Below, one piece after another: positions 1 through 64,000 of a DNA stretch of 64,000 nucleotides. The position numbers and the translations under genes are program-made. Each line of letters begins with the position of its first letter. Within the stretch, counting starts at the first letter, position 1. The stretch comes from a virus (lineage: Duplodnaviria; Heunggongvirae; Uroviricota; Caudoviricetes), in IMG/VR virus record IMGVR_UViG_3300028586_000764. One strand, given 5' to 3'. Below the pieces are notes generated by a model that saw only the letters and a program-made list of their open reading frames with translations, made no database searches and was not told where the DNA came from.

Positions 1-1164
1 TTACGGATTAGGGAACGGCGCCTGTGGCACGGTGAAGTTGCCGGTATAACGGGCGGCACCGTTGGTGATGCGTACCTCGTCAATGTAGCCAGGGAAGTCG
101 TGGTCCCATCCGCCGTAACGACGCTCTGACCCTACCGACAGGTATCCCGTGGAAACATTTTGTCCGGTGAAGGTGCTAGAGCGCAAAGGCAGGCTCATAC
201 CATTGACGTAGATGGCATTTGTCGTGCCATTTCGCACGATTGCAACGTGGGTCCACTGGTTAAGCGGCATGGAGTAAGCCGCCTGAAGTTGCCCTGAACC
301 ACTGCCGTACCCGCTTAAGCCGATGAGGCCTGTGTTGTGGCAGTAGTACATTTGCCAGCCGGTGCCGTCGCCTGCCACTACCATGCTTCCGCAGGTTTCA
401 CCGCGAGGATTTGGTGGAGGAGCCGTTCGTAGATTGACCCAGGCCTCCACGGTAAATGAACCGGTCAACGAATACGAGGCTTTCCAGGGGAAGGTTGCAT
501 ATCCGCCGGTACCCGTGGCCAAACTGCTCGAACCGAATTTGGCCACTGCGCTTGTGAGTACAGCGCCATTGACAGAGGTACCCGATACCGACGGAGAGCT
601 GCTGTCAGCAAAGGTTGCAGCACCTGACGTTCCGTCGAAGTGCAGCAGCATCCCCAGATTTGCCCGTTGCGGGTCGACCGGCGCCGTAGCAGACCCTGCA
701 AGGGTTAGGTTAGCCGGTGCACTGGTAACATTGGCGGCGGATACTCCAATACTGCCGCTTGCGAGCGCACCTTCAGCCACGGGCGCCCATTGCACATTCA
801 CCGTGCACGACGCGCCGGCCGCTAGGCTACCTGGACTTTGAGAGGTGCCACAGTTATTGGCGGTGGTAGTCAGCCCCGCGCCGGCGAGGCTTACAGTCAA
901 GCCAGTAGCCCCCTCCTTGCCGCTATTTTGAACAACAAAGCCCAGCTGCCCTGCCTGGCCAACGCTGAGCGTACCAAAGCTCAAACCCTGCGAGGGAGAT
1001 AGCTGCAGCTGCGCTCGTGTAGCAGGGGCAGTGCCCGGCGCCGCCTGCACAACTAGCGTCTGTTTTGCGACCCTCATCTGGTAAGGCCCGGCTTGCGCGA
1101 TACTTGCCATAGCCAGCACTCCCAATAGAATGCCCGTCAGGCGCGGTAGAGAGGGGTATTTCAC
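1..1164 (-). CDS. secreted protein with Ig-like (choice-of-anchor-D-like) beta-sandwich region and C-terminal LamG/concanavalin-A-like lectin domain
   Basis: ORF 1..1266(-) is complete with its stop at 1-3. The preferred start is GTG at 1164, with GGAG 7 nt upstream, giving the signal peptide MKYPSLPRLTGILLGVLAMASIAQA. The protein has a G/S/T-rich region with ASCTVNVQWAP and a LamG-like WTHVAIVRNG...YVNG segment. The alternative start is at 1266. Confidence 0.7.
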   Translation of the reverse strand: MKYPSLPRLTGILLGVLAMASIAQAGPYQMRVAKQTLVVQAAPGTAPATRAQLQLSPSQGLSFGTLSVGQAGQLGFVVQNSGKEGATGLTVSLAGAGLTTTANNCGTSQSPGSLAAGASCTVNVQWAPVAEGALASGSIGVSAANVTSAPANLTLAGSATAPVDPQRANLGMLLHFDGTSGAATFADSSSPSVSGTSVNGAVLTSAVAKFGSSSLATGTGGYATFPWKASYSLTGSFTVEAWVNLRTAPPPNPRGETCGSMVVAGDGTGWQMYYCHNTGLIGLSGYGSGSGQLQAAYSMPLNQWTHVAIVRNGTTNAIYVNGMSLPLRSSTFTGQNVSTGYLSVGSERRYGGWDHDFPGYIDEVRITNGAARYTGNFTVPQAPFPNP

Positions 1165-1277
1165 TTTCAAACTCCGTGAGAATAATCCAAGTGTAGGGAT
1201 AGCGTTTAGCAGTGCGGCACCCCTTGTACGTCGACATCCAGTAACGTGCAGCCATGTTTCGAGCATTACCGTTCTTT

Positions 1278-1320
1278 GCTACACCTCATAGGAAAGAACA
1301 ACTTTTTTAAAAGGACACAA
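1278..1320 (+). promoter_or_regulatory. variant of recurrent upstream element (GCTACAC-N5-AGGAAAGAACAAC, then AAGGACACAAC RBS) for the 1322 gene
   Basis: The sequence is ttGCTACACctcatAGGAAAGAACAACttttttaaAAGGACACAACATG. It belongs to the motif family described in the findings. Confidence 0.4.
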
Positions 1321-1321
1321 C

Positions 1322-2773
1322 ATGACTGAAACGATGGACGCGCCGGAAGCTCTTGGTTTTCGTATCGAAGGCGAGTATTTCACGTCGCTGATGCGCGACA
1401 TGGTTCGTGAAGGCCGGTGGCGAAAAGCCTATGACATCCTGATGGACGGCCTGGAGGGTATTGGTGCTGGCGCCGTGCTGGATGTCCTTCGCGGTGCAAA
1501 GAAGCTCGTTGGGGTCAACAACCTCGACCTGGCAAGCGACGACGCGGAGCCAACTATCAAGGCATGGCTGGACTATCAGTTCCGGAACTGTTTCTCGTTC
1601 CGAGGCCACCTTTACCGTCCCTACGGCTACGTAGGAGGTTCCCAACAAAAGGACTACACGCTGGCGCAGCAGATTTTCCGCGGCGAAGATGAGCAAATGA
1701 GGCGGAATCGGATGTGGCGAAAAGCTGATTCGGAACTGTCGGAGCAATCCCAAATCAAGAGCTTCAATCCGTGGAAAGAGAATTACGAGTCAGTGCTGCA
1801 GCATCGCCCTGCATACTATGCAAGCGACCGTAGCCGAGACATCTGTATTATGGTCAACCTGAGCCCGGGCGAATATCGCCCAGTGATGTGCGAAGAAGTG
1901 GAAGCTGACGTGCCGCTCTGGTATGTCATGCCGACAAAAGCTGCTGATGTCATCCGTCAGGCCCATGCGAACTATCCACTTCCGGACCTGTTCGACGGTA
2001 CGATGGACCCGCCGGCGCCGCCCCGTCCGAAACCACAGGTCTCCGAAGAGACTCGGCGAGCACGCGCTGCAGCTGAAGACGCTCGAGCACAGGAAGTACA
2101 GGAAGCCCAAGCTGCCCGTATTGCCCGAATGCGCGATGACGTCGTGGCGTTTGCGGATGCTGACAGCGAGTTTGGTTGGCTAGAGCTGTCTGCCTATGAC
2201 GACCAGGCAAAACGTAACGTCCAGCTACGTGTCCCACATCGCGCGTTCATTTGCGCTGCGCTGGACCGAGCCCAGGCACAGCACCTGATGCCCGAGTACG
2301 CGCCCCGGTGCCCCACTGGCTTGAAACTGATGAATGACGACCCATACCACTCGGACGCCTGGCTTGGCGCCGGCATGGAGGTGGAGACCGCATATAATCG
2401 CGAACTGCCGGAGCAGCGCCTGTTCATGGACAAGCTCTACGAGCTGCAGCGTAAGCGCCTGGGCTTTGCGTTTGACGTGCTGGCGCGCGGCAAGGAAGAT
2501 TACGTGACAGGCACCGTCATTCATGACCCTGAGCTGGCATCCGAGGAGTCCATTCTGGTCGTGAAAACCGCTGCGCCGGAATACGCTCCTGCAGCGGTCA
2601 AATGCAAGGCGGTCATTGTCGAAACCGGCTCCAAGCTGGCGCACCTGGTGGTGGTTAGCCGAGAAGAAGCCATCTCGGTAATTCGCACGGAAAACGCTGT
2701 CGAGAAATTCCCGCAAGGTCACCAGGTCAGCATCAACTTCTCCGCCGGCACGGTATCCTTGCTGGCGCGTTAA
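1322..2773 (+). CDS. hypothetical protein with C-terminal PEP-utilising-enzyme mobile (swivel) domain-like segment
   Basis: The ATG has an AAGGA RBS. The C-terminus AVIVETGSKLAHLVVVSREEAISVIRTENA...GHQVSINFSAGTV resembles the GGRTSHAAIIARE swivel-domain pattern. A terminator follows. Confidence 0.75.
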   Translation: MTETMDAPEALGFRIEGEYFTSLMRDMVREGRWRKAYDILMDGLEGIGAGAVLDVLRGAKKLVGVNNLDLASDDAEPTIKAWLDYQFRNCFSFRGHLYRPYGYVGGSQQKDYTLAQQIFRGEDEQMRRNRMWRKADSELSEQSQIKSFNPWKENYESVLQHRPAYYASDRSRDICIMVNLSPGEYRPVMCEEVEADVPLWYVMPTKAADVIRQAHANYPLPDLFDGTMDPPAPPRPKPQVSEETRRARAAAEDARAQEVQEAQAARIARMRDDVVAFADADSEFGWLELSAYDDQAKRNVQLRVPHRAFICAALDRAQAQHLMPEYAPRCPTGLKLMNDDPYHSDAWLGAGMEVETAYNRELPEQRLFMDKLYELQRKRLGFAFDVLARGKEDYVTGTVIHDPELASEESILVVKTAAPEYAPAAVKCKAVIVETGSKLAHLVVVSREEAISVIRTENAVEKFPQGHQVSINFSAGTVSLLAR

Positions 2774-2794
2774 GGACCAAAAGCTGTATTTTCA

Positions 2795-2818
2795 CTGCCC
2801 TCCTCGGAGGGCAGTTTT
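2795..2818 (+). terminator. rho-independent terminator
   Basis: The hairpin ctgccctcc-tcgg-ggagggcag is followed by TTTTC. Confidence 0.8.
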
Positions 2819-2845
2819 CATTCTAGCCGCCAGACTTGCGCAAAT

Positions 2846-2877
2846 GAAAAACCCGCCAGACTTGCGTCTGACGGGTT
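2846..2877 (-). terminator. rho-independent terminator of the flotillin operon
   Basis: The minus strand reads cccgtcagac-gcaa-gtctggcggg followed by TTTTT. Confidence 0.8.
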
Positions 2878-2917
2878 GGAATGGATTGGTGAGCCGTGTG
2901 GGCCTCACCTGTAGTGC

Positions 2918-4651
2918 TTAGTTTGCTTCTTGCGGTGCTTCTGGAGCCGGAGCCGAGGCTTCGGCAGCCGAGGCGTTCAGCACGCCGCTCATGCCGACAG
3001 CCGATGCCACCAGAGCGTCCATGTTGCCGCCACCTTTCAGACCGACTTCAGCGAGCAGGCCGTCGACGACGGGCTGGCTGGTGCGATACCGCAGTGCAGC
3101 GGTGACCACTTCGTTGCCCAGGCCACCACCGGCAGCACCGTTGCCAGCAGCGGTACCAGCTGCGCCGGCACCACCAGTCAGGCCACCGACTTCCGCGATG
3201 CGGATGGAGTCGATGTTTTCCAGCGGCTTGACGCTCTGCTCGATGATTGCCGGCAGGACTGCCAGCAGCTGCATCTTGACTTGCTGAGCGATGACTTCCG
3301 GCGACAGCGCGTTTTGAGCTTCGTTTTTCTCGCGCAGTGCGGTTGCAACTGCGTTACCTTCGGCGATGGTCGCTTCGGCGCGCAGCAGTGCTGCGTCCTT
3401 GTCACCTTCGGCACGGGTACGTGCGGCGTTTGCCAGGTCTTCTGCAGCGTTGCGTTCGGCTTCAGCAGCCACCAGCACGGCAGTCGATTCCTTGCGAGCT
3501 TCTTCTTCAGCGCGGACCAGGGTCACGGCCTTGCTACGATTGGCGATTTCCACCTCACGTGCAGTGGTGACCTGTTCTTCAGCAGCGACAGCCAGGGCGC
3601 GAGCCTTAGCAGCTTCCGCTTCAGCAGCAGCTTCCTGCTCGCTCTTCTTCGCCACGGTGATGGCCTGGTCTTGGGCCGCCAGGCGAATCGTCGTTTCGGC
3701 GTCGATTTGCGCAGTTTCCACCGCTTTCTTCTTGGTCGCTTCCGACTGGGCAACGGCACGCTCGGTGTCGATGCGCTTCTGGGCGATGTTCTGGTTGGCG
3801 TCCAGGTCGGCCGATTCCGCACGTTGGCGACCTTCGGCTTTCACGCGTGCGACTTCGGCTTCTTGGGTTGCCGTCATCGTTGCGATTTCCTGTTCGTTCT
3901 GCAGTTCGGCTTCCGACTGGCTACGCTTCAGGGCCAGGGTCTGCTGGGTTGCAGCCAGGTCCTTCTCGGCGATTGCCACGCGGGTATCTTGCTTGGTAGC
4001 GTTGATATCGCGACGACGGGCTTCGGTCTGACGGGTCAGCTGGGCCAGACCTTCGGCGTCGAACGCGTTGTTCGCATCGAAGTACTGGGCTTCGGTCTGG
4101 TTGAGAGCGGTCAGCGAGACCGATTCCAGTTCCAGACCGTTGGTCAGCAGGTCTTCCTTGACGCTGTTCTTCACGGCTTGCGTGAATTCAGCGCGCTTTT
4201 CGTGCAGCTCGTGCATCGACATGGTTCCTGCGACAGCACGCAATGCGGCGACGAACTTCGCTTCGACCTGCGCCTTGAGCTTGACAGGGTCATTGGTCAT
4301 GGCGCCCAGGGTCGTTGCGGCCGTAGAAATGGACGCAGCGTCGGCCTTCACTCGAACGAAGAAGTCCACCTTGACGTCGACTCGCATCTTGTCGCCAGCA
4401 ACGAGAGCATCGTGCTTGCTGCGTTCGACAGACAGCGGCAGCGTCTTCATGTTGACGTACGTTGCCGTATGCAGTCGTGGCAGAACGAAAGCGCCACCGT
4501 TGAGCACCACCTTTTCGCCGCCCACGCCGGTGCGGATGAACGCACGTTCTTTGGACGAGATGATGTAGAACTTCATCACCACCATGCCAACGACGGCCAG
4601 TGCGATGAGAATGCCGATGATAACGCCGGCGGTCGACAGAATTGCGCTCAT
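2918..4651 (-). CDS. yqiK: flotillin / SPFH (band-7) family protein, YqiK-like
   Basis: The 577-aa protein has an N-terminal TM segment and an SPFH domain. It has a long Ala/Glu/Gln-rich coiled coil and a Gly/Ala-rich C-terminus. There is an AGGAG RBS 5 nt from the ATG. Confidence 0.9.
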   Translation of the reverse strand: MSAILSTAGVIIGILIALAVVGMVVMKFYIISSKERAFIRTGVGGEKVVLNGGAFVLPRLHTATYVNMKTLPLSVERSKHDALVAGDKMRVDVKVDFFVRVKADAASISTAATTLGAMTNDPVKLKAQVEAKFVAALRAVAGTMSMHELHEKRAEFTQAVKNSVKEDLLTNGLELESVSLTALNQTEAQYFDANNAFDAEGLAQLTRQTEARRRDINATKQDTRVAIAEKDLAATQQTLALKRSQSEAELQNEQEIATMTATQEAEVARVKAEGRQRAESADLDANQNIAQKRIDTERAVAQSEATKKKAVETAQIDAETTIRLAAQDQAITVAKKSEQEAAAEAEAAKARALAVAAEEQVTTAREVEIANRSKAVTLVRAEEEARKESTAVLVAAEAERNAAEDLANAARTRAEGDKDAALLRAEATIAEGNAVATALREKNEAQNALSPEVIAQQVKMQLLAVLPAIIEQSVKPLENIDSIRIAEVGGLTGGAGAAGTAAGNGAAGGGLGNEVVTAALRYRTSQPVVDGLLAEVGLKGGGNMDALVASAVGMSGVLNASAAEASAPAPEAPQEAN

Positions 4652-4711
4652 AAAAACTCCTAGATGTGGTATTGAACTGTTGTAAAAAACTTGTGCCCGA
4701 AAGCGTATGCG

Positions 4712-5317
4712 TTAGGTGCCGAGTCGAGTGGCGATGTAGCCACCTGCAGTCGGTTCCAGTAACTTGACGGTTTCCCCTAGAGCGAAAGCTCCGTCGTCCG
4801 ACGGGCAAATCATCACGTAGTGGGTTTGACCGTGGCGGTCAGTGAATTTGGCTTCGCCAAAGAGTTGCTTGGTCGCGCAGGGGCTTAGCAGCTCCACTTC
4901 TTGACCAATGAACTCATGGGGCTCGAGTGCAGTGGTGTGAACCACTTTCCACTGCTTGAACGACTTGGCAATCATTCGCAACAGGACGACTGCGCCAGCG
5001 ATTGCGAGCAGCAGGGCCACCACCAATGGCACACTGGTACCCGATGCGAGTTGCCCCACACCTTGCACAGCGACACCGGTGGCGCCAAAGCCGAGCAGCA
5101 ATAACGTGATTGCCGACGACAAGGGCATTTCGCGGATGAATAGCCAGTTCAGCACCGGAGAGTCTGGCAACGCACTGGTGTCGACTATTGAGTCGACCAG
5201 CGGGGATACTCCCGCACCGACCAACATCGATGCCAGGAGCTCGAACACACAAAAGCCGAGCATTGCGACCAGAACGCCAGAAAACACAGCCACGTCTGGG
5301 CTTAGAAAAAATTCCAT
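4712..5317 (-). CDS. yqiJ: NfeD-like membrane protein (YqiJ-like), upstream partner of the flotillin
   Basis: The 201-aa protein has several TM helices plus a C-terminal OB-like segment. It has the classic yqiJ-yqiK operon arrangement and an AGGAA RBS. Confidence 0.8.
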   Translation of the reverse strand: MEFFLSPDVAVFSGVLVAMLGFCVFELLASMLVGAGVSPLVDSIVDTSALPDSPVLNWLFIREMPLSSAITLLLLGFGATGVAVQGVGQLASGTSVPLVVALLLAIAGAVVLLRMIAKSFKQWKVVHTTALEPHEFIGQEVELLSPCATKQLFGEAKFTDRHGQTHYVMICPSDDGAFALGETVKLLEPTAGGYIATRLGT

Positions 5318-5373
5318 GTCTTCGTTTCCTAAAAAGATTCTTACTTGAACAAGTACGCTCTGACTGAGCGTCT

Positions 5374-5396
5374 GTTGGCCTTCTCATACATGTAGC
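5374..5396 (-). promoter_or_regulatory. variant recurrent upstream element (GCTACAT-N5-AGAAGGCCAAC) for the yqiJK-like operon
   Basis: The coding strand reads ttGCTACATgtatgagAAGGCCAACagacg, about 60 nt upstream of the ATG. Confidence 0.35.
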
Positions 5397-5503
5397 AACT
5401 GACTTTATGAAATTCACACAGGAGGTTTTTAGAACCTCAGCATACGTGTCTAAAACGCATCGCTAAATTCCCGTCAATTCTTCCTTCGCGATGGTTTCAA
5501 CTT

Positions 5504-5725
5504 ATGCTGTCTATGTGTCTTGCGGTATTCGGCGTCGTCCTTCTTGGCTCTTGCGCTGTTTTTGCCTTTAAGCGAATTTACTCAAAGAAATCCAACCCCT
5601 CGCCGCGCGTGGACAGCCGATTCTGGTTGGACGTCGCCTTGTATGGCGGAGGCTTCTTGTTGATGTTTTACTTCTTCTTCGGAAAAGCTCTCGCCATCTA
5701 CCTGGGATATGGCGATTTGACCTAA
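5504..5725 (+). CDS. small hydrophobic membrane protein (73 aa)
   Basis: The ORF has two predicted TM segments and a terminator immediately downstream. The RBS is weak. Confidence 0.3.
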   Translation: MLSMCLAVFGVVLLGSCAVFAFKRIYSKKSNPSPRVDSRFWLDVALYGGGFLLMFYFFFGKALAIYLGYGDLT

Positions 5726-5743
5726 GAACGCATTCTCGATAAC

Positions 5744-5772
5744 AAAAAGCCCGGCACGAATGCCGGGCTTTC
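5744..5772. terminator. bidirectional rho-independent terminator
   Basis: The hairpin gcccggca-cgaa-tgccgggc has an A-run on one side and a T-run on the other. It serves the CDF gene on the minus strand. Confidence 0.8.
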
Positions 5773-5774
5773 AA

Positions 5775-6704
5775 TCATGCTGCTTGTCGTTCGCCTACGT
5801 CAGGCTCGAAGAACGAGAATCGCAACTGCGGCACCGTGAATCGGCTTTGCATGCGCTCTTCGACTTCATTGATGGCAAAAACTAATGCCAGGTCCGACGG
5901 CATACGTCGCATTTGCACCTTGAGCGCGACCATGATGTAGGTCACGTAATCCTGGGTAATCATGTTGATGACGTGCTCGACTTCCGGCTGGGATTCGACG
6001 AAAGCGCGAATTTCCGCTTCGAGTACCGGATTAACGGACTCGCCGGCGTTCATACTTTTCACTTCCAACACCACCAGCATCGCGACCACGCACAGCAGCA
6101 CACCTACGCCTATGGTGCCGAGGGCATCGAACACCGGGTTGCCGGTGATGGCCGTCGCCACAAGAGCGAGAAGCGCTATAGCCAGGCCAGCAAGGGCCGC
6201 CACGTCTTCGCTTACGCAAACCAGCAGTGTTGACTGGCGCGTACTACGGAACCATTGCCAGAGTGTCTGAGTGCCACGTTCTTTTGCGGCCGCACGAAGC
6301 GCACCACGAAGAGCGTAACCTTCAGCTGCGACAGCAACAGCCAGTACGACAATCGAGTAGCCCAGGTATTTCACGGGTTCAGGATGCTTGAGCGCTTCCC
6401 AGCCGTGGTGGATAGAGAAGGCGCCGCCTACGCTGAAAAGTAGGAGTGCGACCATCAGCGCCCAGAAGTGCGCGTCACGGCCAAAGCCCATGGGGTGAGC
6501 CTTGGTAGGTGCTTTGCGAGCTTGTTTGATGCCGATGAGCAGTAACACCTGATTGCCGCAGTCAGCAAAGCTATGCAGCGACTCTGCCAGCAGCGAGCTG
6601 CTGCCGGTCATGACGGCCGCGACAGTTTTTGCCACAGCGATGCCGAGGTTAGCGCCAAGCGCAGTCAGAATTGGTTTCAGGGAATTGCCTGAGCTAAGGT
6701 CCAT
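5775..6704 (-). CDS. cation diffusion facilitator (CDF) family metal efflux transporter
   Basis: The 309-aa protein has 6 TM segments, an HSFADCGNQ motif and a C-terminal cytoplasmic domain. Confidence 0.9.
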   Translation of the reverse strand: MDLSSGNSLKPILTALGANLGIAVAKTVAAVMTGSSSLLAESLHSFADCGNQVLLLIGIKQARKAPTKAHPMGFGRDAHFWALMVALLLFSVGGAFSIHHGWEALKHPEPVKYLGYSIVVLAVAVAAEGYALRGALRAAAKERGTQTLWQWFRSTRQSTLLVCVSEDVAALAGLAIALLALVATAITGNPVFDALGTIGVGVLLCVVAMLVVLEVKSMNAGESVNPVLEAEIRAFVESQPEVEHVINMITQDYVTYIMVALKVQMRRMPSDLALVFAINEVEERMQSRFTVPQLRFSFFEPDVGERQAA

Positions 6705-6710
6705 GTAGGA

Positions 6711-6732
6711 GTTGTCCTGGAGATAATAGAGC
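6711..6732 (-). promoter_or_regulatory. recurrent upstream element (CTCTATTAT-N4-AGGACAAC) next to the CDF start
   Basis: The coding strand reads gctCTATTATctccAGGACAACtcctacATG. Confidence 0.4.
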
Positions 6733-6804
6733 TACGTGTAGCGAAGTGCGATTACAAAGAAAAACGCCTCAACCGAAGTTGAGGCGTTGAAATATGGTGC
6801 GAGA

Positions 6805-7926
6805 TTATGCAGCCTTGGCCGTTTCCTCGATAGGGCGCCAGATACGCCACTTTGCGGGGAAGCCGTTAATGCCCTGGGTCAGGAGAACATCCAGCCAGTC
6901 GACGCCCTTCTCACCTTCCGGAATCGGACCGGTTGGCAGATAGATTTCGACAATCTTACCTTCTGCTTCGAGTCGTTCAGCAAGCTTTTCAGCTGCCTGC
7001 AGACCACGCTTGCTGACGTCCAAGTCGGCCCAGATGACGACACGTTTGACGCTATCCGGGATGTGCACCTGCTCGAGCAGCACTGCCGACACACACGACC
7101 AGACTGGCATGCGAGAGATTGCGTGTGCCGCCAGGGCGGTTTCGATACCTTCGGCCAGGCCCAGCGTTTCACCCGCCTGGAACAGCTTGATGGCTGCGCC
7201 GCGCAGCTCACCACAGCGGCTCATCATCTTCTTGGCATCCGGAACCGGAGCCTTGGCGCCTTCCGGCGTCAGGAAGATGCGATGGATGGAGACGATACGA
7301 CCGTCTTTGTCCTTGATGGGGGCCAGAAGACACGGGAATTTTCCGTAGTTCTTCTTCTCCTTACCATGCATGTAAGTCAGGCCTTCGTGCGAGCGCAGTG
7401 TCTTAGGCATGTTATCTTTCCAGATGCCACGCGATGCCAGGTAGGACTCCGCGGCCGAACCCTTCAGGTCTTTGGACGTGGTCCAGACCTTGCGGATGCG
7501 GTCGTAAGCTCCGGCGAAGTCCACTGGCGGTGCGACGACGGTAACAGGCTTTCGAGGCACGGGAGCAGGAACACTGCTCTCGCCATCCAGCCAGGCTGCA
7601 ACTTCACGGATGGCATCTTTGATGTCATAGCCGCGAATCCAGGCCAGCATGCCAAAACCGCTTGGCTGAGCGCCGCACGAGTTGCAAATACCGCCGCCAG
7701 ACTCCGGATAGTCCTTAAACAGCCGAAAGCCGTTGCCGGTCTTGCCGCCATGGATGGGACAGGTTACGTGGTGTGGAGCCTTGGCCATCGCTTCGGACAG
7801 CTCGGGGGCCAGGTCTTCGAAGATGTACGGCCACTTTCCCGCTGCGTCTGCACGCAGCTGCGGAAAGGGCTTGTATTGCTTGTATGTTGAGGTTGGTTGG
7901 GTCACGGTGCGTCCGTTTCTAAACAA
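6805..7926 (-). CDS. DNA primase (CHC2 zinc finger + Toprim domains), phage/plasmid type, no helicase domain
   Basis: The zinc finger is CPIHGGKTGNGFRLF...GGGICNSCG. Toprim-like LGLAEGIETALAA and VVIWADLD follow. The TTG start is tentative. Confidence 0.8.
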   Translation of the reverse strand: MFRNGRTVTQPTSTYKQYKPFPQLRADAAGKWPYIFEDLAPELSEAMAKAPHHVTCPIHGGKTGNGFRLFKDYPESGGGICNSCGAQPSGFGMLAWIRGYDIKDAIREVAAWLDGESSVPAPVPRKPVTVVAPPVDFAGAYDRIRKVWTTSKDLKGSAAESYLASRGIWKDNMPKTLRSHEGLTYMHGKEKKNYGKFPCLLAPIKDKDGRIVSIHRIFLTPEGAKAPVPDAKKMMSRCGELRGAAIKLFQAGETLGLAEGIETALAAHAISRMPVWSCVSAVLLEQVHIPDSVKRVVIWADLDVSKRGLQAAEKLAERLEAEGKIVEIYLPTGPIPEGEKGVDWLDVLLTQGINGFPAKWRIWRPIEETAKAA

Positions 7927-7950
7927 GTTGTCCTACCGTATATAGAAACC
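7927..7950 (-). promoter_or_regulatory. recurrent upstream element (GGTTTCTATATAC-N3-AGGACAAC) for primase
   Basis: The coding strand reads gcGGTTTCTATATACggtAGGACAACttg. It shares GGTTTCTATAC with the element at 58156-58190. Confidence 0.45.
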
Positions 7951-8019
7951 GCTTCATAAATTCCATGAGGGGCTTTGCAGCACATCTTTTGCTCAGCCTA
8001 GCCTACCCATACCCCTAAA

Positions 8020-8454
8020 ATGACAAGGCATGTCTTCCCTATGCATACTTTAAAATCGTACACACAGCCGGTTAAGCGCCGCTGCACCTTCAAAACTTTC
8101 TGGGTCGGCTTCACCGACTGGTATGCTGCGCGATGCGCGCCAGGAGGCGCCTCTCGTGAACACGACAAACCCAAAGCTAACCGGGGCCTGCAGACAATGC
8201 TGCTCGTTGGCCTGCTTGTAGGTGCGCCGGCCGTGGCAGCGCTCATTGGGCCCATGGCGGCCGGTACGATGAGTGCGATGGGCACTAGCGCCGTCGCGGC
8301 CGGCACACAGGTGCTCTCCGTGATTATCGGGCTAGGCTTCTTTATTGGCCTGCCGGCATGGGCCGGCTATCGAACCTACCAATTCTGCCGCTCCATGTGC
8401 GACCGCGGCCAAGATATCCTGGACGGGCGCCGCACGCGAGTGCGGTTGCTATAA
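8020..8454 (+). CDS. hypothetical small membrane protein (start uncertain)
   Basis: Two hydrophobic helices are present (LLVGLLVGAPAVAALIG and VLSVIIGLGFFIGLPAWAGY). There is no clear RBS and there is a competing minus-strand ORF. Confidence 0.25.
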   Translation: MTRHVFPMHTLKSYTQPVKRRCTFKTFWVGFTDWYAARCAPGGASREHDKPKANRGLQTMLLVGLLVGAPAVAALIGPMAAGTMSAMGTSAVAAGTQVLSVIIGLGFFIGLPAWAGYRTYQFCRSMCDRGQDILDGRRTRVRLL

Positions 8455-8488
8455 GACCCAGGTCAACTACATTTTTCCTGGTGCAACC

Positions 8489-8662
8489 ATGATGAAAATC
8501 GAAATCAAGCTTTCGCAATCCACCATCCGCCGCAACGCAATGGTCGAGAGCGGCCTCAATCCCCAACTGATGGCCGTCAAGCGTGCCTCGCAACGTCAGC
8601 GTGACCGTAAGGCCGCTCTGCGTTCCGGGCATATGAAGCACAAGGGCCGCTCGTTCGACTGA
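8489..8662 (+). CDS. small basic protein (58 aa)
   Basis: The sequence is MMKIEIKLSQSTIRRN...KRASQRQRDRKAALRSGHMKHKGRSFD. It is followed by a structured T-rich region. Confidence 0.3.
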   Translation: MMKIEIKLSQSTIRRNAMVESGLNPQLMAVKRASQRQRDRKAALRSGHMKHKGRSFD

Positions 8663-8687
8663 ACAATGCCGGCTTGCCACACCATTC

Positions 8688-8740
8688 TGACGGCGTAGAC
8701 GTGACCAGGGCTTCCCACCCTGCCACGCTACGCCGTTTTT
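8688..8740 (+). terminator. possible terminator (long imperfect hairpin + T-run)
   Basis: The hairpin ggcgtag...ctacgcc with inner cagggcttcccaccctg is followed by gtttttctttc. Confidence 0.4.
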
Positions 8741-8782
8741 CTTTCTTACTGCCTTGAACCCTTCCTCCCGCTCCTCTCTGTC

Positions 8783-9568
8783 ATGCTCGCTGTAACCCAC
8801 GTTGTACGGGCCCACCGCGCCTTCTTACCAGTTGCCAGCGAACTACACCGTGCCCAACGTCTGCACGCCGGACAGCGGCAGGCATTTTGGCGCGCCTACC
8901 GCGGTGCTCGCCTGGCAATGCGCCAACCACATCAACCGCACCTGCTAGGACAAGCCCTGGCCGACCTAGTACGTGCGGGCTGTGCCTACGAAGCGGTGGC
9001 ACACGGCTTGAGGCTAGCCCGAGCGGCTACGCTGGCGCAGTTACGGGCGCAAGGCGCTGAAGGACGCGTACAGCGCGCCCTGGTCACAGAGGCGTTTCAT
9101 CTGGCACGTCAGACGTTCCGGGCACAGTTGGGTTTGCGCGAAGACCCCGTCAATCCAAAATTGCAATTCGGTCAAGTAGAGCCGGAGGCGGACTGGGTAG
9201 CATTCAGCGATGGGAGCTACCGTCCGGGCCGGGCGGCAGTGGGCGTATCACTCACGCAAACGCAGGGAGAAGGTAGCGCAGAAGTGAGCTTGACTCTGAA
9301 GGCGTCTTGCCCGCTCGAAACCGAATTGGCGGCTGCAATTGTCGCATTACAAACACTTTGCGCACTTGGAGCTCGAAAAATCGACCTGAATGTCGATTCG
9401 CTGGGAGTATTTCGTGCATTCGAGTCACGATTACCTCTAAAATACTGCGTGCAAGAAGCCGAAATGACAAGATTAGTGGAGCGGTTTGAAGGCGTAACAG
9501 TGACACTGGTACCTCGTCTCCACAATCATGCGGCAGACCGGCTAGCAGCAAAATCAGGACTGTTGTAA
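8783..9568 (+). CDS. protein with C-terminal RNase H-like (reverse-transcriptase-like RNase HI) domain
   Basis: The RNase H-like pattern is FSDGSY...AAVGV...ETELAAAIVALQ...IDLNVDS...HNHAADRLA. The N-terminal 140 aa are Ala/Arg-rich and the start is uncertain. Confidence 0.6.
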   Translation: MLAVTHVVRAHRAFLPVASELHRAQRLHAGQRQAFWRAYRGARLAMRQPHQPHLLGQALADLVRAGCAYEAVAHGLRLARAATLAQLRAQGAEGRVQRALVTEAFHLARQTFRAQLGLREDPVNPKLQFGQVEPEADWVAFSDGSYRPGRAAVGVSLTQTQGEGSAEVSLTLKASCPLETELAAAIVALQTLCALGARKIDLNVDSLGVFRAFESRLPLKYCVQEAEMTRLVERFEGVTVTLVPRLHNHAADRLAAKSGLL

Positions 9569-9581
9569 ATTTTTTAGCATT

Positions 9582-9613
9582 TTATACTTAAATGTGTTAT
9601 ACTTTTTAAATCA
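9582..9613 (+). promoter_or_regulatory. AT-rich promoter-like element with duplicated TTATACTT and 23-nt block shared with 27978-28000
   Basis: The sequence is tTTATACTTaaatgtgTTATACTTTTTAAATCA. It lies 20-50 nt upstream of the 9633 ATG. Confidence 0.5.
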
Positions 9614-9632
9614 CTTCGCAATTTAGAACACA

Positions 9633-10688
9633 ATGCCAGTTACCACTACCTCTCAGCTGCCTATCTTCGAGCTCGCCCTGGATGAAGCCTTGGAAGCGCC
9701 CAATGCGCATCACTTTCTGAACGGTGTGCGCAGCGGATACAAGGCGCTGTACGAATCGATTGTGGCAAACTCAGGCAATCGCAAGCGTGGACTTGACGCG
9801 CTTGACGCGTTCTTTGCCGCGAACAATGCCAACGTTCGTCGCCGTCGTGTTGCCGAACTGTGCGCTTGGTCGATTTTCGACAAGCCGTCGCTGCCTACGG
9901 AGCAAGACGCACTACCAGAATTTCTGTGGCTGTTTGCCATGCCCTTCCTGGTGACGTTCACTGCCGAGCAGTTGACGCGCCCGATTCTGCTGGAAGGCCC
10001 GGTCTTCGACGCTGATGCGCTGCTGACCTGTGCCGAAGATGCGGAAGTATTCAATGACGACGGGTTCATCCGGGCATTTTCCACGATGCTGCGTCGTGAT
10101 GACCTGCATGCCTACGGCCCGCGGGGCCTGGCCAGCACGTTTGTGACAGCCGAACTCGGTGGTGACGAAGTGCCGCAGCCGCTGCCACTGCTGATGGACG
10201 AAGACATCGAATCGCATCGCACGGTGGTCTATTTCGTACCCTGCGCGGCTCGTCTGCCAGTTGGCACCCGGCACCTCATGAACAAGGATGCTGTATGGTG
10301 CGAGCAAGAAGCTGCCCGGGTCATCCGTGAAGGCCTGGAAATGCAGGGGCTGGAAATCGATAACGTGCGCAGTCTGCCGCCCTGCCCCATGTCCGAAATC
10401 ATGCTCTATTGCTCGGGCTCCGGCCTGGCTGAGCTGGAATCGAATCTCGCCCGTGCAAAACAAATCTATGGAGAACTCAAAGTGGTCATCAAATATCCGA
10501 TGGAAGGCTTTGCCGAAATCAACGCACTGAACAACGAAGGCCAAGAAATCATGTTGCTGCCGGCTTTTGCGTTCGTCGAACCGCAGGCTGAGCTACGCCA
10601 AGTCGTCAATGCCATCTGTGAACAGCACGATATCCCGTTCAAGGGCTCGTTCACGCCGGCATTCACCGGCAGCCGCCTCATTCACTGA
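9633..10688 (+). CDS. hypothetical protein (351 aa)
   Basis: The long ORF has protein-like composition and an AT-rich promoter region upstream. Confidence 0.7.
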   Translation: MPVTTTSQLPIFELALDEALEAPNAHHFLNGVRSGYKALYESIVANSGNRKRGLDALDAFFAANNANVRRRRVAELCAWSIFDKPSLPTEQDALPEFLWLFAMPFLVTFTAEQLTRPILLEGPVFDADALLTCAEDAEVFNDDGFIRAFSTMLRRDDLHAYGPRGLASTFVTAELGGDEVPQPLPLLMDEDIESHRTVVYFVPCAARLPVGTRHLMNKDAVWCEQEAARVIREGLEMQGLEIDNVRSLPPCPMSEIMLYCSGSGLAELESNLARAKQIYGELKVVIKYPMEGFAEINALNNEGQEIMLLPAFAFVEPQAELRQVVNAICEQHDIPFKGSFTPAFTGSRLIH

Positions 10689-11046
10689 GCCACACGACGG
10701 TCGGAATGTCGACCGGCACCCAGCGCGCGTAGTGGTATTGCCCTTCGCGTATTGTCAGGTGTACCTCTTGCATCCTGGCCGGGGCGCTCACTCGGCCATT
10801 GTCAAACGCCGGCAGGTAGTGGAAAAACCGCACCGGCCGGTGCTGTAACCCCTTCATGGTCAGTTCGACCGTAATCAGGTTGGCAACTTGTTCAAAGCGG
10901 GCCGTCAGCACGCCGAACTGACGTTGGCCCTGCGGCTCCCGCAATATCACGAAAGTCACGCCATCGTGGTCCTCAATGCGCATATCGCATTCCAGGCTCT
11001 CTTCCGCCCCAAGCGAAAAGCGTCTACGCACATACTCCGTCACCAC
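10678..11046 (-). CDS. hypothetical protein (122 aa)
   Basis: A GTG start sits 5 nt after GGAG. The gene is convergent with the 9633 gene. Confidence 0.5.
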   Translation of the reverse strand: MVTEYVRRRFSLGAEESLECDMRIEDHDGVTFVILREPQGQRQFGVLTARFEQVANLITVELTMKGLQHRPVRFFHYLPAFDNGRVSAPARMQEVHLTIREGQYHYARWVPVDIPTVVWLSE

Positions 11047-11206
11047 CGATTCTCCTTATCAAAGCGCCATCTTTCGAGATGATACCGCACCTGGTGTCGC
11101 TTGAGGCTCCCATTTGAAAACACTGTTGCTATAGGTCTTGTGTCTAGCGGGCTCCCAACCCCACAGGCGCTCTTAGGAACCATATTTTTCTTTTAGGAGC
11201 CATACC

Positions 11207-11467
11207 ATGAATACCCAAGTCAATACCCAAGCATCCCAAGCTTACAACGCACGTACCGGTGCAGTTTTCGTCAAAGGCGAACCTGTGCTGATTGCACGTG
11301 AAAGCGACTTCCGGGATTTCATGGAAGAGGCGCCTGCGGAAAAAGTGCACAGCCTGCGTGCATCCCTCGAACTCGCTATCAGCCAATTCGGCGAAGCACG
11401 TTCGGTGGCCTGTGACCTGCTGCGTCAGCGACTGCGTGAAGTTCGCAGTCACATCCAAAGCGCCTGA
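11207..11467 (+). CDS. hypothetical small protein (86 aa)
   Basis: There is an AGGAG RBS 7 nt from the ATG and a terminator directly downstream. Confidence 0.65.
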   Translation: MNTQVNTQASQAYNARTGAVFVKGEPVLIARESDFRDFMEEAPAEKVHSLRASLELAISQFGEARSVACDLLRQRLREVRSHIQSA

Positions 11468-11484
11468 CCGCGTTGATTCAATTA

Positions 11485-11516
11485 GCCGTCTCGATTCTTC
11501 GAGACGGCTTTTTCTT
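11485..11516 (+). terminator. rho-independent terminator
   Basis: The hairpin gccgtctcga-ttctt-cgagacggc is followed by TTTTTC. Confidence 0.85.
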
Positions 11517-11585
11517 TGGCTAAATCGAACCGCTACACCAGCCACAAAGACAGAGACAACTCGAAAACGCATATTCGCCGTGAAG

Positions 11586-12158
11586 ATGCAAACAAAACAA
11601 ATGAAAAACGGTACTGTACCGTCGCACCTGCGTAAGGCGGGCGCCTATCTGATGTCAGCCACATTGCTTGCGGCACTCTCCGCCTGCACGCCGGACCGCC
11701 CCCAGCCCACCGCCCCCACCCTCAATCTGGTTACAGGCTGCTTCGAGTCAATGAACGGATTCGGTGAGCCATACCTGTACGTAGGGTGTCTGACCAAGCC
11801 GGAGTTGGACAGCCTGAATGACCATCAGCCCGACGGCTTCGTGACAAACAACGTGGCCGTATTCAAAGCAGAATATGCAAGTGCCGTTCGCCAGGGCGCA
11901 AGCAATGTCCGCCAGCCAGCGTTGAACCTGATAACGGGTTGTTTTGAAGGTCAGAACCGCATACTGCTGGGCTTGCACAAGCAATGCCCTGTCGGGTTCG
12001 ACACCCTTCAAGAAAAGTTCTTTTCGGCTGGCGTGCTGCGAAAGATTGGCCTGGCGAGGGACACTTACTTCAATCAAGGGGTCGCCGACCTTGAAGTAAG
12101 TCGGCCACGCTATGTTCCGCCCGTCGACTACACCTACCATCCAATCATTATTCTCTGA
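11586..12158 (+). CDS. lipoprotein with internal tandem repeat
   Basis: The lipobox is LLAALSAC. The internal duplication is PTLNLVTGCFE...C and PALNLITGCFE...C. The start could be at 11586, 11601 or a later ATG. Confidence 0.6.
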   Translation: MQTKQMKNGTVPSHLRKAGAYLMSATLLAALSACTPDRPQPTAPTLNLVTGCFESMNGFGEPYLYVGCLTKPELDSLNDHQPDGFVTNNVAVFKAEYASAVRQGASNVRQPALNLITGCFEGQNRILLGLHKQCPVGFDTLQEKFFSAGVLRKIGLARDTYFNQGVADLEVSRPRYVPPVDYTYHPIIIL

Positions 12159-12250
12159 GTTAAAGACAAGCTGGCGCAGGCCGGCTTTTTCTTTTCAGGC
12201 ACTAGTAGGCCGCGTCGTGAGCGGCTCTTCGTTGTCCACTACAATGGCAC

Positions 12251-12280
12251 AAAAAAACCCGCAGACTACGCTGCGGGTTG
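12251..12280 (-). terminator. rho-independent terminator
   Basis: The minus strand reads cccgcag-cgtagt-ctgcggg followed by TTTTTTT. Confidence 0.8.
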
Positions 12281-12291
12281 GAAAAAACATT

Positions 12292-12624
12292 TTAAGCATG
12301 CTCGGGTGCCTCCGTTGGCACTCGCACCAAGGCGCTCCCTACGGAGGTGGCCAACTGTACTTCACCGTTGCTGCGCACGAATTTGAGCGATGTGCCCATA
12401 TCAATGGCCTTCGGGTCGCCAAATAACTCGGCACTGACGTCCTGCAGTCGCAATGGGAATTGCTCTACCGGGATGCCATGTCCTGACAGTTCTCGGAACA
12501 GAACGAGCACAGAACGTGTTGCGGCCAAATGCAGCGGTTGGTTGCCAACCCACAATTCATGTGAGGCTCCGCATACCGCTGCCATAGGAGGTTCAGCTAC
12601 TGGGGAAGCAGCAAGATTTACCAT
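12292..12624 (-). CDS. hypothetical protein (110 aa)
   Basis: There is an AAGGA RBS 7 nt from the ATG at 12624 and a terminator downstream. Confidence 0.6.
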   Translation of the reverse strand: MVNLAASPVAEPPMAAVCGASHELWVGNQPLHLAATRSVLVLFRELSGHGIPVEQFPLRLQDVSAELFGDPKAIDMGTSLKFVRSNGEVQLATSVGSALVRVPTEAPEHA

Positions 12625-12639
12625 CGATATTTCCTTAAA

Positions 12640-12663
12640 GTTGTCCTTTCTCATATAGATAGA
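12640..12663 (-). promoter_or_regulatory. recurrent upstream element (TCTATATG-N4-AGGACAAC)
   Basis: The coding strand reads tctaTCTATATGagaaAGGACAACtttAAGGAaatatcgATG. Confidence 0.45.
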
Positions 12664-12843
12664 CCCAATAAATCGGTATTCCCCAAAAATGACTGACGTT
12701 CCTGTCAGAACTAATTTCGTTCAAGATATTATCGACAACTCACGGTAGTGTCAGCAAATTTTTGAACAAGCAACACATATTTATGAAACATTATCAAGTT
12801 ACTACTCGCTAGACCTATTAGGTCAACTATTTGGAGCACTTCT

Positions 12844-13281
12844 ATGAAGGTCGCTGTCTCGGCTGTCAACGCCAACAATGAAATCGTGCAACTCATCCTT
12901 ACTCCCTCGGACGAACTGCTCGCTGAACAAGCGCGCGTCGTTGCGACTTGCCCCAACCAGCTGCCTTTCCAGGAACTGCACGTCACCTTAGCGACGTCGC
13001 CTTTCCTGCACGAGAACCTGCCCTTACCTGCGCATCCCCCGCACATCGAGCTGGTCGACGTAGCCTCGAAGGTTGAGCGTGACGATAAGACTTCGGTCTA
13101 TCTGCGCGTATCGGACGCTTCACAGAAAGCACTGGAACAATACGTACACGCTATCGCGGCAATGGTGAATCTGAGCCTGCACGACGTGGAACGTGTATTT
13201 CACGTAAGCCTGTCAAACCTGACCGGCGCACCCCGCGGCTCCATCGCAAAGGTCTGGAACCATATTCCGACGTCGGTGTAA
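12844..13281 (+). CDS. hypothetical protein (145 aa)
   Basis: There is a GGAG RBS 7 nt from the ATG, an AT-rich upstream region and a strong terminator downstream. Confidence 0.7.
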   Translation: MKVAVSAVNANNEIVQLILTPSDELLAEQARVVATCPNQLPFQELHVTLATSPFLHENLPLPAHPPHIELVDVASKVERDDKTSVYLRVSDASQKALEQYVHAIAAMVNLSLHDVERVFHVSLSNLTGAPRGSIAKVWNHIPTSV

Positions 13282-13303
13282 GCCGGCACTGCAATACCCT
13301 TCA

Positions 13304-13335
13304 ACCCGTGAGCCAACTTGGTCACGGGTTTTTTC
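13304..13335 (+). terminator. rho-independent terminator
   Basis: The hairpin acccgtgagcc-aactt-ggtcacgggt is followed by TTTTTT. Confidence 0.85.
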
Positions 13336-13350
13336 TTCAACCGGGTAAAG

Positions 13351-13374
13351 AAAAACGCCTCCCGAGGGAGGCGT
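13351..13374 (-). terminator. rho-independent terminator of the Nudix gene
   Basis: The minus strand reads cgcctccc-tcg-ggaggcg followed by TTTTT. Confidence 0.8.
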
Positions 13375-13380
13375 GTGTAA

Positions 13381-13833
13381 TTAGGCAGCGGCAGGGGTGG
13401 CCGGTGCGCAGCGTTGGGCTTCGCGCAGCGCTTCGATGGCGCTGGCCAGCAGGCTCATGAAGTCCGGACAGAACAGTTCAGGGAACTGCCACGCATCGAC
13501 GATAGTTGGAAGCGCCATGCGAATCTCGATGACCTCGTCCGTCATGCTACGCGCGGAGAAAATGTCAGCCGAAACAGCGCAGTATGTGTAGAGCTCTGCC
13601 GTACTGCCGAAACGACGATAGCGTGCCAGAATCCAGGCGTCCAACGAGATGGTGATGTCTGCTTCTTCCTTGCATTCGCGGCTTGCCGCTTCTTCAGGCG
13701 ACTCGCCTTCTTCGATATGGCCCCCGGGGAAGTTAAGCCTGCCGAGCAAGAACTCTGGGCCATGGCGCTTGGTCAGGACCATGACATGGCTGAAGTCTGG
13801 GGAGAATACGATGGATTGAGCGTAACGCTTCAT
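13381..13833 (-). CDS. NUDIX hydrolase
   Basis: The Nudix box is GRLNFPGGHIEEGESPEEAASRECKEEADI. The start at 13833 (MKRYAQ) has an AAAGG RBS. Confidence 0.85.
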   Translation of the reverse strand: MKRYAQSIVFSPDFSHVMVLTKRHGPEFLLGRLNFPGGHIEEGESPEEAASRECKEEADITISLDAWILARYRRFGSTAELYTYCAVSADIFSARSMTDEVIEIRMALPTIVDAWQFPELFCPDFMSLLASAIEALREAQRCAPATPAAA

Positions 13834-13852
13834 GACTACCTTTCGATGTTGA

Positions 13853-13873
13853 ATTGACCTGCAAGGTATAGCC
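13853..13873 (-). promoter_or_regulatory. recurrent upstream element (GGCTATAC-N5-AGGTCAAT)
   Basis: The coding strand reads gtGGCTATACcttgcAGGTCAATtcaacatcgAAAGGtagtcATG. Confidence 0.5.
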
Positions 13874-14112
13874 ACACCGCGCTTTAAGCGTACGGGCATC
13901 TTCCTGCCTTTAACGGATTACCTGTCTCGAGTAGCGGTGTTGTGACACGCTCCTTAGGCCCTGGCTCATCTGCGCTTACCAAGCCCCAGTGTTGCTGGCG
14001 TCGTCTAGCAGCCCATTTGAATAGCGCCAGCGCCTCAAGAGTGATGTCGGCCGCGAGTTGGTCGTCAATGGTAAGCAGGACGCGCTAGAACATCCTCGGA
14101 CATTCGAAAAGA

Positions 14113-14138
14113 AAAACCGCATGGCAGAGCATGCGGTT
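14113..14138 (-). terminator. rho-independent terminator
   Basis: The minus strand reads aaccgcatg-ctctgc-catgcggtt followed by TTTTC. Confidence 0.8.
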
Positions 14139-14159
14139 CTTGAATGAAATTGCGACTGC

Positions 14160-14390
14160 TCACATGCTGTCGACGTAATCCTTTGCCTCGCGCAGGCCGA
14201 CGCCCATCTTGTCGCGATACAGCTTGATTGCCTGCATCTCTTTGTTGGCACGCTTGAGAACGCGGCACTGTTCGATGATGGTTTGCTGGTGAGCGTCCTT
14301 CTCAGCCAGCTCTTGTTGACGCAGCTCGGCCAGCTCTTGCTCGAGTTGAACAATACGAGCACGTCGCGCTTCAGGAGTCATTTGTTCCAT
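14160..14390 (-). CDS. small coiled-coil protein with ribosomal L7/L12 C-terminal-domain-like segment
   Basis: AIKLYRDKMGVGLREAKDYVDSM resembles L7/L12 [21 protein letters not shown]. The N-terminus is a coiled coil ARRARIVQLEQELAELRQQ. Confidence 0.55.
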   Translation of the reverse strand: MEQMTPEARRARIVQLEQELAELRQQELAEKDAHQQTIIEQCRVLKRANKEMQAIKLYRDKMGVGLREAKDYVDSM

Positions 14391-14413
14391 ATTCTCATAC
14401 CTTAAAAGTAAAA

Positions 14414-14433
14414 ACTGTCCTGATTACAAATTA
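14414..14433 (-). promoter_or_regulatory. variant upstream element (TAATTTGTAATC-AGGACAGT)
   Basis: The coding strand reads cagTAATTTGTAATcAGGACAGTttttacttttAAGGtatgagaatATG. Confidence 0.35.
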
Positions 14434-14482
14434 CTGCCCGACTTCCAGGCTACTGCTGAAAGTCGGGACGCGGACGCACCGC

Positions 14483-14710
14483 TTAGGTCGGGCTGAGGGG
14501 GCTGATGAGACCCCAGTCGATGACACCGGGCTTGCTGTCCGGGGCCGCCACCACGCCAGGCACTTCGCCGACGTATTTCGGTTCTTCATCGTCACGCTCG
14601 AAGGTGTCACGCCACATCTGGGTGGCAGCTTCAGCGCTTTCGGCAAGGACCAGTGCATCTTGGTCCATCGATGGGTCATTGTCTCGGACGTAGAACAGTT
14701 TCAGATTCAT
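14483..14710 (-). CDS. hypothetical acidic small protein (75 aa)
   Basis: There is a GAGG RBS 6 nt from the ATG at 14710. Confidence 0.5.
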   Translation of the reverse strand: MNLKLFYVRDNDPSMDQDALVLAESAEAATQMWRDTFERDDEEPKYVGEVPGVVAAPDSKPGVIDWGLISPLSPT

Positions 14711-14724
14711 GCGTTTCCTCTCAT

Positions 14725-14758
14725 GTTGGCCTGTTGGCAAATAGCATGAGGTATAGCC
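14725..14758 (-). promoter_or_regulatory. recurrent upstream element (GGCTATAC-N18-AGGCCAAC)
   Basis: The coding strand reads ttGGCTATACctcatgctatttgccaacAGGCCAACatGAGAGGAAAcgcATG. Confidence 0.45.
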
Positions 14759-14774
14759 AAATGCCTTTCGGCTG

Positions 14775-15143
14775 TTAGCGTGTCACAAGTGCGATGTCCC
14801 GCGGATTCTTTTTCTGCAGGTCAGCGATGGTCTTGGCGATTTGCTCATAGCGCACTTCACGGTCCACCGACAACTCGATAGACGTATCCGGCTTAATGCG
14901 GCGTGCCAGGTCGTCCATCGACACCGGGCTCATTTCCACCATTAGCTGGCCGCTTTCTAGCAGCGAAACCGACAACGTCTTGGCGACCACGGGCGCGCCG
15001 GCTAAGTCAGTCTGCGGCAAGTCGACCGGCAGTCGCTTGACGAACATCGGCATGGCCAGGAGCACGACGACTAGCAGAATCAGCAGGACGTCGACCAGCG
15101 GGGTGATATTAACGGCGGCCAGGGGCTTGCGTTGGTTGTCCAT
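14775..15143 (-). CDS. exbD: ExbD/TolR family biopolymer transport protein
   Basis: AVNITPLVDVLLILLVVVLL is the typical ExbD/TolR N-terminal TM segment, followed by a periplasmic domain. Confidence 0.85.
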   Translation of the reverse strand: MDNQRKPLAAVNITPLVDVLLILLVVVLLAMPMFVKRLPVDLPQTDLAGAPVVAKTLSVSLLESGQLMVEMSPVSMDDLARRIKPDTSIELSVDREVRYEQIAKTIADLQKKNPRDIALVTR

Positions 15144-15516
15144 CGAAGGGCTCCGGAAGGAAGTATTGAGACAGCGCGGCGTCCAGCTCAGGGAACGTAT
15201 GCTTATCGAAAAATTCGTTTTTTAGTCGGGTGACCGCTGCGGACGCTGCCGCAGGACGGGAATGCCGGCGAAGCGCCTGGCGAAAGCGTTGCATGGCAAC
15301 GTCGTACCAAGCGTCTTCCGTATTAACGCCCTGCTCCATCAGCGCTTCGACCTGGGCTGGTGCCATGTCGGACAACTCAAGCCATGCTGTCATCGCCGCG
15401 AGCAACTCCTCGATGCCCTGCGGGCGCGTGAGGTCACAAAAGATGTTCAGGCTCTGGCCACCGATGTTCAGCGGCGGCAGCACGGCCGTATGGGCGAAGG
15501 TGGCTGGGCTCTTCAT
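15109..15516 (-). CDS. hypothetical protein (135 aa) inserted between exbB-like and exbD-like genes
   Basis: The ORF overlaps the exbB-like stop and the exbD-like start. No family is recognised. Confidence 0.5.
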   Translation of the reverse strand: MKSPATFAHTAVLPPLNIGGQSLNIFCDLTRPQGIEELLAAMTAWLELSDMAPAQVEALMEQGVNTEDAWYDVAMQRFRQALRRHSRPAAASAAVTRLKNEFFDKHTFPELDAALSQYFLPEPFDGQPTQAPGRR

Positions 15517-15953
15517 TTGAACGACCTCAGCGCACGATTGTGCATCAGCTGTAGCTTGCGCTGCATTAGGTTGTACGCTACAGCGGCGGGCACAGCAGAA
15601 GCGAGGCCGACTAGCGTAGAATTCAGGGCGGTCGCAATTGGGCCTGAGATGAGCGTGATATCGACACCGCTACCAGACATGGCGCGCAGCGCTTCGATAA
15701 TGTGCATCACAGTGCCCGCCAAGCCTACGAATGGCGCGGTCGATGCGATGACAGCCAACATGGGAATACCCGCTTCAAGTTTCTCAATGACTTCGTCCAG
15801 TTTGCTCTGGTCGACGCCCACCTGCTCTTGCAAGCTGCGACGGAAGACAAGCTTCGGCGCCCACAGCTCCAGCGCTTTGTAGAGGATGAGTCCGATGGTC
15901 AGTGCGACAAGCGCCACCAGGAGATAATCGACGTAAATTGCAAGGTCTTTCAT
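15513..15953 (-). CDS. exbB: MotA/TolQ/ExbB proton-channel family protein
   Basis: The 146-aa protein has 3 TM segments and a GLAGTV...ALNSTLVGLASAVPAAVAYN pattern. Confidence 0.8.
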   Translation of the reverse strand: MKDLAIYVDYLLVALVALTIGLILYKALELWAPKLVFRRSLQEQVGVDQSKLDEVIEKLEAGIPMLAVIASTAPFVGLAGTVMHIIEALRAMSGSGVDITLISGPIATALNSTLVGLASAVPAAVAYNLMQRKLQLMHNRALRSFK

Positions 15954-15989
15954 TGTCAGTCTCGTTGAATGTGAAGTGAAAAAGTGAAA

Positions 15990-16721
15990 TCAAGGCAAGT
16001 CGAGGGTGTCCGGCTTGCTCTTACCATCGTCATACGGCACCCGAATTTCGAGCTTGCGCTGCTCTCCAGGTACCAACGGTGGAACCAGGTTGGTCCAGCG
16101 CTGACCTTTGGAGGCCAGTGCTAGTGCCAAGTCCCCTAATGCATTACTCGAAGGGACCAGGATGCGTGTGTCGATGACAATGCCCTGGTCATTGACCGTC
16201 AGCTCCAGCACCAGCACGGACCCTCCCGGCTGCTCGGGGTACGTCTTTGCTGGTTCCTCGGGTGGTGCTGGAGGAACTTCCGAACTCGGGATGGGCGGCA
16301 GGGGCATCGCGGCTACTTGCGAGGGCATGACAATCGCCGGTTGCTCGAGCGTAGGCAGCGGGGGTTGCGGCGCTATTGGCATATTCGGAGTCACCGACGT
16401 AGCGGGAACTGCCGGAGTGTTCAAAGGCGCAGCCGCTGCTACTGGCACGTTCGGGGCCACGACAGGCCGAGGTGGCTTAGGCTTGACCGGCGCCTTGTCA
16501 ACCTTCAGCGGCAAAACCTGACGCGGTGCGACAGCTGCCGGAGTAGGCGTCGGCGCTGGCTTTGCCACAGCCCGAACTGCCACTCGCACGGGCTTAGGCT
16601 TAGCAGGAGGAGTCCACTGCAGCTGCGGTTTCAGCCCTTGTGTTAGGGCCATCGCCAGCCAGACACCCGCACCAAGGCAGACAGTGCGACTGGCCAGATT
16701 GCCCCAGGCGTTGACTGCCAT
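15990..16721 (-). CDS. TonB/TolA-like energy transducer (N-terminal TM, Pro-rich spacer, TonB C-terminal domain)
   Basis: There are long PxP repeats. The C-terminus VLVLELTVNDQGIVIDTRILVPSSNALGDLALALASKG is TonB_C-like. There is an AGGAG RBS. Confidence 0.8.
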   Translation of the reverse strand: MAVNAWGNLASRTVCLGAGVWLAMALTQGLKPQLQWTPPAKPKPVRVAVRAVAKPAPTPTPAAVAPRQVLPLKVDKAPVKPKPPRPVVAPNVPVAAAAPLNTPAVPATSVTPNMPIAPQPPLPTLEQPAIVMPSQVAAMPLPPIPSSEVPPAPPEEPAKTYPEQPGGSVLVLELTVNDQGIVIDTRILVPSSNALGDLALALASKGQRWTNLVPPLVPGEQRKLEIRVPYDDGKSKPDTLDLP

Positions 16722-16724
16722 CGA

Positions 16725-17336
16725 TTACTCCTGCGAGTTACGGCGTGCGCGGAAGCGAATCACGCCGAAGCCCAAGACCAGCATGCCTAATGCCAGCAGT
16801 CCGGTCTTCATGGCCTGGTCTCGATGAGACTGTACCCAAGAAAGCCAGCTCGCCGGATTTTTCAGGTCAAAGCCGACCGCGACGACAGGCGCAGCTGGGG
16901 CAGCTGCAGGCGTAGTGGTGGGCGCGCTTTTTTGCTCGTTGAGCGGGTCGACACCTGCCTTGGCAGCCTGTGCCATCGTGGCGTATGTCATAACGGGCTG
17001 GCCTGCAACGGGAGTGCTGGTCGAGGGGGTCCCGGCCGGGTTGGATGCGGCAGCTTTATTAGTCGGGTCCGAGGCAGGAATCATCGGCATTCCCGAAGGG
17101 GACGTTGCAGTGCCTGTCGTGGTCGTGGCCGTAGGCGTCGAAGCCGCGGCCGGGGCCGAAGTTGGCGCGGGCCGCTCTTTCACCAGAAGGGGCATTTGAA
17201 CGTCGGCGCGCTTAGCCGGCAGCGCATCTGGCGTGGGCACGTCGAACTTTTTCACATAGGGTTGAGCCTGGTCGGCGGCGCTGGCGCTTACGCACGTCGC
17301 AAGCAGCGCGGTCAACAAAAGGTTTCGCATTGGCAA
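16725..17336 (-). CDS. secreted Pro/Thr/Ala-rich protein with C-terminal TM anchor and basic tail
   Basis: The signal peptide is MRNLLLTALLATCVSASA. The protein is low complexity and ends in ...TGLLALGMLVLGFGVIRFRARRNSQE. Confidence 0.65.
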   Translation of the reverse strand: MPMRNLLLTALLATCVSASAADQAQPYVKKFDVPTPDALPAKRADVQMPLLVKERPAPTSAPAAASTPTATTTTGTATSPSGMPMIPASDPTNKAAASNPAGTPSTSTPVAGQPVMTYATMAQAAKAGVDPLNEQKSAPTTTPAAAPAAPVVAVGFDLKNPASWLSWVQSHRDQAMKTGLLALGMLVLGFGVIRFRARRNSQE

Positions 17337-17406
17337 ACTACTCCAGAAAGGGACATATCAGCCCTGTATAGGAGGTAGTCTTTAGCCGCTTTTTAGGGCA
17401 CCAATG

Positions 17407-17450
17407 AAAAAGTCGCCTTCGTATGCTGGGGAAGCATACGAAAGCGACTT
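17407..17450 (-). terminator. rho-independent terminator (15-bp stem)
   Basis: The minus strand reads gtcgctttcgtatgc-ttcccca-gcatacgaaggcgac followed by TTTTTC. Confidence 0.8.
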
Positions 17451-17470
17451 GGAATCACATCGAGCGTAGG

Positions 17471-18436
17471 TTAGCGGTAGGTACGCTCGAGACGGTCACG
17501 ACGGGACGTGAAACGCGAGAAGGCGTCGATTCGGTCCACCGGCACGGAGAACGAGCGATTGCCGAAGGCATTCGCGCGCAGCCAGGCCATTTCATCCTCG
17601 AACTGTTCCAGAGGTACTTCAATCCACCATGCCTTTTCCGAGTTGGGCTTGGTGCCATCCGACCAGCGGTACCCACGGTCCTTCAGGGCGTCCTTGACGT
17701 CATACGACGCACCGACTGCCCAGATGCGGCGGGCCTCCGTCTGGAAGTTGGACAGCACGTGCGCCAGCGGCGTACGGCCGTCACCGTCAACCAGTGGCTG
17801 GTCCAGTGCATGCAGCAGTGCCAGGCAGTCGGCATCAGCGCGGTGGGCTTCATAGTAGAAGCCCATGCGGAACGCGATGAATTCCAGCTTCGCACTGGCC
17901 ATGCCCGAGCTTTCCCAGTCAACCTGCGACAGCGAGCAAGCCCAAGGCTTACCTTTCATAAAGGGGAAGCGGCGCTCGCAGACTTCACGGTCAAAACGCG
18001 AATTGTGCGCAATGATGAAGTCCGACATTTCGACGGTCAACTGGACGGCGTCGTCGTTGATGCGCTTACCCTTGACCATGTCGTCGGTGATTCCGTTGAC
18101 ACGGGAGGCAGCTTCCGGAATCGGCATGCCGGGGTCTTCCAGTTCATTGAAGCGGTCCAGGGCGCTCAGCACACGGCCGGTAATGCGGTCGTAAGCAAAC
18201 GTCACCATGCCCAATTCGACAATGAGGTCGACCGAAGCGTCTTTGCCGGTTGTTTCGGTGTCAAGCACCGTAGCGATGCCAACGTCGGCACTGACCGGCA
18301 CGCGGTCGGGGCGGAACAGGGTTTCGGCGTCGAAACGGCGCAACACACGGAACTGCTGGCTGTCCTCAAGGGCTTTTGCCATCTGTTCCAGCGAAGTCGT
18401 AGGGGCTGCAACAGGGGCGTCCAGTAAATCTTGCAT
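17471..18436 (-). CDS. DEDDh 3'-5' exonuclease (DnaQ-like) with C-terminal extension
   Basis: The exonuclease motifs are VLDTETTG, IIAHNSRFD and HRADADCLALLHAL. The start at 18436 has an AAGGA RBS. The upstream part of the long ORF has non-protein-like composition. Confidence 0.85.
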   Translation of the reverse strand: MQDLLDAPVAAPTTSLEQMAKALEDSQQFRVLRRFDAETLFRPDRVPVSADVGIATVLDTETTGKDASVDLIVELGMVTFAYDRITGRVLSALDRFNELEDPGMPIPEAASRVNGITDDMVKGKRINDDAVQLTVEMSDFIIAHNSRFDREVCERRFPFMKGKPWACSLSQVDWESSGMASAKLEFIAFRMGFYYEAHRADADCLALLHALDQPLVDGDGRTPLAHVLSNFQTEARRIWAVGASYDVKDALKDRGYRWSDGTKPNSEKAWWIEVPLEQFEDEMAWLRANAFGNRSFSVPVDRIDAFSRFTSRRDRLERTYR

Positions 18437-18455
18437 GAAAAATTCCTTTTCTGTT

Positions 18456-18477
18456 AATGGTCTCATGCGGTATAGCC
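18456..18477 (-). promoter_or_regulatory. recurrent upstream element (GGCTATAC-N6-AGACCATT)
   Basis: The coding strand reads gtGGCTATACcgcatgAGACCATTaacagAAAAGGAAtttttcATG. Confidence 0.45.
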
Positions 18478-18607
18478 ACCCACACAAGTCGCACAGGTAG
18501 CCATTAAACCACGTTTTAGATGGGTTACTCAATTTATCGATTGGAACGTAGCATTTGTATCTGTTACACTGCGCTACGTTATAGACAATTTCCTTGTGGA
18601 CACTTTC

Positions 18608-19165
18608 ATGCAAACCGCCCTGTCGGCTCAATCGGCCGCTTACGCTCCGCCCGTCAGCCAGAATCCGATTGCCGAGCTTCCCGTGCCGAGCCACTCCCGC
18701 GCTGTCGCACACCTCTACGATGGCTGCCCTAACCCGGCGTTCGAGCTGCCTGGCATGATTCCGGAGTTCCTCCGTGGTCAAGTTTGCAAGACTCCACTTC
18801 GCGCGACGGTAGCTGTGCAGCAGGACGAGACACTGGCTGGAGCCGCTCTCGCCTATGGCGCCGTGTCGGCACATTTCATGGTCTCGCCGGACGCGCAGTA
18901 CGTGCAAGTATCGCTGGCCTGGCCCCATGTGCGCGCGTGGGGGCATGGCCAGTGCGACTTCCTGAAGGAACGCGCCCGCGCTCGCTGTATTCAGCAATAC
19001 GCTCAAGCGGCCCTGGCGCTGGCTCGGGAAATCGAGTTGGCTGTCCCAGGCGCGTGTGCGGTCCTGACGTTCGTAGGCGAGTGGGACGAGCAAAGTGTCC
19101 CTCTGCGTCGCAAATTGGCAGCAAAATTCGTAGAAATGCAGTTTGGGAGTGCAGTGCGCCACTAA
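18608..19165 (+). CDS. hypothetical protein (about 186 aa)
   Basis: The composition is protein-like and a terminator follows. It is preferred over the antisense N-terminal extension of ORF 17471..19180. An alternative GTG start is at 18596. Confidence 0.5.
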   Translation: MQTALSAQSAAYAPPVSQNPIAELPVPSHSRAVAHLYDGCPNPAFELPGMIPEFLRGQVCKTPLRATVAVQQDETLAGAALAYGAVSAHFMVSPDAQYVQVSLAWPHVRAWGHGQCDFLKERARARCIQQYAQAALALAREIELAVPGACAVLTFVGEWDEQSVPLRRKLAAKFVEMQFGSAVRH

Positions 19166-19191
19166 CTCAATCTGTTGCAATATCCTTAAAA

Positions 19192-19223
19192 GCCCGCCGG
19201 CATTTGCTGTGCGGGCTTTTTTG
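19192..19223 (+). terminator. rho-independent terminator
   Basis: The hairpin gcccgc-cggcatttgctgt-gcgggc is followed by TTTTTT. Confidence 0.75.
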
Positions 19224-19284
19224 TTAGAAGGATGTACTTTTAGTGGCGAGCCTTAAAAAGTGGCCGGGGATACAAGTCGTCAGT

Positions 19285-19330
19285 GGCTATACGAGGCAGT
19301 AGGACACAAATTCAACCCCCGTAGGACACA
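19285..19330 (+). promoter_or_regulatory. recurrent upstream element (GGCTATAC-N8-AGGACACA ... AGGACACA) for rIIA
   Basis: The sequence is gtGGCTATACgaggcagtAGGACACAaattcaacccccgtAGGACACAgacaatATG. Confidence 0.5.
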
Positions 19331-19336
19331 GACAAT

Positions 19337-21838
19337 ATGAAACTCGCAAATAGCCACGCTTCCGGAAATATCGTTGCCAGTGAGGGCATTCAGACCACGA
19401 GCGCGTTCGGCATCGCCCGCACGCCGCACATGTTCAACATCCTCTCCAGCGGCCTGTATTCCGATAAGATTGCGGCGGTACTACGCGAAATTAGCTGTAA
19501 CGCGATGGACGCCCACATCATGGGCGGTACTCCCGACAGACCTTTCCAGGTAAAGCTGCCAACGTCGCTCGACCGTTCCTTCCACGTGAAGGATTGGGGC
19601 CCAGGCCTGAACGACCAGGAGGTGCGCGAACTGTACACCACCTATGGCTGGTCGAGTAAGCAAAACAGTGACGACGTTACCGGTGCCTTCGGCCTGGGCT
19701 CGAAATCGCCGTTTGCGTACACGACGCAAAACGAAGAAGACAGCGATGGCTTCACCATCGTCTCGACAAAAGATGGCTTCAAGCGCATCTACACCTGCCA
19801 CATCGGTGAAGATGGTGCGCCGGCTATCAGCCGCCTGCACGAAGGCCCGGCCGACGCCGACTGGCCGCATGGCGTGATGGTCACCTTCCCGGTGCAGACG
19901 CGCGATATCGCTGAATTCCATCAGAAAGCCGTGGAAATCTATCAGTGGTTCCGCATCAAGCCGGAAATGCTCGGCCTGAATGGCCAGCTGTCGGCGCCCG
20001 AGTTCGACTTCCAGGGTTCGTTCTTCTCGATGAAACGCAAAGACAACGGTTCCGACCGTGGCGCTAGCGTCATCACCGGCAACGTGCGCTACCCCATCGA
20101 ACAGAGCCGCCTGGGCAGCCTGACGCCTATCGAAGAAGCGTTGCTGACGTCGAGCATCCACATGCACTTGCCAATCGGCCAAGTCATGATGACGCCGTCG
20201 CGTGAAACGCTGCAGTACACCGAGCAGACCAAGAGCAACCTGAAGCGACACCTCGCGGCCGCGGCCAACGAAGTTGCTGAACGCGTGCGTGAATACGTGA
20301 TGACGCCGGAGCCGACCCGATGGGCATGGTTCAAGAAGATTCACTCGTACCACGCATCCCTGCCTCACGGCATTCAGTATCGTATCGAGAAGTTCCTGGA
20401 AGCTGCCGGCGTGCCTGAAGAAGAAATCAAGATGGTGTCGCAAGCGGTGAAAGAGAACACCATCGAAGTACCCGGCTGGGTCGGCGATGGCATCGGCGGT
20501 CCGGCCGTGGAGTTCGAGTTCAACGAAGACGGCACGTACAAGCGTGACGCTCAGGGCATGCGTGTTGTGGTGCCGCGAGAACACAACTTCGGCGCCCGTG
20601 TCTATCTGTACGGATATGACAAGGCTCGTGATGCCGTCAGCCGCCGTGAGTTCATCAACGGCCGTGTGGCCAAAGGTGGCGACAAGCATGGCCGCGTGCA
20701 GCTGAGTTTCCTGTCGAGCATCCACGTGTACTACGCGGACGACAAACTGGCTGACCAGCGCGTGCGCGCGGCGGTGCGTGATGGCGAATGCAACTACGCA
20801 ATGTTGGTCACACCTTGTAAAGGCACGCCTCAAGCATATGCGGCAGAGTACGCCGCACGTCTCGTGGGCAAAAAAGGCCTGGACGGTGTACCCTCGTTCG
20901 GCGTCTCCACACTGGAGATTCCGAGTGCGGTCGAAGAAGCGCGTGAGCGTCGCCGTCGTTTCAAGGAACTGGGCCCACGCGCTACCTTTGCAGACCACGA
21001 AGTGCACTACCTGAGCCTGAACGGCAACATGGCCCGCACCACCCTGGGCGAACTGGAGGACAGCGACCTGTTCTACATGACGGCTACCAAGCTCAACGAA
21101 ATTCGTAAAGGCACTGTTCGCAACAAAGCCGACACGTACGACCACAGCTTCCCCGGCAGCTATCTCGGCGAAGTCGTGCGCAGTATCCGCATCATCGTAG
21201 AGGAACTGGGCTTGCCGGTCTCCGGAATGGTGTTGATGCCAACGGAAGGCGCTGCCCGCCGACTGAAACTGCCGGAACAGGGCTTCAAGCCCTTCCTGCC
21301 GTATTTCGTCGGGGAGCTGAAGGCCAACCGTACGCGCTGGGAAGCACTGACCGCGACGGTCGACCGTACACCACGTGTGGACATGTCGTCGCAGTACAGC
21401 GCCAAGCAGTATGGCTGGCTCGGTACGCTGGGTCATGAGATGCATCGCAACAGCGAGTTCTGGCAGCACTTCGAGGCCGAATTCTCGACCTCGCCGGTAA
21501 CGCATGCCGTTCGGGAATTCGTCAAGAACTCGGACAGCAGCAAGGAAAAGGAGGCAGTGCCGGCCAATCCTGTGTTGCAGGCACTGCAGCTGGTGGCCAC
21601 TCACCTGACCAATCACGGTCTGCCTGAAACGTCGGTGAAGCCGCTGTCGTACTACCAAGTGCGCAACGTGTTCGAGGAGATGGCACCTAGCTTCGAGATT
21701 ATCAACCAGGACGCCATGTGCAACTGGATGCGCGACAGTGACAACCATGAGCACGCCCTGTCGACGTTCCGCATGGTTCTGCAGCTGGACGGGCTGACGG
21801 ACGAAACGAGCGGTCGCACGCTTCGCCTCGTCGCATAA
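19337..21838 (+). CDS. rIIA: rIIA-like protein (N-terminal GHKL/Hsp90-like ATPase domain)
   Basis: FNILSSGLYSDKIAAVLREISCNAMDAH...KDWGPGLND...GAFGLGSKSPFAYTT aligns with T4 rIIA [28 protein letters not shown]...RDFGPGMSD...GGFGLGSKSPFSYTD. Confidence 0.9.
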   Translation: MKLANSHASGNIVASEGIQTTSAFGIARTPHMFNILSSGLYSDKIAAVLREISCNAMDAHIMGGTPDRPFQVKLPTSLDRSFHVKDWGPGLNDQEVRELYTTYGWSSKQNSDDVTGAFGLGSKSPFAYTTQNEEDSDGFTIVSTKDGFKRIYTCHIGEDGAPAISRLHEGPADADWPHGVMVTFPVQTRDIAEFHQKAVEIYQWFRIKPEMLGLNGQLSAPEFDFQGSFFSMKRKDNGSDRGASVITGNVRYPIEQSRLGSLTPIEEALLTSSIHMHLPIGQVMMTPSRETLQYTEQTKSNLKRHLAAAANEVAERVREYVMTPEPTRWAWFKKIHSYHASLPHGIQYRIEKFLEAAGVPEEEIKMVSQAVKENTIEVPGWVGDGIGGPAVEFEFNEDGTYKRDAQGMRVVVPREHNFGARVYLYGYDKARDAVSRREFINGRVAKGGDKHGRVQLSFLSSIHVYYADDKLADQRVRAAVRDGECNYAMLVTPCKGTPQAYAAEYAARLVGKKGLDGVPSFGVSTLEIPSAVEEARERRRRFKELGPRATFADHEVHYLSLNGNMARTTLGELEDSDLFYMTATKLNEIRKGTVRNKADTYDHSFPGSYLGEVVRSIRIIVEELGLPVSGMVLMPTEGAARRLKLPEQGFKPFLPYFVGELKANRTRWEALTATVDRTPRVDMSSQYSAKQYGWLGTLGHEMHRNSEFWQHFEAEFSTSPVTHAVREFVKNSDSSKEKEAVPANPVLQALQLVATHLTNHGLPETSVKPLSYYQVRNVFEEMAPSFEIINQDAMCNWMRDSDNHEHALSTFRMVLQLDGLTDETSGRTLRLVA

Positions 21839-21858
21839 CGAAACTACCGCAATTCTTC

Positions 21859-21887
21859 AGCCCCGGGGACTTCCTCGGGGCTTTTTT
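21859..21887 (+). terminator. rho-independent terminator
   Basis: The hairpin gccccg-gggacttcct-cggggc is followed by TTTTTT. Confidence 0.85.
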
Positions 21888-21952
21888 CGTCGCACGAGTC
21901 GTCAGCACCCTGCATTTTAGAAGGAATCCAGGCGCTGCATGTAAATCTCGTT

Positions 21953-21994
21953 GCTATAGGTTAAGCGGGACTGTACTGGCCCCGCTAGGCACAT
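21953..21994 (+). promoter_or_regulatory. variant upstream element (GCTATAG ... AGGCACAT) for rIIB
   Basis: The sequence is ttGCTATAGgttaagcgggactgtactggccccgctAGGCACATttcAAGGAGaagaatcaATG. Confidence 0.35.
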
Positions 21995-22011
21995 TTCAAG
22001 GAGAAGAATCA

Positions 22012-23151
22012 ATGAGCTATATCCGCACCCTCGGTGGTATTCACATGGTCATCGACGGCAAGCCCATCGCGGTTGCCCAAAGTGACAAGCATTTCCAATC
22101 GGTCCTCGAGGCGCTCAAGCGCAAAGCGACGGATGCGGAAATTCTCGACATTCTCGACTCCGAGAAACGTCGCATGGAAGCCGCGGTGCAGGTCGCGCCG
22201 GGTATCGAAATCAAAGGCGGACAGCTGTACTACCAGAACGAGCCGGTTGCCGGCGTGCTGGGCGAGCGCATGATGCAGATGGTCGATGAAGGCTTCGACC
22301 TGACGCCAATGGCAGCCTTCCTGCGAAACCTGATGGAAAACCCGTCCAAGCGCGTGGTCGACCACCTGTACGGTTTCCTGGAATACGGCAAGAACGCCAT
22401 CACCGAAGACGGCTGCTTCCTGGCTTACAAGGCGGTTACCGCCGAATACAAGGACATCTACACCGAAACGTTCGACAACTCGGTCGGTCAGGTCGTCAAG
22501 ATGCCACGCAACCGCGTCAACGAAGACCCTAACCAGACCTGCAGCGACGGCCTGCACGTGTGCAGCTTCGAGTACCTGGATTCGGCGTATGCCCGCAACA
22601 GCGGCCACGTGATGATTTGCAAAATCAATCCGGCCCACGTCGTTGCAGTCCCGACGGACTACAACAACACCAAGATGCGCGTGTGCGAATACGAAGTCAT
22701 GGGTGAGCACGTCGACTACTACCAAAGCAAGAACGACACGCTGTCGGCAACCTCGGTGGCCACCAGCACCAACTCGAACTTCCGCGTCGACGTCGACTAT
22801 GGCAGCGGCTATGGCCATGAAGACGACTTTGAACGCCTGTCGGAAGCTGCGGACCACATGGAATCGCTGCTGGACCGTGACGACGTCAAATCGGTGCGCG
22901 TGGTCAACATCAAGACGGACGCTGTGGTGGACGAGCAGGACAACCCTGACTACGACGATGGCGAAGGCAGCGACGACGACGAGTCGTACACCATCTTCGG
23001 CATCCAGTCGGGTGGCGGTCGCATCCAACTGGAAGATGGCTTCGACAGCGTCAACGATGCTGTCATGGAAGCACTGGAATACGAGAACGGCGTCTACGTC
23101 CGTATCGAAATCGTCGACCAGGACGACAAGGTCGTCAAGACCCTGAGCTGA
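22012..23151 (+). CDS. rIIB: rIIB-like protein
   Basis: IKGGQLYYQN...MENPSKRVVDHLYGFL...ITEDGCFLAYKAV...TFDNSVGQVVKMPRNRVNEDPNQTCSDGLHVCS...KMRVCEYEV aligns with T4 rIIB. The C-terminal half is acidic. Confidence 0.9.
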   Translation: MSYIRTLGGIHMVIDGKPIAVAQSDKHFQSVLEALKRKATDAEILDILDSEKRRMEAAVQVAPGIEIKGGQLYYQNEPVAGVLGERMMQMVDEGFDLTPMAAFLRNLMENPSKRVVDHLYGFLEYGKNAITEDGCFLAYKAVTAEYKDIYTETFDNSVGQVVKMPRNRVNEDPNQTCSDGLHVCSFEYLDSAYARNSGHVMICKINPAHVVAVPTDYNNTKMRVCEYEVMGEHVDYYQSKNDTLSATSVATSTNSNFRVDVDYGSGYGHEDDFERLSEAADHMESLLDRDDVKSVRVVNIKTDAVVDEQDNPDYDDGEGSDDDESYTIFGIQSGGGRIQLEDGFDSVNDAVMEALEYENGVYVRIEIVDQDDKVVKTLS

Positions 23152-23157
23152 TGGCTT

Positions 23158-23192
23158 GGCCGGCGACTGGAGGTATCTCCATGTCGCCGGCC
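23158..23192. repeat. perfect inverted repeat (10-bp arms) immediately after rIIB stop
   Basis: The repeat is GGCCGGCGAC-tggaggtatctccat-GTCGCCGGCC. The T-run lies 8 nt away, so it may be an operator or a weak terminator. Confidence 0.5.
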
Positions 23193-23209
23193 AGAACCTG
23201 ATTTTCCAA

Positions 23210-23240
23210 GGCTTCGTCTCCGGACGAAGCCTTTTTCTTT
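23210..23240 (+). terminator. rho-independent terminator
   Basis: The hairpin ggcttcgtc-tccg-gacgaagcc is followed by TTTTTCTTT. Confidence 0.85.
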
Positions 23241-23261
23241 GCCTGTGTTGAGTTCCCCATG

Positions 23262-23288
23262 AAAAAACGCGCCAGATGGCGCGTTTTC
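23262..23288 (-). terminator. rho-independent terminator for the minus-strand gene cluster
   Basis: The minus strand reads aacgcgcca-tct-ggcgcgtt followed by TTTTTT. Confidence 0.8.
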
Positions 23289-23314
23289 AGCTAATGGGCT
23301 AGCCGCCCTATCGT

Positions 23315-23602
23315 TCATAGACCGTAGTATCGACCTGCCGACGGCTCATGCGAATCTTTCGCACGCCACCATTGCCACCAGGCGGGAGGCGCCCACTTAG
23401 CTGCTTTAGCCGCCTCGTTGCAAAGACGGATAGCCTCCTCTTCGTTGGGTGCGAATGCGTGAATTACGTCCGGCCTGCTGAACGGGGTCCTTGTGAACAG
23501 GATGCAGGCGTCGTAACCTTTTCTATTTGGTGCTAGAGACAAGGCTAGAGGGCTCCACGAGCTTTTTCTGGGCAGGGCGTAACTTGTTGGCGATTTTGAC
23601 AA
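23315..23602 (-). CDS. hypothetical protein (95 aa)
   Basis: The ORF has a dedicated terminator. It overlaps the 3' end of the DUF4031 gene by about 80 nt and the start is uncertain. Confidence 0.4.
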   Translation of the reverse strand: MSKSPTSYALPRKSSWSPLALSLAPNRKGYDACILFTRTPFSRPDVIHAFAPNEEEAIRLCNEAAKAAKWAPPAWWQWWRAKDSHEPSAGRYYGL

Positions 23603-23822
23603 TGTCTCGGGGCCTCACCGCATGTGCCCCGGCTGCCAAAACTTTCTCTCGCTGCTCGTCCGTTACGTCGTAGTGAGGGTGTCGGGCACCGCGATGAAAC
23701 GACGACCTCGCAATGCCCTGCGCCTGGGCGAACGTGTGCAGCTCTTCAAGGCTGTCCGCGGTCATGTGGAAGCGAGGCGTACCCCTTAAGATGATTGCCG
23801 CGTCATCGACATATACCGCCAT
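23523..23822 (-). CDS. DUF4031 family protein
   Basis: The DUF4031-like pattern is MAVYVDDAAIILRGTPRFHMTADSLEELHTFAQAQGI...FHRGARHPHYDVT. There is an AAGGAG RBS 7 nt from the ATG at 23822. Confidence 0.7.
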   Translation of the reverse strand: MAVYVDDAAIILRGTPRFHMTADSLEELHTFAQAQGIARSSFHRGARHPHYDVTDEQREKVLAAGAHAVRPRDIVKIANKLRPAQKKLVEPSSLVSSTK

Positions 23823-23826
23823 ACTT

Positions 23827-24687
23827 TCACTCCTTTTCCAATAGCCTGCCACGGGGCACATCATACCGCTGCCAGAAGCCTCGGAAGATTTCTTGTTCTG
23901 CCGTGACGCGCTTCATCATCGGGCAAGCGAATCGAATAACCAGCGTATGCGACTTCGAGTCCGTCGACTGCCACAGGACTTTTGGCTGCGAACTTGGAAG
24001 GTCCACGAATTCCACACCTTCAATACGTTCGAGGTGGGCATCGGCTTTAACCTGCCAGCCGGACGTCGCGGCTTCAGCCGCATCGAGAGCAGCTTTCTCA
24101 GCTTTCTCGAAGTCTACGTCGTAAGGGACCACGATAGGCAGAAGGTCGACGATGTACTCGCCGGTGGCACTGGAATTACGCACCGGCTGATTGAGCACTG
24201 CACTATTGGGCATGGACAGAGTCTTGCCCGTCAGTTGGTGAGCAGTACCAGTCTCTGCCAGCGTAGTGGTAAAGACATCGATGTCGATGACTCGCCCCTC
24301 TTTCCCTGCGATTTCGATGAAGTCACCCACTCGGTAACTGCGCGAAGTCGTAATCATCACGTAGCCCAGGATGCACATCAAAAGCTCTTTGGACACAAGA
24401 AGGATGGCGCCACCAACTGCAGCCAGGGACAGCATCAGGCCTGCCAGCTTGGTGGCCCAAATAGCAATGACGATGAACACCATCGTGACCCAAACGATGT
24501 TCTTGGCGTGTACGAGCTTTTCACGAGTACGCGATGCGTCCTGGCCGTTACTCGTGCGCAGGAGGAATCGGCCCCAGAGGCGAGTAATCATCACGGCCAG
24601 GCCGATGGTGATAGCCGTGGCAACGATGCGGCCGAGTTCGGTCGCATAATAGTTCTGTAAGACTGCCAGGATGGATTTCAGAGTCAT
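23827..24687 (-). CDS. small-conductance mechanosensitive channel (MscS family)
   Basis: Three TM segments are followed by the MscS beta domain GDFIEIAGKEGRVIDIDVFTTTL...LSMPNSAVLNQPVRN. Confidence 0.85.
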   Translation of the reverse strand: MTLKSILAVLQNYYATELGRIVATAITIGLAVMITRLWGRFLLRTSNGQDASRTREKLVHAKNIVWVTMVFIVIAIWATKLAGLMLSLAAVGGAILLVSKELLMCILGYVMITTSRSYRVGDFIEIAGKEGRVIDIDVFTTTLAETGTAHQLTGKTLSMPNSAVLNQPVRNSSATGEYIVDLLPIVVPYDVDFEKAEKAALDAAEAATSGWQVKADAHLERIEGVEFVDLPSSQPKVLWQSTDSKSHTLVIRFACPMMKRVTAEQEIFRGFWQRYDVPRGRLLEKE

Positions 24688-24696
24688 GGATTGCGG

Positions 24697-25218
24697 TTAG
24701 AAGGTAGGAACAGTAAAGCCTTGAGCAGCAAAAAGCGCGCGGTCAGCTACGACAACGGCGGCAACGCGCGGACAAAGCTCGCGCCAGTGGCATGCGAAAT
24801 GCTCTTTGTGTCTGGGAAGGTCGGCGAAAGACCGGTGCACTTCGGCTTCGAGGAAGTGACGGTCATGCACAGCCCAATGTTCAACACAGATGTACTCGCC
24901 GACCACGGCCTCGTTATTGAGGCGCTTGAGACGTTTGTCCGGCGCCAGGCGCGTCATGCCAACCTTGAGAAAGTCCGGTGTCACCGGGTTGGCGACAACG
25001 TACAGATGGCCGTGATTTTTCTTCCAGAGGGCTGCCAGTGACGCGTGCGCAAAATCCGTCCATTCGTCGGCTAGAACGTGTTCTCGGATAGCACGGGCGA
25101 CGTCAGTTTTGCCGGCGCGGATGGCTCGAGCGAGCAATCGGCCATGGGCGAGCGTGTCCTGTGCTGTAAAGGCACTGAACAGGCGCGTAAGGGTTTGATT
25201 GGATACAGAGGGTTGCAT
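24697..25218 (-). CDS. T5orf172 (GIY-YIG-like) domain protein
   Basis: GHLYVVANPVTPDFLKVGMTRLAPDKRLKRLNNEAVVGEY...EAEVHRSFAD is T5orf172-like. The start at 25218 has a weak RBS. Confidence 0.65.
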   Translation of the reverse strand: MQPSVSNQTLTRLFSAFTAQDTLAHGRLLARAIRAGKTDVARAIREHVLADEWTDFAHASLAALWKKNHGHLYVVANPVTPDFLKVGMTRLAPDKRLKRLNNEAVVGEYICVEHWAVHDRHFLEAEVHRSFADLPRHKEHFACHWRELCPRVAAVVVADRALFAAQGFTVPTF

Positions 25219-25334
25219 CCAATTATGTAGCAAGTTGACTTTATCCCAAAGCACTGGCTAACCGATTGCTGCTGCGGACGAGTCGGCGTTGCCTAGACAA
25301 CGTTGAAGATACTTTAATGAGTATAAAGCGCCAC

Positions 25335-25362
25335 GCTATACCGGGAGGACCGCGGACTATAC
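25335..25362 (+). promoter_or_regulatory. recurrent upstream element (GCTATAC-N4-AGGACCGC, then CTATAC)
   Basis: The sequence is cacGCTATACcgggAGGACCGCggaCTATACgtcg, about 50 nt upstream of 25413. Confidence 0.4.
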
Positions 25363-25412
25363 GTCGTATGACCGTCTCGGCATATCACTATTCACACGAA
25401 TCAAGAGGCGCC

Positions 25413-26768
25413 ATGAATCAAGAACTGCAAGAGTTGCTGCGAACTCCCCGCGAGGACCTGGATATCGAGCTTAAACAGTGGATGGACCCGGAAGACAAAT
25501 CGGTTCAAGCAAAATTTGCAAAAGAGTTGTTGGCACTCAGGAATCATGGAGGGGGCTATCTGGTTGTAGGGTTCTTGGATGAGCACCCTCCTTCGGAGGA
25601 CCCTGCACGCCCTGAAAATTTGTCTGCGTTCAGTACGGACTACTTCAATAACATCATTAAAAAATATGCCGAGCCTCCATTTCACTGTAACTCCCGAGTA
25701 ATTGTCCACCCGGTAAGTGGCAAAGAGTACCCTATTGTCGTGGTCCCAGGCGGAGCAACCCATCCCGTTCGATGCAAGGCGGATTCTCCTGATATGGGAA
25801 AAAGTGCCAAAATTAACAGCTATTACATTCGTCGCCCGGGCCCGGAAAGCAATACTCCACAGTCGGGCGCTGAATGGGACGAACTGATTAAGCGGTGTAT
25901 GTTGGCACAAAAAGAATCCATGCTTTCTGCCATTGCAACGCTAATGGGGCTAAACCGTGGCAGTGTCTCGGCCTATGTCCCTGCTGAGCCAATTCATCCT
26001 CTTTCGGAACTTCGGAAGTTCCGAGACGAAGCAATTGCAGCACTGGAGACCTTACAGCAAACGAAATTGCCAGCAAACGACGCTGCCCGCTTTCCAAACG
26101 GTCGATATGTCCTGTCTGCTCGAATTGTCGGACAGCTACAGAACCTTACGCAAAAAGAAATGCTTGACCGACTCACACGGCTGCGCCGCTACACGGGTTG
26201 GTCTCCTCTGTACGTATTTTCGCGCCCCGAACTTGCCCCCTATCCTGTGGATGAAAGGCAGGTGGAGTGCTGGTTAGGTCAGGGAGAGGACAGGGACGTG
26301 GGCCACGCCGATTTTTGGCGAATGTCTACCGATGGCTTCGTGACGCTGATTAGGGGCCATCAGGAAGATGGCCATGAAGCGGCAACTACCGGCATCCACC
26401 CTGGAAAAGGACTGGAGCTCACATTGCCCGCATGGCGTATCGCAGAGTTTCTGCTTCGGGTACGAGAATACGGAGCAGCGGTCACCGAAGGAGACTTTAC
26501 CATTCAACTAATCGTACAGTGGGAAGGCCTTGAAGGTCGACAGCTGTTCAGTTATGGAAACCGGCGTTGGCTTCCTGAGGGCTTTGAGGCAAAAGTCCAA
26601 AACTACCAAAAGGAAGTGGAGTTAACGCCGGCGGAAATTGATGTGGCACTTCCGACAGTATTGAATACTCTGGTAACTCCGCTCCTACGCCACTTTTCAT
26701 TTTTTGAACCCCCAGCGGATTTCTACGAGGGGGAACTAGGAGCGCTACAGAATCGAGGCAGCTTGTAA
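25413..26768 (+). CDS. AlbA_2 (Schlafen-like putative DNA-binding) domain protein with about 300-aa C-terminal domain
   Basis: LDIELKQWMDPEDKSVQAKFAKELLALRNHGGGYLVVGF is AlbA_2-like. There is an AGAGG RBS. Confidence 0.7.
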   Translation: MNQELQELLRTPREDLDIELKQWMDPEDKSVQAKFAKELLALRNHGGGYLVVGFLDEHPPSEDPARPENLSAFSTDYFNNIIKKYAEPPFHCNSRVIVHPVSGKEYPIVVVPGGATHPVRCKADSPDMGKSAKINSYYIRRPGPESNTPQSGAEWDELIKRCMLAQKESMLSAIATLMGLNRGSVSAYVPAEPIHPLSELRKFRDEAIAALETLQQTKLPANDAARFPNGRYVLSARIVGQLQNLTQKEMLDRLTRLRRYTGWSPLYVFSRPELAPYPVDERQVECWLGQGEDRDVGHADFWRMSTDGFVTLIRGHQEDGHEAATTGIHPGKGLELTLPAWRIAEFLLRVREYGAAVTEGDFTIQLIVQWEGLEGRQLFSYGNRRWLPEGFEAKVQNYQKEVELTPAEIDVALPTVLNTLVTPLLRHFSFFEPPADFYEGELGALQNRGSL

Positions 26769-26821
26769 TTCGTTCCTGGCTGTGCAGTAGATACGCCAAG
26801 CGAGTCTGGTATGTCTTGTCG

Positions 26822-26847
26822 AAAAAGCGCAACCTTTGGGTTGCGCT
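26822..26847 (-). terminator. rho-independent terminator
   Basis: The minus strand reads agcgcaacc-caaa-ggttgcgct followed by TTTTTC. Confidence 0.75.
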
Positions 26848-26941
26848 ATCTTTCAATCTAGACAGAAAAAACGTCCCGGAATCCGGAACTCACGCGTATT
26901 ACGCACGTGAGCCCAAATTTCGGGACGTAGAAATGCTGGAG

Positions 26942-27193
26942 TCAGAGGTCCAGTGTCATGTTTCGAGCACGGGTGGCCTGGTCATGGCGGAGCATTAGCT
27001 GCCGTTCGCCGTCGCAAAGGAGACGCTTGAGCTGACGAAGCTTGAACAGGTAAAGCTCGACTGGTTGGCCGTCGACGGTGAGTTGGACGGTAAAGTCCTT
27101 CACCTTTTCGAGCGCCGTTGTGTCAGGAACGCGTTCTTCGATGTAAAGCAGTTTGCCGCTGGCTTCGAGACTGCCTAGTTTTACGATTTTCAT
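26942..27193 (-). CDS. hypothetical small protein (83 aa)
   Basis: The ORF is contiguous with the 27190 gene (4-nt overlap) and the RBS is weak. Confidence 0.5.
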   Translation of the reverse strand: MKIVKLGSLEASGKLLYIEERVPDTTALEKVKDFTVQLTVDGQPVELYLFKLRQLKRLLCDGERQLMLRHDQATRARNMTLDL

Positions 27194-27834
27194 CGGATTT
27201 CTCGCACTACGCGTGGACCGACCTGACGGTCTGTGTAGTCGACCAGTCGAACCACTTTGATGTCGGCACGCTTGAGCAACGTCAGCGCGGTCGTTTTTGC
27301 TTCTTTCATCGTTGGCAGCCAGGTGAACAGCCGCTCGCCGGCTTCCGATGGAAGCGCGTCGGTAGCGTTGTCGGTGGCATATGCATGCACCTCAAAACCG
27401 CCGCGCGGCGCCTTAGCGCGTAGCACCACGATGCCAAATTCGTCGATGACCTGCGAGCTACCATACTCGCAGTCAGGTTCGAGAACGCGTTCTGCCTGCT
27501 CTTTTGCGTCGCCGAACGGCAGCCGCGAGATTTCCTTGACGGGGTCACGTGCTTCGAGGCCTGCGAATAGCTCGACGCGATAGCGACCCGAGGCTTCGAG
27601 AGGATTCGGTGGCGCGTCCGGCGTCGACTCCATCCGCTCGAAAGCAACGTTACTTGCCTGGGCCAGTGACAGTGAGACCACCATAGCCTGGCTGGGCAGC
27701 GCCTGATGAATCAAGTCGTGTGCTGTCACCAGACCGTCTTGCTGATTCGCTGCGTCGACTTCGATTTCGATGCGAACGATTGCCGGTACCTCGAAGGTAG
27801 CCTTATATTTGTTGGTCGTGTTGTCAGTTGTCAT
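27190..27834 (-). CDS. hypothetical protein (214 aa)
   Basis: AGGACACC lies 2-6 nt before the ATG and acts as the RBS. The upstream element is at 27839-27872. Confidence 0.65.
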   Translation of the reverse strand: MTTDNTTNKYKATFEVPAIVRIEIEVDAANQQDGLVTAHDLIHQALPSQAMVVSLSLAQASNVAFERMESTPDAPPNPLEASGRYRVELFAGLEARDPVKEISRLPFGDAKEQAERVLEPDCEYGSSQVIDEFGIVVLRAKAPRGGFEVHAYATDNATDALPSEAGERLFTWLPTMKEAKTTALTLLKRADIKVVRLVDYTDRQVGPRVVREIR

Positions 27835-27838
27835 GTTG

Positions 27839-27872
27839 GTGTCCTGTGAAACAAATGCATGCGGCGTATAGG
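27839..27872 (-). promoter_or_regulatory. recurrent upstream element (GCCTATAC-N20-AGGACACC)
   Basis: The coding strand reads gtgCCTATACgccgcatgcatttgtttcacAGGACACCaaATG. Confidence 0.4.
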
Positions 27873-27955
27873 CACGCGCTTTCTTAGTCTTTCACGTTCA
27901 AAAATCTTTGGCACGCGTTCCCGTTTTAGCCACTAACTTATCCAGAATTTAGATG

Positions 27956-28000
27956 CAATACTTTCTAAAATGATGCGAATGTAATATACTTTTTACATCA
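27956..28000 (+). promoter_or_regulatory. AT-rich promoter-like element with 23-nt block shared with 9591-9613
   Basis: The sequence is gcAATACTTTctaaaatgatgcgAATGTAATATACTTTTTACATCA. Compare AATGTGTTATACTTTTTAAATCA at 9591-9613. Confidence 0.5.
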
Positions 28001-28093
28001 AATAGTCTCCTGGAAGTCCCGTGTGCTCGACAGCCACGGATTTCTTGCATATGCAGCTTGGCTTTCAAGCTTCCCTAACCTACTTGAACGAAC

Positions 28094-28507
28094 ATGCCCC
28101 AACGATACGCCCTGGTTTGCTGCGGCAAGCAGAAGTCAACACACACGGCGAGCGCGAAAGAGCTCTATCAGTCGACCCTCTTTCGGAAAACACGTTCTTA
28201 TGCGGAACGCCAGTACGACGGCTGGTTTGTGCTCTCAGCCCTGCATCATGTGCTCCACCCTGACCAGGTCGTGATGCCTTACGAGTTCAAGCTGAACCGT
28301 CGTGATGCGAGCACGTGGGCCGATATCGTCGCGGAACAACTGGCTGCGCTAGTGCCTCCTGGATGCGAGCTGGACTATTTCGGTGGGGCCACCTATGGCC
28401 TGGTCGTGTCGAAATTGGAAGCAAGGGGCTATCTGGTGGGACAGCCCTTAGCCGGCCTACAGGTTGGCCAACGACTGCACTGGTTGACGGCGCGCGAATC
28501 CAAATAA
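28094..28507 (+). CDS. hypothetical protein (137 aa)
   Basis: Motifs ALVCCGKQK and WFVLSALHHVLHPDQVVMPYEF are present. There is no clear RBS. Confidence 0.5.
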   Translation: MPQRYALVCCGKQKSTHTASAKELYQSTLFRKTRSYAERQYDGWFVLSALHHVLHPDQVVMPYEFKLNRRDASTWADIVAEQLAALVPPGCELDYFGGATYGLVVSKLEARGYLVGQPLAGLQVGQRLHWLTARESK

Positions 28508-28574
28508 ACGGGCAAAAGAAGGCGCCCCTGAACCTGTCGGTACAAGGGCGCTAAATCATGCGGGAAGCGTCGGC

Positions 28575-29318
28575 TTAGTTAAGCGTCGCGCCGGTCGGAA
28601 CCAGGTAGCGCGTTGCAAAGGCGATGCGGATTTCAGTGTAAGAGCCACGGAAGTCCTCGTCGAACGCGGCACTACGTACTTTAGCCAGGCGCTGGATGAT
28701 GCGGTCTTGCAGGGGCGTCAGCACGGCAGTGGACGCCGCGCGGGCCACCGGGTAGACGTGCGCATCGTAGTAACGGCAACGTTCTTCATTGTCGAAAGGC
28801 TTCCACGCCGGGGCACCCTTCTCCGCTTTTTCATAAGCAGCCGAGTAGGCCGCTTCCGATTTCTTGCGGAAGCGCGAGTAGTGCGAGGGCACACTTCGTT
28901 CCAGGCGACGGTCCATCTGAGCAGCCTTGAACATCTTGCTTGCCAGGTTTTCTTCGATGGCCTTCAGCAGCGCAGGCATCTCGGGAGAATCTGCCGGCAG
29001 CGTGAAGTTACCAATGAAGTTGGTCACGCGATGGAACTGCAGCGCGAAGTAGACGTCACCGGGGGCGGTATTACTGCCCTTGATGAGCGCGCCGCGGAAT
29101 GGCGTGTGGTCGTCCACGGTAGCACCTCGCTGAGGGTCCAGGGCCATGTGGCGCAGGAGCGCGATGGTCAGGCGAGCCAGCTGGTCCGAGTCACGCTCCA
29201 TGGCCTCGAGCCGCGCGCGGTAATCGAGACTACGGAAGTGCCCTTCTGCTTCACCAGCCAGATGAGGCCGGTCGGAGAAGTGCGGATGCAATGCTTTCAG
29301 GTCGTACAGTGCGTTCAT
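28575..29318 (-). CDS. hypothetical protein (about 248 aa)
   Basis: The start is at MNALYDLK with a GAGG RBS 6 nt upstream. There is a promoter-like element upstream. Confidence 0.7.
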   Translation of the reverse strand: MNALYDLKALHPHFSDRPHLAGEAEGHFRSLDYRARLEAMERDSDQLARLTIALLRHMALDPQRGATVDDHTPFRGALIKGSNTAPGDVYFALQFHRVTNFIGNFTLPADSPEMPALLKAIEENLASKMFKAAQMDRRLERSVPSHYSRFRKKSEAAYSAAYEKAEKGAPAWKPFDNEERCRYYDAHVYPVARAASTAVLTPLQDRIIQRLAKVRSAAFDEDFRGSYTEIRIAFATRYLVPTGATLN

Positions 29319-29339
29319 GAATTTCCTCGTAAATAAGTA

Positions 29340-29380
29340 GTTGTCCTGCGTGCGTATAGCCAACCTGCGAGGGTAGTCAA
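29340..29380 (-). promoter_or_regulatory. sigma70-like promoter carrying the recurrent element (TTGACT-N16-TATACG ... AGGACAAC)
   Basis: The coding strand reads TTGACTaccctcgcaggttgGCTATACgcacgcAGGACAACtacttatttacGAGGaaattcATG. Confidence 0.55.
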
Positions 29381-29394
29381 AAAACACGTTCTAA

Positions 29395-29427
29395 AAAAGA
29401 AAAGGCCCCTTCAACCGAAGGGGCCTG
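29395..29427 (-). terminator. rho-independent terminator
   Basis: The minus strand reads aggcccctt-cggttg-aaggggcct followed by TTTCTTTTTT. Confidence 0.85.
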
Positions 29428-29443
29428 TACGACGTGCGAAGAC

Positions 29444-29908
29444 TTAGCGCATCCCAGTGCCCGGCACCCACGGCAAGGTATTGGCCTCAAAGAAGCCCAT
29501 GCTGCAGGTCTTGATGCTGCCACCCTGAGTGGTGAATTCCACCATCTCATGCGGCCCTTGCGTGTGCGTCGTGCCCGATGGCTTGACGAGTTCACGCTCC
29601 AGCGACTCCGGATGCGTCAGCCAGAACCAGCGTTCTGGCTGCTTCCAGTGGGGCGTGCCGCGCCCGCCAGCTTTCTTGACCACGACAACAGTCGGTGTGC
29701 TGGCAGGCCTGCCGGCCGGCAGGCGCGGTGGGGCAGCCTCTCGTGGACGGGGCTCCCCTTGGCGAGGAGCTGCCTGCAACAAAGCGGCGCGTGGTGCAGA
29801 ATGTGCCGGTTTGGCCGGTGGCGCTGTTCGGGCCGGCAACGCCGGGCGGGTGGCGATGGGCGCGCTGGCTGGGGAGGCGGCTTGACGACGATTACGGGTG
29901 AGGCTCAT
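29444..29908 (-). CDS. hypothetical protein with Pro/Ala-rich low-complexity N-terminus (154 aa)
   Basis: The ORF is in an operon with the dUTPase-like gene and has a terminator downstream. The RBS is weak. Confidence 0.5.
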   Translation of the reverse strand: MSLTRNRRQAASPASAPIATRPALPARTAPPAKPAHSAPRAALLQAAPRQGEPRPREAAPPRLPAGRPASTPTVVVVKKAGGRGTPHWKQPERWFWLTHPESLERELVKPSGTTHTQGPHEMVEFTTQGGSIKTCSMGFFEANTLPWVPGTGMR

Positions 29909-29921
29909 CTAGAAAAGGCTT

Positions 29922-30770
29922 TCAGGATTCGAGAATCGGTAGGGTTCGCAGGGCAGACGGCTCGACGATGCGATGCACGATGCCAATGCCGTTTTGCAGC
30001 GCTGGGGCACCCTCATGCTCGGTCATTTTGCCGATAAAAGGGCCTGTGTTCGTTTCAAGACAATGCCATCCGCCCGCGGCACAGGCGTCCGTGTAGCGAG
30101 ACAGGAGCCCCTGGCTGATGGCGTCCTCCAGCTCTTGGCCCGTGACGCCCAGCTGCTGTGCCATCAGCTCTTCCAGTGCCACGTTGTCTTCGACGCCATT
30201 CCAGTCTTTCACGTAGCGGCCGGTTTTGTAGCCGTAGCGCTGACGGAATACGTTGAGAAGATTCTTACCCAGATATTGGGCGTACAGCTGCTCGAACGAC
30301 AGGTCCACTTGCGCGCACAGCACAAAGAAAGCGTCGGTGTCGAAAAGGCCCTGCGCAGCAGCACCAACGAGTGCTTCGACTCCGCGGTTGAACGCTTCGT
30401 CGGATTTTTCGACGGTACCCGCCTGCTCTCGTGCTTTTTCAACACGGCGCATGATGGCCTCGTTGAGGACCCAGTCCGCAGCGTCGGCGCTGCCAAAGCG
30501 CACCATCCACAGCGACAGCGCGAAGTGCCAGATGTCTACCAGCTCAAGCTGGCACTGGCCGAGGTCTGGCTGGGTGTTTTTCTTCCACCATTTCCAGCGG
30601 TTGTAGTGCTCCAGAAGCTCCACCCCTTCAACCAGGATGGCGCGGCTCCAGGAGTAGCCGGCCTGCGCCCAGTCCGGGTTGACCACGCGATTCATGCGGT
30701 CCTGCAGCGAGAGCATGTGCGAGAGCATACGGCGGTCAGCAGTAGCGTTGATATCGTATCGAGTTGTCAT
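29922..30770 (-). CDS. dimeric dUTPase-like (all-alpha NTP pyrophosphatase) protein with C-terminal extension
   Basis: SLQDRMNRVVNPDWAQAGYSWSRAILVEGVELLEHYNRWKWWKK matches the dimeric dUTPase/dCTPase family signature. Confidence 0.7.
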   Translation of the reverse strand: MTTRYDINATADRRMLSHMLSLQDRMNRVVNPDWAQAGYSWSRAILVEGVELLEHYNRWKWWKKNTQPDLGQCQLELVDIWHFALSLWMVRFGSADAADWVLNEAIMRRVEKAREQAGTVEKSDEAFNRGVEALVGAAAQGLFDTDAFFVLCAQVDLSFEQLYAQYLGKNLLNVFRQRYGYKTGRYVKDWNGVEDNVALEELMAQQLGVTGQELEDAISQGLLSRYTDACAAGGWHCLETNTGPFIGKMTEHEGAPALQNGIGIVHRIVEPSALRTLPILES

Positions 30771-30814
30771 GATTTGAGGTCTTTCGTCAGTTGAAAATCG
30801 GTCGGCGCCGGCGC

Positions 30815-31582
30815 TTATGCTTCGCTGTCAATAGGCCAGAGCAACTGCGCCTTGCTGCGGGGGCTACGCAGGAGCGCCAGAAACCAGCACCAGGCGTCTG
30901 GGTTGTCCCGGACAAATCGCTGCCAGGCTTGGGCTTGCACGCGCGTGAAGCGCCGACGGGTTTCGCGTGTTCGCATGCGCGCGGCATGGTGGAACGCGTG
31001 GGTAAGTTCATGCAGGACGATGACAGCCAGGTGCCGTCCAATCAGCTCCTCGTGGAGCCGAACGCAGCGACGACGAATGAGGTAGTACCCCCAGACGCCC
31101 TCTTGGTCACCCTTCTCGCCTGCCATGGCGGCCAGGTCGACCAAATGCGGCCCAACCCATACTTCCTGCGGCGCTCGCGCGCGCCAACGGCTTTGGCCAG
31201 TGGCATAGGCGGCGTAGTTGTGGGCCCCGCGACGCCGGGAAGTCAACTGGCTATTGAGCCATTTCCAGGCGGCGGGGTTGCGGCTGGCGAATTCGAGTAC
31301 GCCAGCGGCGAAGCTGTGCGTGAAATGCTCCTCGGTAGAAGCATCGTCCAGCCCGTGCGTGTAGTGGATGGCCTCAATCAGGCGTACAACAAATGCCTCA
31401 AGGAGCGCCCTCCCTGTTAAATGCTCGGCAATACGGATACAGCCGGCGTTGTAGTCGTTCACTGAATTCTCGTTCCCACGCCCTAGCACTGCCTTGGGCA
31501 GACGTTCTACTCGTAACTGGTACGGGCCCAGTTCGAGCAGAAAAAGCAAACTTGCCCCGGAGGGCACGTGAGAGTTGGGCAT
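30815..31582 (-). CDS. putative zinc metallopeptidase (HExxH motif)
   Basis: The motif is LAVIVLHELTHAFHHA. The family is unclear (SprT/ImmA/WLM-like) and the start is uncertain. Confidence 0.55.
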   Translation of the reverse strand: MPNSHVPSGASLLFLLELGPYQLRVERLPKAVLGRGNENSVNDYNAGCIRIAEHLTGRALLEAFVVRLIEAIHYTHGLDDASTEEHFTHSFAAGVLEFASRNPAAWKWLNSQLTSRRRGAHNYAAYATGQSRWRARAPQEVWVGPHLVDLAAMAGEKGDQEGVWGYYLIRRRCVRLHEELIGRHLAVIVLHELTHAFHHAARMRTRETRRRFTRVQAQAWQRFVRDNPDAWCWFLALLRSPRSKAQLLWPIDSEA

Positions 31583-31719
31583 CGCAGTGAGGAACGAGAG
31601 AACGTCGAACGGTGCCTGCGAAGAGCTGCAGGAGTCTTCTTGTTTAGCACCTGGACCTTAAATGTCGGAGTCTCCTAAAAAGATATTTTCAAATGTTCGT
31701 TTGCGTATGGAGTCCGCTA

Positions 31720-31739
31720 GCTATAGGTGAGAGGACATG
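31720..31739 (+). promoter_or_regulatory. recurrent upstream element (GCTATAG-N5-AGGACATG) for DNA polymerase
   Basis: The sequence is ctaGCTATAGgtgagAGGACATGgg, about 55 nt upstream of 31793. Confidence 0.45.
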
Positions 31740-31792
31740 GGACGTGGATATACGTCCTTTCAATTTTTAGCAACGAGAGGAGATTTACCTTT

Positions 31793-34700
31793 ATGCAACT
31801 CGGATTCGATTTGGTCTATACCGACCCGAACACGCACGAAATCGTGCCTTGGGCAATGCCTGACACGAAGCTGTTTGCCCGTATCGAAGCGGCACCATGG
31901 AAAGTGGTCGACGTGGAGACTACCGGCCTGAATCCTGCAAGCAAGGAACAGAAGTTCTCCGGCAAGGAACTGCGTCGGGGTATCAACCCGGTGCTGCGCC
32001 TACGCATTCTGTCGGTGCTGTACCCGATGATTGGTACGGCCAAAGGCTACGACGTCGTCGCTTTCGACTTCGACCAGATGACCCAGAAGGAACGTGAACA
32101 AGCGGCTACGGCTTCGATGAACAATGTCGTCATCGCACACAACGCCGGCTTCGACGCGTACTGGATTCGCCAGTTCACGAAAGTGACGCCGAAGCTGTTG
32201 CTGGACTCGATGCTGATGGCCCGCGTGCTGCGCCCTGAACACCCGCTGGTCATGGCGCGCATCTGCAACGACGAGAACGAGGACCCGGACATCAAGGCGG
32301 AAGCCGAAGCGATGTTCATGCAGGGCCGCTCGGGCTGGTCGCTTGCCGACCTGTCGGTAGGCGTTCTGCGTCGTATTCTGCCTAAGGGCCTGCAAGGTCC
32401 TAAAAACTGGGCAGAGCCGTTCCTGACGCAAGCGAACTACAACTACGCCACCGATGACGTCCGGGTGCTGCACGACCTGCTGCTGGACCTGTTCGAAATC
32501 GACAGTTGTGACCAGCTGCTGGAGCGCTACTATGAGCTGCGCGCAGAGAATCGCGTGCTGCGCATCATTGAGCCCCAGGTGCTGGACATCGTGATGATGC
32601 GGGAACACGGCATGCCGTGGGACCAAGCTGAAGCTGCGAAGTACATCGAAGTCCAGTGGGACAAGGTGCGTCAGTTTGCAAAGCGCATGGTGGAACTCGA
32701 ACCGGCCCTGGCCAAGTTCGAGCGCGACCTGGGCGATGCCGGCAAAGGCATTACGGCCAACCTCAAAACCGCTATCGGCGAAGCATTTGCCGCCCGCGGC
32801 CTCGAGCTGGAGATGACGGAGAAATCCAACACCTTCAAGATTGGCGAGAAAGACTTGCGTCGTGCTCGCGCACAGGTCAGCGACGATGCCCGGGAACTGT
32901 TTGACACCTGGGTCGGCCTGAACCGTGCAAAGAAAGCTGGCGGTATGGCCATGGAAGTGACGGGCTACGCGGTACGCTCTCCTCAACGGGATAGCCGTCT
33001 GCATCCGAACACGGGCCACGGTCCGGTGACGGGCCGTCTGTCGTCATCCGAGCCGAACTGCTTCACCGGCGACACCGAAATCCTCACGCTTCAAGGCTGG
33101 GTGCGTTTCGACGAGCTGGACGATGATGCCAAAGTCGCGCAGTACGTCGACGGCCGTATCGAGTTCGTGAGCACGCTCGACGTGATTCGCGAAGACTGGG
33201 AAGGCACCCTGGTGCACAACCAGACCTCGAGCACTGACCTGCTGACGACGCCGATGCACCGCTGCCTGCTGATTGACCCCGTGTCGAAAAAGCAACGCGT
33301 GGTGATGGCCGAGGACTATCCGGAAGGCTATCGCCAGCTGCACGGCGGTATGTACGCGGGCGGCGAAGGCTTGGGCGTGAACGAAGCAGAACTGCGCTTC
33401 CTCGTCATGGGCCACGCTGCCGGCAGCTGGGAAGAAGACGGTTCGTTCACGCTGCGCTTCTCGCGTGCGCGTAAAGCAGAACGTTTCCTGAAGCTGTTTG
33501 CCAACCTGGACCCGATGGCCAACGTGCTGTCGACCGATGCACGCAGCTTCCGTTTCGGACCGACGCACGAACTCACCGAGCTGGCTGAGCTGTACCTGGG
33601 ACACGACTACGAATTCGGTTTCGGCGAATGGGTATTCTCCCTGAGCCGTGAGCAAATCGAGGTGTTCTTCGACGAGCTGACCCGTACGGATGCGACCCAC
33701 GCGAAGCCGACCAAGGCCTATCGTGCCCAGTATGTGGCTACTCGCAAGAGCGACGCAGACATGGTTCAAGCCCTGTATGCGGTGTCGGGTGCAATGGCCC
33801 GCGTGCAGTCGAATCTGGACAAGAAGACCGGAGAACAAACCTGGACCGTCAAGGCGGTGCAACGCGACTACACGTTCACCACTAACCGCACGCAAGAGCT
33901 CAAGCCTTACAAGGGCAAGGTTTACTGCGTGACGGTGCCGAGCAGCTTTATCGTGGTTCGCCACGGTGACAGCCTGCCGATGGTGACGGGTCAGTGCCAG
34001 CAGTTCCCGCGTGACCAGGGCTTCCGTAACTGTGTGATGGCGCCGGAAGGCTACAAAATCATGGCATCGGACTATTCCGCACTGGACATGCGTGTGGGTG
34101 CTGCACTGGCAATTCGTGCGCAGCGACATATCTTCGAGGCGTACATGGGCGACCGGGCAGTACATCCGGACGCAGCACGTGTGATTGCCCGGGTGTATGA
34201 AGGCAAGATTTCGATGGAAGCCGCTCGCGCCGAGGAAGCTCGTGCCGTTAAGGCCTTCGGTGACTGGAAAGCTCGTCGTGAAGACGTCGCTGACGCAATG
34301 GACGCTCGCAAGCGTTACTGGGAAGAGTACCGCAAACGTGCTCGCACCCAGCTGCTCGCCGGCTTCCAGCGCTGCCTGAAGGAAGTTCGACTGAAGGCCG
34401 ACTCCGAGGGCACCTCGGAGTGGGGTTCGCTGCGCGATGCGTTCAACATCGAAGGCATGGACATCCACACCTGGACCGCGCTGGGCATGGTGGGTGAAGA
34501 CCCGAAAGCGCTGTTCTCGGGCCTGTCCGGAGAAGACGTCGCCAAGTCGCTCAAAGAGTGGAAGAAGAAGCTCGGCGACAAGCGTCAAACCGGTAAGGTC
34601 GGTAACTTGTCGCTGCTGTATGCGATGAAGACCCAGGGCCTGATGGATGCTGCAGCTAAAAACTACAACATCCACTGGACTTACGAGGAAGCCGACAAGG

Positions 34701-35149
34701 TGCGCAACGATTGGCTGGCCGCTTACGTCGAAATCGACCTGTGGCACAAGTGGACCGAGCTCAACCCGGCAGAACAAGTGTATGTGCCAGACTTCGACCG
34801 CGGCGGCAAGTTCGCCAAGAAAGAGGTTTACGCATCGTACACGCTGGGTGACCGCCTCATCTACGCCTTCGGCCTGAACGCTGCTCTGTCGTACGAGGAC
34901 CAATCGACCGGCGCTGACATTCTGGGCCTGGTGATGCAAACGCTGCGGGAGTTCCATCCGGACATCTTCGATAGCGTCATCAACCAGGTGCACGATGAAT
35001 TGGTGTTCATGCTGCCTGACGAGAAAGTCGAGGAATGGACCGAGATTGTTCAGCGGGTCATGACTGAGTGCGCTGAGCACTTCCTGATGCAGTTCGGCGT
35101 GCGTGGTGAATGCTCTCCGGCTACGGGTCAGGTCTGGCTCAAGGACTGA
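31793..35149 (+). CDS. family-A DNA polymerase with N-terminal 3'-5' exonuclease domain, interrupted by an intein
   Basis: The exonuclease motifs are VVDVETTG, VIAHNAGFDAYW and YATDDVRVLHDL. The polymerase motifs are RLSSSEPN|intein|CQQFPRD, DYSALDMR (A), KRQTGKVGNLSLLYAM (B) and VHDELVF (C). There is a GAGGAG RBS. Confidence 0.95.
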   Translation: MQLGFDLVYTDPNTHEIVPWAMPDTKLFARIEAAPWKVVDVETTGLNPASKEQKFSGKELRRGINPVLRLRILSVLYPMIGTAKGYDVVAFDFDQMTQKEREQAATASMNNVVIAHNAGFDAYWIRQFTKVTPKLLLDSMLMARVLRPEHPLVMARICNDENEDPDIKAEAEAMFMQGRSGWSLADLSVGVLRRILPKGLQGPKNWAEPFLTQANYNYATDDVRVLHDLLLDLFEIDSCDQLLERYYELRAENRVLRIIEPQVLDIVMMREHGMPWDQAEAAKYIEVQWDKVRQFAKRMVELEPALAKFERDLGDAGKGITANLKTAIGEAFAARGLELEMTEKSNTFKIGEKDLRRARAQVSDDARELFDTWVGLNRAKKAGGMAMEVTGYAVRSPQRDSRLHPNTGHGPVTGRLSSSEPNCFTGDTEILTLQGWVRFDELDDDAKVAQYVDGRIEFVSTLDVIREDWEGTLVHNQTSSTDLLTTPMHRCLLIDPVSKKQRVVMAEDYPEGYRQLHGGMYAGGEGLGVNEAELRFLVMGHAAGSWEEDGSFTLRFSRARKAERFLKLFANLDPMANVLSTDARSFRFGPTHELTELAELYLGHDYEFGFGEWVFSLSREQIEVFFDELTRTDATHAKPTKAYRAQYVATRKSDADMVQALYAVSGAMARVQSNLDKKTGEQTWTVKAVQRDYTFTTNRTQELKPYKGKVYCVTVPSSFIVVRHGDSLPMVTGQCQQFPRDQGFRNCVMAPEGYKIMASDYSALDMRVGAALAIRAQRHIFEAYMGDRAVHPDAARVIARVYEGKISMEAARAEEARAVKAFGDWKARREDVADAMDARKRYWEEYRKRARTQLLAGFQRCLKEVRLKADSEGTSEWGSLRDAFNIEGMDIHTWTALGMVGEDPKALFSGLSGEDVAKSLKEWKKKLGDKRQTGKVGNLSLLYAMKTQGLMDAAAKNYNIHWTYEEADKVRNDWLAAYVEIDLWHKWTELNPAEQVYVPDFDRGGKFAKKEVYASYTLGDRLIYAFGLNAALSYEDQSTGADILGLVMQTLREFHPDIFDSVINQVHDELVFMLPDEKVEEWTEIVQRVMTECAEHFLMQFGVRGECSPATGQVWLKD
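33059..33994 (+). other. intein (312 aa) inserted in polymerase motif between SSSEPN and CQQFPRD
   Basis: The intein starts CFTGDTEILT and ends ...VVRHGDSLPMVTGQ before +1 Cys. Degenerate LAGLIDADG-like segments are present (LVMGHAAGSWEEDGSF). It is in-frame with both exteins. Confidence 0.75.
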
Positions 35150-35205
35150 CACAACTGGATTGGCAGGTGGCCCTTCGGCTTCCTGCTCAACACCCTGCTT
35201 TATTG

Positions 35206-35233
35206 GCCTGCGGATTTTTCCGCAGGCTTTTTC
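35206..35233 (+). terminator. rho-independent terminator
   Basis: The hairpin gcctgcgga-ttttt-ccgcaggc is followed by TTTTTC. Confidence 0.85.
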
Positions 35234-35347
35234 TTTGGCGGAGTCAAAACACGGTCCCACTGTCCGACCGCTAAACAGCGCGGCTACACGCTGACAGTGC
35301 CCGGCATAGTGCCGGGGTTTTTCCTGACAGTTCAAGAGGCTCCGCTA

Positions 35348-35806
35348 ATGACTATGCCCGTTCACCTCCTGCTTCCCCGTTCTGATGCCAAACAAATTCA
35401 GGCCGGGCGCCCTACCCGCCTCCTCTTCCCCATCGAAGACGCTATCAGTACGCCCGACCACCCGTTTCGCTCGCTCGCCGACTCCGATGCACAGTTTCCT
35501 GCCCGCACCGAGCAAGCTGGATTGCCTGTTCGAGATGGCCGTCCCGCTTGGGTAACCTGTCCAGTCAGCGAGCACGGGTATGTGGACGTGAACAACGCCG
35601 GCCGTCTCTGGAACTTTCTCGGTGACGCCACTCACTGCACGCAGTTACTGCAGACGCCGCACGGCCTGGTCGAGGGCCAAGAACTGACCATCGAGAACCG
35701 CTACAACGTGCCAGCGACTTGGGCTCGGGTTACTCGCATCGAACTGCTGCGCGGACAGCTCAATGGTCCCTGGATGTGGCTGGTGGAACTGGTCGCCATC
35801 GGCTAA
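35348..35806 (+). CDS. hypothetical protein (153 aa)
   Basis: There is an AAGAGG RBS 8 nt from the ATG. Confidence 0.55.
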   Translation: MTMPVHLLLPRSDAKQIQAGRPTRLLFPIEDAISTPDHPFRSLADSDAQFPARTEQAGLPVRDGRPAWVTCPVSEHGYVDVNNAGRLWNFLGDATHCTQLLQTPHGLVEGQELTIENRYNVPATWARVTRIELLRGQLNGPWMWLVELVAIG

Positions 35807-35870
35807 ACGCGGGACTTATACGGTGTTTATGCCTGTGTTCCAGGCGTTTTGTTGAACCAATAGACTATCC

Positions 35871-36320
35871 ATGGACAAACTTCTTCGCATTTTCGTCGCA
35901 CTCGACTGGCTCGTCGGTGGCCTTTCCATTCTTGTTGGACTGTACCTCCAGAACTACTGGGTCGTCGCCGGCGGCGCGCTGGGCCTTCTGGCTGCGTACT
36001 TCAAGCCTGCTGTCATCATCAAAAACAAAATGGAGAAGAAGTTTCTCCGCAAGAAAGTGAAGACGGAAGACTCTGACGTCGCGCTTGCAGAAGACACCTT
36101 CTATGCTCAAGTGCTGGGGGCGGAAGCTGGTGATGAAGTAGCACCGGCGCCTGTCGTGCCCCAGGTGCCACGCGCCTACCCCGACCCACTGCCCCCTTAC
36201 GCAGGCGTGTTCCTGTCAAAGAACCGACATAACCAGGTTCTCCCGCAGCACATCCACCTGCTGGCAGCACCTACGGAATCGGAAACCGTACAGAAAAAAC
36301 TCCCGCCAAGCTTCTATTGA
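35871..36320 (+). CDS. hypothetical membrane protein (2 TM) with Pro-rich C-terminus
   Basis: The sequence includes LDWLVGGLSILVGLYLQNYWVVAGGALGLLAAYF. The RBS is weak. Confidence 0.55.
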   Translation: MDKLLRIFVALDWLVGGLSILVGLYLQNYWVVAGGALGLLAAYFKPAVIIKNKMEKKFLRKKVKTEDSDVALAEDTFYAQVLGAEAGDEVAPAPVVPQVPRAYPDPLPPYAGVFLSKNRHNQVLPQHIHLLAAPTESETVQKKLPPSFY

Positions 36321-36423
36321 TGCAGCTCTAGTGAAAAGTCGGGCGCGTTGCTCGCAAAAACGACAACGCGTTGCTACACACTGAACTACTTTTGAACCAC
36401 CCCGAACTTTTCCCCTCCCAATC

Positions 36424-36534
36424 ATGATACGTTTTCTGAGAACCCATGCGGAAATCATCACTGGCGTTTGCGTAGTCCTGTCTCTCGCACTCTTCGGCCT
36501 GTTGGTTTATCTGCTCAAAGGCAGTGTCTGGTAA
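36424..36534 (+). CDS. possible small hydrophobic peptide (36 aa), not in ORF track
   Basis: The peptide is MIRFLRTHAEIITGVCVVLSLALFGLLVYLLKGSVW. It has no strong RBS and is preceded by an inverted repeat GCGTTG...CAACGC. Confidence 0.3.
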   Translation: MIRFLRTHAEIITGVCVVLSLALFGLLVYLLKGSVW

Positions 36535-36618
36535 TCCCACCAAACTGTTTTTGTCTGAACGCCTTGCTCCCAAGGCGTTTTGCATTTGGTGCTCAACGCA
36601 GGACGCGTCAGCACCAAT

Positions 36619-36659
36619 AAAAAGCCCCTGTGAAGCATGAAGCTGCACAGGGGCTTTTT
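36619..36659. terminator. bidirectional rho-independent terminator
   Basis: The hairpin cccctgtg-13 nt-cacagggg is flanked by AAAAA and TTTTT. Confidence 0.75.
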
Positions 36660-36670
36660 CTCAGGCGCAG

Positions 36671-37108
36671 TTAAGCCGCGGCCGGACGGATACGCACTAC
36701 CAGGCCAGTCACAGGGAGCCTAGTGATGGTGACTTCTTGGCCGGGGCTCAACGGCGCTTCGGCTGGCGTGTCGAGCCAGTAGTGTTCGCCACTGGAGCAC
36801 GCAAGGCGCTCGAATCGGTGTGCAGGGACGGTGGCCACCTCGCAGCGAGACTCGACGAGCGCTTGCGGGTCTTGTGCGTCAAGCTGCCAGGTATCGACGA
36901 ATAGTCCGATGCTCCATAACGTCAGGAGCAAAGCACTCAGCGAACAAACCCGATGCACTTCTGCCCAAGGGCGCGCGCGGATGTTACGTTTGGTAAGGCG
37001 GCACCAGAGCTGCGCGGAAGCTCCGATACTTACAATGAAAAACCAGCGCCAGGCCCACGCTGATTGCAGCAGGGTCCAGGCGCTGGCTACCGCGATGGTG
37101 TCGTTCAT
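36671..37108 (-). CDS. hypothetical membrane protein (145 aa)
   Basis: Two or three TM segments are followed by a C-terminal soluble domain with distant NfeD-like character. Confidence 0.55.
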   Translation of the reverse strand: MNDTIAVASAWTLLQSAWAWRWFFIVSIGASAQLWCRLTKRNIRARPWAEVHRVCSLSALLLTLWSIGLFVDTWQLDAQDPQALVESRCEVATVPAHRFERLACSSGEHYWLDTPAEAPLSPGQEVTITRLPVTGLVVRIRPAAA

Positions 37109-37132
37109 CGCAGAAAATAGCTCATGTCGGCG

Positions 37133-37348
37133 TTACGCGCGGGCGCGGGCCGGACGTTCCCAGAAGTAGAGCACCAGGATGCCCTCGCTGGAGACGCACG
37201 AGGTCGAGCTAGCCAGCTGCCAGTCCTCGCCTTTTGGCGGCTTTGGCGAGATACGGGACAGGTCGTCAGAAATACGCTGATGATTCGGGAAGTCCGGCGG
37301 CACGACGGTAAAGGTGGTTCGGTATTCGTAAGCTGGGTTAAAGTCCAT
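37133..37348 (-). CDS. hypothetical small protein (71 aa)
   Basis: The ORF is upstream of and overlapping the 36671 gene start. The RBS is weak. Confidence 0.3.
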   Translation of the reverse strand: MDFNPAYEYRTTFTVVPPDFPNHQRISDDLSRISPKPPKGEDWQLASSTSCVSSEGILVLYFWERPARARA

Positions 37349-37732
37349 TGCAAAATCTCACATAGTGATGTTCGGGTGTCGCAGGCTGGCAGTGCGTTAC
37401 CTCGATGAAGAACTGGTGGTCAAGCAGGACAGCAGTGGTCTCAGTACGCCAAGCGCAAAAATTGAGAATTGCTATTGCCCGTGTATGGCTGACACAGCGA
37501 ACAGGCTCGATATCGGAAACGGTAAATTGTAAATTCGCAACTGGCCTGAAAAATTGTGAATGCCTGGTGGCATCTGAGATGTTTAGGTCGCCAGCTTTAT
37601 ATCCCGCCCTCTGTAGCCTCGTAAAAATCGGCACAAACAGAAAAACTTTTCTATTGGTTTTGATGTGAGAAAGTGTGACTTTTCTGCGTAACTCACAACC
37701 CCCTGAAATCGCGGGATAGTTGTTTCAAAGAA

Positions 37733-37759
37733 AGAAAAACTCCGGCAAGCTGCCGGAGT
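37733..37759 (-). terminator. rho-independent terminator
   Basis: The minus strand reads ctccggca-gct-tgccggag followed by TTTTTCTTTC. Confidence 0.8.
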
Positions 37760-37768
37760 TCGAATTGA

Positions 37769-38032
37769 TTATGTACGTAGCACTGCGAGCGTAGCAGCAC
37801 TGATAAGCGGGAAGGCCTGCGATTCGAGGACGGTGTAACGGGTGCCGTATGGCGATTCAGCCGTGGACAGCGCTTCGTAATGCTGGGCCAGCAGACTGTA
37901 GGCTTGGCTCTCGGTCTGCGCCTGCACGGGATGGATGACCGACAGGGTCGATTCAGCGTCGTCGTACAGCCCGACCTCCACCTTGCGCACCTGCGCTGTC
38001 ACCATGAAGAGCATCTCGGGGTCGTTTGACAT
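37769..38032 (-). CDS. hypothetical protein (87 aa)
   Basis: The start is at MSNDPEM with an AAGGA RBS 9 nt upstream. Confidence 0.55.
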   Translation of the reverse strand: MSNDPEMLFMVTAQVRKVEVGLYDDAESTLSVIHPVQAQTESQAYSLLAQHYEALSTAESPYGTRYTVLESQAFPLISAATLAVLRT

Positions 38033-38050
38033 AGCTTTGTGTCCTTTCAA

Positions 38051-38070
38051 GTTGTCCTGACTCGTATAGC
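38051..38070 (-). promoter_or_regulatory. recurrent upstream element (GCTATAC-N5-AGGACAAC)
   Basis: The coding strand reads gcgCTATACgagtcAGGACAACttgaAAGGAcacaaagctATG. Confidence 0.5.
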
Positions 38071-38094
38071 GCCGGCGCCGGTGGTAAGTGGGTC

Positions 38095-38128
38095 GCTATA
38101 CGTGTTTTCTAATTTGGATTTGAGGACA
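38095..38128 (+). promoter_or_regulatory. recurrent upstream element (GCTATAC-N21-AGGACA as RBS) for 38133 gene, divergent with 38051-38070
   Basis: The sequence is gtcGCTATACgtgttttctaatttggatttgAGGACAcatcATG. Confidence 0.45.
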
Positions 38129-38132
38129 CATC

Positions 38133-38420
38133 ATGCAAGCATATTGGATTGGCTACTCGGTTCTGTTCGGTCTCTGGCTCGCCCTGGCTGACGGAATTGC
38201 CGTCGATGTGAAGATGAAACACGGTCAGCGTCCCGGTCTGGCCATGTGGTTCTTCGCAGTGCTGGTGCCACTGGCCTATGTGTTCTACCTCTCCCCAAAG
38301 GTAGGATTCGGCGCAGTCGTATTCGGCACGGTCATGTCGTTGGCATTGAAATGGCTGAAACAGCAAGTCGAAAAGGAACACCGCGGCGAGCCCACCTCCC
38401 CGTTGCTGCACCTTTTCTAA
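38133..38420 (+). CDS. hypothetical membrane protein (95 aa)
   Basis: There are 3 hydrophobic helices and a terminator immediately downstream. Confidence 0.6.
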   Translation: MQAYWIGYSVLFGLWLALADGIAVDVKMKHGQRPGLAMWFFAVLVPLAYVFYLSPKVGFGAVVFGTVMSLALKWLKQQVEKEHRGEPTSPLLHLF

Positions 38421-38435
38421 GACAGCACCTACTTC

Positions 38436-38466
38436 AAGCCCATCTTCGGATGGGCTTTTTCTTTTT
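38436..38466 (+). terminator. rho-independent terminator
   Basis: The hairpin aagcccatc-ttcg-gatgggctt is followed by TTTTCTTTTT. Confidence 0.85.
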
Positions 38467-38618
38467 CGAATAAACTGCTGCTGGTGCGGTGAACAGCAGA
38501 TGTTGTTCATTTTACGAGAAGCTTCACAGTTGCAAGCTACTAATTGTTACATTTCTGCAGAAAACGTATATTGTCGACGCGGTACAATTGTGTCCGTGTA
38601 ATCAACAATGTGAAGTTT

Positions 38619-38653
38619 TCGACGGGCAAGAAAAATGCCGCTTCGTCGTAGAC
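38619..38653 (-). terminator. rho-independent terminator
   Basis: The minus strand reads aatgccgc-tatcgtctacgacgaa-gcggcatt followed by TTTTC. Confidence 0.75.
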
Positions 38654-38687
38654 GATAGCGGCATTGAATGATGTCGGCGTAGTAGCG

Positions 38688-39011
38688 TCAGGCCGCGCGT
38701 GCGTGCTTGCGCTGCAGTGCGGCGATTCCTTGCGAAAGTGCCCGTTCCGTGATGGGCTGACCTTGTTCGCGCAGAGCGTCACGTAGTGCGAGCTCACGGC
38801 GGTACTGGGTCAGACGCTCACTCATTGCGTTACGAACGCGCTCACTTTTGACGCCGTGTTCGTGTTCGCCCGGGATGGCCAGGACCGTTTCCAGCATACG
38901 AATGTGCAGCTTCATCTCGGTGGTAGGAAGTCGCATCCCGCGGTCGACCGAAGCCGAAGGCTTGGCGTTGGTGTGGTGACGGCGGAAGTTGGCGTGCATG
39001 ATGTTCGACAT
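38688..39011 (-). CDS. hypothetical Arg/His-rich protein (107 aa)
   Basis: The start is at MSNIMHANF with an AGAGG RBS 5 nt upstream. Confidence 0.55.
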   Translation of the reverse strand: MSNIMHANFRRHHTNAKPSASVDRGMRLPTTEMKLHIRMLETVLAIPGEHEHGVKSERVRNAMSERLTQYRRELALRDALREQGQPITERALSQGIAALQRKHARAA

Positions 39012-39032
39012 GGTGACCTCTTGAAAATTGTA

Positions 39033-39053
39033 ATTGACCAGCCATGTATAGCA
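39033..39053 (-). promoter_or_regulatory. recurrent upstream element (TGCTATAC-N5-TGGTCAAT)
   Basis: The coding strand reads ttGCTATACatggcTGGTCAATtacaattttcAAGAGGtcaccATG. Confidence 0.45.
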
Positions 39054-39139
39054 AGTATGAATCCGCCCGTTTAACAATCGTGCGCCAAAGAATTGTCAAA
39101 TCTACATAATGCTAAAAAGTGCATCATGAGGAGAAAGTT

Positions 39140-39451
39140 ATGAGTGGCCCAGAACTGCTTAAAAGTGCTGAATACAATCCGAACAACCTGCTGGACCAAC
39201 TGCTTGAGCAGATGCGGCTGAAGAATGATGCCGCCTTGGCTCGTGCTTTGGAGGTGGCTCCGCCGGTCATCAGCAAGATTCGACATCGTCGATTGCCAGT
39301 GGGTGCATCTCTGCTCATTCGCATGCACGAGGTGAGTGACTTGTCGATTCGAGACCTGCGATACCTGATGGGTGACCGACGCGGCAAGCATCGCATCAGT
39401 AACGCACAGGGGAACCCTAACCGAGGCATGCCGGACCAAAGTTACAATTGA
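39140..39451 (+). CDS. putative HTH DNA-binding regulator (Cro/CI- or Ner-like)
   Basis: There is an AGGAG RBS. The HTH-like segment is NDAALARALEVAPPVISKIRHRRLPVGASLLIRMHEVSDLSIRDLRYL. AATTGT repeats lie upstream. Confidence 0.6.
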   Translation: MSGPELLKSAEYNPNNLLDQLLEQMRLKNDAALARALEVAPPVISKIRHRRLPVGASLLIRMHEVSDLSIRDLRYLMGDRRGKHRISNAQGNPNRGMPDQSYN

Positions 39452-39551
39452 GGAAAAAGGCTACCGCGTGCTAAGCAACGCGGTAGCAAATGCCATCTCC
39501 TGTGAGAGGCACAGCCTATCATCGGTACGGCAACTTGGAGCGCATAATAGA

Positions 39552-39581
39552 AAACCGCCAGCAGGACGCCGGCGGTTTTGT
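39552..39581. terminator. bidirectional rho-independent terminator
   Basis: The hairpin accgccagc-aggac-gccggcggt is flanked by AAAA and TTTT. Confidence 0.7.
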
Positions 39582-39591
39582 AAATCAGCAG

Positions 39592-40605
39592 TTACCAGGC
39601 AGACAAGGCGCGCTTGCGCTGCTCTTCTGGCAGGAAGCTAGCCAAAGCCCCCTGCCGCATCATCTCAGCACATTCCTTCCCGTCGAACCCGAACAATTCG
39701 CCAACCAGGGCCAGTTCCTGTGAGTGCGTTGTCGCGCTCATCAATCGGTTGTCCGTGCACGGCACGAGCTTGAGACCAAAGTCGTGCAGGGCGCGGAACG
39801 GATGTTCCGTTGCGGACGAAATCGCGCCTGTATGTACATTTGACGAGACGCAGGCCTCGATGACGATACCTCGCTCGCGGACCATTTCGATAAGAATACG
39901 GTCGCCATTCAGGCTGTCAATCAACCGGGTGCCATGGCCCAGGCGCTTGGCACCGTGGGTGACGGCCTCCCAGATACTGTCCAGCCCTGCGGCTTCGCCG
40001 GCATGCAGCGTGATGGGGGCATGCGGCATTTCTTCATAAAGGTCCAGTAGTGCCGGATGCTTCGAGGGTGGAAATCCCGCTTCAGGCCCGGCCAGGTCGA
40101 CGCCGACAACCAAGCTGTTTGGCTGGCGGTGCCGTTGCTCGAACAGCGCGCGAACTTGTGCGAACTCGTCAATGTGACGAAGGCCGCACAGCAGCAGGCC
40201 TGCTTCGATACGGTTACCTGTCTCTTCTCGGCCTTCTCGCACACCCTGCTCCACTGCAGCGATAACCGCGTCAGGCGACAGACCACCGGCGGTGCAGAGC
40301 ATAGGGCCGAATCGCAGCTCGGCCAGCACGACGCCATCGGCCGCCAGGTCGATGACTGCTTCACGCGCGACGCGCACGAGGCTCGACTCCGTTTGCATGA
40401 CACCGACGGTCCATCCGAAGGCTTCCAGGTAGCCCGGAAGGCTGCCGGCTGCCGCGCGTGCTGCCACCAAAGCAGCCAGGCGCGCCGGGTCCCGTTCAGG
40501 CAAAGGCATACCAACCGCGTCTGCCAGTTCGATGAGCGTTTGTGGGCGAAGACCGCCGTCCAGGTGGTCGTGAAGTGCAACCTTGGGAATAGCTTGTGTG
40601 TTCAT
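39592..40605 (-). CDS. add: adenosine/adenine deaminase family protein
   Basis: The motifs are VALHDHLDGGL, TLHAGEAAG and LVPCTDNRL. The start is at MNTQAIPK (40605). Confidence 0.85.
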   Translation of the reverse strand: MNTQAIPKVALHDHLDGGLRPQTLIELADAVGMPLPERDPARLAALVAARAAAGSLPGYLEAFGWTVGVMQTESSLVRVAREAVIDLAADGVVLAELRFGPMLCTAGGLSPDAVIAAVEQGVREGREETGNRIEAGLLLCGLRHIDEFAQVRALFEQRHRQPNSLVVGVDLAGPEAGFPPSKHPALLDLYEEMPHAPITLHAGEAAGLDSIWEAVTHGAKRLGHGTRLIDSLNGDRILIEMVRERGIVIEACVSSNVHTGAISSATEHPFRALHDFGLKLVPCTDNRLMSATTHSQELALVGELFGFDGKECAEMMRQGALASFLPEEQRKRALSAW

Positions 40606-40736
40606 GGTTCTTCCAGCGTCGATGCGCCGGCTCCTAGTAAGTGGGCCGAAGCCAATGTTTAATGTCCTATGTCCTGTAGCGAAACGCAATGGTTGAACAA
40701 TCCCTATATGAGTTTTAGGTCATCTAGGAGTTGTTC

Positions 40737-41114
40737 ATGAGTCACCTTGACATTCAATGGCGCGCCCTCGGCCAGCACTTTGGTTATCCAACTTGCTGCG
40801 TCGAAGAGTTCCTCAAGGACTGTTGCCAAGTCACGAAAGACCGCTATCCCAGCGCTCCGTGGCTCGGCACGGGGTATATCCCTTGTCCGTGCTGCGCCGA
40901 GAAAGCCATCGGTGACTTCGACGACTTCGTCACGACGGTGATTGCGCCAGTACGCTGTGCCAACACGGTCTTTCCGGAAGAAGGTCCGGATGAAGACATC
41001 GACGCAGTCATCGAAGCAGCATGGTACGCAGCACCGCAAATGCAGAAACCGGCCCTGAACACGTTCAGCCCCCGCCGTCTTCCGCAGTGGATGTTCGGCC
41101 TGCTGCGCCTATAG
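40737..41114 (+). CDS. hypothetical Cys-rich protein (125 aa)
   Basis: There is an AGGAG RBS 6 nt from the ATG. Motifs GYPTCCVEEF and CPCCAEKA are present. A terminator follows. Confidence 0.55.
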   Translation: MSHLDIQWRALGQHFGYPTCCVEEFLKDCCQVTKDRYPSAPWLGTGYIPCPCCAEKAIGDFDDFVTTVIAPVRCANTVFPEEGPDEDIDAVIEAAWYAAPQMQKPALNTFSPRRLPQWMFGLLRL

Positions 41115-41123
41115 CAGTAATTC

Positions 41124-41153
41124 ACGCCTCCTTCCTGGAGGCGTTTTTCTTTT
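41124..41153 (+). terminator. rho-independent terminator
   Basis: The hairpin acgcctcc-ttcct-ggaggcgt is followed by TTTTTCTTTT. Confidence 0.85.
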
Positions 41154-41251
41154 GAGCGAGCACAGAAAGTAAAAACCCAATCGCAAAAATGCGATTGGGC
41201 TTCTTGAGAAATCATCTGGTCGAACGACAGCGAAATGTCGTCCGGGATGTA

Positions 41252-42670
41252 TTAACGCCTGACCTTACGCAGACCTGCAGCGGTGGTGACCGGGGTGATG
41301 ATACGGTTGGTTTCCGGTTCCAGAGGGTCACCGTACACCGGCAGGTGACCGGTGATGCCGTATTCCGGGTGGGTGACCCACAGAGCTTGCTGAGCACGCT
41401 CCCACTCGAAGTTCATCTTGTAGACCCATTCGTCGTAACCCTTCAGGGAGCCGTTGACGATGACGTTGGCCACGTTGCCGTACTTGTGGAAGTGACCGCA
41501 GACCATGTAGTCGAAACCACCGGCGCCGCTCTTGACCGCGCGTTGTTGCTTGCGGTGAGCCACTTTCATCATTGCCGGCCAGAAGCCGCCAAGACCACCA
41601 CCACCGCCAATCTGGTCACCGTGGGTGAGCAGGTAGCGGGTGCTGTACAGGTTGAACGGCAGGTCCAGCGCGGTCGAGATGTCGAATTCCACGTTGCACT
41701 TGTCGCCCAGGCGGCCACGCACCAGCATGGCGACCATGTTGTACAGCAGCCAGTCGTAGTTGTCCTTGACGGCAAACTTCGCGGTCGGCTTGCGGTCGAT
41801 ACGACCGTGGTTACCCACGACGCCGGCCACATAAAGCCACGGGAACTCTTTCGCCATCACCACCAGGTTCTGGGCCAGCTTTTCAGCCAGGCTCAGCAGG
41901 CAGTCATGAATCGGCGCATCGTTGGTGATACGCAGTTCTTCGTGAATATTGCCCGAGAACATGTCACCACCCAGCAGAACGGCCATGCCGTCGTAGGTCT
42001 GGCCCGATTGACGCTGATGCAGCAGCTGCAGCGTGGTCGAGAACACACGGTCAGCGCGACGGTTCGCGATTTCCAGGTTGAACTCGTTCAGGCCTTCGAT
42101 TTGGTCCGGGTCCACGACCTCGCCCCAGTGCCAGTCCGACAGCATCAGGGTGGGGATACCCGCGAGGGCTTCCTTCTTCGATGCCTTGGTGCGGTCGAAC
42201 TTCAGCGGCGCACCGGTTGGCTTGATGCGGAAAGCATCCGCCATCTGGTTGATGAGGCCTGCCATGGCCAGGTCGGCTGCGCTTTCGTCGCGGGCCGCCT
42301 TCAGCTGGCGTTCCAGGTCCTTGACCTTGCGGTTCATGATTTGAACTTGCGAAGCGTCACGTTCGGTCGAGCGAACCTTCTTCTTCATTTCGCTGATGCG
42401 AACACCGATTGCCAGTTCCGAGGAACGACCGGCTTTCAGCTTCATGGCTTCGCCGTCGTTTTCCAGCAGGCCGGCGTCGTTCAGCTCTGCGAGCTGGTCT
42501 TCGTCCAGGAAGTTTTCAACTTCTGCCTGCTTAATCCACAGAATGTTGGTACCAGCTTCGTCGGTGTCGTCGATGATGACGGCGCCCGAGGACCAACGCG
42601 TGACGTTCTCGCCTTGTGCTTCCAGTGCTTCTTGCAGCGACAGCAGAATTGGGGAGAGAGTGTTCTTCAT
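41252..42670 (-). CDS. SbcD/Mre11-like calcineurin-type metallophosphoesterase with N-terminal coiled-coil extension
   Basis: The motifs are LSDWHWGE (I), GGDMFSG (II), GNHGR (III) and GHFHK (V). The first roughly 170 aa are coiled-coil. The start at 42670 has an AAAGGAA RBS. Confidence 0.8.
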   Translation of the reverse strand: MKNTLSPILLSLQEALEAQGENVTRWSSGAVIIDDTDEAGTNILWIKQAEVENFLDEDQLAELNDAGLLENDGEAMKLKAGRSSELAIGVRISEMKKKVRSTERDASQVQIMNRKVKDLERQLKAARDESAADLAMAGLINQMADAFRIKPTGAPLKFDRTKASKKEALAGIPTLMLSDWHWGEVVDPDQIEGLNEFNLEIANRRADRVFSTTLQLLHQRQSGQTYDGMAVLLGGDMFSGNIHEELRITNDAPIHDCLLSLAEKLAQNLVVMAKEFPWLYVAGVVGNHGRIDRKPTAKFAVKDNYDWLLYNMVAMLVRGRLGDKCNVEFDISTALDLPFNLYSTRYLLTHGDQIGGGGGLGGFWPAMMKVAHRKQQRAVKSGAGGFDYMVCGHFHKYGNVANVIVNGSLKGYDEWVYKMNFEWERAQQALWVTHPEYGITGHLPVYGDPLEPETNRIITPVTTAAGLRKVRR

Positions 42671-42960
42671 TGCAATTTCCTTTTCGTAGACCCGTTGAAA
42701 CAAACGTTTCGTATTTGAATTCTCAAAATTCAACGGGCATGGTGTTAACTTTTTTGTGTCCTGGAGGGCCCTGCAGAGTCTGCGGGGGCTACCGGCCAAC
42801 GTTCCTATGGCTTGGCGCCGATAACTCTTCATATAGCAACTGCCTTTCCATTTTTGGGAACACGTTTTCGGCTGAAGGAGGACGAGCGCCGACCGCCGGC
42901 GAAGGCCCGCGGCAGGAGGTTTTTAGAAGAACTAGCGGAAATTGTGAAAGAAAGCGTCTT

Positions 42961-42980
42961 GCTATACGAAATAAGGAAAC
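42961..42980 (+). promoter_or_regulatory. recurrent upstream element (GCTATAC-N5-AAGGAAAC)
   Basis: The sequence is ttGCTATACgaaatAAGGAAACcactctacagaagaacaatATG. Confidence 0.4.
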
Positions 42981-42999
42981 CACTCTACAGAAGAACAAT

Positions 43000-43776
43000 A
43001 TGAAACCGTACTTCTTTGTGCTCGGCGCTCCCGACCACGAAATGCAGGAAATCGAGCGCGTCTGTAAGGAGCGCGGCATCAATCACGGGTATGCGACCGT
43101 CAACTGCGGGAACATCGTGCACACGCACGAAGCCTACCGCGCGACAAGTGTTCAGCGCCTCGTACCGCCGGGCTCTCACGTCGTCATGGTCGAATGCTCT
43201 GTCATGGGACTCCCTGCCCACGACGTCGTCGACCACCACCAACCAGGTGACCCAGGCTACGGCATGCCTCCGGAGCGTTTCTTCGAAGGCAGCTCCCTGG
43301 GCCAATTTCTCACGATGCTGGGTCTGGAACCCACGCAGCGCCAACGCGTTATCGCAGCGGCGGACCACTGCCTGACCGCGGCCTACAAGGGCCTGTGCCC
43401 GGGTGTGACGCCCGACGAATTGCGAGCGTTTCGTGAAGAAACCCGCAGCCGCGCGCGCAACGTCTCGCGCGAAGAACTCGCTCGTCAAATCGAAGAGGCC
43501 ATAAAGGCGCTGAAATGCGCACCCCGAATTCGCCTCGCCGACACCGACGTGGCATGGTTCGAGGAAATGGATACGGCACCAGCCGAAGTATCCGAAGCCA
43601 GTGCTCGCATGGGTATGCCGTATGTGTACTTGAGCCGTCAAGATGACGGCCGAGTCAAAGCCGGTATCCGCAGCGCGCCGGCCGACGTTGTCCGCATCTG
43701 GCTCGACCAGTGCGGCCTGTCCAGCACCTATGGCGACCCTCAACGCGGTTTCGCCGGCGGCTATTTCGCTTTCTAA
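43000..43776 (+). CDS. hypothetical protein (258 aa)
   Basis: The long ORF has protein-like composition. No family is recognised. Confidence 0.6.
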   Translation: MKPYFFVLGAPDHEMQEIERVCKERGINHGYATVNCGNIVHTHEAYRATSVQRLVPPGSHVVMVECSVMGLPAHDVVDHHQPGDPGYGMPPERFFEGSSLGQFLTMLGLEPTQRQRVIAAADHCLTAAYKGLCPGVTPDELRAFREETRSRARNVSREELARQIEEAIKALKCAPRIRLADTDVAWFEEMDTAPAEVSEASARMGMPYVYLSRQDDGRVKAGIRSAPADVVRIWLDQCGLSSTYGDPQRGFAGGYFAF

Positions 43777-43908
43777 GCTAAGCCGTACGTGTCTTTGCAC
43801 ACAAAATCATTACCAAACTCCGAAGCGCCTCCCCGGCCTTCGGAGTTTTTCATTTGGGCGGCGGTTTCACCCCAAAGAAAAACGCCCCGAGAGGGGGCGT
43901 TGAGTGAA

Positions 43909-44358
43909 TCAGGCTACCGAGATATAGCCTGGGAGTTCGTCGAGGCGATAGATGCCCGGAACGTGGGGGAACTGCGGCACCTCGAGGTCTTCCCAGCCGT
44001 TGATTTCCCGGCCTTCAACTTCGCGTGCGTCCAGGAACAGACGCATGTCACACGAAGTTTCGAGGTAGTAGAACTTGTCGTCCAGATACGAAAAGCGCGA
44101 GATGCGATTCGTGAGCTTGAGGCGAGTGATTTCGTCCTTCGGTACGCGCAGCCACGAGTGTCGCGGCGATTCGATGCGGACCAGCTCCAGCTTCGAGTCT
44201 TCCAGTTCGATTTCGGTATCGTGAATCCACCGTTCCAGCAGTTCAACGGCGAAGGTGCACTGCAGGGGCAGTGGGAGTGCCTTCAGCTTGACGATTTCGG
44301 CCTTCGCTTTCGCGTGGGCCACTCGCAGTTGCTCGAGGGTGACAGGTGCCTGGGTCAT
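43909..44358 (-). CDS. hypothetical protein (149 aa)
   Basis: The start is at MTQAPVTLEQ with a GGAG RBS 6 nt upstream. Confidence 0.55.
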   Translation of the reverse strand: MTQAPVTLEQLRVAHAKAKAEIVKLKALPLPLQCTFAVELLERWIHDTEIELEDSKLELVRIESPRHSWLRVPKDEITRLKLTNRISRFSYLDDKFYYLETSCDMRLFLDAREVEGREINGWEDLEVPQFPHVPGIYRLDELPGYISVA

Positions 44359-44377
44359 GCTGTTCTCCGTAAATGTG

Positions 44378-44397
44378 ATTGTCCTATTCAGGATAGC
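44378..44397 (-). promoter_or_regulatory. recurrent upstream element (GCTATCC-N5-AGGACAAT)
   Basis: The coding strand reads tcGCTATCCtgaatAGGACAATcacatttacGGAGaacagcATG. Confidence 0.5.
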
Positions 44398-44470
44398 GAA
44401 TTGCACGCCGGCTACCAAGGCTGGCCGGGAACCGTGCGAATGTTATGCTCTACTCCGGCAGCCGCCGGCA

Positions 44471-44498
44471 AAAAAAAGACCCCGCACGAAGCGGGGTC
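44471..44498 (-). terminator. rho-independent terminator
   Basis: The minus strand reads gaccccgc-ttcgt-gcggggtc followed by TTTTTTTT. The palindrome GCCGGCagccGCCGGC is adjacent. Confidence 0.85.
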
Positions 44499-44514
44499 TA
44501 GAAATCAAGCTAGG

Positions 44515-45135
44515 TTACTCTGCGAACAGGTCCTTGAGGGCTTGAGCGATGTCATCTGGAACCCAGATGAGGAAATGGTCCTTGCTAGCACCATCGTCAG
44601 CACGGTCGGAGACGTAGACCTTCACGCCTTCGGCTGCAACTCGGAAGTAGAAGTGCTCCAGAATCCAGGCGTTCACGGTTTTTTCATGAGCACCATCGTG
44701 CAGCCCGTACTTGCTGATGTTGCTCACTTCAGCGAAGTTTTCCAGCACAACACTGGCATTGAGAGACACGTCATCCGGAACCTTGATGGCCGAATCGTTC
44801 AGGTCGCACAACTTGCGCCAGTCGCGAGTTGCGATGTCGTCGATGCCAGTGCCTGGCGGATAGACCACGAGGTCTTCTCCGTCACTGTCCACGTCGTAGA
44901 CCCAGCTAATGACGAAGAGGTTGCCCGGCTGGTGGTACAGCGGCGCTCCAAGGATTACCCGGGAGGCGTCGAGCTTGAGCATTCCGTTCATTGCAGCCAG
45001 GTTCTTGTAACCATACGAGATGGCCAAGGACTCCTGCACATCCGACAGCTTCAAAGCGATATCGCGGTCCTTCAGGGCGGCGAACAGCTTCTTAGCCTGG
45101 GATTTGAATGACTCGAGGGTGATGTGGTTTTCCAT
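44515..45135 (-). CDS. hypothetical protein (206 aa)
   Basis: The start is at MENHITLESF with a GGAGA RBS 6 nt upstream and a terminator downstream. Confidence 0.65.
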   Translation of the reverse strand: MENHITLESFKSQAKKLFAALKDRDIALKLSDVQESLAISYGYKNLAAMNGMLKLDASRVILGAPLYHQPGNLFVISWVYDVDSDGEDLVVYPPGTGIDDIATRDWRKLCDLNDSAIKVPDDVSLNASVVLENFAEVSNISKYGLHDGAHEKTVNAWILEHFYFRVAAEGVKVYVSDRADDGASKDHFLIWVPDDIAQALKDLFAE

Positions 45136-45380
45136 GTGGATTCTCCAAATATGCGCGAGGCACATGGTTCAAGTGGAGCTGCCTTTGCCAGATTTGATGT
45201 GCCTCGCGTACATTTGCGAGGGTTCAAAAGGTGGGTACTACCCGCATTCAACATATTCGATTTCTCGAACGGCAGCGATAGGCTGCGGTGGCCTGAACAT
45301 CGTGTAGGTAACGCATCGGTGTGCCAGCTTGCGGCACTGCTGGCTATACCCGCCAAGGACCACTACTTAAAGGAGCGAGC

Positions 45381-45677
45381 ATGGCAAAGAAAATCATCTC
45401 CCTGTCGGGAAAAATCAAGCGTATCCACGCGAACGAAGGGGACATCCACACGACGGTAATGTTCACTCTGGAAGGTGACACCGTGATTCGCACAATGCTG
45501 GTCAACTACGAGGTGTACACAAATAGCCTGCGCTTGACCGCACCGGGCGACGTCGTCCAAATCGAGGCCCGGGAAGACACCGGCTTTCTCTCCATGGCAT
45601 ACCCGACCGTCTTCAGCTGGACCAACGTCACGCTCAATGCCGAGCTGGGCCGTTCGCAGCCCAACAGCAAGTCCTGA
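45381..45677 (+). CDS. small OB-fold-like protein, paralogue A (98 aa)
   Basis: There is an AGGAG RBS. GKIKRIHANEGDIHTTVMFTLEGDTVI...LTAPGDVVQIEAREDTG is paralogous to the next gene. Confidence 0.65.
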   Translation: MAKKIISLSGKIKRIHANEGDIHTTVMFTLEGDTVIRTMLVNYEVYTNSLRLTAPGDVVQIEAREDTGFLSMAYPTVFSWTNVTLNAELGRSQPNSKS

Positions 45678-45687
45678 AGGCTCGAAC

Positions 45688-45963
45688 ATGCCAAACAAAG
45701 TCACCCAAGGCACGGGCAAAGTCAAACGCATCCACGTCGAGTCAGCAGAAATTACTTGCTACGCCAGGTTCACCCTGGAAGGTCAGACGGACATCTTTCG
45801 CTTCGGGACCACCGACCCTGACTTGCGCGCGAAACTGGAGCTAACCTCGCCTGGCGATGAAATCAGCTTCGAGTACGAAGAGATGGGCTGGATTCTGAAG
45901 GCAAATGAACTCTGCAGTTTCACGAACGACACCCTGGACGATGAGTTGAAGCTGGGTACCTGA
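45688..45963 (+). CDS. small OB-fold-like protein, paralogue B (91 aa)
   Basis: The sequence is GKVKRIHVESAEITCYARFTLEGQTDI...LTSPGDEISFEYEEMG. A terminator follows. Confidence 0.65.
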   Translation: MPNKVTQGTGKVKRIHVESAEITCYARFTLEGQTDIFRFGTTDPDLRAKLELTSPGDEISFEYEEMGWILKANELCSFTNDTLDDELKLGT

Positions 45964-45987
45964 CGCGACCAACTATACCCCATGATT

Positions 45988-46016
45988 TCCCGGAGCTGAC
46001 CCTCCGGGATTTTTTT
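45988..46016 (+). terminator. rho-independent terminator
   Basis: The hairpin tcccggag-ctgaccc-tccggga is followed by TTTTTTT. Confidence 0.85.
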
Positions 46017-46120
46017 GTGACTCGTCACAAGAAATCATGCCCACGGTTGAATATCGGAAGCCGGCTGCAAATAATATGGGGCGCTACACCTGGCCAGACA
46101 AGAGAACAGGAGCGCTACTG

Positions 46121-46696
46121 ATGCAAACGATTCACGTCCAGGCAACCCTCGGAACCGGCGACTGCGAAGACTGCGGTTTTTATGACTACGGCCACTTCCA
46201 GATTACTTTCGCTGATGGCAGCGTTGTCGCCGGCGGCTACGACGGCCACCTAGGAGGCGGCCCGTGGGACGGTCAAATGAGCACGTTGTATCAGTGGTGC
46301 CTGGCGAAGCTCGGCTACGTTGTCCAGGTCGACGGGGTCACCAACATCGTGTCAGTACTCTATCAGTACAAGCCGGCGCCCGAGTATGGGACGGAGGCAG
46401 TAGCGTTGTTCGATGGGCCGCTGGAACCTCTCAACCTTCGGACTACACGGGTTCCGAGCCCGGAGTATCCCGAATATGACATCGAAGCAGCGTTGGACTT
46501 CCCTGCAGTGACATCAGGGGGCGCACTGCGCCTTGCCACCGTTCATGCGCCGGTTAATCTCCCGCCTGCGCAGGTCCTTGACTGGGACGGCGATTGGGAC
46601 CGGGTCTACCGGCTACTACTCGAGCAGCGCTGTCATTTGACGGTTGAAGAACATCGAGAAGCCGATGACGAGACAGGCGATGACGGTGATTATTGA
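46121..46696 (+). CDS. hypothetical protein (191 aa)
   Basis: There is an AGGAG RBS 8 nt from the ATG at 46121. Confidence 0.55.
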   Translation: MQTIHVQATLGTGDCEDCGFYDYGHFQITFADGSVVAGGYDGHLGGGPWDGQMSTLYQWCLAKLGYVVQVDGVTNIVSVLYQYKPAPEYGTEAVALFDGPLEPLNLRTTRVPSPEYPEYDIEAALDFPAVTSGGALRLATVHAPVNLPPAQVLDWDGDWDRVYRLLLEQRCHLTVEEHREADDETGDDGDY

Positions 46697-46747
46697 AGGA
46701 ACGAGAGCTCTCGGCCGACTACATTAAACATCTCGCAAGGAGTCTGT

Positions 46748-47185
46748 ATGCCTCGAAAAAAAGAAGATTTCGCAAACCACCCTTGGGACGTAGCGACAGC
46801 AACGCCGCTGAGGCGGCAGTCCACCCCACTGAGTAAGATGCAGGACATCGACCCTGGTGTGAACTTTTTCGTCCTCGCCCTCGAGGCACTGGGCGCCACG
46901 CCCCATTTTTCTTGCGAGGGTCATACAAGAGGTTTTTACGTGTTGTTCTCGGCACCTTATGAGCTTGCCTTGGACATTCGGAAGGCCGGCTATTTCTCAG
47001 TCCAAATTGAAGACCAGGGAACCTGGTCGATTCGGAAGACGTCCGCAGAATACGTAGAATACGCTGAAGCCCCCTACACCGAGAAAGCCAAGGTCTGGTT
47101 ATTGCGCGCTGCGGCTGACGCCTGGCTACGCCACTTCGGAAACCGTCTCGCGACCCTGAATCCCTCGTCGCAGCTATTGGCGTAA
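46748..47185 (+). CDS. hypothetical protein (145 aa)
   Basis: There is an AGGAG RBS 5 nt from the ATG. Confidence 0.65.
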   Translation: MPRKKEDFANHPWDVATATPLRRQSTPLSKMQDIDPGVNFFVLALEALGATPHFSCEGHTRGFYVLFSAPYELALDIRKAGYFSVQIEDQGTWSIRKTSAEYVEYAEAPYTEKAKVWLLRAAADAWLRHFGNRLATLNPSSQLLA

Positions 47186-47217
47186 CGCGTCACGATAATT
47201 CAAAAACCAACTTCACG

Positions 47218-47559
47218 ATGCCAAACAAAACTGCAGCTGCAGCATCCAGCCTCTTCCAAGAGAAAAAACGAACCTACGTAGATGCACTTCATGTAGAGCT
47301 GAGCCTGAGTCATCGGATTCAGGTAGGCTTTTTCGTCACCGAGTTCCTGCTCAATGCCAGTGCGCTGCAGGCCGCCTATCCGAAGTCACGGAGTCGCTCG
47401 CACATGGACCAATACTTCGAGCGCCGCCAGGCGTCACTAGTGGCGGACGTCGGAACCGGCCATTGGAAGGCCGCTTGCCATCAAGCTTTGTGCAGGGACT
47501 ATCTTGCGGGCCAACTTGACTGGGTGATATCCCACTATCGGACGGATGCTACCTGCTGA
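47218..47559 (+). CDS. hypothetical protein (113 aa)
   Basis: The ORF follows the 46748 gene in an operon. The RBS is weak. Confidence 0.45.
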   Translation: MPNKTAAAASSLFQEKKRTYVDALHVELSLSHRIQVGFFVTEFLLNASALQAAYPKSRSRSHMDQYFERRQASLVADVGTGHWKAACHQALCRDYLAGQLDWVISHYRTDATC

Positions 47560-47586
47560 ATTGTACTGGCAAGGGAAACTTCCGAC

Positions 47587-47623
47587 AAAAAAGCCCTCCT
47601 TGCATCACTGCGAGGAGGGCTTT
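47587..47623 (-). terminator. rho-independent terminator
   Basis: The minus strand reads gccctcctcgc-agtgatgca-aggagggc followed by TTTTTT. Confidence 0.75.
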
Positions 47624-47636
47624 GTCAATCAGTACA

Positions 47637-48323
47637 TCAGCCTTGGTTGAACAGCACCCAAGGGCAGTCGGCTTTCTTGGCTTGCGCGAAGAATACCTTC
47701 AGCTCGGCCGGGCAAGTCGAGTCTTCCAGCGCTCGGCTGGTGTAGACCATGAATTCCCAGACACCAGGTTCCTTGTCATTGCCGCGGTGCGCGAAGCTAC
47801 CGTTGGCTTGAATCCAGGCCCAAGCCGGCAGCTGGTCTGGGGTGTCATACTCGAAGTTATCGGTCATGTCGACTTCGAACACGTGTACGACCCGGTCTTG
47901 GTACATCGGCGTCGGAACCACCTTTGCTTCCAGTTCTCCAAGGGAGAGCGTCAGCGTCTGGGTGTCTCGGCCGAGGACCTCGAACCATTCGTCATACTCA
48001 GGTTCATAGCCGCCGCCGTCCGCGTTGATGATGGCGATTGCCTCTTCATCACTTGGCGCGTCATCACGGTAGACGTTGAACACGTCCTGGCCATGCTTGT
48101 GGTGATGCACGATACTCCACGATACGACTTGCACCGTGATGCGGCGCTCCTCGTTAGGACTCGCAGCTTGCCGTTGTGCGGCGGAAGCAGCATTCCAGGA
48201 CGCGTAGCCGTGCATCTTGGCCACGAGTTCGAGCGATTCACCAACGGCCAGGCTTGCGCCCTTTTGCGCATAAGCTTCGCGCAGCATGCGGGCCTGTTCT
48301 TTCAGTTGCGGAGTGCGATGCAT
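47637..48323 (-). CDS. hypothetical protein (228 aa)
   Basis: There is an AAAGGAA RBS 5 nt from the ATG. It lies immediately downstream of the group II intron. Confidence 0.65.
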   Translation of the reverse strand: MHRTPQLKEQARMLREAYAQKGASLAVGESLELVAKMHGYASWNAASAAQRQAASPNEERRITVQVVSWSIVHHHKHGQDVFNVYRDDAPSDEEAIAIINADGGGYEPEYDEWFEVLGRDTQTLTLSLGELEAKVVPTPMYQDRVVHVFEVDMTDNFEYDTPDQLPAWAWIQANGSFAHRGNDKEPGVWEFMVYTSRALEDSTCPAELKVFFAQAKKADCPWVLFNQG

Positions 48324-48389
48324 GAGTCTTTCCTTTCACAATCGCGAAGGTTCCGAGCTCCCAATACGTATTGGGTCCGGAATGCGGTG

Positions 48390-50724
48390 GTGGGTAGGAG
48401 CACTGTCTCGCGACAAACACTCCCCCCTATAAACCGTACGTGCGAGTTTCCCCGCATACGGCTTCAATCAACGGAAAGTCGGGCGGGCCCGACCGGCAAT
48501 AGAAACTTGAAACCTGTGGCATGGCCCCTCGTGTGACAGAGGGGGTGAAGTAGAGCGAGGTTTTCCGAGGTGTTGGGACCCTTATCGACCCGGCGAACCA
48601 GGTGATGAGTGTGCCAACGAGTAAGCCTCGTGATAGCCTCGGCACAGACGGGGCAAAGCCCTTTCTGTCGCCTCCACAAATACAGCAGCCGGCGTCGGCC
48701 TTGAAGATTGTTCTCCATTTGCACGGAGAATCGCTCCTCGAAGTAGGTTTCGAACGCTGGGTTGAACGGTTGAGCCTCCTCTCGAATCTTCACATGGCGA
48801 CGGATGACCGTCTCCAGTGCGTATCTCAAGGTTAGCAGTTTCCGTTCACCATTCTTCTGTATTTCCGTGGTGCTGAAGCGGAAGGTACGGGCGCCGACAG
48901 GTTTGAAGTACCTGGAGAGTATCCAGGGCCTCGACTTGTTCGGATGCCGTCTCTTCGCCCAGCGCCAAAGCGCTTGCCATATTTCTTTGTCGACGTTGTT
49001 GTAAGTGTCTTTCGACACCACGTGCTGATGGTAGTTAGCCCAGCCCCGAATCTTTGGATTCAAGACCTTAATCAGCAGACTTTGTGGCGACGTACGATGT
49101 TTCCGTATTGTCGTCCTGACCGCGTCGAGGAACGTTTTCACGTTCTTCTTGGCCGGCTTGATGAGCAGTTTTTCCTTAGATGTACCATGGTGGTACTTCC
49201 GGACGTTCTGCCCCAGGAAGTCAAAGCCTGTTCCAACGTGGGTCACCTTAGTCTTCTCCTCGGAGAGGGTCAGACCTCGGCTTGCCAGGAAGTCGCGCAC
49301 GAGCGGTTTGACCTTGTCTTCGAGCAGCTCTTTCGAGCTACCCGTGATGACGAAGTCGTCCGCGTACCGGACCACTTGAACTTGTGACTTGGCGGCGATA
49401 TGATGCTTGACGCGCTTCAGACCGTGGGAACGACCGAAGTGTTCAATCAGCAAATCTTCCAGCCCGTCGAGAGCCAAGTTGGCCAAGATGGGAGAGATGA
49501 GTCCCCCTTGTGGCGTACCTTCCGTTGTTGGATACAACGAACCTTTGTCGACAAACCCCGCCTTCAGCCATTTTTCCAACACGCTAGTGTCGGTGCAGAT
49601 GTTTTTCAACATCCAGCCGTGACTGATATGGTCGAAGCAACCCTTGATATCGCCTTCTAACACCCATGCCGCGGATTTCTTGTGCGAGAGGAGTGAGAAG
49701 AGTTTGGCGATAGCGTCCGCGGTCGAGCGTGCAGGTCGGAACCCGTAGCTGTTCCAGTCGGCCGTGGTCTCCGAGACGGGTTCCAGCGCCAGCGCGTGCA
49801 GAGCCTGCATTGCGCGGTCCTTCATCGTCGGGATTCCCAGGGGACGTTTCTTTCCATTGGCTTTGGGGATGTACACGCGTCGTAGCGGTTTCGGCTGGTA
49901 GCCTTTGCGCACGAGCGTCCCAATAGCTTTTGCTTTGGCCTGCGGAGAGTCCCAGGTTACCCCGTCGACTCCCGCAGTCCGTTTGCCTTGATTTTCAGTT
50001 ACTCGTCGAACTGCCAAGGCTTTGGCAGAATACGAGTGCGTCAGCAACCATTGCAGGGCTTTCACCTTGCGCCAGTGCTTCAGCTCAGTTGCCTTCGCGA
50101 TGCGTACTTGCAGCTTCCTTACCTCCAGATGACAACGTGCCCAGTCGATGCTGTGCCAGTCGATACCTGTAGTGGGAGCCGCATCCGCACCGAATGCTAC
50201 TTTCGTAGCGTCTAATGCAGTCATTTGCTTGTCCCCCTAAAGAGAAGTTCCGCGAGTTATTTCGCGATGTTGACAAGAACTAAGTCAGCCGGCTTTCACC
50301 GCGGTGCAAAGCACCTATCACACCGATTACAGGTGCGCGTTCGCTTCTTAGTTCATCCTCTACCCTCTAAGCCATGGGCGTTCCTTGCGGTCAGCTTGCT
50401 CGCCTTGCGGAGAGCGACTTATAGGGCTTACCCCGGTCTCGTTGATGCAACACTACTGGGTTAGGTCCCACCTATACACCGTGCGCTTGAATGTCCGTGC
50501 AGTCCCAATTCCTAGGGGATTTGCCAGCGCGTGCCTTTTGGCTTGAGTCTGTCAGCTTTTTTGACTCATTCGCAGTAACGGCGATTATCAGTGGTTCACG
50601 TGAGTTGACCATACCAGTAAGCCTAGTCCTATCCCAGATAAAGCTTCCAGGTTCACTTCGTGCCTCACGGCCCGACTTGTGACACTCTTTCGAGTTTCGG
50701 TACATTGTCCTCCGAGCTTCACAC
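48390..50724 (-). mobile_element. group II intron (ORF-containing, with domain V/VI); boundaries approximate
   Basis: Domain V, GAGCCGTATGCGGGGAAACTCGCACGTACGGTT, lies on the minus strand at about 48416-48450. Domain VI-like GGGGGAGUG...GCUCCUACCC with a bulged UA follows, and the 3' end is at about 48390. The candidate 5' GUGUG is at about 50724. The protein ORF sits in domain IV. Confidence 0.8.
48464..50224 (-). CDS. group II intron-encoded protein: reverse transcriptase / maturase / HNH endonuclease
   Basis: The RT motifs are RPLGIPT and YADDFVI. The maturase domain is RGWANYH. The C-terminal zinc finger/HNH is CPVCAEAI...WHTHHLV...CHTRGH. It ends just before domain V. Confidence 0.9.
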
Positions 50725-50816
50725 CCCGCAGTTACCCGCGACGCATGTCAGAGTAGGCTACTCTCGACGGAACGAGAGGTTTCCCTAACCAAAAAGATGG
50801 CCTGAAACAATTGCAA

Positions 50817-50840
50817 AAACGACCTTGCGGGTCGCACAAG
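50817..50840 (-). terminator. rho-independent terminator upstream of the intron
   Basis: The minus strand reads cgacccgc-aag-gtcg followed by TTTTTG. It lies inside the weak ORF 50748..50942. Confidence 0.6.
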
Positions 50841-50961
50841 AATGCCTGCGTTATCGACCAAAAACCCTCGCGGTGAGCGGATAGGCTTGGTTGAAGTAGA
50901 TATTTTCCTGTCTTTACCGTATGAGATGCATTCGCACCTCACTGCAGGCAGCGGGCGGTCA

Positions 50962-50984
50962 GGTGGCCTAGAACACGTATAGCG
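50962..50984 (-). promoter_or_regulatory. recurrent upstream element (CGCTATAC-N7-AGGCCACC), minus orientation
   Basis: The coding strand reads ctgCGCTATACgtgttctAGGCCACCtgacc. Confidence 0.4.
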
Positions 50985-51016
50985 CAGCAGCGTTTAATAA
51001 GCCGTAGTCCGTTTTT

Positions 51017-51036
51017 GCTATACGTGCAAGGTCATT
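51017..51036 (+). promoter_or_regulatory. recurrent upstream element (TGCTATAC-N5-AGGTCATT)
   Basis: The sequence is tttTGCTATACgtgcaAGGTCATTattAAAGGAtatttATG. Confidence 0.5.
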
Positions 51037-51050
51037 ATTAAAGGATATTT

Positions 51051-51671
51051 ATGAGCAAAACATCACAAGGCATTCCGGCATATCCGGCCACCATGACATT
51101 TACGTTACCGGACAGCTCTATCGTCGAGTTCCCTGTGGAGTGGACTCCTTGTGGAACCTTGTTCTACCAGCTTTCTGCGGCAGAGTTCCAGTCCAAGGTA
51201 GGCGCGCGGATGGAAGCGCTTGGCGAAGAACTCGTGAGCGCGCGTGTCACATTGAACGAAGACCCAAGTGTTCTCGCGGAGATAGACTTAAACCCCAAAT
51301 GGGGCCTAGTGCCCGTAGGAGACGCCTTAGCCCAGTGGGCTCGCAAAATGCATCCAGAAGACTGTGCTTACCTCGATGAGGTGCTCTATCCTGCTACGTT
51401 ACTCTGGAGGATGCCGGATGGTGGCCTTTTGCGTATGCCAGCCCAATGGGTCAACACAGGCGAAGTCCGCCCGCGTCCAAAGAATCGGCTTCTATCAGAG
51501 CTGATGAAGGCTCGGTGGGCACTCGAACCCGGTGCGACTGGTTTTGCACACATCATCCTGCGTGCTGACCCTACCATCGTCGCTGCCGTCAAAATTAGCG
51601 AAGACAATGAAGTCATGGCGCCATCACTGGCCTTCGAGACTTGGGTTTCCAAGAACCCTAAGCCTGACTGA
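51051..51671 (+). CDS. hypothetical protein (206 aa)
   Basis: There is an AAAGGA RBS and a terminator downstream. Confidence 0.7.
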   Translation: MSKTSQGIPAYPATMTFTLPDSSIVEFPVEWTPCGTLFYQLSAAEFQSKVGARMEALGEELVSARVTLNEDPSVLAEIDLNPKWGLVPVGDALAQWARKMHPEDCAYLDEVLYPATLLWRMPDGGLLRMPAQWVNTGEVRPRPKNRLLSELMKARWALEPGATGFAHIILRADPTIVAAVKISEDNEVMAPSLAFETWVSKNPKPD

Positions 51672-51681
51672 TTACATTCAG

Positions 51682-51709
51682 CCCACGGCACCCTGCCGTG
51701 GGTTTTTTT
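51682..51709 (+). terminator. rho-independent terminator
   Basis: The hairpin cccacggca-ccc-tgccgtggg is followed by TTTTTTT. Confidence 0.85.
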
Positions 51710-51863
51710 ATTACAAGCACATTAGAGGCGTTCGAGCAGGTTCAGCAAATGGGGCCGCAGCCGTTAGGTTAGTTTTAAGAAGAGTTCCCAGGCTCAAAGG
51801 GCTAAACCATAGTTCATATTTTATGAAGATACGCAGCTTTCTTGACCGATTTAAGCCTCCAAT

Positions 51864-52145
51864 ATGACCAAACAACACCTCTCCATGCTGCTGGCGCTGG
51901 CCGTACTGGCAGGCTGCTCGGCACAAGATAAACCGGCGGCGCCACCAACCGCTAAACCGCCTGCTAGCACGGCCCCGGTCGCGGTCATTGTAGACGTCCC
52001 GGCTAGCCCTGCCCCTGTAGTGCCACCAGCCCCCCGCGTGGTGGCGCCAAAGCCGAAAGTTCAAAAGCAAGGTAATGCGATGCCTGAACTCACCCCGCAG
52101 GAGTTCGCTGCGTTAAAGGCTCGTTTGTCCGCGCCAGGCCGCTAA
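51864..52145 (+). CDS. small Pro/Ala-rich lipoprotein (93 aa)
   Basis: The signal peptide is MTKQHLSMLLALAVLAGC with an LAGC lipobox. The RBS is weak. Confidence 0.6.
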   Translation: MTKQHLSMLLALAVLAGCSAQDKPAAPPTAKPPASTAPVAVIVDVPASPAPVVPPAPRVVAPKPKVQKQGNAMPELTPQEFAALKARLSAPGR

Positions 52146-52270
52146 TTGTTAGCAAAAGATGGGACCCGCTCCTGTTCAGCAGACAGTTCGCTAGACAACC
52201 TATGGAGCGTGTCTATCAAAGCTGACTGCACATCGACCGCCCTCACCAACTTCTCGGCTCCACTACACGA

Positions 52271-54106
52271 ATGAAAAAAATCTCCTCTCTTATCATGGGA
52301 GTCGCGCTCACTGCTTCAAGCCTGTCGGCTGTTGCAGCTCAATACGAAACGCGAATTCTCATCAAAACTCTGAAGGTTACGGGCAGCCCGCAACCTGGCA
52401 CCGGCACGCCGGGAACCGGAACGACGCCTGGCACCGGTGGCACGGGTGGCTCCGGTACAGGAGGCACGGGCGACACGTCTACGCCGTCCTCGAAAGCCGT
52501 GACCCTGACTCCGGGCTCTACGGACTTTGGTGCGCTTCAAGTGGGCGAGACTTCCACCGTCCGCGCTTTCCTGTTGAGCAATCCGGACACCGTCGACAAG
52601 GCGATTTCGGACATTCATGTCAATGGTGCTGACTTCAAACTGTCCGGCAACCAATGCGGCACAACGCTGGCCGCGGGTAGTACCTGCAACATCGGCGTGG
52701 TGATGACTGCCGGCGGCCTGGGAGCCTCCTCGGGCTCGTTGTCGGCAACGGTTGCTGGTCAAGTGCTAACCGCGTCCCTGACGGGCACGGGCAAGTCGGT
52801 TGACGCCGCTCTGCAGGCGTCCCCTGCTTCCGTCGACTTCGGCGCCGGTGTAACTGGCCAATCGTCGGAGGTGAAGACAGTTTCACTTCACAACTCGAAC
52901 GATGTCGCTGTCCAGTTCAGTGGTTTCTCGATGGATAGCGCCACCAAAGCGAATTTCAATGTGGACCCCGCTGGCTGCGGGACCTCGCTTGCAGCTGGTG
53001 CGTCGTGCAACCTGTACGTAATGATGACCCCCTCGCAGGCGGGCGCTCTTTCGGGTAGTATCTCGATTGTCGCGGGCGGTCGTCTAACGAACGTGGCGCT
53101 GAGCGGTAGCGCTGTAGCCGCGACCAAATCCATCGCCAACTCAGGCTGGACCACTTTGACCGCCGAGCCTGGCCGTCCGAGCACTGGCTCTGTTGCCCTC
53201 AGCAACACAGGCAACTCGACAATCCGCCTGGGCGCGATTTCCACCGGAACGCCATACTTCTCGATTACCAGCAATGAATGCGGTACCGAGTTGGCTCCTG
53301 AAGGCTATTGCACGGTCACCGTTCAGTTCTCGCCTAACAAGGCCGGCGACTTCGCGGACACGCTGACCATTGAGAGCGATGCGACAAACAACGCTTCACT
53401 CCAGCTAACGGGTACAGGTATCGCCCCGCAGCCGCACCTGGACCAGATTTCTGGCGGCTACTTCGGCACTCCGTACGTGAACACCACGGACTCGACCACT
53501 GTCGTATTCCAGAACACCGGCCAAGTTCTCACGAAAGTGGGCACCATCAGCTACCAGGGTACTGGCGGCACTACCGCGCCGGCATCCACTGTGTTTAACG
53601 TGACTTCCGACACCTGTACTGGCGCGTCGCTCGCACCAGGTGCTACCTGTAATGTGGTCGTGGCTTTGACCGGTAAGCAAGAACCAACCAGCTATTCGAT
53701 GTCCATCTACCCGAAATACGGTGAGACTGGCACGGAAGCGACGAGCTATGGCTATGTGGGTGGTAATTTCCACTACATGTACACCGCGATGACGGCTACG
53801 AACTTTGGCGGCACGTTCAACTCGACCACCCCGGACAGCACTCCAATTGCGTTCCAGACTTCTGGTGGCACTTCGCAGCGCACCTTCACGCTGACCAGCC
53901 GCGACTCTGCTCCTGGCACCGTGACCGTGGCGAGCTCTAACGCACCTGAGTTTGTCATCAGCTCGAACACCTGCCTTGGTACCCTGGCGCCGAACCGCAG
54001 CTGCACGTTTGTGGTCACCTTCAAATCAGCCGGCTCCGGACAACGCGCTGGCAACATCAACATCGGTGGCGCCACCAAGATGTCAGTCAGCCTGACGGGC
54101 AACTAA
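52271..54106 (+). CDS. large secreted protein built from about 5 Ig-like (choice-of-anchor-D-like/ASH-like) repeats
   Basis: The signal peptide is MKKISSLIMGVALTASSLSAVAAQ. A repeating pattern L.P...FG...VG..S......N.G...I.I..I...G..F......CG..LA.G.SC...V.F.P is present. There is an N-terminal G/T-rich linker. Confidence 0.8.
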   Translation: MKKISSLIMGVALTASSLSAVAAQYETRILIKTLKVTGSPQPGTGTPGTGTTPGTGGTGGSGTGGTGDTSTPSSKAVTLTPGSTDFGALQVGETSTVRAFLLSNPDTVDKAISDIHVNGADFKLSGNQCGTTLAAGSTCNIGVVMTAGGLGASSGSLSATVAGQVLTASLTGTGKSVDAALQASPASVDFGAGVTGQSSEVKTVSLHNSNDVAVQFSGFSMDSATKANFNVDPAGCGTSLAAGASCNLYVMMTPSQAGALSGSISIVAGGRLTNVALSGSAVAATKSIANSGWTTLTAEPGRPSTGSVALSNTGNSTIRLGAISTGTPYFSITSNECGTELAPEGYCTVTVQFSPNKAGDFADTLTIESDATNNASLQLTGTGIAPQPHLDQISGGYFGTPYVNTTDSTTVVFQNTGQVLTKVGTISYQGTGGTTAPASTVFNVTSDTCTGASLAPGATCNVVVALTGKQEPTSYSMSIYPKYGETGTEATSYGYVGGNFHYMYTAMTATNFGGTFNSTTPDSTPIAFQTSGGTSQRTFTLTSRDSAPGTVTVASSNAPEFVISSNTCLGTLAPNRSCTFVVTFKSAGSGQRAGNINIGGATKMSVSLTGN

Positions 54107-54128
54107 GCTAACGCGAGTTGCTTGATGA

Positions 54129-54158
54129 GCCCTGCTTCTACGGAAGCAGGGCTTTTTT
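54129..54158 (+). terminator. rho-independent terminator
   Basis: The hairpin gccctgcttc-tacg-gaagcagggc is followed by TTTTTT. Confidence 0.85.
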
Positions 54159-54308
54159 ATCGGAGTTTCTGTAAAACCTGTCTTTAGGACTACTAGGGCT
54201 TCAATGGTAAGCACAGAACAGGCCGTAGTTTAAAATAGTAGGTCCGGGCTTATAGAGCGCAGGCTCACTGTTTGGGAACTAGGTTAGCCGTATTTTTTAG
54301 AATGGATT

Positions 54309-54337
54309 TTGGCAAATGCTTATCGCTGTGCTATAAT
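54309..54337 (+). promoter_or_regulatory. canonical sigma70 promoter (TTGGCA-N17-TATAAT) for the TerD gene
   Basis: The sequence is TTGGCAaatgcttatcgctgtgcTATAAT. It contrasts with the GCTATAC-type elements elsewhere. Confidence 0.6.
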
Positions 54338-54413
54338 GTGCGCACTCGATGTTCTCAGAAGCATTGAAATAATCCACCTCCCCCGTAAGCCAATTATTCT
54401 AGGAGAAGTACGC

Positions 54414-54989
54414 ATGGCAATCAGTCTGCAAAAAGGCGGCAACGTCAACCTGAGCAAAGAGGCCCCTGGCCTGACCAAACTGACCATCGGCCTCGGCTGG
54501 GACCCGCGCCCGACCGATGGTGCCGCCTTCGACCTGGACGCTTCGGTTTTCGTGCAAAATGCTTCGGGCAAAGTTCGCAGCGACGCCGACTTCATCTTCT
54601 ACAACAACCTCAAATCGGCCGACGGCTCGATTATCCACAACGGGGACAACCGTGACGGCGGCGCCGTCGGCGACGACGAAACCGTCAGCATCGACCTGAG
54701 CAAGGTTCCGGCTGACGTCGACAAGCTGTCGTTCTGCGTTACCATCCACGAAGCAACCGCCCGTAAGCAAAACTTCGGTGGCGTTCCAAAGGCGCACGTG
54801 CGAGCTATCAACGGTGACACGAACGTCGAAGTTGCTCGTTACGACCTGTCGGAAGATAGCTCGACCGAAACTGCGATGATTTTCGGAGAACTGTACCGTA
54901 ACGGCGCAGACTGGAAATTCAAAGCCGTCGGCCAAGGCTTCAATGGCGGCCTGGGCCCGCTGGCACGTTCGTTCGGCGTCAACGTCTGA
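54414..54989 (+). CDS. terD: TerD-family stress protein (TerD/TerE/TerZ-like)
   Basis: There is an [38 protein letters not shown]...FDLDASVF...GDNRDG is typical of TerD. Confidence 0.9.
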
Positions 54990-55089
54990 GCAACTAAGCG
55001 CCCGCGCTAACCAATGCCGGCTAGCATCTGCTAAGCCGGCATTTTCCTATTTAAGGCCCTGCGTCCAACTCACACTTAACGGTTAAATC

Positions 55090-56394
55090 ATGCGACAAAT
55101 CAATCGCGGCGAACGCCTCAAATTGCAAGACCTGCTTCGTGGAGGGAACCGATTCAACATCGTAGTAAATGCCTTCGGTCCCGGCCTGACGCTTGATTTC
55201 GCATGTTTCGGAATCGACGCATCGGGAAAGCTGTCTGACGACAGATATATGACCTTCTTCAATCAACCGACGTCGCCCTGTGGTGGCGTGTCCCTGGCAA
55301 GCGGGAATCAGTTCGCCTTTGACCTGGACCGTATTCCTGCCGGTATCGACCGGCTGGTGCTCACTGCTGCGTTGGACGGCCCAGGTACAATGGGTAAGCT
55401 CAATGCCAGCAGCATTGTGCTAAAAGAAGCCGGCCAAGACGTTGGGCGATTCAATTTTTCCGGAACCGATTTTCAAGAAGAGCGCGCGCTAATGCTTATT
55501 GAAATTTACCGCAAGGACGGTAAATGGCGAATGAGCGCAACAGCACAAGGCTTCAACGGTGGCCTTGACGCGCTGGTACGTCACTTCGGTGGCGAAGTGT
55601 CAGATTCGGGCCCAGGCCCTGCAGCCCCGCCGGTGCCGGCGTCCAATAGCGTCAACCTAACAAAGCGCATTGCACTGGAAAAGCGTATGGCGACAGAAGC
55701 CCCTCAGCTCCTGAGCCTCACAAAGAGTGCAAACGTCTCGCTGGAGAAAGTTGGGCTTGGAACGCATAAAGCTCGATTCTGCGCGGTTTTCGACATCTCG
55801 TGGTCGATGGAAGACCTCTACGACACAGGTGAAGTTCAGGCATTTGCTGAGCGCGCGCTGGCGATGGGGTGTCGATTCGATGATGACGGCGAAATGGACA
55901 TCTTCCTGTTTGGTGCGAATGTTCACCAAGTGATGACCATGAACATCGGCAATTATAAGGTCCACTTGCGTACAGTGCTCAAACAAGTAGGCATGGAGGG
56001 GGACACCCAATACGGGAAGGCGGTCCAAGCGATTCGACGTTTCTACTTCCCGGAGAACGACGGGTCGGAGGAGCCGAAGAAAGCTCGAGCGGACACTCCG
56101 GTATACGTTGTGTTCCAAACCGATGGTGACACGGCACGTAAAGATTTCACCGAACGGCAGATTCGTGCGTCGAGCTATGAACCAATCTACTGGCAGTTTG
56201 TCGGCCTGGGCAGGGACCGAAATTTCAGCTTTCTCCGAAAACTCGACGACCTGAAAGGTCGTTTGCTGGACAATACGGGCTTCTTCGAGGTGAGCAATGT
56301 GTCTGGCTACTCAGACGACGTCTTCTTCGATAAGATGGTCGCAGAGTACTCGCAGTGGGTGATTCAGGCCAAGCACAAGGGCCTAATCGTTTAA
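55090..56394 (+). CDS. TerD-domain protein with C-terminal von Willebrand factor A (vWA) domain (TerF-like)
   Basis: The N-terminal TerD-like segment includes GERLKLQDLL...FNIVVNAFG...FDLD. The C-terminal vWA-like region is FCAVFDISWSM...DIFLFG...VFQTDGDT. Confidence 0.75.
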   Translation: MRQINRGERLKLQDLLRGGNRFNIVVNAFGPGLTLDFACFGIDASGKLSDDRYMTFFNQPTSPCGGVSLASGNQFAFDLDRIPAGIDRLVLTAALDGPGTMGKLNASSIVLKEAGQDVGRFNFSGTDFQEERALMLIEIYRKDGKWRMSATAQGFNGGLDALVRHFGGEVSDSGPGPAAPPVPASNSVNLTKRIALEKRMATEAPQLLSLTKSANVSLEKVGLGTHKARFCAVFDISWSMEDLYDTGEVQAFAERALAMGCRFDDDGEMDIFLFGANVHQVMTMNIGNYKVHLRTVLKQVGMEGDTQYGKAVQAIRRFYFPENDGSEEPKKARADTPVYVVFQTDGDTARKDFTERQIRASSYEPIYWQFVGLGRDRNFSFLRKLDDLKGRLLDNTGFFEVSNVSGYSDDVFFDKMVAEYSQWVIQAKHKGLIV

Positions 56395-56437
56395 GAATAC
56401 AAGAGAGCCTTCTCTACGAAGGTCTCTAAATTTTGAA

Positions 56438-56477
56438 AACCGAAGCGCGACACTTGTTGCCCTTCGGTTTTATTTTG
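56438..56477 (+). terminator. probable rho-independent terminator
   Basis: The hairpin ccgaag-16 nt-cttcgg is followed by TTTTATTTT. A second hairpin lies at 56404-56426. Confidence 0.5.
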
Positions 56478-56515
56478 GTCGTCGCAAAACCCCATGGCCC
56501 CGGGCGGGGCGGATG

Positions 56516-56995
56516 TCAAGTGACGACTAGCAGCTCTCCATTCGGATGGCGCATCAGGCCCACGCGGCAGCCAGAGTACGCACGCTGCGGGCACGTCGGA
56601 GTAACCTTGATGAGTCCACTGCCGTCATGCGCCAACCACACCGAACGATTGGCTGTGTGCGGACGCACCAGCAGAACGAACGTCGTAGGCTTGGCCTGTG
56701 CTTCTTCCTTGCGCATAACTTCATCGAGCAACATAGCGTCGGCCAGTTTGCCAAGGACAGGCGCCGGTTTCGGAGGGCGAAGCTCCTTGGCGATTGCCAG
56801 GGTGCCTGCAAAGGCCATCAAAGGAAATACTATCTTCGCACCGAGAGCGCCGCCCGTGAAGTCGAGAACGATGCCAATCAGGCTAGCCAGCGCCAAGGCA
56901 AAGGACAGTGGCCGCGGCCAATATACGCACATCACGAGGCTGAGCGCTGCAAGTGCAATCCAGGTGAAACCAATGACAAGAGAAAGTTCGGGCAT
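56516..56995 (-). CDS. hypothetical membrane protein (159 aa)
   Basis: There are three N-terminal hydrophobic helices and no clear SD. Confidence 0.45.
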   Translation of the reverse strand: MPELSLVIGFTWIALAALSLVMCVYWPRPLSFALALASLIGIVLDFTGGALGAKIVFPLMAFAGTLAIAKELRPPKPAPVLGKLADAMLLDEVMRKEEAQAKPTTFVLLVRPHTANRSVWLAHDGSGLIKVTPTCPQRAYSGCRVGLMRHPNGELLVVT

Positions 56996-57246
56996 GTGAC
57001 AGAGAGAGTGATTGATTCGAGAAAGATTTGCCCTCCTCGCCGTCGACCACAGCGTCCCTGTGCAGGGCTAATGTTAGCCCCTAAAATGTAATAACCTTGT
57101 ATGGCAGGATTGGCAACACATTATAGCCTCACCTTGTGCAAAAAATACAATACTTTAAGTGAAAAATTGATAATTATTTTTTTAGCTAGTTTCCTATGGG
57201 ACTTGACGTTCTAAAATGGAGGTCACCCCTATAGCAACCCCCTCTA

Positions 57247-57284
57247 TAAAAAACCCGGCTGCAAGAGCAACCGGGTGAAAAAAG
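57247..57284 (-). terminator. rho-independent terminator
   Basis: The minus strand reads acccgg-ttgctcttgcag-ccgggt followed by TTTTTT. Confidence 0.75.
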
Positions 57285-57296
57285 AATGCGAAAGCG

Positions 57297-58139
57297 TTAT
57301 TTGTGGCGCACGTACATCGCGCTGCTGCCCTTGCGATATGGCGCCAGGTCGACGCCGGCCAGGTGGTCCTTGGTGACACGCTCCCAGTTCGTCGAGTTGC
57401 GCTCGGCAAATTCGACCGTATAGAAGTCGCCTTCTTGTGGGAGACCAACCACCTTTTTCTTGATGGCGTCAGTGCGCGCGTTCTGCTCGCTCTCGAGAAG
57501 CTTGATGAGCTCGGCCATTTGGAGATGCTGAAGGACCAGGTCGTCCAGCGTAGCCGGCAGCGGCGCATCGATATTGAAAGGCAGCACACCGTTAAGCTGC
57601 TCGCGCAGGCCACGCACTTCGTGCATGAGCTTCGGATATACCGCGGCGAGCATCTCGCAGTCGATAAGCGCGCCGTGCAGGGTACGCTTGGAGCGGTCAA
57701 CGCTGTAGCGGTCGCACAGCGCATCCAGGGTGTGTACTTTGGCACGCACGTGTCGGCGCGATTGAGCCAGCGTATCGGTCAGCGCGCCAACAGTCTTGAC
57801 GAGCGACTTGCGTTTGGCGCTTTTGAGCTCGGCTTCCAGGAAGCCTACGTCGAACGGCGCGTTGTGGATGACCACGTGTGCACCTTCGACGAATGTCAGC
57901 AGGTCGTCGGCGATGTCGGCAAACAGCGGTGCGTCTTTCAGGTCTTCCAGCGACTTGCCGTGGACGGCAGTCGCTTCGGCCGGCACTTCACGTTCCGGAT
58001 TGAGGAGCGTGTAGTACGTGTTGCCTGTCGGAAGGCCGGACTCTGGGTCGAATTCGATTGCTGCGATTTCGATAAGACGGTGAATTCCTGGTCCGATGCC
58101 GGTGGTTTCGGTGTCCAGTGCGATATGCTTCTGGGTCAT
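57297..58139 (-). CDS. DnaQ-like DEDDh 3'-5' exonuclease (DNA pol III epsilon-like) with C-terminal extension
   Basis: The exonuclease motifs are IALDTETTG, VIHNAPFDVGFL and HGALIDCEMLAAVY. The start is at MTQKHIALD with an AAGGA RBS. Confidence 0.85.
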   Translation of the reverse strand: MTQKHIALDTETTGIGPGIHRLIEIAAIEFDPESGLPTGNTYYTLLNPEREVPAEATAVHGKSLEDLKDAPLFADIADDLLTFVEGAHVVIHNAPFDVGFLEAELKSAKRKSLVKTVGALTDTLAQSRRHVRAKVHTLDALCDRYSVDRSKRTLHGALIDCEMLAAVYPKLMHEVRGLREQLNGVLPFNIDAPLPATLDDLVLQHLQMAELIKLLESEQNARTDAIKKKVVGLPQEGDFYTVEFAERNSTNWERVTKDHLAGVDLAPYRKGSSAMYVRHK

Positions 58140-58155
58140 TGTTATGTTCCTTGAT

Positions 58156-58190
58156 GTTGTCCTAGGTGATGCAGCTTTGTATAGAAACCC
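58156..58190 (-). promoter_or_regulatory. recurrent upstream element (GGTTTCTATAC-N15-AGGACAAC)
   Basis: The coding strand reads cgGGTTTCTATACaaagctgcatcacctAGGACAACatcAAGGAacataacaATG. Confidence 0.5.
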
Positions 58191-58237
58191 GCCGCCCATA
58201 AAGTCTCGAGGGTTCCGCATCGCTTGTTCGACAACTC

Positions 58238-58257
58238 GCTATCCTTAGTAGGTCAAC
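58238..58257 (+). promoter_or_regulatory. recurrent upstream element (GCTATCC-N5-AGGTCAAC), divergent from 58156-58190
   Basis: The sequence is tcGCTATCCttagtAGGTCAACtatcAAGGAAtcccaATG. Confidence 0.5.
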
Positions 58258-58272
58258 TATCAAGGAATCCCA

Positions 58273-58620
58273 ATGTTCATGCTCACCAACGAACGCATTC
58301 TTTCGCGCATACCTCCGCACCAGGCGAACCTCCCCTTCCAACCTGGTGAACTCTATGTGATGAAGTACATGGGCTTGCCCAGCGTCGTCACTGTGCTCGC
58401 GCGTACTCCGGATGCGGTAACCCTATGGTTTGGCACCCTCGAGGTTGAGGAGCTGAATCAACGCGTGCTCTTCCGCTTAGGGCGCCGCTGCAAGTTTCTC
58501 GGAATATGGCTGCCCTGGGCTCGCTGCAAGCCCGAGCGCGTCATTGAACTGGGCTTGGACGACAGCCTCGGCACGAATAATCAGTTCTGGAACCAAAAGA
58601 ACACCGCGCTGGTAAGTTAA
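58273..58620 (+). CDS. hypothetical protein (115 aa)
   Basis: There is an AAGGAA RBS 5 nt from the ATG and a terminator downstream. Confidence 0.65.
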   Translation: MFMLTNERILSRIPPHQANLPFQPGELYVMKYMGLPSVVTVLARTPDAVTLWFGTLEVEELNQRVLFRLGRRCKFLGIWLPWARCKPERVIELGLDDSLGTNNQFWNQKNTALVS

Positions 58621-58639
58621 GCCGACATCCCGTGATTAA

Positions 58640-58675
58640 GAGCTCCCCGGTTCACCCCGGCGGAGCTTTTTCTTT
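58640..58675 (+). terminator. rho-independent terminator
   Basis: The hairpin gagctcc-ccggttcaccccggc-ggagct is followed by TTTTTCTTT. Confidence 0.8.
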
Positions 58676-58723
58676 GTCGTACAATGAGGAACGCCACCCG
58701 AGGGTGGCGTCCATGGTTAGCTG

Positions 58724-60295
58724 TTACCAGCCTTGATTGCTCAGGTCCGTCTCCAAGGGAGCAAATGGCCATTGCCCTGCGATGCCCTGTGTAACCTTCA
58801 TGTCTTCGCGCTCGTCGATATCATGCCCAATAGCGCCAACCGCGAGCGGCTCATTACTATTGCCGTTCCGTGCGTGGATAGTAATATGGTAGTTGTCGAT
58901 ATCGCGGCCCGCTTCGTATGTACCCCAATTCTGCCAATTGACGGTGTATGCCGGATTGGTATCGAGGATAGCGTCGCCGCCGACCCAGACATAGTCATAG
59001 AACACTGTCCAAGATGCGACACCCGTGTACTCGATAGTCTGGCATTTTTCGCCATTGACTTGCAGGAACCCACGGCGGGCAATCATATCTTGCTTAACTA
59101 CTGCACAGTCGATACCCATCTTGCCGTGTTTGGTAACGAACGAAGGATAGTCAGTAGTGAACGTATACTCGTACGTCGTCCCATATTTGTTGCTTTCGGA
59201 AATCGTGTACACGTGATTGCCGTCGGCGTCTTGAATGCTGAAGCCATACTCGTTCTTATTCCACCAGCTTAGCCGACCATCGGTCGCTTGGGCATCCGTA
59301 CTGCGGTATGTATCGTCAGCAGGGGCCCATTGCCACGTACGCAGCTTGCTGTGGAAAACCGGCAGGCACATATTGCCTTGCGTGTTGGCGTACGAGCAGT
59401 CCGATACAGCTGTGAATGTTGTCGTCCAAGGGAAGCCTTGGACGACCAGTGCGGTGTATCCAGAGGCGTCACATTCAGTCGCCGACGGGTTATCCAGGCA
59501 GTACTGTTCATCCGGCACTGTTTCGGTCGGGGCGCAGCCGTCGAGCCACGGCATGTCGGAGCACGTAGAGTCCGGTGGTGGGTCGTCTGTTGTGGGCAGT
59601 CCCGGAAGCTCGTCTATCGGGAGTATCGGCGTCATGCCGTCTCCAATGTCTTCGGCAGGTTCGGAGTCGTTACCTGATGGGGCTACGGTGTCGCTGGAGC
59701 ACACTCCGTCATAAATGACCGAGGTGTCAGGGCACTGCCGAGGGTAGCCTGGCATATCCGTGTCGCCCTCCTGGAGGGACTGGTCGAGTGCCGCTTCGGT
59801 TTGCTCCGGATTCCCGGGTGGTGGGTCGTAGAAGAACGTGTAAGCGCCGGACTCGCCTGAGCCAAAGCACTGAATCATCGAAGTGCCGTCCCATGCCGCG
59901 GGGATGCCTTCCATGCCCATTTCATGATTTACCGCCATGCAGACGTCCCGCGAAATTTTGTTGCGCAGGACAAAATGGCGTGACGCATCCTCGGGCATGT
60001 AGTATTCCCAATCGGATGGCTTAGGCTGCGAACCGTCCACGTAGGACGAGTTTGGCGGCGTAGGCATCGCAGTAAGGTATTTGGAGGGGAAGGCAGGTGT
60101 GCCCGTCGGCCAACCTACTCCGTCAGCGGTGGCCAAGGCACCGGCGGCCGCGATTTGGTTTGACTGCGCGATGAGCGTGACTGCTGCCGCCCGGGTAGAG
60201 CCTTTATGAAGGCTGGTACCCCCATAGTAAATTGCTGCCAGGGCCAGGGCGGCCACCAGTGCAATTGCGATAATCGTGATGATGAGGGAGAACAT
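58724..60295 (-). CDS. large Cys-rich extracytoplasmic protein with N-terminal signal-anchor (523 aa)
   Basis: The start is at MFSLIITIIAIALVAALALAAIYYGG. There are more than 20 Cys, Asp/Pro-rich linker segments and Trp/Tyr-rich beta-like repeats. Confidence 0.7.
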   Translation of the reverse strand: MFSLIITIIAIALVAALALAAIYYGGTSLHKGSTRAAAVTLIAQSNQIAAAGALATADGVGWPTGTPAFPSKYLTAMPTPPNSSYVDGSQPKPSDWEYYMPEDASRHFVLRNKISRDVCMAVNHEMGMEGIPAAWDGTSMIQCFGSGESGAYTFFYDPPPGNPEQTEAALDQSLQEGDTDMPGYPRQCPDTSVIYDGVCSSDTVAPSGNDSEPAEDIGDGMTPILPIDELPGLPTTDDPPPDSTCSDMPWLDGCAPTETVPDEQYCLDNPSATECDASGYTALVVQGFPWTTTFTAVSDCSYANTQGNMCLPVFHSKLRTWQWAPADDTYRSTDAQATDGRLSWWNKNEYGFSIQDADGNHVYTISESNKYGTTYEYTFTTDYPSFVTKHGKMGIDCAVVKQDMIARRGFLQVNGEKCQTIEYTGVASWTVFYDYVWVGGDAILDTNPAYTVNWQNWGTYEAGRDIDNYHITIHARNGNSNEPLAVGAIGHDIDEREDMKVTQGIAGQWPFAPLETDLSNQGW

Positions 60296-60344
60296 TGAGC
60301 ACCTTATGTAGAGTGTGCTGTGTAGGAACCTCCCTCTTCTCCAG

Positions 60345-61121
60345 TTACTTCCGCGCAGCTCCTTTTTCGGTGCCTGTGCACACAAGGCTCAGGTCTTCAC
60401 CATCTTGACGGACGCCGCAGCCTCGGGCCCACGGATGCTGACCCTGGTAGAACTGATGCATCTCTTGAGCGTAGCGGACGAACGCCGCTTTGCCGTTGTC
60501 CTTGTCGCAGGCAGGGGTCGAATCTGCCGGCATCAGGAGGTTCACACGCTCAAGCAGCTTATCAGCCGCGGTCTGCGCAACTTTCGGTTCACCAATATCA
60601 GCCTGGATGCCCAATACAGCGATAGCAAAGGGCAGGTCGAGTCGGCCAACCACTTGAACAGCATGGGGCTCTACGACACCGCAGGATAGGCCAAGCAGGG
60701 TGGCTCGGCGCGCTTCATCCAGGAAGCTGCCCAGCTTTCCGATGACCACTTGCTGCTTTTTGGAGAACTGTGTGCCGAACGTCGCCGCGTACATGCCCTC
60801 ACGAGCCGCTGGCGCTTTACGAAGTTCCGCGCCCATCGCAGGTTCGATTGCGTCGCGGTACGCCGGCGACAGCGCAACGCCCCAGCGCCCTTCTCCACAC
60901 TCCCAGGCATCTGTGCGGGCAACTCCAGAGACTTCGGTCATGGCGTAGGTTTCGCCCATTACACGCAACCGTTCGGGGCTAGCGTGCGAAACGATACATG
61001 CGGCGACCGTGTCTGCCTGTGCAGTGGTCGGCTTGTCAGCACACCCGGTGAGTAGCGGGCTCGCCATCCCGGCGATTAGAATCAGCGCCAACGACTTAAA
61101 GCGCGAAGAGTACGAGGTCAT
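60345..61121 (-). CDS. lipoprotein (258 aa)
   Basis: The start at 61121 has a GGAAGGAA RBS. The signal peptide is MTSYSSRFKSLALILIAGMASPLLTGC with an LTGC lipobox. Confidence 0.65.
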   Translation of the reverse strand: MTSYSSRFKSLALILIAGMASPLLTGCADKPTTAQADTVAACIVSHASPERLRVMGETYAMTEVSGVARTDAWECGEGRWGVALSPAYRDAIEPAMGAELRKAPAAREGMYAATFGTQFSKKQQVVIGKLGSFLDEARRATLLGLSCGVVEPHAVQVVGRLDLPFAIAVLGIQADIGEPKVAQTAADKLLERVNLLMPADSTPACDKDNGKAAFVRYAQEMHQFYQGQHPWARGCGVRQDGEDLSLVCTGTEKGAARK

Positions 61122-61921
61122 GAAGGCGTTCCTTCCATTGCAAATTTTGTAGAGGTCTGTTTGGCTGGTTCGCGGTTGCCCTTGTCGTCGACGAAGATTT
61201 CGCGGAACGCGACGTACATAAGGGCTGGCAAGAAGCACAGCAGTAGAGGTGTGATACCTGGCAGCCCCCATATGGCAACCAGAATCAGAAGGCGGACCGC
61301 TAATGCGAATTCCACTCCTAGCCTGGAATTCTTGTGTGTCGCCTGGCGCAGCAGCAGCTGTACTTGTGATTCGTCGAGCCCGAACTCTCGGCGCAAAGGA
61401 TGTCGCAGCCCTGCCAGGTCGAGCACGGTATATCTTTGCAACGAGGCCGCCAAAATCAACATCATGCTTGCCGGCGTGAAGGGCGACGCATCTGAAAAGA
61501 GCCATACCAGCGGATTAGACAGGTCAGGCGCTGCCAGCTTTTGTGCCGCCGACTCCGGCTGCATGGCCGACCACGCACACAGCGTTGCAGCGATTATTCC
61601 GATAATCAGAATAGCTCGCGCGGATACTCGGATTTCGTAGACCAGCTCCCGTGTGGCCGCATGGAAAATACCGGGCAAGTCAGCCATGCGAAGTACGTGA
61701 TTGTCGGAGACGCTGACAATTTCCAGCCCTACGCCCAAGCACCACGCCAGGAAAAACGGCGTCAGTAAAACGAGGTGCGCTTGCTCCAGCGCCCAAGTTA
61801 TGCCGCACATGGCGAGTGCGAGTGCAAATAAGGTGTGAAAAGACCGTCCCATCAGCTCCAAGGCCTGGCGGGCCCACCTGCGGGCATATCCCGGCGCCAC
61901 TTGGCGAGGCTCAATTACCAT
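61118..61921 (-). CDS. polytopic membrane protein, paralogue 1 (267 aa)
   Basis: The protein runs MVIEPRQVAPGYARRW... to ...LPALMYVAFREIFVDDKGNREPAKQ. It is about 40% identical to the next gene. There is a GAGG RBS. Confidence 0.7.
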   Translation of the reverse strand: MVIEPRQVAPGYARRWARQALELMGRSFHTLFALALAMCGITWALEQAHLVLLTPFFLAWCLGVGLEIVSVSDNHVLRMADLPGIFHAATRELVYEIRVSARAILIIGIIAATLCAWSAMQPESAAQKLAAPDLSNPLVWLFSDASPFTPASMMLILAASLQRYTVLDLAGLRHPLRREFGLDESQVQLLLRQATHKNSRLGVEFALAVRLLILVAIWGLPGITPLLLCFLPALMYVAFREIFVDDKGNREPAKQTSTKFAMEGTPS

Positions 61922-61936
61922 AGCTGAGACCTCGCA

Positions 61937-62734
61937 TCAGGCCGTGCCGCCCTGGGCGGCAGTGCTGGTCGCGACCTGCTTTGCAGGCTCTCGGTTACCC
62001 TTATCGTCGACGAACATCTCGCGGAACGCGACGTAGCTTAGGGCCGGCAGTAGGCACACCAAGAAGGGTGCCAGGATTGGTAAGAACATGCTCGCTGCGA
62101 TTATCAAACCCAGCGGAACAAGCTGCATAAACGCAGTCGCCGGCAGGTTTTTGAACATCGCGCGATGAAGCAGCGTCCTGACTTGGCCCTCGGGAACATC
62201 ATAGGTGCGTTGCAGTGGGTGCGCCAACGTACCCAGGGCTGCGGTATGCCCTTGGAGCATCTGACCACAAAGCAGAACCAGCATCGACTTAAAGAACGGA
62301 GAGTCAGTCGTTGCAATCCAAGTCCACAAACTGGTGAGGTCTGGCGTAGGTGCTTCACGAACGGCCGTCGGTTTCGGCATGTTCCCCAGATAGAACTGGA
62401 CCAACAGGTAGACAGCCACGATAAGAAGCACCCAGCGTTTTTGCCAGACATCTCGAACGGTGCCTACCGCTGCGGTATGCAAAATAGTAGGAAGGTCCGA
62501 CAACTTGACAACCTGATTGTCGGCCGTTGCGGCGAACTCAATGGAAACGATACAGGCATACAGCCCGAACGGAATTGCGGCCAGTTCGGACAGCCATCCG
62601 AGGCCCATCGTGAGGAGACAAAACACCATGGCAAAGCCAAACCAGATGTGAAACGCACGTCCAATGAGTTCAAACGACTGCGAGAACCACCTAAGCACGA
62701 AGCCCGGTTCGATTTTGCGAGGTTCGATGACCAT
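61937..62734 (-). CDS. polytopic membrane protein, paralogue 2 (265 aa)
   Basis: The protein runs MVIEPRKIEPGFVLRW... to ...LPALSYVAFREMFVDDKGNREPAKQ. There is an AGGAA RBS 6 nt upstream. Confidence 0.7.
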   Translation of the reverse strand: MVIEPRKIEPGFVLRWFSQSFELIGRAFHIWFGFAMVFCLLTMGLGWLSELAAIPFGLYACIVSIEFAATADNQVVKLSDLPTILHTAAVGTVRDVWQKRWVLLIVAVYLLVQFYLGNMPKPTAVREAPTPDLTSLWTWIATTDSPFFKSMLVLLCGQMLQGHTAALGTLAHPLQRTYDVPEGQVRTLLHRAMFKNLPATAFMQLVPLGLIIAASMFLPILAPFLVCLLPALSYVAFREMFVDDKGNREPAKQVATSTAAQGGTA

Positions 62735-62819
62735 AATTTTTTCCTGAAATGTGCCTGGAGGACGACGCAAACGGACCCCAGGGCATACCATGAGGTCCGT
62801 CGTATTCCGGGCGGACGTA

Positions 62820-63188
62820 TTAGTGCGTAGGAGCAGGCGCTTGCACAGCCGGCGCTTGTGTTGCTTGGAATTGCTGTGCCTGCGCGGCTTGCAGTGCGCT
62901 CGGAGCCTGGCCAGCTGCAGCTGCTTGTTGCGCGGCTTGCAGCTCAGCCTGGATTCGGGCTTGGTGGGCTTCCCACTCTGCCTTCTTTTCCGGGCTATCC
63001 CAGACGATTTCGGCAGGTTTCAGGTTCGGGTCATACGTGGCCGGACGCGGTGCTTCCTGCTCCGGCGCGGCGGTGACGGCTGCCGGGGCGGCAGCCTTTG
63101 GCGCTTCGGGGGTTGCTTGCTTCGAGCAAGCGCTCATCAAGGCAGTGGCGACCAGGATGCTGGTAATGGTGGCAATTCGTTTCATCAT
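62820..63188 (-). CDS. Ala/Gln/Pro-rich lipoprotein (122 aa)
   Basis: The signal peptide is MMKRIATITSILVATALMSAC with an LMSAC lipobox. The mature part is low complexity. Confidence 0.65.
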   Translation of the reverse strand: MMKRIATITSILVATALMSACSKQATPEAPKAAAPAAVTAAPEQEAPRPATYDPNLKPAEIVWDSPEKKAEWEAHQARIQAELQAAQQAAAAGQAPSALQAAQAQQFQATQAPAVQAPAPTH

Positions 63189-63244
63189 GGTGAGATGTCG
63201 ACAGAAATAGGAACGTGCGACATCTAGCCACCGGGTTTATGCCT

Positions 63245-63574
63245 TCACGCAGATGCCTTCTGGTGGGCAGTTCCGACTAGCACCATGAGCGTCACCGGCA
63301 CCAGCGCAAGGGGAACTATCAAGAAATCGGACCAAGCATGTGCGGCGCCAAACGCGGCAGCGCCCATCGCGCTAAGGCAGGTGCCTGTCATCAACAGCTG
63401 GCCAAGCATACGCTCGGCCATGTGCCGCTTGAAGGTCTGGTCAACGGAACAGCCCTGTTTGCTCGCGCGGACCTGCACCTGCGCCAACACCTGGCGATAG
63501 TCAGTCCGCGGGCCGAAAAGCTGAACCGAAGCCGCGCCGGCGAGAATATTGGAGACGGCCCAGCGGTTACGCAT
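63245..63574 (-). CDS. hypothetical membrane protein (about 109 aa)
   Basis: There is an AAGGGG RBS before the triple ATG. The C-terminus has hydrophobic helices. Confidence 0.5.
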   Translation of the reverse strand: MRNRWAVSNILAGAASVQLFGPRTDYRQVLAQVQVRASKQGCSVDQTFKRHMAERMLGQLLMTGTCLSAMGAAAFGAAHAWSDFLIVPLALVPVTLMVLVGTAHQKASA

Positions 63575-63584
63575 CATCATCCCC

Positions 63585-63953
63585 TTATTTTTTCGAGGTA
63601 CCACGAGAGAAAATCGAAGCCGCTGCAGCACGCAGTTTACCGGCCACGAACTGGACGGCACCGCCGATGGCCCGTACTACTGGTCGCATTGCGAGTACGA
63701 TGCCAAGCGAAACAAACAGAGACGGTCCATACTCGAGCGTCATGGCAGCTCGCTCGGCCGGCAAGGCCCAGTTTTGAATGCTGCTGAGGTCCGCGGCGAG
63801 CCAAGCAGATGCCATCGTGAAAACCATGGTGTAGGCAGTCGCCCACACATATTCGTGCAGCCCCTGGTTACGCCGCTTGATGCAGCCGAGTAGGCGCATA
63901 AGGCTGGCCATGAACAGAACGCTTGGCAGCGCAATCGACAAAAATAGAGCCAT
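63585..63953 (-). CDS. hypothetical membrane protein (122 aa)
   Basis: The protein has 3-4 hydrophobic helices and the RBS is weak. Confidence 0.5.
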   Translation of the reverse strand: MALFLSIALPSVLFMASLMRLLGCIKRRNQGLHEYVWATAYTMVFTMASAWLAADLSSIQNWALPAERAAMTLEYGPSLFVSLGIVLAMRPVVRAIGGAVQFVAGKLRAAAASIFSRGTSKK

Positions 63954-64000
63954 TTTTCACCAATACTGGATAGGTCCGCGCCGCTCTTCCAAAGGAGCTT

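Follow-up and report, generated by a model that had tools for sequence, protein, structure and literature searches.

Genes of the Ter families have, to our knowledge, been associated for some 40 years with resistance to tellurite, colicins and phages, with the molecular mechanism still missing, and we know of no biochemical function established for TerD or TerF proteins beyond the binding of Ca2+ by TerD. In the 64,000-nucleotide stretch of viral DNA analysed here (the window), a TerD gene and a TerF-like gene stand in tandem behind what resembles a textbook bacterial promoter, and the locus raises the questions of which polymerase reads the pair and what the pair might do for the virus that carries it.

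A first-pass annotation, made from the sequence alone, had described the pair as phage-encoded. This is borne out by genes for rIIA, rIIB, PolA, a primase and exonucleases in the window, which is dense in ORFans, and the pair itself lies among the replication genes of a huge phage. None of the 10 neighbouring ORFs tested returned a Pfam match, and a group II intron was the only Rfam match in the window. With 25 kb of window sequence as the query, megablast returned nothing from GenBank phages, and blastn of a 6.5-kb region against the same phages gave no more than short stretches of TerD at 66-71% identity; the window phage is thus without a sequenced close relative among them. The features of the locus are collected in Table 1.

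Table 1. Features of the TerD-TerF locus, numbered from the first letter of the window.
Feature	Position	Strand	Remarks
Intrinsic terminator of the upstream gene	54127-54154	+	12-bp stem, then TTTTTTAT
TTTTAGAA	54295-54302	+	within an A/T-rich tract directly 5' of the -35 box
Sigma70-type promoter	54309-54337	+	-35 box, spacer, extended -10 and -10 read directly
5' UTR (predicted)	54344-54413	+	~70 nt; Shine-Dalgarno AGGAG at 54401-54405
TerD	54414-54989	+	191 aa, ATG at 54414; Ca2+-binding beta-sandwich stress protein by family
Intercistronic GC-rich hairpin	55013-55043	+	between TerD and TerF, then UUCCUAUUU
TerF-like	55090-56394	+	434 aa; TerD-like domain and copine-type vWA, the TerF architecture
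Strong bidirectional intrinsic terminator	56436-56471	.	AAAACCGAAG...CTTCGGTTTT, then ATTTT
Convergent predicted membrane ORF	56516-56995	-	159 aa; no Pfam, PHROG or PADLOC match
Second GCTATAAT(GTG) site, the only other one in the window	57120-57127	-	132 nt 5' of ORF 56516-56995(-)

The TerD promoter and its relation to other phage promoters

The annotation had reported TTGGCA-N17-TATAAT ahead of TerD as the only textbook sigma70 promoter of the window, and direct reading of the sequence confirms it, with the -35 box TTGGCA at 54309-54314, a spacer of 17 nt, the -10 TATAAT at 54332-54337 and, in addition, an extended -10 TG at 54329-54330 (TTGGCA-N17-TGc-TATAAT). Transcription is predicted to start near A54344. 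Over the whole 64-kb window, on both strands, this is the sole site with at least 11 of 12 matches to the sigma70 consensus, where 300 first-order Markov simulations of the window lead one to expect 0.20 such sites by chance, and 0.013 when the TG is required. Judged as an extended -10 promoter (TTGACA-like -35, spacer of 17+/-1, TGn, A-11 and T-7), it has each of these elements, at 11/12 plus TG. Sites with at least 10 of 12 matches, on the other hand, number 5 against 4.4 expected on both strands, and as this is chance level the remainder of the window has no sigma70 enrichment, in keeping with the claim that the TerD promoter is unlike those of nearly all other genes here. One site of this chance-level score class, antisense from 54420 to 54393 (TTGCCA-N16-AATAAT, 10/12), has no gene downstream and was rejected as a promoter. 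The annotation was right as to the identity of TerD but not as to its start at 54309: the ORF 54309-54989 is mechanical, since the TTG at which it opens is that of the -35 hexamer.

That the promoter is real is argued by its conservation in all 7 members of the clade (the window phage and 6 relatives), which are divergent and in which the DNA flanking the promoter is unalignable. MAFFT on the TerD upstream regions left the promoters unaligned (column identity of 58%), and the conservation was detected only through a motif scan anchored on the TerD ATG. GCTATAnT lies upstream of TerD in 7/7 members, with T at -7 in every case and a promoter-to-ATG distance of 67-88 nt; six of the seven have the extended -10 TG, and six have a -35 of the form TTG(G/C)(C/T)(A/T) at 17-18 nt. 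The pattern TTGnCn-N17/18-(TG)C-TATAnT is seen in relatives L004, L006, L007, L008, L087 and L089, in which a terminator hairpin also lies just 5' of the promoter. Upstream regions of bacterial TerD genes contain no GCTATA, and the sites found there differ or are weaker and lie at other distances; inheritance of the promoter from a bacterial donor was rejected on the missing GCTATA. As far as these alignments and scans reach, the architecture is a new observation and appears to be specific to the phage lineage.

Intergenic k-mer enrichment at first yielded just terminator tails (TTTTCTTT), and a second promoter class came to light on inspection of the contexts of TTTTAGAA, an element with 7 copies in the window, all intergenic. 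This phage-wide motif, TnGCTATA(C/G)(G/C) (TNGCTATASS, here class A), occurs at 14 sites in the window against 0.65 expected, precedes rIIA, rIIB, PolA and further genes, and has no -35 signal. The majority of other genes in the window appear to use it, and we take it to be phage-specific, distinct from the TerD promoter and likewise a new observation. The TerD promoter in turn reads as a sigma70-compatible form of this motif, with the GCTATA core in common: its -10 differs from class A mainly by A/T at -8/-7 and by the presence of the -35 box, such that its -10 region, GCTATAAT, would become GCTATACG by the changes T-7 to G and A-8 to C. In relatives, promoters of the GCTATAnT class with TTG -35 boxes are also found ahead of the ATP-grasp_Ter/PRTase operon, of RecA and of an HTH gene. 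The two occurrences of GCTATAATG in the window compare with 0.11 expected, and the site at 57120-57127(-) possibly belongs to the same class as the TerD promoter.

The shared core lends substance to a second reading, namely that the TerD promoter belongs to the phage GCTATA family as a strong variant and is read by the phage-directed apparatus that also serves the neighbouring genes, in which case its likeness to sigma70 sites would be uninformative on host use or timing. GCTATAAT contains the core that is invariant in 14-18 phage-wide sites; the other GCTATAATGTG site, at 57127(-), is without a -35 box (best match 2/6); and TTTTAGAA, possibly a UP-like element or a shared upstream element, stands 27-32 nt 5' of the GCTATA core both at the TerD promoter and at three class-A sites (21915, 42921 and 29396(-)). 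We nevertheless consider this reading rather unlikely. Class A has C or G at both positions 3' of GCTATA (-8/-7) in 17/18 sites and T two bases 5' of the G in 15/18, whereas all 7 TerD promoters have T-7 and that of the window has G at the upstream position. Class A also carries no -35 information, whereas 6 of the 7 TerD promoters place TTGnCn at 17-18 nt, and across the clade the best -35 hexamer begins with TTG at 10 of the 18 GCTATAnT sites. Furthermore, sigma70 makes its key contacts with T at -7 and A at -11.

The earlier description of a "host-type promoter" therefore stands as regards the sigma70 match and its conservation in the lineage, but the promoter is not simply host-type, given that its GCTATA core is common to the phage promoter family. 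Since the -10 is built on that core, recognition by sigma70 is plausible as one of several readings, and the phage transcription machinery might read the promoter too, or instead. On the reading we favour, unmodified host sigma70 RNA polymerase most likely transcribes TerD from this lineage-conserved site; the sigma70 dependence, and with it the timing, we infer. The existence of two promoter classes in a very large phage lineage, TnGCTATASS and a sigma70-compatible GCTATAnT with a -35 box, may furnish a handle for predicting which cargo genes are expressed by the host.

The two proteins and their transcription unit

TerD matches PF02342 over its full length (1-187 of 187; E = 1.7e-79, 266 bits, cut-off 25.3), and it also matches PDB 2KXT, the TerD of K. 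pneumoniae (E = 1.6e-77; 62% identity), and 3IBZ (E = 1.5e-73). The TerD signature reported in the study of 2KXT is the Ca2+ loop GDN(R/L)TG(E/A)GDGDDE with an upstream DxD. Both parts are present here: a GDNxxGxxxGDDE loop and a DLD (D40-L41-D42) are invariant among phage, bacterial and Klebsiella TerD, the invariant loop residues being position 77, D78, N79, G82, G86, D87, D88 and E89, with differences at the variable loop positions. TerD retains the Ca2+ loop of its close Klebsiella homologue and is a candidate Ca2+ binder. Its dN/dS of 0.14-0.24 indicates purifying selection, and with an ENC of 31.5, the lowest of 44 genes, its codon usage is the most biased in the window.

The downstream gene had been described as a fusion of a TerD-like domain with a C-terminal vWA domain, and Pfam, an invariant MIDAS and the predicted structure all support that description. 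Residues 30-166 match PF02342 (E = 1.8e-25, 90 bits) and residues 228-432 match PF10138, vWA-TerF-like (E = 8e-50, 170 bits, cut-off 29.4), with a weak match to the Pfam Copine family (E = 0.004). The AF2 model (mean pLDDT 86) has two domains and a disordered linker, the layout being a TerD-like beta-sandwich (1-168), the linker (170-186), a helical hairpin (190-220) and the vWA domain (229-430), and Foldseek matches it to TerD structures and to the vWA domains of RGLG1/2, BON1 and ITIH1. The N-terminal domain is without the Ca2+ loop, with a 10-residue gap relative to 3IBZ and 2KXT. The MIDAS is intact (D235-x-S237-x-S239, T306, D345; T344-D345-G346) and invariant in 20 homologues; the vWA domain of the phage clade is without a lysine-rich loop of ~20 residues that distinguishes bacterial homologues. 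TerF of the clade members is 58-82% identical to that of the window, and its dN/dS of 0.04-0.11 again indicates purifying selection.

How the two genes would be expressed may be read from the elements that surround them. The gene 5' of the unit encodes an Ig-like secreted protein (52271-54106), and its terminator would isolate the TerD unit from upstream transcription. The 5' UTR has no significant fold (z = -1.4) and no Rfam match, and a structured leader or riboswitch was dropped; the Shine-Dalgarno context CTAGGAGAA is found again in relatives of the window phage. The promoter and this strong Shine-Dalgarno in a ~70-nt 5' UTR would make TerD abundant, with which the codon bias is consistent. 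Behind TerD, all 6 relatives have, after the stop codon, a hairpin of 9-13 bp with a U-rich tail, with sequences that differ (7/7 members overall), and the hairpin of the window is probably a partial intrinsic terminator or attenuator. Neither a GCTATA nor a sigma70-like site lies between this hairpin and the TerF ATG. The statement that the promoter drives the pair is consequently in need of qualification: it would drive TerD strongly and TerF probably just by read-through, given the terminator-like hairpin between them, which with its U-tract would pass only part of the transcription on. As the TerF Shine-Dalgarno is also weak, TerF may be expressed very little. The conserved hairpin and the codon bias (ENC of 52.3 for TerF) suggest that TerD is made in excess over TerF.

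The bidirectional terminator, whose 91-nt region folds at -32.6 kcal/mol (z = -5.3), would close the TerD-TerF unit and also ends the convergent ORF. For that ORF, the promoter motif it shares with TerD is left as a hint of co-regulation only; a functional tie of it or of other neighbours to the Ter pair was rejected, as none is conserved beside the Ter genes in relatives, and the genes that flank the pair differ in every relative. The defence models of PADLOC-DB v2 matched none of TerD, TerF and this ORF.

The Ter module in relatives and the possible role of the pair

A feature of the locus that the first-pass annotation missed is that in close relatives TerD-TerF heads a complete Ter biosynthetic operon (AIM24, ATP-grasp, PRTase, StiP and C-C lyase). 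The module is full in L002/L006, L004, L087 and L091 and partial in L089, where the C-C lyase is shortened, and also in L007 and L008; tblastn with all L002 module proteins against the 64-kb window found only TerD and TerF. To judge from these searches, the pair at the head of a full module in relatives and standing alone in the window is a new observation, the module having been either lost or never acquired in the window phage. TerC, TerB and TelA were found neither in the window ORFs within ~10 kb scanned against Pfam and PHROG nor in the loci of relatives. The window accordingly holds neither the membrane components of a complete Ter system nor its linked biosynthetic genes, these being ATP-grasp_Ter, PRTase/TRSP, HAD-like, StiP/PELOTA and C-C bond lyase; the host might supply TerC, TerB, TelA and the genes for metabolite synthesis, or they might be found in another part of the ~810-kb genome.

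We lean, with modest confidence, towards the explanation that this is a reduced, phage-borne Ter module, a self-contained two-gene unit most likely read by sigma70. On the model of bacterial Ter systems and of copines, which combine a Ca2+-responsive beta-sandwich with a vWA scaffold, TerD and TerF most likely form a divalent-cation-dependent, membrane-proximal complex, which would alter the envelope or ion-stress physiology of the infected cell. The gain for the phage would be the protection of that cell, including the exclusion of competing phages or of colicin-like agents.

A bolder extension, which we hold to be quite unlikely, would make of TerD-TerF an autonomous minimal Ter core, independent of the nucleoside-like metabolite pathway and of TerB, TerC and TelA, and part of a small sigma70-readable GCTATAnT regulon fired by the host polymerase on genome entry, before the TnGCTATASS programme; abundant TerD and sub-stoichiometric, copine-like TerF would then block superinfecting DNA at the inner membrane face or soak up a host Ter/Ca2+ alarm signal. 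If true, a Ter function would for the first time have both a defined minimal unit and a defined timing. TerD and the fused TerF are in any case a candidate minimal functional unit, being under purifying selection and behind their own conserved promoter, with the metabolite-synthesis genes shed several times.

It may also be postulated that the pair acts against a defence, in that abundant TerD, with some TerF, disturbs a host Ter-type or Ca2+-dependent system by sequestering a nucleoside-like signal or Ca2+ or by poisoning a Ter complex. Sponge-type counter-defences of phages are an established concept, TerD seems tuned for very high expression, and the clade has repeatedly lost the signal-synthesis genes while keeping the putative ligand-binding and scaffold parts. 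The published model, moreover, puts TerD forward as a candidate for sensing the Ter metabolite (PMC7824862). We find this very unlikely all the same: in several relatives the biosynthetic module is complete and stands behind promoters of this class, so that building a Ter system fits better than blocking one, Ca2+ is the only known TerD ligand, and there is no sign that the host has a Ter system.

That the pair is a decaying passenger, left over from a Ter operon that was acquired horizontally and is now being deleted, and without a current role, is hardly credible: the downstream module is missing in the window and truncated in L007, L008 and L089, and the pair's neighbours vary among relatives, but both ORFs are intact (dN/dS 0.04-0.24) with invariant Ca2+-loop and MIDAS residues, the promoter, Shine-Dalgarno and intercistronic hairpin are conserved among members whose TerF has diverged as far as noted above, and TerD is the most codon-biased gene of the window.

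Comparison with known Ter systems

The plasmid operon terZABCDEF (IncHI2 R478, E. coli O157, Klebsiella virulence plasmids) has the same order at its 3' end, a TerD-family gene and then a TerD-vWA fusion (terE-terF), and the VWA protein encoded after terE in Klebsiella and E. coli aligns with 91-93% of the length of window TerF at ~32% identity, from which the two appear to be homologous but distantly related. TerZ, TerA, TerB and TerC of the plasmid operon are missing from the window and from the loci of relatives, and the setting is a huge lytic-type phage genome rather than a plasmid or chromosome. ATP-grasp, PRTase, StiP and citrate-lyase-like genes are linked to Ter on plasmids and, among the phages, in the relatives only, where they lie downstream of AIM24 on the same strand; on plasmids they are divergent and upstream.

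Ter-dependent stress-response systems were reportedly defined by Anantharaman, Iyer and Aravind in 2012. To these belong bacterial clusters annotated as "stress response protein SCP2" loci (Oxalobacteraceae, Thiotrichales and others), in which TerF is 45-53% and TerD 72-77% identical to the window proteins, and whose gene order, TerD-TerF-AIM24-ATP-grasp-PRTase/TRSP-x-StiP/PELOTA-C-C lyase, is shared by L002/L006, L004, L087 and L091. These clusters continue past TerF, whereas the window has no module gene downstream of it.

Outside the Ter families, the best structural matches to the C-terminal domain of TerF are copines and their like (BON1; the vWA of RGLG1/2), which follow the same logic of a beta-sandwich and then a vWA domain. 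The N-terminus of TerF is a TerD fold without the Ca2+ loop, not a C2 domain, and the likeness is one of analogy, not of family membership.

Among phages, Caulobacter phage CcrColossus and its relatives encode TelA-vWA-TerC/DUF475-TerD, and Acinetobacter phage vB_AbaM_ME3 has Ter genes with PRTase/HAD; like these, the window has a phage-encoded TerD and a TerF-type vWA in a very large genome. The vWA protein of CcrColossus is a standalone one (235 aa) that accompanies TelA and a TerC-like membrane protein, whereas in the window the vWA and a TerD domain form one protein. Among the 229 GenBank phage records that match vWA-TerF, coverage of this fused protein stays below 80% throughout. Window TerD is 34-46% identical to the TerD of these cultured jumbo phages. 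The Ter components of jumbo phages were reviewed in 2021 by Iyer, Anantharaman, Krishnan, Burroughs and Aravind, who proposed roles in superinfection competition and stress tolerance (PMC7824862), a hypothesis that the annotation's suggestion of superinfection exclusion or stress protection repeats, and terD operons are highly transcribed in gut jumbo phages (PMC12880540). As earlier publications cover both Ter genes in phages and the role proposed for them, the conceptual advance is modest, and the pair described here is a well-supported, fairly ordinary new example of a known phage cargo.

A sigma70-type promoter ahead of TerD

TerD and TerF are two co-directional genes, and the sequence TTGGCA-N17-TATAAT ahead of TerD, which the first-pass annotation had singled out as the only textbook sigma70 promoter in the window, withstood a scan of both strands across the entire window: it is the sole site matching at least 11 of the 12 sigma70 consensus positions, where first-order Markov simulations give an expectation of 0.20 such sites per window, or 0.013 if the TG is also required. 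At a threshold of at least 10 of 12 positions the same scan returned five sites against 4.4 expected; other than the TerD promoter, sigma70-like sites occur in the window at chance number. The promoter lies inside a 260-nt intergenic region, 3' of a terminator and 76 nt before the true TerD start, the ATG at 54414, which has AGGAG (54401-54405) eight bases before it. The TTG that opens the mechanically called ORF 54309-54989 was rejected as the start, since it belongs to the -35 hexamer.

The phage-wide promoter-like motif TnGCTATA(C/G)(G/C), here class A, has 14 exact matches in the window against 0.65 expected, a number reached in none of 100 shuffles. Class A sites stand 35-55 nt upstream of start codons on the correct strand (rIIA, rIIB, PolA and about a dozen other genes), lack a -35 signal in their window contexts, and often have a ..cAGGACA.. 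leader motif on their 3' side. T at -7 is a key sigma70 contact, and 17 of 18 class A sites have C or G at both the -8- and -7-equivalent positions. The motif, which is also used by the related Ter locus L007 on a 1.46-Mb contig, points to a sigma factor or an RNA polymerase specificity of the phage's own. The GCTATA core recurs in the TerD promoter, which differs in its A/T at -8/-7, its -35 box and its G in place of T at the second base before the core; T occupies -7 in all seven TerD promoters of the window and its relatives. Judged from sequence, there would be two promoter classes, of which the TerD class is the one open to host sigma70 holoenzyme without further factors, although this is not proof of such use. 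The earlier proposal of host-type expression stands insofar as the site is of sigma70 type, unlike class A, and has to be modified insofar as its GCTATA core is shared with the phage promoters; given this likeness, a less likely rival reading is that both classes are read by the machinery of the phage.

Among relatives the intergenic DNA ahead of TerD is unalignable; every member nonetheless has the promoter architecture, closely following a terminator hairpin and set 67-88 nt ahead of the ATG. No comparable architecture was seen in the bacterial TerD upstream regions examined, which argues that the promoter was not simply imported with the Ter genes. In the relatives, GCTATAnT with TTG -35 boxes is also found before the ATP-grasp/PRTase operon, a RecA gene and an HTH gene.

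TerD promoters of the window and of related Ter loci
Locus	-35	Spacer	Before -10	-10
Window	TTGGCA	N17	TGC	TATAAT
L007	TTGGCA	N18	AGC	TATAAT
L004	TTGCCA	N18	TGC	TATACT
L089	TTGCCA	N18	TGC	TATACT
L087	TTGCTA	N18	TGC	TATACT
L008	TTGCCT	N17	TGC	TATAGT
L006	TAGCTA (L002, second assembly of this locus: TTGCTT)	N17	TGC	TATAGT

The sequence GCTATAAT(GTG) has one further site in the window besides the TerD promoter, at 57127 (-), without a -35 box and upstream of a convergent membrane ORF. This ORF (56516-56995, minus strand; 159 aa, with transmembrane helices predicted at the N terminus) converges on TerF, follows tandem promoter-like sites, namely class A at 57228-57237 (TTGCTATAGG) and 57120-57127 (the only other GCTATAATGTG in the window), has no family match and is not found near the Ter genes of relatives. 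The element TTTTAGAA has seven copies in the window, all intergenic, four of them 27-32 nt upstream of a GCTATA core.

The TerD and TerF proteins and their expression

TerD (191 aa) matches the whole PF02342 model in Pfam (E = 1.7e-79) and, among PDB sequences, shares 62% identity with K. pneumoniae TerD (2KXT; E = 1.6e-77), for which an NMR structure and Ca2+ binding have reportedly been described; aligned with homologues, it keeps the invariant Ca2+-loop positions (GDN..G...GDDE) and the DLD motif. TerF (55090-56394, 434 aa) is, as first described, a TerD-like domain (PF02342, residues 30-166) fused to a 'vWA found in TerF C terminus' domain (PF10138-type, residues 228-432; E = 8e-50). All 20 aligned homologues share the MIDAS residues D235, S237, S239, T306 and D345, and the AlphaFold2 model (mean pLDDT 86) leads from a beta-sandwich through a disordered linker (170-186) and a helical hairpin to an alpha/beta domain. 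In Foldseek searches of the PDB the first half matches TerD structures and the second copine-type vWA domains (RGLG1/2, BON1, ITIH1, integrin I domains). A C-terminal domain unlike vWA was to have counted against the first-pass annotation; by Pfam, MIDAS and Foldseek together, the domain is vWA. Aligned with solved TerD structures, the TerD-like domain of TerF lacks 10 residues, precisely at the Ca2+ loop. A lysine-rich loop of ~20 residues (GKGRKSK...FAD) in bacterial TerF vWA domains, at columns ~390-420 of our TerF protein alignment A3 (window residues ~375-380), is missing from the closest phage clade (the window TerF and P0002-P0007); L007-type proteins carry a longer insert there.

The codon bias of TerD is the strongest among the 44 predicted window genes (ENC 31.5, against 52.3 for TerF), and its synonymous divergence from relatives is several-fold below that of TerF. 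Beyond the TerD stop lies a GC-rich hairpin with a U-rich tail, and six of six relatives have an equivalent of different sequence there; no promoter-like site was seen between this hairpin and the ATG of TerF, which itself has a weak Shine-Dalgarno sequence. Taken together, the hairpin, the weak Shine-Dalgarno sequence, the codon-bias gap and the synonymous divergence suggest that TerD is abundant and that TerF is probably sub-stoichiometric and made by read-through. With dN/dS values of 0.04-0.24 against four relatives, purifying selection, by this measure, acts on both genes. Intrinsic terminators are abundant in the window (31-33 per 20 kb, where about 20 would be expected), and many intergenic ones share the stereotyped tail TTTTCTTTG.

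Genome setting and the reduced Ter module

As far as 64 kb can show, the window is phage, and the claim of a phage-encoded pair is borne out by rIIA/rIIB, by replication genes and by the many ORFs without a family. The window encodes a primase, several exonucleases and a dUTPase in addition to the family-A DNA polymerase, and holds a group II intron; none of the ten scanned neighbors of the pair has a Pfam match, and no GenBank phage searched at the DNA level is similar to the window. The middle of the polymerase (about 440-750) matches PHROG families annotated RNR, ThyA or PhoH, as would be seen if it shared an intein or another inserted element with those families. The ORF 48464-50224, which the Rfam intron-domain hits flank, has RT, maturase and HNH domains, and outward-facing GCTATAcg promoter sites lie near the intron at 50983 (-) and 51017 (+). 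The SPFH/flotillin, CDF and MscS-like proteins form with TerD/TerF a notable membrane/ion-homeostasis cargo set, and the two proteins with Ig-like repeats may be virion decoration or adhesion proteins.

Features of the window
Feature	Position	Strand	Remarks
Predicted secreted/surface protein	1-1266	-	HYDIN/ASH-type Ig-like repeats, LamG/ConA-like domain
Protein with PEP-utilising-enzyme mobile domain	1322-2773	+	
SPFH/flotillin protein	2918-4651	-	
CDF-family cation-efflux transporter	5775-6704	-	
rIIA	19337-21838		
rIIB	22012-23151		
MscS-like mechanosensitive channel	23827-24687	-	
Schlafen/AlbA_2-domain protein	25266-26768	+	
Family-A DNA polymerase	31727-35149	+	1140 aa; exonuclease near residue 130-250, polymerase domain from about residue 900
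Adenosine deaminase	39592-40689	-	E = 3e-74
Group II intron	48389-50779	-	Rfam D1-D4 50626-50779, domain V/VI 48389-48466
Predicted secreted/surface protein	52271-54106	+	HYDIN/ASH-type Ig-like repeats, signal peptide, Gly/Thr-rich linker
Terminator upstream of TerD promoter	54127-54154		strong
TerD promoter	TTGGCA 54309-54314, TATAAT 54332-54337	+	17-nt spacer, TG at -15/-14; read from sequence
Intercistronic hairpin	55013-55043, then UUCCUAUUU	+	fold
Terminator closing TerD-TerF unit	56436-56471		strong, bidirectional; z = -5.3
Class A sites (examples)	11126-11135, 19284-19293, 21951-21960, 31718-31727, 38093-38102, 42959-42968, 45341-45350, 51015-51024	+	
Class A sites (examples)	13865-13874, 14750-14759, 18469-18478, 29353-29362, 57228-57237	-	
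Terminators with stereotyped tail (examples)	11484-11519, 23208-23243, 35205-35238, 38436-38467		

The nearest TerF homologues (58-82% identity) are on metagenomic contigs of 0.44-1.46 Mb, which look like related huge phages, and an identical TerF protein is recorded on an 810,191-bp contig. None of the window's neighboring genes is shared by the relatives' loci; in L006, 38 tRNA genes lie within 5 kb (755-5740), just upstream of the Ter genes. The relatives' contigs measure 440 kb, 501 kb, 810 kb, 1.12 Mb and 1.46 Mb. Among published phage genomes the largest to come up measures 841 kb (bioRxiv 10.1101/2025.01.14.633092); if the contigs are genuine single phage genomes, not chimeric or concatemeric assemblies, they would be at or beyond the known size record.

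In the relatives TerD-TerF heads the classical Ter-linked cluster of AIM24, ATP-grasp_Ter, PRTase_2/TRSP, an unknown 253-aa protein, StiP/PELOTA and a C-C bond lyase. This biosynthetic cluster is full in L002/L006, L004, L087 and L091, lacks AIM24 and the ATP-grasp gene in L007, and is cut to AIM24 alone in L008 and to a shortened lyase alone in L089. None of its genes occurs anywhere in the 64 kb of the window; what the window has is thus a Ter module reduced to the equivalent of terD/E-terF. In more distant bacterial loci (45-53% TerF identity) the gene order matches that of the phage relatives, often with extra TerD copies, whereas Klebsiella plasmids carry the ATP-grasp...lyase genes divergent from terZ-A-B-C-D-E-F, the TerF equivalent being a VWA protein after terE (~32% identity over 93% of the window TerF query).

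Possible role and comparison with known Ter systems

To our knowledge, no molecular mechanism has been established for Ter proteins, and Ca2+ binding by TerD is the sole biochemical fact we know of on them. In the comparative-genomic model of Anantharaman, Iyer and Aravind (2012), TerD and TerB are ligand sensors and TerC a membrane effector, TelA and the TerF vWA form sub-membrane structures that hinder phage or xenobiotic entry, and the signal is a nucleoside-like metabolite from the PRTase/HAD/ATP-grasp genes (summarised in PMC7824862). Copines, the structural match of TerF, likewise join a beta-sandwich to a MIDAS vWA, and by this analogy TerF would fit a cation-dependent, membrane-proximal scaffold. 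The published model and the copine likeness favor, with moderate confidence, a protective, host-modifying role in the infected cell, in which the pair would manage envelope or ion stress, exclusion of competitors included. A decoy or counter-defence role is a rival. That it is a decaying passenger is disfavored, as the conservation data count against it. In gut jumbo phages terD operons are highly transcribed and lie beside pspA-like and Ca2+-ATPase genes (PMC12880540); with the window's SPFH, CDF and MscS-like genes this is consistent, if circumstantially, with a membrane/ion theme.

Ter genes in jumbo phages have been described before (Caulobacter phages have TerD, TerC, TerF and TelA, and Acinetobacter phage ME3 a nearly complete system), and the superinfection hypothesis for phage Ter is likewise published (PMC7824862). 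In CcrColossus the vWA protein is standalone, whereas in the window it is fused to a TerD-like domain; of 229 GenBank phage records that match vWA-TerF, not one spans 80% or more of the fused protein. The pair is as such not a new system but adds useful regulatory detail to known phage Ter cargo, what is new being the canonical fused TerD-vWA form in a phage, a module cut to its TerD-TerF core in a lineage with other members that carry the full biosynthetic operon, and a conserved sigma70-type promoter alongside a phage-specific promoter family.
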